DNA of 22,200 nt, taken from an uncultured archaeon (GTDB lineage Archaea; Asgardarchaeota; Heimdallarchaeia; Heimdallarchaeales; Heimdallarchaeaceae). Positions within the stretch are counted from its first letter, which is position 1; each line of letters starts with the position of its first letter. Of this stretch, positions 1 to 22,200 are shown piece by piece. A program made the translations under genes and the position numbers. Below the pieces are notes generated by a model. It made no database searches. It had not been told where the DNA came from and was given only the letters and a program-made list of their open reading frames with translations. The stretch lies in NCBI GenBank assembly GCA_964534625.1, contig CAZHRF010000046.1:1-22200 (forward strand). The letters run 5' to 3'.

Positions 1-176
1 TGGTCCTATTTAAACACAACATTTTGTACCCAAAAGTGGCCAAAAAAACCCATGGCTAAAAACACTGCATTGAAATCTTTTTCTACATTTGTTTTCCCCT
101 TTATTTCTAAAATATCGAAATTGTCAAAATCCCTGTATTGAATTGCTAGATATTACTTTTTTATACATTTTAGATT

Positions 177-217
177 AAAAAAGTTGATATAATCTCCATT
201 CGAATGGATACTGAGGT
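177..217 (+). promoter_or_regulatory. Putative promoter/operator region of the purine cluster: A-rich BRE-like tract, TTGATATA box, 14-bp palindrome, GAGGT ribosome-binding site
   Basis: AAAAAAG-TTGATATAA at 177-192; perfect palindrome TCCATTCGAATGGA at 195-208; GAGGT at 213-217, 6 nt before the TTG at 224. Confidence 0.45.
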
Positions 218-223
218 AATGAA

Positions 224-1561
224 TTGTTTTCGCTTGGTCTGATAAACGGGACAGTCTATCTAAACGGTGAATTTGTACAAAAAGATGTCTATATTGAAGG
301 AGATAAGATAGCTAAAATAACTCCAAGAGGCTCAAAAAAAGAGTGTGAAAAGATTATTGATTGTAGTGATAAACTCATTTTACCTGGTTTTATTGATCCT
401 CATGTGCATCTTAATTTAGATTTAGGGGAATTCAAATCAAGTGATAATTATGAGACAGGATCGAAAGCTGCGGCTTTTGGAGGAATTACTACCTTCATAG
501 ACTTTCTTGAACCTATCAAGTATGTGCAAGAACTAGATACTATGTTAGAACGAAAAAAGAAAGAAGCTGAACTTTCACATATTGACTACAGTTTTCATAC
601 GACTATTGGTAATTTCAAAGATGATACTCACAATCTGGTTAAAAAATCATTAGATAAAGGTTTGCCTTCTATTAAACTTTTTACAACTTATTCAGAAAGC
701 GACAGAAGATGTTCATATAAAAAAATCCAAGAGTTGCTGCTTAATACTAGAGATAGTCACGTTCTAGTTCTTGCTCATACAGAAAATGATCAAATGGTAG
801 TTGAAGCTACTGAAGCATTACCTGATAGAATAGAAAAATACGCTGAAACGCGTCCAGCTGACGCTGAGCTAAGTGAAATAGACAAATTAGCACAAATGGC
901 AATAAAGGCACAATCTCATCTATATTTTGTGCATGTTACATGTGGGTCATCTGTTGAGCTTCTCAAGGAAAAATATACTGGTTATATTGGTCAGAATATC
1001 TTTATTGAAAGCTGCCCTCAATATTTTAGTTTAACCAAGAGCAGGTACCAGCAAGAAAATGCTAGATTATATCTTTTAGCCCCTCCTCTAAGATCTAAAG
1101 ATGAACAGTTAAAGTTATGGAAAAATATTGAAAGTATAAATACAATTGGAACAGATCATTGTCCTTTTACAAAGGCAGAAAAGTTCAGATATGAACAACC
1201 AAGCAAAGTACCTAAAGGAATAGGCGGGATGGAATTTAGTTTTTCTTTGATGTATCATTTGTTCGGTGCATCAATTATAGATAAATTTACTCTCAATCCA
1301 GCAAAGATTCATGGGCTTTATCCCAAAAAAGGGATTATTCAAGTAGGGTCTGACGCTGATGTGGTTGTTTTTGATCCTATGAAAGAGTTTGTAATTGATA
1401 AAGGGCATTCTAACACAGATTATAGCCCCTATGAAGGAAAAAAAGTAAAAGGGAAGGTACAAACAACAATACTTAGAGGAAAAATGTTAGTTAGTAACAA
1501 AAGGTTTGTAGGAGAACAAAAGGGGGAATTTATTGATCGTCTTAGGACTCACTCCCGCTAG
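224..1561 (+). CDS. hydA: Dihydropyrimidinase / D-hydantoinase (HydA/HyuA-like cyclic amidohydrolase)
   Basis: Amidohydrolase motifs LPGFIDPHVH, AAAFGGITT, putative carbamylated Lys in SIKLF, HTEN, HVT, ESCPQY, PPLR, GTDHCPF, NPAKIHGLYPKKG, GSDADVV and SPYEG. TTG start preceded by GAGGT. Confidence 0.85.
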   Translation: MFSLGLINGTVYLNGEFVQKDVYIEGDKIAKITPRGSKKECEKIIDCSDKLILPGFIDPHVHLNLDLGEFKSSDNYETGSKAAAFGGITTFIDFLEPIKYVQELDTMLERKKKEAELSHIDYSFHTTIGNFKDDTHNLVKKSLDKGLPSIKLFTTYSESDRRCSYKKIQELLLNTRDSHVLVLAHTENDQMVVEATEALPDRIEKYAETRPADAELSEIDKLAQMAIKAQSHLYFVHVTCGSSVELLKEKYTGYIGQNIFIESCPQYFSLTKSRYQQENARLYLLAPPLRSKDEQLKLWKNIESINTIGTDHCPFTKAEKFRYEQPSKVPKGIGGMEFSFSLMYHLFGASIIDKFTLNPAKIHGLYPKKGIIQVGSDADVVVFDPMKEFVIDKGHSNTDYSPYEGKKVKGKVQTTILRGKMLVSNKRFVGEQKGEFIDRLRTHSR

Positions 1562-1729
1562 TTTGGCTAATTAAGCTATTCAGAGACACTATTTCTTCCG
1601 TTTTTATCGATACTTTTTGTCCTTTCGGTATCATAAATTTACAATAATTTGGGGATTTAGTTCATTAATTTTTTATACTTGTATAGTATACAGTTTATTT
1701 GTAGACTTTTTGTAAAATGGTAGATACGT

Positions 1730-2197
1730 TTGATCGAATCAATGGAGAAAGAAATGTTGGATACTGTTTGTTATTTATTTCAAGAAGCAAATCCTCATGC
1801 TTCTATAAAAATGATTAAAAATTGGACAAGGAAGACCTTATCTGATTTTCCCCAATTTTGCTGGGTGATAAAAAAAGAGGGGGAAATTATAGGTGCTGTG
1901 GCTGGACTAGTGATAACGTCAAAAAAGGGTGAAATTAGAAAATATGGCGTTATTGATGATATTGCAGTTGATGAATTATATAGAGGAAGAGGATATGGGA
2001 CTCTTTTGATGCAAAAAATCCTTGATTCATTTAAAGATGCTTCTGTAAATAGAGTGAAATTATCTATCCATTATTTGAATGCTAATGTTGTACCTTTCTA
2101 CTACAAATTTGGATTCAGGTTATCAAATATTAAGACAAATGCTTTTGGAGAAAGACAAGATGCTATAGAAATGGAATTAACTTTGGATGAGAAATGA
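1730..2197 (+). CDS. GNAT-family N-acetyltransferase (RimI-like C-terminus)
   Basis: Acetyl-CoA motif A IAVDELYRGRGYGTLLM, N...FYYKFGF motif B and terminal DAIEMEL. Start may be TTG 1730 or ATG 1742. Confidence 0.85.
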   Translation: MIESMEKEMLDTVCYLFQEANPHASIKMIKNWTRKTLSDFPQFCWVIKKEGEIIGAVAGLVITSKKGEIRKYGVIDDIAVDELYRGRGYGTLLMQKILDSFKDASVNRVKLSIHYLNANVVPFYYKFGFRLSNIKTNAFGERQDAIEMELTLDEK

Positions 2198-2223
2198 AAA
2201 AAGAAAACTCAAAAGAATAAAAG

Positions 2224-2240
2224 AAGAGAAATTTATAAAA
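2224..2240 (+). promoter_or_regulatory. Putative archaeal BRE/TATA promoter for ssnA and downstream genes
   Basis: AAGAGAAA-TTTATAAAA with TTTATAAA at 2232-2239, in the gap before ATG 2296. Very similar to the element upstream of the P-type ATPase. Confidence 0.45.
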
Positions 2241-2295
2241 AGAAACAACAAGTGAAACAATAAGGTTAATATCTACCTCTTGTTATTCTTTCTTT

Positions 2296-3594
2296 ATGCA
2301 AAAAGCCATTATTAATGTTAAAATTTTTGATTATGAAACCTATATCGAAAATGGGTTTTGCATTTTTGATGAAAAGATTGTTAAAATAGGTGAAATGAAA
2401 GATTATACCACATTTGAAGGAGCAATAATTGATGGAAAAGGTAAGATTCTTCTTCCTGGTTTAATAAACTTTCATACACATATTTACTCTACATTAGTTA
2501 GAGGGGCTTCATTAGGTCCTTATGATCCCCAAAGTTTTAAAGATATTCTTGAACAACTCTGGTGGAAATTTGATCGAGAATTGACAAATGAATCGATATA
2601 TCATAGTGCAATTATTTATGGACTTGAATCGCTTAGGAATGGTGTAACATCGCTTATTGACCATCATGCTAGCGGTAAAGATATTTTAGGTAGTCTTGAG
2701 AACTTGAAACAAGCCCTTGTTGATGTACTTGGTATGCGAGGGATATTTTGTTTCGAAACAAGCGACCGTTTTGATATTGATGCGTGTATAAAGGAAAATC
2801 TTACAGGACTCAAGTTTGATAGTGCAGATGCTAAAGGAATGTTTGGTTTACATGCTTCTATGAGTTTATCAGACGAAACTTTAAGAAAAGTAAAAACTGT
2901 GATTGGAAAAGCTCCTATGCATACTCATGCAGCTGAAAGTAAAGAAGACGAGGAAGATTCATTGGAAAAATATGGTGTGAGAGTAGTAGAAAGATTCGCT
3001 ATACATGGACTACTTAATCCTGATTCCATCCTTGCCCATTGTGTTCATATAGATGATCACGAAGCTAAGACGGTTAAAGAAAATAAAGCAGTTATAGCCC
3101 TTAATCCAACCAGTAACATGAATAATGCTGTTGGAGGATTCAACATTGAGCTATTCAGAAAATATACTATCCCCATACTTGTTGGTACTGACGGACTTGG
3201 TTCGAATATAGCCAAAGAATGGTCTTATCTTCTATATGCAGGTAAACAGTATATTGATGATGCAAATGGAATCACGTTAGACGAAATCAGAGCACATATA
3301 ATTCGTTCCTATGATTATTTTGGGAGACAAATGGGCATAAAGATAGGTAAAATAAAAAAAGGATATGTAGCGGATCTTTTACTTGTTGATTATACTAATC
3401 CTACACCTATGAATAAAAGTAACGCCTTTGGACATGTATTTTATGGGTTGTTTGACTCTTTCAAACCTTCACATGTATTTGTAAAAGGAAAAGAACTTGT
3501 TAGTGAGTACAAGAGTAAATTTGATGAAAAAGAATTGTATAAAAAAGCTAAAGAGGCTTCCCAATCTTTGTGGAAACGTATAAGTGAGGAATAA
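2296..3594 (+). CDS. ssnA: SsnA-family amidohydrolase (purine-degradation aminohydrolase)
   Basis: PGLINFHTHIYS, ILEQLWWKFDR, GVTSLIDHHASG, FETSDR, GLHAS, HTHAAE, AHCVH, NPTSNMNNAVG and GTDG are characteristic of SsnA. Context with hydA and xdh agrees. Confidence 0.85.
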   Translation: MQKAIINVKIFDYETYIENGFCIFDEKIVKIGEMKDYTTFEGAIIDGKGKILLPGLINFHTHIYSTLVRGASLGPYDPQSFKDILEQLWWKFDRELTNESIYHSAIIYGLESLRNGVTSLIDHHASGKDILGSLENLKQALVDVLGMRGIFCFETSDRFDIDACIKENLTGLKFDSADAKGMFGLHASMSLSDETLRKVKTVIGKAPMHTHAAESKEDEEDSLEKYGVRVVERFAIHGLLNPDSILAHCVHIDDHEAKTVKENKAVIALNPTSNMNNAVGGFNIELFRKYTIPILVGTDGLGSNIAKEWSYLLYAGKQYIDDANGITLDEIRAHIIRSYDYFGRQMGIKIGKIKKGYVADLLLVDYTNPTPMNKSNAFGHVFYGLFDSFKPSHVFVKGKELVSEYKSKFDEKELYKKAKEASQSLWKRISEE

Positions 3595-3598
3595 GCGT

Positions 3599-4693
3599 AT
3601 GAAGAATAATTTATCTGTATCACTTCTTGATGTAACTTTTGATAATCCTCTAGGTCCTGCAGCTGGACCACTTACAGAAGGATTAGACAATATGTCCTTT
3701 TTTAATACTAACATGTGTGGATTTAATACAACAAAAACAATTTCAGTTGAAGGTGCAAAGGTTATTAAGCCATGTATTGCTGCTACACCTTCAAAAGTTT
3801 ATAATTGTGAGCTTTGGTCAGAGTTACATTCGGATATTTGGATAGAAAAGATTCTTCCTACCGTCCATGAAAATAAGCAAAAACCGCTAATTATTTCCGT
3901 GGGCTATCATGAAGAAGACTTCAGATATCTCATCCCTAAACTTGATCCATTTGCTGATATTTTTGAAGTTTCTACGCATTATGTAGAAGAAAAAGAATTG
4001 GCAGGAATTGTACAGAGCATTCGCGAAAATACGTCTAAACCTATTTTTATGAAACTCAGTCCTCATGTCAGCGACTATATAGCTTTTGTTCAAACTGTTT
4101 TAGATGCTGGAGCGTCTGGTATTGTAGCCATTAACTCACTTGGTCCCACCACAGCTATTGATTTGAAAACTCGTTCTATTTTACTTGGTACAGCTAAAAC
4201 TAGAGAAGTATGGTTAAGCGGACCAGCTATTAAGCCTATTGCTCTCAACAGAGTTTACAATATACATAAAAACTTTCCAAAGGTACCTATTATAGGAGTG
4301 GGAGGAATTGAAACAGCTGAGGATGTGATGGAATTCATTCTAGCTGGAGCAGATCTAGTTCAAATGCTTTCTTCAGCTCTAATTAAAGGCAGACAGTTAT
4401 ATGACAGAATAGTCAAAGAGCTACCTAAGAAATTGAATTTTTATGGTTTATCAACGATAGAAGAGATCAGAAAAGTGAGACAAGAAACAATTTTTGATGA
4501 AGGAAAAATACCTAAAAACGATTATCCCACCATAACAAATGAATGCATTATGTGTGGTTTATGTGTCAAAATCTGTCCTGTATCTGCTCTGACGAAAGAA
4601 GAGAAGATTATTGTTGATAAAAACACATGCATTAAATGTGGGCTATGTGAATCACGTTGTCCTAAAGATGCTATTATAGGAGTATTAAAATGA
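3599..4693 (+). CDS. FMN-dependent DHOD/PreA-like oxidoreductase with YgfK-like N-terminal motifs and C-terminal 2x[4Fe-4S] ferredoxin domain
   Basis: NPLGPAAGP, TKT, KPCI, NCELWSE, KLSP, AINS, LSGPAIKP, IGVGGI and AGADLVQ indicate the DHOD TIM barrel. Two CxxCxxCxxxCP motifs. ATG 3599 after GTGAGGA is preferred over GTG 3584. Confidence 0.8.
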   Translation: MKNNLSVSLLDVTFDNPLGPAAGPLTEGLDNMSFFNTNMCGFNTTKTISVEGAKVIKPCIAATPSKVYNCELWSELHSDIWIEKILPTVHENKQKPLIISVGYHEEDFRYLIPKLDPFADIFEVSTHYVEEKELAGIVQSIRENTSKPIFMKLSPHVSDYIAFVQTVLDAGASGIVAINSLGPTTAIDLKTRSILLGTAKTREVWLSGPAIKPIALNRVYNIHKNFPKVPIIGVGGIETAEDVMEFILAGADLVQMLSSALIKGRQLYDRIVKELPKKLNFYGLSTIEEIRKVRQETIFDEGKIPKNDYPTITNECIMCGLCVKICPVSALTKEEKIIVDKNTCIKCGLCESRCPKDAIIGVLK

Positions 4694-5907
4694 CTGACTA
4701 TATTCTGAGATGTATAACTTGTAAGGAAGAATTTATACCTGCACCTGGAAGGTATTTTTGTGATTCTTGTGGTAAAATCAAAGGCACATTAGAAGTTTTG
4801 TATGATTATGATAAAATCAGCAAATTAAACATTGTAAAGAATAGAAATTTTGATAAGAGAGGATCAATGTATCAATTTGATTTCCTTTTACCTACTAAAG
4901 CTAAACTCCATTTAGATACATATGTGGGCGGTAGTCCTCTTTTTAAGTTCGATTTATGTGGATTGAAAGATGTTTTGATAAAATATGATGGTTCCAATCT
5001 CTCTTGCTCTTATAAAGATAGAGCTAGTTCAGTAGCAATAAATAAGGCTATAGATGAAGGGAATGATACCATTATATGTGCTTCAACAGGCAATGCAGCT
5101 TCTTCTTTAGCTATGCTTAATGCCCAAACCACTTTAGATACCTATATCTTTGTTCCTGGAACAATACCTATTGGGAAAAGAACCCAATTAGAGATAGCTG
5201 GAGCTAAAGTTTTTGCTATTGAAGGAATGGCCTATGATGAAGTCTATGATTTTTCTTTAGATATGGCACTAGAAAAAGGATGGTATATCCGCCATGCAGC
5301 CATCAACCCCTACTTGTTGGAAGGAAAGAAAACTGGCGCTTTCGAAGTAATAGTTGAAAATGATTTTGTGGTTCCCGACTATGTTATTGTGAGTGTAGGC
5401 GATGGTACAATTATTAGTTCTCTTTACAAAGGATTCTGGGAATTTAGAGAGATAGGAATAACTGACAAGATGCCTATAATCATAGGCGTTCAAGCTGAAG
5501 GGATTAGTGCAATTAAAGAAGTCTATGAGAAAGGTAAACCTTATACACCTCATCCTATATCGGGAAATACTATAGCAGATTCTATCTCTGTAGGCAATCC
5601 TAGAGATGTGATCAAAGCTTGTACCTATGTTGAAAGGAGCGGAGGTTATTTTATTTCAGTTACAGATGAAGAAATTCTCAAAGGTATAGTTGATCTAGGT
5701 CTGAAGACCGGTATATTTGCTGAACCTGCGGGAGCAGTTTCTTATTGTGGATTGAAAAAACTTATCTATGAGGGTAAGATTAAAGAGTCTGACAAAGTAT
5801 GTATATTCGTAACTGGTAATGGGTTGAAAGATATAAATGCCGTTCAAAATATGATTAATACCCAAACGATAACAACTGAAGAAGTAAAAACGAGGTTCAA
5901 AAAATGA
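4690..5907 (+). CDS. Threonine-synthase-like PLP enzyme (fold type II) with N-terminal CxxC...CxxC
   Basis: SYKDRAS (PLP Lys), CASTGNAASSLA, NPYLLEGKKT, VGDGT, TIADSISVGNP, GIFAEPAGA and TGNGLKD. ATGA overlap with the upstream gene. True substrate uncertain. Confidence 0.8.
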   Translation: MTDYILRCITCKEEFIPAPGRYFCDSCGKIKGTLEVLYDYDKISKLNIVKNRNFDKRGSMYQFDFLLPTKAKLHLDTYVGGSPLFKFDLCGLKDVLIKYDGSNLSCSYKDRASSVAINKAIDEGNDTIICASTGNAASSLAMLNAQTTLDTYIFVPGTIPIGKRTQLEIAGAKVFAIEGMAYDEVYDFSLDMALEKGWYIRHAAINPYLLEGKKTGAFEVIVENDFVVPDYVIVSVGDGTIISSLYKGFWEFREIGITDKMPIIIGVQAEGISAIKEVYEKGKPYTPHPISGNTIADSISVGNPRDVIKACTYVERSGGYFISVTDEEILKGIVDLGLKTGIFAEPAGAVSYCGLKKLIYEGKIKESDKVCIFVTGNGLKDINAVQNMINTQTITTEEVKTRFKK

Positions 5908-7289
5908 AGTTTATTCTTAACAATAATCAAATTGTAGAAACAGATGTAGCAGAAAGTACTGCTACTTTAGATTTTTTACGGAGAAAAGGGATTAGGGGAG
6001 TAAAAGAAGGTTGTCATGAAGGCGATTGTGGTGCGTGCATGGTTCTAATGGGAGAATTAGAAGGGAGAGACCTAACCTATAAAGCTGTCACATCTTGTCT
6101 TCTACCAATAGGCGAAATAGGTGGAAAGCATATTGTCACTATTGAAGGACTAAATTATGATGATAACCTCAATCTTATTCAGAATGAAATAGTTTCAGAA
6201 GGCGGAAGTCAATGCGGATTTTGCACTCCTGGATTCATCATTAGTTTGACTGCCTTTTTCTTGAATGGTGATCTGAAGAAAGAAAATATTATGACCGCAA
6301 TGGAAAGCAATATTTGTAGATGTACTGGGTATGCTTCTATAATAAGAGCTACAGAGACTGTTTTTGATCAATTGTCTTTTTTAAAAGGCAAAAAAGCTGA
6401 AGAACGCATACCAATATTAATAGAAAAGGAAGTAATTCCAGCTTATTTTTCTGAAATAAAAGAACAACTGCTAGTATTGGATGGAAAGCAGAAAGGGTTA
6501 GAAGAAAAAGAAGGAACTTATGTAGCAGGAGGAACAGACTTGTTTGTACAAAACAGAGATCTGAAAGATCCTCTTTTTTTGTCTCGTTTAGATGAAGATT
6601 TACGGAAAACATGGGAAGAAGAAGATTATATCTATATTGGTGCTTTAGCTAATGCAGAAACCATACGTAATTCTAGAGAATTAAATGAAATTTTACCAGT
6701 TAAAGAAGATTTGAAGAGATTTGCAGTCTTATCAATACGAAATCGTGCTACTATTGGTGGAAACATTGTCAATGCCTCGCCTATAGGTGATCTAACTATT
6801 TATTTCTTGGCTTTAAACCCCGATATATGCTTGAGTTCTGAAGAAGGAAATAGAATCTTTAAGCTTAAAAATTTCTTTAAAGATTACAAAGTATTAGATC
6901 TCAAAAATAAAGAAATTGTTCAGTGGATTAGAATAAAGAAAGAGAAACGTTTATTCAATTTTGAGAAAGTAGCTAAACGGCATAGAATGGATATAGCTAG
7001 TGTTAATACTGCGATATCTTTAAAACTTGAAAAAGGGTGCATCATTAACCCCCATATATCAGCTGGAGGTGTAGGTTGTATCCCAATTTATTTGTCTAAA
7101 ACAGTAGAGTTTCTCGAAGGTAAAGAGGTTACTCCAGAAGTAATTCGTGAAGCTGTTAGAATAGCCAATACAGAAATTTCACCGATAGATGACGTTAGAG
7201 GAACAGCAGAATATAAACGTTTATTATTAAGACAGTTGCTTCTAGCACATTTCATAGAATTATTCCCTGAAATGGAGGAGAGATTATGA
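5904..7289 (+). CDS. xdhA: Xanthine dehydrogenase small subunit (2x[2Fe-2S] + FAD)
   Basis: GVKEGCHEGDCGAC...SCL, QCGFCTPG...NICRCTGY, VAGGTDL, RNRATIGGNIVNASPIGD, PIDDVRGTAEYK. ATGA overlap with the upstream gene. Confidence 0.92.
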   Translation: MKFILNNNQIVETDVAESTATLDFLRRKGIRGVKEGCHEGDCGACMVLMGELEGRDLTYKAVTSCLLPIGEIGGKHIVTIEGLNYDDNLNLIQNEIVSEGGSQCGFCTPGFIISLTAFFLNGDLKKENIMTAMESNICRCTGYASIIRATETVFDQLSFLKGKKAEERIPILIEKEVIPAYFSEIKEQLLVLDGKQKGLEEKEGTYVAGGTDLFVQNRDLKDPLFLSRLDEDLRKTWEEEDYIYIGALANAETIRNSRELNEILPVKEDLKRFAVLSIRNRATIGGNIVNASPIGDLTIYFLALNPDICLSSEEGNRIFKLKNFFKDYKVLDLKNKEIVQWIRIKKEKRLFNFEKVAKRHRMDIASVNTAISLKLEKGCIINPHISAGGVGCIPIYLSKTVEFLEGKEVTPEVIREAVRIANTEISPIDDVRGTAEYKRLLLRQLLLAHFIELFPEMEERL

Positions 7290-9580
7290 AAGAAGATTTC
7301 AATGATTTATTACCTCCACATACTCGTGGAGAATCAGTTTTTGTTGATGACATCAATGAACCTAAAAATGTATTACATGCTGTAGTATTTACTTCAGATA
7401 TAGCTCATGGAAAAATAACTAAATTAGATATTACTAACGCAACTAAGAGTAAAGGAGTAGTTAAAGTTCTAACTGCTACTGATATACCCGGTATTAACCA
7501 AATTGGCGGGATTATCCAAGATGAAGAATTACTTGCTGAAGAAACAGTTGATTTCATAGGTCAACCTATTGCTGTCATTTTAGCAGAAACAAAAGAAAAT
7601 GGAAAAAAGGCTGTAGAAAAAATTCAAGTTGAGTATAAAGAATTAAAACCTGTTTTTGATCCACGAGAGGCAGTTAGGAAAGGTTTACTTATTGCCCCCT
7701 CGAGAACGTTTACTTTAGGTGATGTAGATGCTACTTGGTCAAAATGTGAGCATATAATAGAAGGGAGAGTTGATTCAGGTGGGCAAGAACATCTTTATCT
7801 TGAAACACAAAGTGCAATAGCCTATCCCGGAGAAGAGAAAAGGATAACTATCTATTCTGCCACGCAATCTCCTACTTATGTTCAAAGACATAGTGCAAAT
7901 GTGCTTGGTTGTGAAATGAATTTAATTGAAGTTGATGTAAAGCGTTTGGGTGGAGCATTTGGTGGAAAAGAAGACCAAGCTACTGCATGGGCGGTTATTT
8001 GTGCTCTTGGAACGTATCATACAAACAGACCCGTTAAAATTAATTTAGATCGTCATGAAGATATGCAAGTGACTGGTAAACGTCATCCATATTCTACTGA
8101 TTACAAATTGGGATTAGATAAAGAAGGAAAGATTTTAGCCTTTGAAGCTGAATATTACCAAGATGCGGGTGCAGCTGCTGATTTATCAACAGCTATCTTA
8201 GAAAGAACACTCTTTCACGTTACTAATGCGTACTATATCCCTAATGTCCGAGCTACGGGATATTCTGCTAAAACTAATATTACTCCAAACACTGCTTTCA
8301 GGGGATTTGGCGGCCCACAAGCAATGTTTGTAATAGAATGTGCATTATCAAAAGCAGCTGATCAAGTGGGAATACCTAAAGAAGTATTGCAAGAAAAAAA
8401 TCTTTTGGTAGAAGGTGATCAATTCCCATATGGAATGCATGTGAAAAAAAGTAATGCTAGACGAAGTTTTAAAGAAGCACTAGAGTATGCGCAGTTTGAA
8501 GAATTAAAGAAAAAAATTGACAAGTACAATTCTACTCATCGTTTCATGAAAAAAGGATTTTCAATTATGCCTATTTGTTTTGGAATCTCTTTCACTTCAA
8601 CATTTTTAAATCAAGCAGGAGCACTTGTACATGTTTATACTGATGGGAGCGTGAGTGTAAGTACAGCAGCAGTTGAAATGGGGCAAGGCGTTAATATGAA
8701 ACTTAAATCAGTTGCATCTCATTTTCTATCAATCAATGTTGATCGCATACGTATAGAAAGTACAAACACTACCCGAATAGCAAACACTTCACCAACCGCT
8801 GCTTCTTCAGGAGCTGATTTAAATGGTAAAGCTGTAGAAATAGCTTGTTCTAGCCTTATTGAAAGGTTAAAAAATGTTGCTGCAGAAAAATTAGGCTTGG
8901 ATAATGTTGAGTTTATTAATGAGGTAGTCTGTAAGTCAAATGGAGAAGAAACTGAGCTGAAATGGGAACAACTGATTGATATAGCATATAAACAAAGAGT
9001 AAATCTTTCTTCTCACGCTTTTTATGCCACACCTAAAATTCATTTCTCAAGAGAAGAAGAAAAAGGTGAACCTTTTGCCTATCATGTTTTTGGAACAGCT
9101 ATAACTGAAGTAATAGTAGACTGTCTCAGAGGTCGATATTTCATTGATAGAGTGCACATTGTTCATGATGCGGGAAAAAGTATCAATGAGTTAATAGACA
9201 GAGGACAAGTGGAAGGAGGATTAGTTCAAGGAATAGGCTGGATGACGTTGGAAGAACTCATGTGGAACGAGAAAGGTAAACTTTGTTCTAATAATCTTGC
9301 TACTTACAAAGTACCTGATTTGCATTTTAGTGCGTTTGATATGAACATTAAGTTTCTAGAAGATGCAGAAAATCCTCATGCGGTAATGAAAAGCAAAGCA
9401 ATAGGTGAACCACCATTTATGTATGGTATAGGAACATATTTTGCTTTGAAAGATGCAGCACGATCTTTTAATGATAAGAAAGAATGGAAATACACTTCAC
9501 CGTTGACACCAGAAAGACTATTACTTTATCTATATGAATTAGATGAAATAAATAATGAAGAGATAGGGTATTGTAATTAG
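7286..9580 (+). CDS. xdhB: Xanthine dehydrogenase molybdopterin-binding subunit
   Basis: GGQEHLYLE, RLGGAFGGKE, ERTLFH, AFRGFGGPQ, EMGQG, TSPTAASSG, DRGQVEGG and KAIGEPP. ATGA overlap with xdhA. Confidence 0.93.
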   Translation: MKEDFNDLLPPHTRGESVFVDDINEPKNVLHAVVFTSDIAHGKITKLDITNATKSKGVVKVLTATDIPGINQIGGIIQDEELLAEETVDFIGQPIAVILAETKENGKKAVEKIQVEYKELKPVFDPREAVRKGLLIAPSRTFTLGDVDATWSKCEHIIEGRVDSGGQEHLYLETQSAIAYPGEEKRITIYSATQSPTYVQRHSANVLGCEMNLIEVDVKRLGGAFGGKEDQATAWAVICALGTYHTNRPVKINLDRHEDMQVTGKRHPYSTDYKLGLDKEGKILAFEAEYYQDAGAAADLSTAILERTLFHVTNAYYIPNVRATGYSAKTNITPNTAFRGFGGPQAMFVIECALSKAADQVGIPKEVLQEKNLLVEGDQFPYGMHVKKSNARRSFKEALEYAQFEELKKKIDKYNSTHRFMKKGFSIMPICFGISFTSTFLNQAGALVHVYTDGSVSVSTAAVEMGQGVNMKLKSVASHFLSINVDRIRIESTNTTRIANTSPTAASSGADLNGKAVEIACSSLIERLKNVAAEKLGLDNVEFINEVVCKSNGEETELKWEQLIDIAYKQRVNLSSHAFYATPKIHFSREEEKGEPFAYHVFGTAITEVIVDCLRGRYFIDRVHIVHDAGKSINELIDRGQVEGGLVQGIGWMTLEELMWNEKGKLCSNNLATYKVPDLHFSAFDMNIKFLEDAENPHAVMKSKAIGEPPFMYGIGTYFALKDAARSFNDKKEWKYTSPLTPERLLLYLYELDEINNEEIGYCN

Positions 9581-9595
9581 TAGAGAAAGATAAAC

Positions 9596-10594
9596 ATGAA
9601 TAAAATAAGATTTTGGAAAAAAATACTTGGGATATTAGACCAAGACGAAACAGTAGTATTAGTTGTAATAATTGACCAAATTGGGTCAGCTCCTAATTCA
9701 CCTGGGGCAAAAATGTATGTGGCTCAACAAGAGTCCCATGGAACCGTAGGTGGAGGAATTTCTGAACATGATCTAATAGAAAAAGCTAAAGAAATGATTA
9801 GACTAGGCTCTGTTTCAGTAGAAAAAATCTACATGAAGCATGAAGAAGGGAAAAGTGAGGGTCATTCTGGGATGATATGCTCTGGTTCACAGACTTTTGC
9901 ATTAATACCATTATCGCAACACGATCTTACCACGGTAGAAAAAGTACTTATTTCTTATCAATCAAAAAAACCAGGAAAACTGTCTATAAATAAAGAAGGG
10001 ATACATTTCATTTTCAATAATTCATTAAAAACTATGCATAGAGATTACAAAGAAGGAGAAGGGTGGGTTTATGAAGAAACTACAGGGATTGAAAATAATC
10101 TTTTCATAATAGGAGGTGGACATGTATCATTATCATTATCTAAAGTAGTTAGTAATTTAGGTTTCCATATTACTGTTATTGATGACAGAAAAGATCTCTC
10201 AACCATGGTAAACAACACATACGCCCATGAAAAACGAATTATAGATGATTACGATATTATTGAGCAACTAATTCCGGAAGGAGAAAATATCTATGTATGT
10301 ATAATGACTTTTGGGCATCAACAAGATGAAACAGTATTGGAGAACCTAATCTATAAAAAAGTTAGATACATAGGAATGATGGCATCTAAGGCAAAGAAAA
10401 AGCAGATTTTTTCTAATCTAATCCAGAGAGGTATACCCGTTAAATTGTTAGATGCAGTTTACTCCCCTATAGGCGTAAGTATCAAAAGCATTACTCCAGA
10501 CGAGATAGCAATCAGTATTGCTGCTGAATTAATAAAAGTTAAAAACAATAGCTCAACTCATGCCCAAGCAATAATCAACCTACATGAAAAGTAA
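9596..10594 (+). CDS. xdhC: XdhC/CoxI-family Moco insertion accessory protein
   Basis: GSAPNSPGAKM, GTVGGG, MICSG, Rossmann IIGGGHV, IDDR, YIGMM, SPIG and TPDEIAISIAAE. Directly follows xdhB. Confidence 0.9.
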   Translation: MNKIRFWKKILGILDQDETVVLVVIIDQIGSAPNSPGAKMYVAQQESHGTVGGGISEHDLIEKAKEMIRLGSVSVEKIYMKHEEGKSEGHSGMICSGSQTFALIPLSQHDLTTVEKVLISYQSKKPGKLSINKEGIHFIFNNSLKTMHRDYKEGEGWVYEETTGIENNLFIIGGGHVSLSLSKVVSNLGFHITVIDDRKDLSTMVNNTYAHEKRIIDDYDIIEQLIPEGENIYVCIMTFGHQQDETVLENLIYKKVRYIGMMASKAKKKQIFSNLIQRGIPVKLLDAVYSPIGVSIKSITPDEIAISIAAELIKVKNNSSTHAQAIINLHEK

Positions 10595-10611
10595 GCTCAA
10601 ATTGTTATAAC

Positions 10612-10642
10612 CTTTATTTTCTTTTTTGTGCTTTCTTGTTTT
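10612..10642 (+). terminator. Possible archaeal oligo-T terminator after xdhC
   Basis: T-rich tract (CTTTATTTTCTTTTTTGTGCTTTCTTGTTTT) about 20 nt after the stop codon, with no obvious hairpin. Confidence 0.35.
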
Positions 10643-10707
10643 AGAGTAAAGTTTATCAAGAGCTTTTATGAAAATTAACCATCATTTATTTGTTTGGTGA
10701 TGAACAT

Positions 10708-12216
10708 ATGAAGGTTAAAGAATATTATAAACAATTAATGGAAAAATTCAAAGAATTAAGGCTGTTAGACACTATTTCGATGCTTGTTGGGTGGGATTAT
10801 GAAGTCAACCTCCCGCCAAAGAGTGTTGAACAAAGAAGCGAACAAATGTCTTATATTAGCGAATTGAACCACAGAAAATTTACCGATCCCGACAATGGAC
10901 AGTTGATTAAGCAAATCATGGAACATCCTGATTATGAAAAATTGTCTGAAAGAGAACAGAGGAATGTTTACCTTTTCAAGAGGGAATATGATAGGGCAAT
11001 AAAATTACCTGTTGAATTTGTTAAACAACGAGCTGTTGCACGGGTTAAATCCATCGAGATATGGAAAAAAGCCAAAAAAGCGAATAATTTTAAACTGTTT
11101 CTCCCCGCTCTCAAAAAAATGTTTGAGTTTGCCAAGAAACATGCAGAATATTTGGATCCAGATGCACCAGTATATGATACGCTCTTAGATCTTTATGAAC
11201 CTGGAATGACAGTAAAGCAATATAATCGTATTTTTATCCCGCTAAAAGAAGCTACAGTAGAGATATTTGATAAGATTATTAATGCTGAAAAACAACCAGA
11301 CACCTCAATTTTATCAAGAATTGTTCCTAAAAAAATTCAAGAGAAAGTCGCTCAAGATGTTATGCCAGTTATTGGATACGACTTACAAAGAGGGAGATTG
11401 GATACTGCTGTTCATCCTTTCACAACTGGTTTTTATGATGATGTACGTATTACTACGCGTTACATGGAAGATTTTTGGCCCGGATGTTTCTTTGCTGTTT
11501 TACACGAAGCAGGTCATGCTATTTATGAGCAAAAACAAAATCCTCAATGGAAATACGAACCTGTAGGTGGATATTGTTCTATGGGTATGCATGAATCTCA
11601 GTCTAGATTCCACGAAAATACAATAGGTAGGAGTAAAGAGTTCTGGCAGTTCTATTATGATAAATTTAAAGAATTGACTGATAAAAAATTTGATGATGTG
11701 GGATTTGATGACTTTGTTTTAGCCATTAACAAAGTAGAACCTTCTCTTATTAGAGTAGAAGCTGATGAAGTTACATACAATTTACATATTATCTTACGCT
11801 TTGAACTCGAACGTGATCTCTTTGAAGGTAAAATTAAAGTTGAAGACTTAGCTGATACATGGAAAGAAAAGATGCACGATTTACTAGGTATTGAAGTCCC
11901 TAATGATACATTAGGTGTTTTACAAGACACTCATTGGGCTGGTGGGATGTTTGGCTATTTTCCAACTTATGCTTTAGGCAATGTCTATGCTGCCCAACTT
12001 ATGCACAAAATGGCTGAAGATATTCCTAAATGGCGTGATAAATTATCTAAAGGTAAACTCGATGATATTGCTACTTGGTTACAAAAAAATGTTCATAAAA
12101 AAGGAGACTTGTATGATGCTCCTGTGCTAATAAAAAAGATTACTGGACAAGAACCTAGTCATATCTATCTCGTAGAGTATTTTAAAGAAAAATATTATTC
12201 ATTATATGAACTATAA
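10708..12216 (+). CDS. M32 metallocarboxypeptidase (carboxypeptidase Taq/Pfu family)
   Basis: HPFTTG, DVRITTRY, HEAGH (HEXXH), HESQSR, IRVEADE, QDTHW and GYFPTYALG. ATG 10708 is preferred because GGTGA lies at 10696-10700; AAAGTTTATCAA TATA-like element at 10648-10659. Confidence 0.93.
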   Translation: MKVKEYYKQLMEKFKELRLLDTISMLVGWDYEVNLPPKSVEQRSEQMSYISELNHRKFTDPDNGQLIKQIMEHPDYEKLSEREQRNVYLFKREYDRAIKLPVEFVKQRAVARVKSIEIWKKAKKANNFKLFLPALKKMFEFAKKHAEYLDPDAPVYDTLLDLYEPGMTVKQYNRIFIPLKEATVEIFDKIINAEKQPDTSILSRIVPKKIQEKVAQDVMPVIGYDLQRGRLDTAVHPFTTGFYDDVRITTRYMEDFWPGCFFAVLHEAGHAIYEQKQNPQWKYEPVGGYCSMGMHESQSRFHENTIGRSKEFWQFYYDKFKELTDKKFDDVGFDDFVLAINKVEPSLIRVEADEVTYNLHIILRFELERDLFEGKIKVEDLADTWKEKMHDLLGIEVPNDTLGVLQDTHWAGGMFGYFPTYALGNVYAAQLMHKMAEDIPKWRDKLSKGKLDDIATWLQKNVHKKGDLYDAPVLIKKITGQEPSHIYLVEYFKEKYYSLYEL

Positions 12217-12247
12217 TTTTCTTTGTCCTACTCGTTTATCCTTTTTG

Positions 12248-12880
12248 TTATCTCCTTCTTCTCTTTTTTTTCTTATCCTTTTCGAGTTCTTTCTTTGATA
12301 TAAGAAATCCAACGATCGTTAGGATTAGTGAATAAATAGCATAAATTGGTATATTGCTATCATAGTTAGCCCCAAAAATGTTTGTAAAACTAAAGAAGGC
12401 TACAACACTTAATATACACGAACCCAAAAGGATTACGTCTGCTATAAGCGAGGTTATTCCACCTGATACGATACATAATACTAAATATAGAATAATTAGA
12501 AAAGGCGTTACCAAAGTGATTGTCCCACTAGTAGAAATATCTGTTGCCTTACTTAATCCAATTTCTATACCCATCCACACCCACATACTTACAAAAGAGT
12601 GTGGGTCATCAGTTTCGGTATCCATTATCCACATAATAGCATAATATTCGGGATGATAAATGTTAAGCGGGTTTTCTGAAAAAGTTTCTTCGATATATTC
12701 ATTTCTTCCTGTTGCGCTAAACCATTTGAAACTACTTGGTTTAAGATGCATTCCATCATCATCAAAGGCGGCTACACCAATTGGTGTCATGGCGTAGGAA
12801 GTTTCTATAGAATTTAACGTACTTAATCCTAATGGCATTATAAAAAGCAAAATTCCTAATACTACTTTAAGCATTTTCAT
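12248..12880 (-). CDS. Hypothetical membrane protein (N-terminal hydrophobic/signal segment, about 3 C-terminal TM helices, polybasic tail)
   Basis: 210-aa ORF; hydrophobic N-terminus and C-terminal segments; ends KKKKRRRR; TTTATATA box 24 nt upstream of the ATG on the - strand. Confidence 0.75.
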   Translation of the reverse strand: MKMLKVVLGILLFIMPLGLSTLNSIETSYAMTPIGVAAFDDDGMHLKPSSFKWFSATGRNEYIEETFSENPLNIYHPEYYAIMWIMDTETDDPHSFVSMWVWMGIEIGLSKATDISTSGTITLVTPFLIILYLVLCIVSGGITSLIADVILLGSCILSVVAFFSFTNIFGANYDSNIPIYAIYSLILTIVGFLISKKELEKDKKKKRRRR

Positions 12881-12903
12881 GGTATAAAGATTGTTTATTC
12901 TTC

Positions 12904-12911
12904 TATATAAA
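12904..12911 (-). promoter_or_regulatory. Putative TATA box (leaderless transcript of the 12880 gene)
   Basis: TTTATATA on the - strand ending 24 nt upstream of the ATG at 12880. Confidence 0.5.
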
Positions 12912-13048
12912 TATAGTGTGTAACAAAGATAGTTAATTACTTCCGAATTAAGGGAAAAATTAAGGTTCTATCTGGTTAGAAATTTTTAAAACCTATTTCA
13001 TACTGGAAATTATGCCATTAGATCACTATTTAAGAAGTATTATAGTCT

Positions 13049-13080
13049 AAAAAACTTTAAGAACAAGTATTGAGAATACT
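13049..13080 (+). promoter_or_regulatory. Putative BRE/TATA plus inverted repeat upstream of the 7TM gene
   Basis: AAAAAAC-TTTAAG about 25 nt before ATG 13086; AGTATT-gag-AATACT at 13066-13080. Confidence 0.4.
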
Positions 13081-13085
13081 AGTGT

Positions 13086-13850
13086 ATGGTACCACCTGGA
13101 TTTCTATCGCTTATCTTATTCATCTTAGAATTCATTATGCTGGTGATAATGTTTAAAAAAACCAGTAAGCATCCATATTTTTTAACCCTAGCCTCGATTA
13201 TGTTACTTCTGCAAGTATATCAATTATGTGAATTTCTACTCTGTATAGGAATCAACCAAGATCTGATTGGAAGAGTAGCACTCGTTACAATCACTCTATT
13301 ACCACCAACAGGTTATTTTCTTGCGTGTAAGTTGGTATCATGGGAATTCAAAGATTACTATTTAGGTTTTGTTGGAGCATTATTCTTTTCCATTTATTAT
13401 GCAGTTATAACTCCTGCTTGTATACTAGTTGATTGTAATCCGCTATATGCGGTGTATAATTATCCCTTAAGAAATGAATATGGCTATTATTATATAGCCT
13501 ACTGCTTATTAGCTGTGATTCAATTGACTATTCATTTATTAATTAGAAAAGAAAGAATTGAGAAGAAACTCAGTTTCTTGCTTTTAATCGGTTATCTTGC
13601 TTTTCTTACACCTATGGGTATAATGGTCCTCATCGACACTACATATATAGCTGCCATGACTTCAATCATGTGTAAATATGCTTTTGTTCTAGCTGTAACT
13701 TTATTTGGCTTCTCATTTACTGAACCTGTATTATTTGATGGTGAGCAAACCAATACAGAAATAATTGTGGATAGAATTAAGAAAATAACTGATTCAATTG
13801 GGAAGAAAGTAGCAGAACTGCCTAAAATGGCAGAGTTATTTAAGAAATAA
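13086..13850 (+). CDS. Hypothetical 7-transmembrane protein
   Basis: About seven hydrophobic segments; polar intramembrane residues (LEF, QVYQLCEF, SIMCK); Cys-containing loop (PACILVDCNP) between TM4 and TM5; soluble C-terminal tail. Confidence 0.75.
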   Translation: MVPPGFLSLILFILEFIMLVIMFKKTSKHPYFLTLASIMLLLQVYQLCEFLLCIGINQDLIGRVALVTITLLPPTGYFLACKLVSWEFKDYYLGFVGALFFSIYYAVITPACILVDCNPLYAVYNYPLRNEYGYYYIAYCLLAVIQLTIHLLIRKERIEKKLSFLLLIGYLAFLTPMGIMVLIDTTYIAAMTSIMCKYAFVLAVTLFGFSFTEPVLFDGEQTNTEIIVDRIKKITDSIGKKVAELPKMAELFKK

Positions 13851-14016
13851 CCTACTTAACCATTTCTTTATAATAACTGCAAAAAAACCTTCTGTGGATA
13901 CTTTAATATTAACTTCAATGAAAACATGAACTATCATTGGGTGAAAAAAAATGTTTTTTAACTGAAAGATCTGGGTTTCAAGAAGATTCTCAGCAAAAGA
14001 TGAAAAAATGAAAAGA

Positions 14017-16923
14017 TTATTGTGCCACATAAACATCATAAACTTCGAAATCAAGCAATATCTCGAAATCACCTATCTGTACGTTAAGCCATCCGTTACG
14101 CATATCTATGTACAAGTTATCTTTTTCTAATTGGTCATTCAATCTGATGCCATTTTCTAAATCCGTTCCAACAAAGGTATGATCTAAGCTGTATTCCAAT
14201 TCAGATGGTAGGTTTGCATTTACATCTGTTTTATTAATGGTTGTGAGATAAATGTTGTATTTGGCTGCATAAGAAAGAGTTAGATATGTTGATGAATCGG
14301 GATCATCAAAATAGATATCACCGCCCCAGTCTAAAAGGGTTATATCGAATGTCAAAGGATTTATCACATTCACGCTTAAATCTACTGTGTAAGATAGAGA
14401 TATAGTTCCTGTCATACTTACTGTAATATCAATATTTATGCTATTTACAATAATTGATTGCACAAATTGCTCCAATCCTATTAGTAAGACAGTTGCATTG
14501 ATAGGTAACTCTAAAGGCGTAATAATACCTGAAAAGTCGCTTGTAAATGTACCTTGTATATCTATAATAACATTATTTCCTCCGACATAGTTGGATAAGA
14601 AGAGCTCTAGGTTAGTTCTATTTACATCAGCTGTAAGTATTCCATCTACTGTGATGAAATTATCTCCTGTTACTAAACTTAATGTGGTAATTGTAGCATT
14701 ACCAATCCTACAATCTAAATAGAATAAGTTCAAGGTTATATTCTCTAGATCAAATGTAAAATCAACAGGATTAACCATAGTTATATTCAATTGTATTTCA
14801 ATTGTATCTGCTGTAGTATTAGATATACCCAATTCATCTATAGATATATCAAAATCCAGATTTGGTAGTTTTACGTCTGAAGTGTATTTTTTAATAATCG
14901 TTTCAAAGATTGCCACATCAACATCAACCGATACACAATCCAAAGATAGATAAATATCATTACCTTGTAAATATTCTGTCAACAATTCATCCAACAATGA
15001 AGCATTGGAAACGGTAAAAGAAACATTCATAACATAGGTTTTAATACCAGGTAACACATTTAGAGTGGGTAATGTAATATTTCCAAGTATATTTTCTCCA
15101 TAGGATGTTTGAAGTTTTAGATTATCAATAGTTACGGTACTACTGGAAGGATTAGTTATATTAACAGCTACCTCGATTGTAAGAGAATCTGTGCTGGCAT
15201 TAACTATCCTTAAATCAATTACCATGATATCAACTGGGCTAATAGGTGGTAATACAATAGCTACTGAATAGCCACTAATTATTGTGCTTAACAGACTATC
15301 ATCTGATGCCAATCCAATAACGGTGATATTAATCTGTGAACCATTAAGATACTCTCCAATTAGTGTATTAATCAAGTTATTATCATCGGGTATTAATTCA
15401 AAAGCTCTAGTTACATTACTGTATCCTGTTTCTAATGTCAAATTAGTTATCTGAATAGTTCCTAATGTTACCGCTTCATCATCCCAATAAACCTCGAAAG
15501 AAGCATTGTTTAATTCCACTTGAACAGAAGTTGGATTAAAGAAAGCTACATCAGCTTGGATAAAAACTGATTCAGTTGTTGAATTCAAAATACCAACATT
15601 ATATACCGATATTTCAAATGTTCCAGAACTTTGAAAGGTTATAACTTGTTGCCACCCGGCTAATAATGAAGAAAGGCTATTTCCCGTTTCTGCTCCTTTA
15701 ACTATTAACTCAATCTTATTTCCGTCTAAATATGTAGATGCAAGATTTTTCAAAACTTGATTATCCTCTGGAGTTAAGGTAAATTCGGTTATGTAGATAT
15801 TACTACCCGATACCAAAACTAATCCAGGTATTACTAAAGTGCCTAGTTTTTGACTCTCATATATTACATCTAACAGTATCTCCGATATATTACCATAAAC
15901 ATTTGTTGGGTTATGAATCGTTATATTGGTATTTCCAACAATTGAATCGGTCAAAAGTTCTTCCAAAGAAAATTGATTCATCTCAACGGTAACTAAGCCT
16001 TCTCCAGCCAATACTGTGTCAAAAGTTATTTGATTTAAGGATTGATCTAGCAATCCTGTAACATCTATTTTATACTGTCCAACAACACTAATTGTGCTGT
16101 TAATATCGTTTAAAAAATTGCTTACAAGTAACTGTGAAGCTGTTAGATTACTAAGCCTAAAACCTAAGTAAGTAAAATAACTGTTAACTCCCTTTTTCAA
16201 TTCTAAGGTTTCAAATGAGATATTTCCTATGAAATTCCCTTCGAAAGTTAAATTGAAGCCTACATTGGTTAGAGTTGCCTCAACCTCAGAAGGATTATTC
16301 ACATCCACATAAACCTTTGTGTTAAGAACAGCATTAAGAGCTTCAAATTTTTTCTCAGATTCTGTTTCATAAGTGTTGTTCAATAATTCTATCTTTGAAA
16401 TTTTCATATCTTTAAAATTATCCATTCCAGAAAGAGTCAACTCTTTACTAACTGCTACATCCGATTTGGCATTGAGTAAGCCTACTTTGGCTTTGATAAT
16501 AGTTTCTCCATCAATTTGTAAAGAAAGAGTTTTTAATGCAACATAATCGCTTACAAAATCATTGAATATTTCTTGAGATATAGGCGTTAAGGTAGTATTA
16601 AGATGAAAAATATTCGATCCTGATTTTAAATCCAGAGCTGGAATAGTAACATGCCCTAGAATGCTTTCACCATAAGTCAAAGACACAGTAAACGCTTCCA
16701 TTTCTGCAGAGCGTTTATCTGGATTTTCAATAGAAATGTTTAATCCCAAATCAAGTGATGAGTTGGTTGTTTCAAGAACGTCAATGGAAATTATATCCAA
16801 AGTTGCTTGTTCTACTGTGTTTTGTATTTGTGTCTTTATTATCACTTGAGCAAATATTGCTCCAATTACAATTAAAGATATAATTGAAGCTACTATAATT
16901 AGTGTTAAATTCTTTTTTTTCAA
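14017..16923 (-). CDS. Type II membrane-anchored protein with seven tandem LEA_2 / DUF3712 (Tag1)-like repeats
   Basis: MKKKN plus one TM helix, then seven ~125-143 aa units of the form hxhxNP-x~16-Y/F-x~4-hG-xh-xh-xxL-xL-xxG(xN)...xxYLxG. Acidic and rich in N-x-S/T sequons. Confidence 0.8.
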   Translation of the reverse strand: MKKKNLTLIIVASIISLIVIGAIFAQVIIKTQIQNTVEQATLDIISIDVLETTNSSLDLGLNISIENPDKRSAEMEAFTVSLTYGESILGHVTIPALDLKSGSNIFHLNTTLTPISQEIFNDFVSDYVALKTLSLQIDGETIIKAKVGLLNAKSDVAVSKELTLSGMDNFKDMKISKIELLNNTYETESEKKFEALNAVLNTKVYVDVNNPSEVEATLTNVGFNLTFEGNFIGNISFETLELKKGVNSYFTYLGFRLSNLTASQLLVSNFLNDINSTISVVGQYKIDVTGLLDQSLNQITFDTVLAGEGLVTVEMNQFSLEELLTDSIVGNTNITIHNPTNVYGNISEILLDVIYESQKLGTLVIPGLVLVSGSNIYITEFTLTPEDNQVLKNLASTYLDGNKIELIVKGAETGNSLSSLLAGWQQVITFQSSGTFEISVYNVGILNSTTESVFIQADVAFFNPTSVQVELNNASFEVYWDDEAVTLGTIQITNLTLETGYSNVTRAFELIPDDNNLINTLIGEYLNGSQINITVIGLASDDSLLSTIISGYSVAIVLPPISPVDIMVIDLRIVNASTDSLTIEVAVNITNPSSSTVTIDNLKLQTSYGENILGNITLPTLNVLPGIKTYVMNVSFTVSNASLLDELLTEYLQGNDIYLSLDCVSVDVDVAIFETIIKKYTSDVKLPNLDFDISIDELGISNTTADTIEIQLNITMVNPVDFTFDLENITLNLFYLDCRIGNATITTLSLVTGDNFITVDGILTADVNRTNLELFLSNYVGGNNVIIDIQGTFTSDFSGIITPLELPINATVLLIGLEQFVQSIIVNSINIDITVSMTGTISLSYTVDLSVNVINPLTFDITLLDWGGDIYFDDPDSSTYLTLSYAAKYNIYLTTINKTDVNANLPSELEYSLDHTFVGTDLENGIRLNDQLEKDNLYIDMRNGWLNVQIGDFEILLDFEVYDVYVAQ
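14356..16730 (-). repeat. Protein-level tandem repeat array (7 units)
   Basis: NP anchors of the units lie near 16721, 16292, 15908, 15533, 15149, 14768 and 14357, spaced about 375-430 nt apart. Diverged at DNA level. Confidence 0.7.
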
Positions 16924-17013
16924 TTTGATCTAAAATAGTCTATCTTTATACCCAAATAAATGCTTCGGAGAAAAAGTATAAGTATGAAAAAACAAATGAT
17001 TTTTTATTGGTTA

Positions 17014-17892
17014 TTATTTTAACTGTTTAATGGTTTCAAAACAAATTTTCTCTTTAGTAATATTAGGAATATTAGGGATTTCGTCACTATAAAATATGAA
17101 TAGCCCATTTCCAAGCATAATCTGAGAAATCTCAATTGCTTTATTGGAATATTTTTTGTAAAAAGCTTTCACTTTTTTTGTAGCCAAATTTGTTTCTAAA
17201 CTAAACCTTTGTGCCAACTTTACAAAATTTGTTACAGTAGGATCTTTAACGAATTCTTGGTTAATTTTGGTACCTGTATAATTAATGGTCTTTTTCCATT
17301 TTTCATTTTTTATAACATGTCCTGTAGGTATTTTTCCAAAAGATGCTGTGGCTATTTGATATTCTTTATCAACTGTCATAGGAAAGGTTTTTCCCCTTCC
17401 TGGGGCTCCTTCGCTTGTTCGGTACTCATAACCACCTTGATATAGCCCAATAATATCTCCCAATCCGCCTCCCCCAAGGATTTCAGCTTGATGAGCAATA
17501 GAAAAAATATCTTGTTTTGGCAGTTTAAGATGATATAAACTGTTCAAACATAAAGAAGTACCAAGCGCACCAGCTGCACTTGCTCCAAAACCAGAAGATA
17601 AAGGGACATCAAAAGAATGAAAAACAGATATGGGTCTAGTTAAATTAAATTGGGAATAAAAGATTTTAATTGTATTGAGACTAACTTCAGCCTGTTTTAA
17701 AGGTATTTCATGCTCATTAAAATATATGTGGTGTTTAGTATCCGAAGAATATTTCACACTAGTTGTAACACCACGTGAAATGTTAAAACCTGCTCCTCGT
17801 GAACCTTTATGCAAAAGGGATGTACTCTCGCTATGTATGGTAAAAAAACCAGTAATATGAGAGGCGACCCACCATGTAGTTATGGTTTTCAT
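17014..17892 (-). CDS. Archaeal pantoate kinase (GHMP kinase family, CoA biosynthesis)
   Basis: SHITGFF, GSRGAG, PLSSGFGASAAGALG (GHMP ATP loop), AHQAEI...GGLGD, GAPG and MLG. TTTAAAT box about 25 nt upstream (17917-17923, - strand). Confidence 0.88.
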   Translation of the reverse strand: MKTITTWWVASHITGFFTIHSESTSLLHKGSRGAGFNISRGVTTSVKYSSDTKHHIYFNEHEIPLKQAEVSLNTIKIFYSQFNLTRPISVFHSFDVPLSSGFGASAAGALGTSLCLNSLYHLKLPKQDIFSIAHQAEILGGGGLGDIIGLYQGGYEYRTSEGAPGRGKTFPMTVDKEYQIATASFGKIPTGHVIKNEKWKKTINYTGTKINQEFVKDPTVTNFVKLAQRFSLETNLATKKVKAFYKKYSNKAIEISQIMLGNGLFIFYSDEIPNIPNITKEKICFETIKQLK

Positions 17893-18052
17893 ACATTGAA
17901 TACAGAAATGAGCGAGATTTAAATTTTATCGTGGCTTTAAAGATTAATGATTATGACTGAGTTAGTATGAAAATAGAGGAAAAAAAGTGCATATGAGAAG
18001 TCACTTATCTCAGAGTGGTGAGAGATACGAAATTACTTTATTATGATAAACA

Positions 18053-20995
18053 TCAAAAATATTTGTTATTTTTCCTTACTAATTTTTTGAATATTTCGAC
18101 AAAGATTAAGCTAAGTGATGTTGCAAAGATAACTATAAGCCAATCACCTAAATTTAATGCAATCAACTCAAAATTTGCTCCAATTGACTCAAATATTAGC
18201 TGTATTTGGGTTATGTACATTAATATTACAAATAGTACAGGTACTAATGTTACACAGAATAATGCAAACAGGCTAAAATCTTCTTTAAACTGTTGGAAAA
18301 GGGACATATTCATTCTTCTTATACTTAATACTATAAAGCTCTCAGAAAAAAGAACTACCGCTAGGTACATTGTTCTAGCTTTGGCATGGTACATGTGATG
18401 TGGATCTAAGAATGAGTTGGATTGATCACTAAAGGTAGGAATAATGCCTGAATAGTTTGTCGTTTTAAGTGGAATAATCCCTGAATACGCAAACAAAAAT
18501 ACAAAACCAGCTGAAAGAGCCATTGAAAGGACCATAATGATTAATACTCCAATGTATTGTTTTGTAAAAATAGATTCATTGTCACGCGATGGATAATCCA
18601 TGATATCTTTTGCTGTTTTATTGAAAATAATAGCTAAAGGTGGGATATCGTGCACTGAAATGATTAGAACTGCACGCTGAATATTGTTTATGAGTGTAAA
18701 GTCTACAATAAAACTACTAATAAAATAGACTAATGCTTCTGCTATATTTATTGAGATGAAAAATAAAACCATTAAACGTATCCTTTCAAATAATCCTCTC
18801 CCTTCTCTAATACCAAGAACTGTACTCACAAAACTATCGTCAGCAATAATTATATCTGAGGCTTGTTTAGCAACATCAGTACCTTCCATACCCATAGCTA
18901 TTCCTACATCTGCTTTAGCAAGTGCCAAAGCATCATTAACGCCGTCACCAGTCATAGCTGTCATTCGATCTTTTTCTTCATATTTTTCTATAATGAATTG
19001 TTTATGTTGGGGAGAAACACGAGCGAAAATACGTGTATTAAAAAACTGTTCCTCAGATAAGTTTTTGATATCTTTTCCTTCAACAGCTTTTTCATTCTTG
19101 CCAATAATACCTACTTTTCTGCCAATAGATTCGGCAGTAAGGCGTGAATCACCTGTTATCATGATTGTATTAACCTTAGCTCTTTGACACAAATTAACAG
19201 AATCCTTAACACCTGGTCTAGGTGGGTCTAACATACATACAAAACCATTGTATACTAAATTATTCTCAATATCATCACGGTTTTTAGAGGTTATTTCTTG
19301 ATCGATTCTATATGCTAATGAAATAACTCGATATCCTACGCTGGCAAACTTATTTGCATAGGTAAGAATTTGTGCTTTCTTTTCTTGGGACAACTTTTCT
19401 ATATTATCTGGGCCACCTACATATGAGCAAAGGTTGAGAACGGTTTCAGTCGCGCCTTTGGTAAACAGATAGTATTTGTTTTGTGATTTGAAGAGTCGGC
19501 TCATACGTTTAATTGAAGAATCAAAAGGATAATCATACACTATTTCAAATTTTTCTTTTATTTTTAATTCTTTTTCTTCTAATCCTGATTTATTAAATAG
19601 AGCTAGAAAGGCACCATCAGTTGGATCACCAGTAGTACGCCATGTTACTTGTTCAGGTCTAGAATCAACATATACTTCCTCCACTATTAACTGAGCGTCA
19701 TTGTTTAGCATTCCCCCTATTAGCAAATGTTCGAGTGAAGTACCTGGAAGAAATATTTTGATACTATCAGGAACATGCATACCATTGGGTTCTAAGGGTG
19801 GTTCAACTGCATCATCGAGAGGATAAATAATACCCTCATTACTATAGCCTTTACCACTTACGCCATATAAAGCATTGGTATCCCAGACACGCTGAATGGT
19901 CATTTGGTTTGTTGTAATGGTGCCTGTTTTATCGGTGCATAAAATAGAACATCTACCAAGGGTTTCTATGCTTGAGAGATTTCTAATTATGACGTTATCT
20001 TTAGCCATTGATAGAGCACCAGTTAATAATATAATGGCTGTAAGGATTGGGATCATAATGGGCATCATGCTCATACCTGTTGTAATAGCATTGACAATCT
20101 CTTCTAAATAATTTTCAAGACTTGATCCTGTTCTTATATGTATAACAGTTTTAAAGGCAATATTACTGATAAGAAAGAGTAAAATAATAGCTCCCAATCC
20201 TTTAGCTAATTCGTTTATTTTCGCTCGAATGGGTATGTCATTTACACCAATTTCTTGTAATTCTTGAGATAAAGTGCCTAATTCGGTGTATGCACCAGTA
20301 TTAGTGCATAAAGCCAGAACTTTTCCTGATTCAATATATGTCCCTAGATAAAGCATGTTCTTTCGTTCAGAAATAGGCGTGTCATTTTGCAAAACTATTG
20401 TCGGGTTGTCAGTTTTTGCTACTGCCCCACTTTCTCCTGTTAATGAAGATTCATTGACTAAACAGTTATAGGCTTGAAGAATTCTCGCATCTGCAGGAAC
20501 TCGATCCCCTTGACTGAGTTGTAAAAGATCTCCCGGTACAACTTCTGTTGCTTTTATTTCTTGTATCATAGCATCTCGGATAACTGTAGTTGTGGGAGCT
20601 GAGAGTCTTTCTAAAGCATCAAGTTTAAATTTGGCACGTATTTGCTGAAAAATAGCAAAAAAGAAGGTAATAATTATATTACCTATCCACATCCAACTTT
20701 GGCTTAGACTTGATGGAATCCAGATGCCTAAAAACATGAGTAATAAACTAAGAATAAGATAGATATTTATTAGCCAGTTAAATAAAGGGGCTAGATAAAT
20801 CTTCCAGATAGAACTTTTAACCAGTGGAATTTCGTTATGTCCATATCTGGCTAACCTACGATCAGCTTCAAATTCTGTTATGCCTATTTTTAGATCTGAA
20901 GAAACAGCATCACATGTTTGTTCAATAGACATAGAGTGAGCAGGAAGCCTTTTTTGTTTTTGTCTTTTGGACACTTTATTCTTAGTTTTTATCAA
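18053..20995 (-). CDS. P-type ATPase, P2A/SERCA-like scaffold with non-canonical transmembrane substrate site
   Basis: VPGD, GDRVPAD, LTGES, DKTGT (phospho-Asp), GDPTD, FDSSIKRMS, KGATE, DPPR, MITGD, FARVSP and TGDGVND. About 10 TM helices. TTG start with GAGGT upstream. M4 reads PIMIP instead of PEGLP. Confidence 0.9.
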   Translation of the reverse strand: MIKTKNKVSKRQKQKRLPAHSMSIEQTCDAVSSDLKIGITEFEADRRLARYGHNEIPLVKSSIWKIYLAPLFNWLINIYLILSLLLMFLGIWIPSSLSQSWMWIGNIIITFFFAIFQQIRAKFKLDALERLSAPTTTVIRDAMIQEIKATEVVPGDLLQLSQGDRVPADARILQAYNCLVNESSLTGESGAVAKTDNPTIVLQNDTPISERKNMLYLGTYIESGKVLALCTNTGAYTELGTLSQELQEIGVNDIPIRAKINELAKGLGAIILLFLISNIAFKTVIHIRTGSSLENYLEEIVNAITTGMSMMPIMIPILTAIILLTGALSMAKDNVIIRNLSSIETLGRCSILCTDKTGTITTNQMTIQRVWDTNALYGVSGKGYSNEGIIYPLDDAVEPPLEPNGMHVPDSIKIFLPGTSLEHLLIGGMLNNDAQLIVEEVYVDSRPEQVTWRTTGDPTDGAFLALFNKSGLEEKELKIKEKFEIVYDYPFDSSIKRMSRLFKSQNKYYLFTKGATETVLNLCSYVGGPDNIEKLSQEKKAQILTYANKFASVGYRVISLAYRIDQEITSKNRDDIENNLVYNGFVCMLDPPRPGVKDSVNLCQRAKVNTIMITGDSRLTAESIGRKVGIIGKNEKAVEGKDIKNLSEEQFFNTRIFARVSPQHKQFIIEKYEEKDRMTAMTGDGVNDALALAKADVGIAMGMEGTDVAKQASDIIIADDSFVSTVLGIREGRGLFERIRLMVLFFISINIAEALVYFISSFIVDFTLINNIQRAVLIISVHDIPPLAIIFNKTAKDIMDYPSRDNESIFTKQYIGVLIIMVLSMALSAGFVFLFAYSGIIPLKTTNYSGIIPTFSDQSNSFLDPHHMYHAKARTMYLAVVLFSESFIVLSIRRMNMSLFQQFKEDFSLFALFCVTLVPVLFVILMYITQIQLIFESIGANFELIALNLGDWLIVIFATSLSLIFVEIFKKLVRKNNKYF

Positions 20996-21030
20996 TTTGA
21001 AACCTCAAATCACTGAACTTAATCTATTGT

Positions 21031-21046
21031 TTTATAAAATTTCTTT
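21031..21046 (-). promoter_or_regulatory. Putative BRE/TATA promoter of the P-type ATPase
   Basis: On the - strand AAAGAAAT-TTTATAAA, about 35 nt upstream of the TTG, followed by a GAGGT ribosome-binding site. Confidence 0.5.
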
Positions 21047-21168
21047 ACTTTTTTTCCCTTAAGAATATTGTTGTGTCCTCCTAAAGAACATTAATACGAA
21101 TTAATCTAAAACGCAGTTAGATGTCTTCTCGGGTCACCCTTTTAAAACTTACAACATATAAATATTAC

Positions 21169-22134
21169 TTAAAGTATTTTTTTTAATTCTAGTAAAGCTA
21201 TTTCAGCAGTTAGTTTATTTTTTTCTAATTTTTGAATCAAATCTGTTAAAGCAGCGTTTATTGGGAGGTTTTTGCTCTGTTCTTTACCTAAATGCACTAT
21301 TTCTGCATTTAGATAGCCTATCTCTGTTTTGTTTCCTCTTTGAATATCTTGTAACATGCTGCACTTGTTTTCTTTAGTTAGCTCTATTACAGTTAGAATT
21401 CTTTTTTTTGTCTCTAACAAAGAAATATTGAGATTATCGGGGACAACTTTTAGTATCTCTAGAATTATTTTTTCTGAGAGTTTTTCTAAAGACTTGTGTT
21501 GAAAGATTTCTCCGTTTGTTAACCCAGTTAAAGCCCCTAGGGGATTGATAACGCAATTAATTATGGTTTTAAGCCAGATAGATCTTTCAATATTAGGAGA
21601 ATATGTGGTTTTTAAGTCTATATTGTTACATAACTCAACCCAATAGCTTGTTTTTTCTTTTTGCTTATGATTTATATGTCCTATCTCTGTTTCTCCTTTA
21701 CCTTTTTCATAGATGTGATCTGTATTTATTCTCGTAGCTCCCATCGATGTGATAGCTCTATTGATAACAAAATCTTTTGATAGATTAAGGAAAGGACGTT
21801 CTATGTTTAACCCGTTTTGCATGAGTAAAAGAGTAGCATTTTCTTCCAGATAAGGTTCAAGGTATGTAGAGACAGTTTTATTATTATAACTTTTTGTGCA
21901 TATAATACATCTATTAAAAATAAATTTCTTAGGTAAATCATAGTATACTTCAGGAGTAAATCTTTTCATATCACTTTTGAGAAGCTTGACATAAAGACCA
22001 TTTTTATTTATTATTTTATATCCTCTCTCAGAGGTAAGACAGATCACAGAATACCCTTTGTTTTTTAGTCTAGCATACAAAATTGATCCTATGGCTCCTA
22101 AACCTACAAGTAAAACTGAATCTTCTTTGCTCAC
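21169..22134 (-). CDS. panE: 2-dehydropantoate 2-reductase (ketopantoate reductase)
   Basis: VGLGAIGS Rossmann motif, CTKSY, MQNGL, IWLKTIINCVINPL, SMLQDI and TEIGYLN. GTG start with AAACTTTTAT about 25 nt upstream. Confidence 0.9.
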   Translation of the reverse strand: MSKEDSVLLVGLGAIGSILYARLKNKGYSVICLTSERGYKIINKNGLYVKLLKSDMKRFTPEVYYDLPKKFIFNRCIICTKSYNNKTVSTYLEPYLEENATLLLMQNGLNIERPFLNLSKDFVINRAITSMGATRINTDHIYEKGKGETEIGHINHKQKEKTSYWVELCNNIDLKTTYSPNIERSIWLKTIINCVINPLGALTGLTNGEIFQHKSLEKLSEKIILEILKVVPDNLNISLLETKKRILTVIELTKENKCSMLQDIQRGNKTEIGYLNAEIVHLGKEQSKNLPINAALTDLIQKLEKNKLTAEIALLELKKIL

Positions 22135-22200
22135 AGTAAAATGTTAAAAAAAGGGACATAAAAGTTTATTCTTAATCATGTATTGCTCTCTAATGTTTTT

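Follow-up and report, generated by a model that had tools for sequence, protein, structure and literature searches.

A widespread Asgard family of P2-type ATPases with an altered ion pocket, and its further remodelled member from a Heimdallarchaeaceae archaeon

Results

The DNA analyzed here, referred to as the window, is a stretch of 22,200 nucleotides from an uncultured archaeon of the Heimdallarchaeaceae (contig CAZHRF010000046.1, assembly GCA_964534625.1). It carries a P-type ATPase gene with PanE, a 2-dehydropantoate 2-reductase, as its upstream neighbor and a GHMP kinase as its downstream neighbor (Table 1). The ATPase product contains the Pfam domains Cation_ATPase_N, E1-E2_ATPase, Cation_ATPase, Hydrolase and Cation_ATPase_C, which make up the full P2 architecture, and its AF2 model (pLDDT 89.6, pTM 0.86) adopts a SERCA-like helical layout. 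In this model, M4 is unwound at residues 310 to 314 and the M6 helix is broken at 782 to 786, two features that we count as ion-pump-like. A reading of the DNA made from the sequence alone (the sequence-only reading) had described the catalytic machinery as intact, and we indeed located TGES, DKTGT, DPPR, TGD and GDGVND in the 980-residue frame. In alignment A1, DKTGT is invariant, as are G187 and E188 of TGES, while conservation of T186 and S189 is 90% or higher. GDGVND is followed by a family-specific ALAL instead of APAL, L690 being present in 96% of the family described below versus a proline in 37 of 40 PEGL pumps. The TATA-like and Shine-Dalgarno-like motifs ahead of the start codon (21002..21039) are likely the expression signals of the ATPase gene itself. 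Two antisense ORFs on the forward strand (18015-18398 and 18756-19187), neither with a Pfam match, were taken as spurious.

Table 1. Features of the ATPase gene and of its neighbors in the window
Feature	Position	Strand	Basis
PanE, 2-dehydropantoate 2-reductase, upstream neighbor	21169..22134	−	Pfam ApbA/ApbA_C; TIGR00745, 214 bits, above cut-off
TATA-like TTTTATAAAA, likely own promoter signal	21030-21039	−	Sequence reading; predicted
GAGGT, Shine-Dalgarno-like, 6 nt before TTG	21002-21006	−	Sequence reading; predicted
P-type ATPase gene, 980 aa, TTG start	18053..20995	−	Open frame; Pfam; AF2 model
M2 segment Asn106 to Thr110	20666..20680	−	Near-invariant Asn110 replaced by Thr; Asn one helical turn earlier
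TGES, A-domain dephosphorylation motif, residues 186-189	20429..20440	−	Translation; alignment A1
M4 PIMIP, residues 312-316; Ile313 = SERCA E309, Met314 = G310	20048..20062	−	Profile alignment
DKTGT phosphorylation motif, residues 355-359, phospho-Asp D355	19919..19933	−	Translation; invariant in A1
DPPR, residues 590-593	within 18053..20995	−	Translation
TGD, residues 614-616	within 18053..20995	−	Translation
GDGVND hinge motif, residues 683-688	18932..18949	−	Translation
M5 SINIAE, residues 748-753; Asn750 = SERCA N768, Glu753 = E771	18737..18754	−	MAFFT and profile
M6 QRAVLIISVHDIPP, residues 773-786; Ile778 = SERCA N796, Val781 = T799, His782 = D800, Asp783 = G801	18638..18679	−	MAFFT and profile
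M8 Glu885 (FSES) = SERCA E908	18341..18343	−	Profile alignment
GHMP kinase, best match archaeal pantoate kinase, downstream neighbor	17014..17892	−	NF041122, 140 bits, and NF040725, 134 bits, both below cut-offs

The sequence-only reading drew attention to the ion pocket, and most of its residue assignments are reproduced. It had placed PIMI at 20051-20062 with the first proline 43 residues ahead of the phosphorylated aspartate, which is the spacing that we find between P312 and D355, and it had put an isoleucine on the position of SERCA Glu309, as does the profile alignment. The M5 Asn and Glu and the M8 Glu were said to be retained, and N750, E753 and E885 do align to N768, E771 and E908. 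The ungapped reading of M6, in which N796, T799 and D800 become Ile, Val and His, agrees both with the family profile, which sets His782 on D800 of SERCA2, and with a MAFFT alignment including 40 PEGL pumps; neither requires a gap, and P785 is thereby paired with SERCA2's conserved proline in M6. With E309 and N796 both replaced by Ile and D800 by His, site II is lost and, as had been proposed, the protein is not a conventional Ca2+ pump.

This pocket is not the mark of a lone degenerate copy among PEGL pumps. About 145 full-length relatives have in common the M4 motif P-(I/L/V)-N-I-P, the M6 His and the M5 Glu, and none of the 145 reads PEGL. As a rule, family members have a hydrophobic residue where SERCA has E309, and 144 of the 145 have His782; E753 is present in all 145, N110 in 143, N750 in 141, Glu at position 885 in 118 and N314 in 116, a pattern kept across the whole family and therefore far beyond chance. 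Besides the 116 Asn, position 314 holds Ser in 24 members, Thr in two and Ala in two, and Met in the window copy alone. In the M2 stalk, the whole family has Gln (or Gln/Thr) where SERCA has E109 and E113, two residues that lie near its cytoplasmic ion entry. All matches above 459 bits read P-hydrophobic-N/S and nearly all below read PEGL, the exceptions being P0161 (447 bits), a full-length member with PWSFP, and P0204 (410 bits), which is truncated and reads PINIP. Of the 151 Asgard genomes sampled, 95 have a member, as do 55 of the 72 of high quality, and the relatives, at 40 to 57% identity, belong to Heimdall, Hod, Thor, Odin, Loki/Prometheo and Kari archaea. The clade is monophyletic (SH-aLRT 100) and stands apart from the PEGL pumps. 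In place of a tree with named P2B-D, P3, P4, P5 and P6 references, we compared curated HMM scores, with PEGL pumps of the same genome as controls. Databases name the relatives "Ca2+-transporting ATPase" or "cation-translocating P-type ATPase", so that automated annotation does miss the altered pocket, as had been anticipated, and a search of the ESM Atlas returned only generic cation-ATPase clusters. In the literature, we found the M4 motif in no paper, no account of Asgard P-type pumps except a generic mention as "putative Ca2+ ATPase TC 3.A.3.2.21", and no relevant entry in Palmgren's 2023 review.

The isoleucine in M4 had been regarded as the hallmark of eukaryotic P4 flippases and as a possible sign of a P2-to-P4 transition or convergence. 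In the form considered here, the protein would transport a lipid or an organic substrate and would have converged on, or be ancestral to, the P4 flippases, with the M4 Ile serving as a hydrophobic gate. The likeness to ATP8A2 and Drs2p lies in the Ile at the E309 equivalent of an unwound M4, to which one may add the erased site II, the Gln (or Gln/Thr) at the E109 and E113 positions throughout the family, and the PISIP motif of sister paralogues, which resembles the PISL of P4 pumps. However, "PIS", like "PIM", is a derived variant confined in the tree to one Heimdallarchaeaceae clade, PIN being the family norm. The A domain reads TGES, conserved across the family, whereas P4 pumps have DGET; furthermore, the M5 Asn and Glu are kept, and so is the second proline of PIMIP, which P4 pumps are not known to have. 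The N- and C-terminal domains specific to P4 pumps (PhoLip_ATPase_N and PhoLip_ATPase_C) have no Pfam match in the window protein. Against the P4 model TIGR01652 (cut-off 431 bits) the protein scores 100 bits and its family 89 to 123, with no excess over the 78 to 107 bits of PEGL pumps from the same genome, and the Foldseek top 50 comprises only structures of SERCA, SPCA1, LMCA1 and Na,K-ATPase, without any P4 or P5 chain. CDC50, the partner required by P4A pumps, gave no match (PF03381) in this 90%-complete genome nor in any control genome, in a search that had no positive control. Moreover, Ile or Val occupies the E309 position in P3A H+ pumps (PMC4937031) and fungal ENA Na+ pumps read IPAS in M4 (NcENA1, PMC10779151), so that Ile at this position is no flippase hallmark. 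The host, an Asgard archaeon, gives the idea some appeal since P4 pumps are otherwise found only in eukaryotes (PMC10654040); nonetheless, nothing beyond one isoleucine ties the window protein to lipid flippases, and we consider a flippase-like transporter quite improbable.

The best matches in sequence and structure are P2A pumps, namely Listeria LMCA1 (PDB 6zhf/9euq), SERCA1/2 and SPCA1/PMR1, which have the same domain set, the same helical layout and the TGES, DKTGT and GDGVND motifs, in addition to the M5 Asn/Glu and M8 Glu common to SERCA and the window protein. The family profile scores LMCA1 highest, at 711 bits, followed by SERCA2 at 676, SPCA1 at 675 and NKA at 590. The pocket sets the window protein apart from P2A pumps, through the Ile in place of the PEGL Glu and through the three M6 replacements, and it reaches only about half of the P2A cut-offs (398 versus 703 bits for TIGR01116, 415 versus 798 for TIGR01522). 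P3A plasma-membrane H+-ATPases (AHA2, Pma1) resemble the Asgard family in their Ile/Val at the E309 position and in a conserved M2 Asn, the family having N110 together with H782. In AHA2, the conserved M2 Asn faces the M6 proton acceptor, and P3A pumps also possess an Arg in M5. In contrast, the window protein has a His in M6, keeps the M5 Asn/Glu, lacks N110 and reaches 299 of the 615 bits required by TIGR01647; the proton acceptor of P3A pumps is an Asp in M6 (PMC10654040). Fungal P2D pumps, the ENA Na+/K+ efflux ATPases, combine a P2 scaffold with a nonacidic E309 position, but they keep an essential M6 Asp (D860), have a different M5 signature and are eukaryotic. On TIGR01523 the Asgard family does relatively well, with 373 to 417 bits, about its SERCA-type score, yet it stays below the cut-off of 645. 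Precedents for a rebuilt M6 chemistry are provided by the P6 pump CtpE, which has no M6 Asp (PMC10654040), and by the P1B-4 pump sCoaT; neither is a close relative of the Asgard clade, CtpE retaining PEGL and P1B-4 pumps having another topology and an SPC motif.

The genome encodes three family paralogues, with PIMIP (the window copy), PISIP and PIAIP motifs. The window copy lies inside a Heimdallarchaeaceae subclade, as sister to PITIP proteins of another genus, and is 40 to 58% identical to members of the clade. Its pocket changes are seen in a single sequence with no close orthologue, the next relative being 57 to 58% identical. It is the sole holder among 145 members of M314, D783, N106, T110 and A320, all in M2, M4 or M6; the loss of Asn314 is common to its subclade, and Thr110 occurs in the window copy alone. 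The "Asp shifted by one" noted earlier is thus present in this protein, as Asp783, but it does not extend to the family, where one member in 145 has it. A His-rich patch of the L7/8 loop (DPHHMYH) is likewise specific to the window copy and not conserved, and we dropped it as a clue.

Asp783 raises the question of whether the window copy has regained a site for a hard divalent cation (Ca2+, Mn2+ or Mg2+), Asp783 standing in for D800 next to E753, E885 and N750. Asp783 adjoins the D800 equivalent in the unwound part of M6, the counterparts of SERCA N768, E771 and E908 are all present, and a pairwise phmmer alignment to LMCA1 opens a one-residue gap that pairs Asp783 with the Ca2+-ligand Asp. 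However, with Asp783 in a single member, this pairing is not a family feature, and the gapless profile and MAFFT alignments set Asp783 on G801 and not on D800, with the E309 and N796 positions still hydrophobic. Single-Ca2+ pumps, in addition, keep site II and not site I (PMC4937031), whereas the Asgard clade retains only site-I-type residues. The same genome encodes three PEGL(P/A) pumps and a fourth P2A-like protein (L006), so that Ca2+ handling does not depend on the window protein. Altogether, we find a regained hard-cation site improbable.

A paralogue in decay would have lost transport after duplication and a move into the pan locus, with selection on the pocket relaxed and the ATPase uncoupled or regulatory. 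The protein is indeed one of three paralogues, five of its pocket residues are singletons where the family is otherwise conserved, and it departs from 9 of the 159 highly conserved columns compared to a median of three in close kin. Four of the nine deviations fall in the core helices, where close relatives mostly have none, an enrichment that is only suggestive (Fisher p=0.059), and selection on the pocket may be relaxed. Nevertheless, no stop interrupts the 980 codons of the frame, the protein keeps all columns that are invariant in the family, catalytic residues included, the end branch (0.46) is not long and close to that of a sister paralogue (0.42), and the gene has its own plausible predicted promoter and ribosome-binding signals. 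We therefore judge decay to be very improbable, even as the derived gene position, which splits a pair of genes that abut in relatives, could speak for it.

That pair consists of PanE and the putative pantoate kinase, which are adjacent in 10 related genomes and between which the ATPase gene has been inserted here. We considered a mobile-element insertion and rejected it, as no direct or inverted repeats flank the gene. Clustering of the ORFs around 40 loci from at least nine Asgard families revealed synteny at the level of lineages only and no neighbor conserved family-wide, and the gene neighborhood therefore offers no pointer to the substrate. Members of the family are repeatedly placed beside pantoate/CoA genes.

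Discussion

We propose, as the best overall explanation and one that we hold to be rather probable, that the window protein is a pump with one cation site, serving an ion that is not Ca2+. It would be a functional P-type ATPase running the ordinary E1/E2 phosphoenzyme cycle, in an uncharacterized, Asgard-centered clade that is best explained as the sister of prokaryotic P2A pumps. The SERCA-type site II would have been erased by the changes of E309 to Ile, Leu or Val, of N796 to a hydrophobic residue or Ser, and of D800 to His, leaving a single pocket to which M5 contributes its Asn and Glu, M6 its His, M8 its Glu, and the unwound M4 its carbonyls and usually an Asn. One small cation other than Ca2+ could then be pumped per cycle. 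The analysis establishes the family membership, the residue correspondences, the fold and the uniqueness of the pocket changes; that this protein transports at all, what it moves and in which direction we infer.

As to the ion, we tentatively favor a divalent transition metal, for example Mn2+, Fe2+ or Zn2+, over any other single candidate. Next comes H+, which we see as unlikely, and after it Na+/K+, which seems more unlikely still. An M6 His is unusual for hard cations but equally compatible with a H+ relay or a built-in counter-ion. A P1B-4 metal pump whose internal counter-ion is a His (PMC10654040) provides a precedent for His as a pocket residue; if the M6 His had that role here, the canonical site might bind nothing. 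The ion preference of the window copy is probably not that of its two sister paralogues, since its pocket is further remodelled (Met314, Asp783, Asn110 moved to position 106, Thr320 changed to Ala).

A bolder reading, possible yet doubtful in our opinion, is that the clade constitutes a new subfamily of P-type ATPases with a substrate outside those of all characterized P2 pumps, either a transition metal held in a Glu-His-Glu pocket on a P2 scaffold or a substrate that is not a cation. The three Heimdallarchaeaceae paralogues, including the window copy with its Met and His-Asp, would then have split the function into different specificities, and the placement beside pantoate/CoA genes would reflect a real functional tie.

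What is new here is the presence of three paralogues in one genome, the uniquely altered window copy and its insertion between PanE and pantoate kinase, a derived position. These observations have no present bearing on the origin of eukaryotic flippases. Ion-site chemistry defines the subfamilies of P-type ATPases, to which a single new family, P6, has been added since the classifications of the 1998 era, and an M6 Asp has been described as omnipresent in Ca2+ efflux pumps (PMC10654040). A clade that is widespread and conserved among the archaea closest to eukaryotes, and that keeps the P2 engine while site II is erased and the M6 Asp is replaced by His, is relevant in this respect: finding its substrate would extend the rules that tie pocket residues to specificity. 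Such a finding would also put right the systematic annotation of these proteins as "Ca2+-ATPase", from which a case for Ca2+ signaling in Asgard archaea has been made (PMC7997004).

A Family of Asgard P2-Like Pumps

The P-type ATPase of the window is a member of a family and not a degenerate singleton. It carries the full P2-type set of Pfam domains (Cation_ATPase_N, E1-E2_ATPase, Cation_ATPase, HAD, and Cation_ATPase_C) and complete catalytic motifs (TGES, residues 186-189; DKTGT, 355-359; DPPR, 590-593; TGD, 614-616; GDGVND, 683-688), and its phosphorylation/dephosphorylation engine is predicted from sequence to be intact on a P2 scaffold. As the sequence-only reading had reported, its M4 motif is PIMIP (residues 312-316; PIMI at nucleotides 20051-20062), with P312 placed 43 residues before D355. 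Two plus-strand ORFs within the gene matched no family and seem to be spurious.

Relatives at 40-57% identity came from a search of 5.8 billion proteins and one of 1.8 billion cluster representatives, the named sources being Heimdall-, Hod-, Thor-, Odin-, Loki/Prometheo-, and Kariarchaeota and one Bathyarchaeia entry. All matches above 459 bits have an M4 of the form P-(I/L/V/F/W)-(N/S/T/A)-(I/L/F)-(P/V/I); those below are nearly all PEGL pumps, i.e., ordinary P2A-type pumps with Glu at the SERCA E309 position, the exceptions being the proteins P0161 (full-length, PWSFP, 447 bits) and P0204 (truncated, PINIP, 410 bits). In a maximum-likelihood tree, the clade is set apart from the PEGL pumps (SH-aLRT, 100), and its deepest branches are also Promethearchaeota. 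The window copy scores below the cutoff of every curated subfamily model, the best being PMR1-type (415 versus 798 bits), and reaches 398 bits against a 703-bit cutoff on the SERCA-type model. We found no description of the clade in the published literature; in a transportome survey, the only label given to Asgard pumps is "putative Ca2+ ATPase" (PMC7997004). Members occur in 95 of 151 sampled genomes of the phylum and in 55 of the 72 of high quality, and tandem pairs are frequent in one lineage. Genomes of the Asgard family f13 have the pump as a head-to-tail pair, one copy PINIP and the other PINLP, with the two placed in separate deep subclades of the tree.

Features of the window and of related loci (G000, the window's own genome)
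Feature	Coordinates	Strand	Remark
P-type ATPase gene, window copy	18053-20995	-	980-codon frame without interruption
PanE	21169-22134	-	flanks ATPase gene, same strand
GHMP kinase, best match archaeal pantoate kinase	17014-17892	-	other flank of ATPase gene, same strand
Gene run	224-10594	+	same-strand genes
DUF3712 + LEA_2 protein	14017-16923	-	968 aa
ORF	12248-12880	-	210 aa
PanB (locus L080)	G000:C65:80-856	-	extreme edge of contig 65
P2A-like paralog (locus L006)	G000:C2:23621-26467		959 aa
f13 tandem pairs	G147:C12:8351-14175; G040:C32:125900-131727; G129:C86:1967-7788; others		head to tail
Protein between pump and PanB, some f10 genomes	L047:10925-12910	+	661 aa

Putative Ion-Binding Residues

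Residues were matched to SERCA through a profile of 84 family members aligned to SERCA2 across its full length, and a MAFFT alignment with 40 PEGL pumps gave the same correspondences. Since both alignments are gap-free in M6 and P785 aligns with the conserved M6 proline, the ungapped M6 alignment of the sequence-only reading is correct, and the loss of the SERCA site II ligands that it had described is borne out (I313, I778, and H782 at E309, N796, and D800). Of the M6 His-Asp pair to which it had drawn attention, the His is conserved; the shifted Asp, D783, is found in the window copy only (1 of 145).

Residues of the window copy, SERCA equivalents, and conservation among 145 full-length members
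Window copy	SERCA	Family residue	Members
T110		Asn	143/145
I313	E309		
M314	G310	Asn	116/145
N750	N768	Asn	141/145
E753	E771	Glu	145/145
I778	N796		
V781	T799		
H782	D800	His	144/145
D783	G801		
E885	E908	Glu	118/145

A pairwise phmmer alignment with LMCA1 opened a gap and paired D783 with an LMCA1 Asp; that Asp783 partly restores a hard-cation site, in the window copy only, is unlikely given the gap-free placement at G801.

The pump had been read as flippase-like on a premise that holds: in P4 pumps, M4 is PISL, Ile occupies the E309 position, and the A domain carries DGET (PMC4937031). The likeness is limited to that Ile, whereas the A domain has TGES. P3 proton pumps such as AHA2 also have Ile or Val there (PMC4937031) and fungal ENA Na+ pumps have IPAS in M4 (PMC10779151); therefore, a nonacidic residue at this position need not mean a lipid substrate. 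A Pfam search found no P4-specific domains, and on the P4 model TIGR01652 the window copy (100 bits; other members, 89-123) scores no higher than the three PEGL pumps and the fourth P2A-like protein of the same genome (78-107). The best 50 Foldseek matches are all SERCA, SPCA1, LMCA1, or Na,K-ATPase. In the AlphaFold2 model (pLDDT, 89.6; pTM, 0.86), M4 is unwound at 310-314, where four Met residues surround the break (M308, M310, M311, and M314), and M6 has a break at 782-786, both features of ion pumps. A CDC50 gene was not found in the genome, in a search run without a positive control. In the tree, "PIS," "PIT," "PIA," and "PIM" occur only in a single Heimdallarchaeaceae clade that branches from within the PIN sequences, so the resemblance to PISL is a late, local variant. 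The window copy is not the proto-flippase hoped for, and a lipid or organic substrate is quite improbable.

The Window Copy among Its Paralogs

The genome holds three family paralogs, PIMIP (window), PISIP (contig 27), and PIAIP (contig 90), each in its own subclade within the Heimdallarchaeaceae clade. It also encodes a CPC-motif P1B-type (heavy-metal) pump, three P2 pumps of the PEGL type, and, as a fourth, the P2A-like protein L006. L006 reaches 580 bits on TIGR01522 but lacks the canonical D[KR]TGT string, so an altered phosphorylation motif is possible.

In the tree, PITIP proteins from a different genus (57-58% identity) form the sister group of the window copy. Among the 145 members, it alone has Met314, Asp783, Asn106, Thr110, and Ala320, all in M2, M4, or M6, and it deviates at 9 of the 159 columns conserved at 90% or more (median, 3). 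Four of the nine fall within core helices, in which most close relatives show no deviation; this enrichment is only suggestive (Fisher P = 0.059). Such deviations could mark a decaying or nontransporting paralog; with complete catalytic motifs and an unremarkable end branch (0.46), we consider this very unlikely. Between the three paralogs, the residue changes precisely at M4 +2 (M, S, or A) and at M6 +1, just past the His (D, T, or F), as would be expected if these positions tune specificity.

Genomic Context

Spacers of 173 bp and 160 bp separate the ATPase gene from its two neighbors. PanE and the GHMP kinase directly adjoin in 10 related genomes (loci L082-L092), from which we infer that the ATPase gene was inserted into the pair in the present lineage. 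PanB is convergent and right beside the kinase in 7 of the 10, and 2 others have partial PanB matches at the edge of the locus. No flanking repeats of a mobile element were found around the gene, which has candidate signals of its own, read from the sequence (a TATA-like box, GAGGT before a TTG start, and a T-tract past the stop). In f10, an unrelated Asgard family, PanB lies downstream of the ATPase ortholog on the same strand at 10 of 10 loci (L047-L050, L066-L069, and L077-L078). These are two independent links of the pump family to pantoate/CoA genes; no neighbor conserved across the whole family was found among the fetched loci. Between pump and PanB, some f10 genomes encode a protein that weakly matches E3 UFM1-ligase (PF09743). 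The only PanB of the window's genome is oriented such that contig 65 could adjoin the right end of the window's contig, placing PanB just past PanE, a candidate adjacency.

Elsewhere in the window, the gene run looks like a purine/pyrimidine breakdown cluster, a possible beta-alanine source. Among its products are a PLP enzyme, a GNAT acetyltransferase, two amidohydrolases, and a dihydropyrimidine dehydrogenase-like protein (DHO_dh+4Fe-4S); xanthine dehydrogenase FAD/2Fe-2S and molybdopterin subunits and XdhC are also present. DUF3712 and LEA_2 (late embryogenesis abundant), the domains of the 968-aa protein, which has no NCBIfam match, are best known from eukaryotes. The 210-aa ORF has a weak, subthreshold match (20 bits, E = 6e-4) to TMEM208/SND2, per Pfam the SRP-independent targeting protein 2, and may be an Asgard homolog of a eukaryotic signature protein.

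Proposed Function

By sequence, the pump appears to retain a pocket of Asn and Glu (M5), His (M6), and Glu (M8). It would run a classical Post-Albers cycle, each turn carrying a single small cation through the M5/M6/M8 pocket. With its two carboxylates, imidazole, and amides, the pocket would best suit a divalent transition metal; the next option is an Asn-His-Glu proton relay, which would be analogous to the P3A Asp proton acceptor with its Asn partner. P1B-4 pumps offer a precedent for a His counter-ion (PMC10654040). Ca2+ is unlikely to be the family's ion; known single-Ca2+ pumps retain site II, not site I (PMC4937031). The pump is of moderate interest to pump specialists; specific to this window are the pocket remodeling at the paralog level and the insertion into the pan locus.
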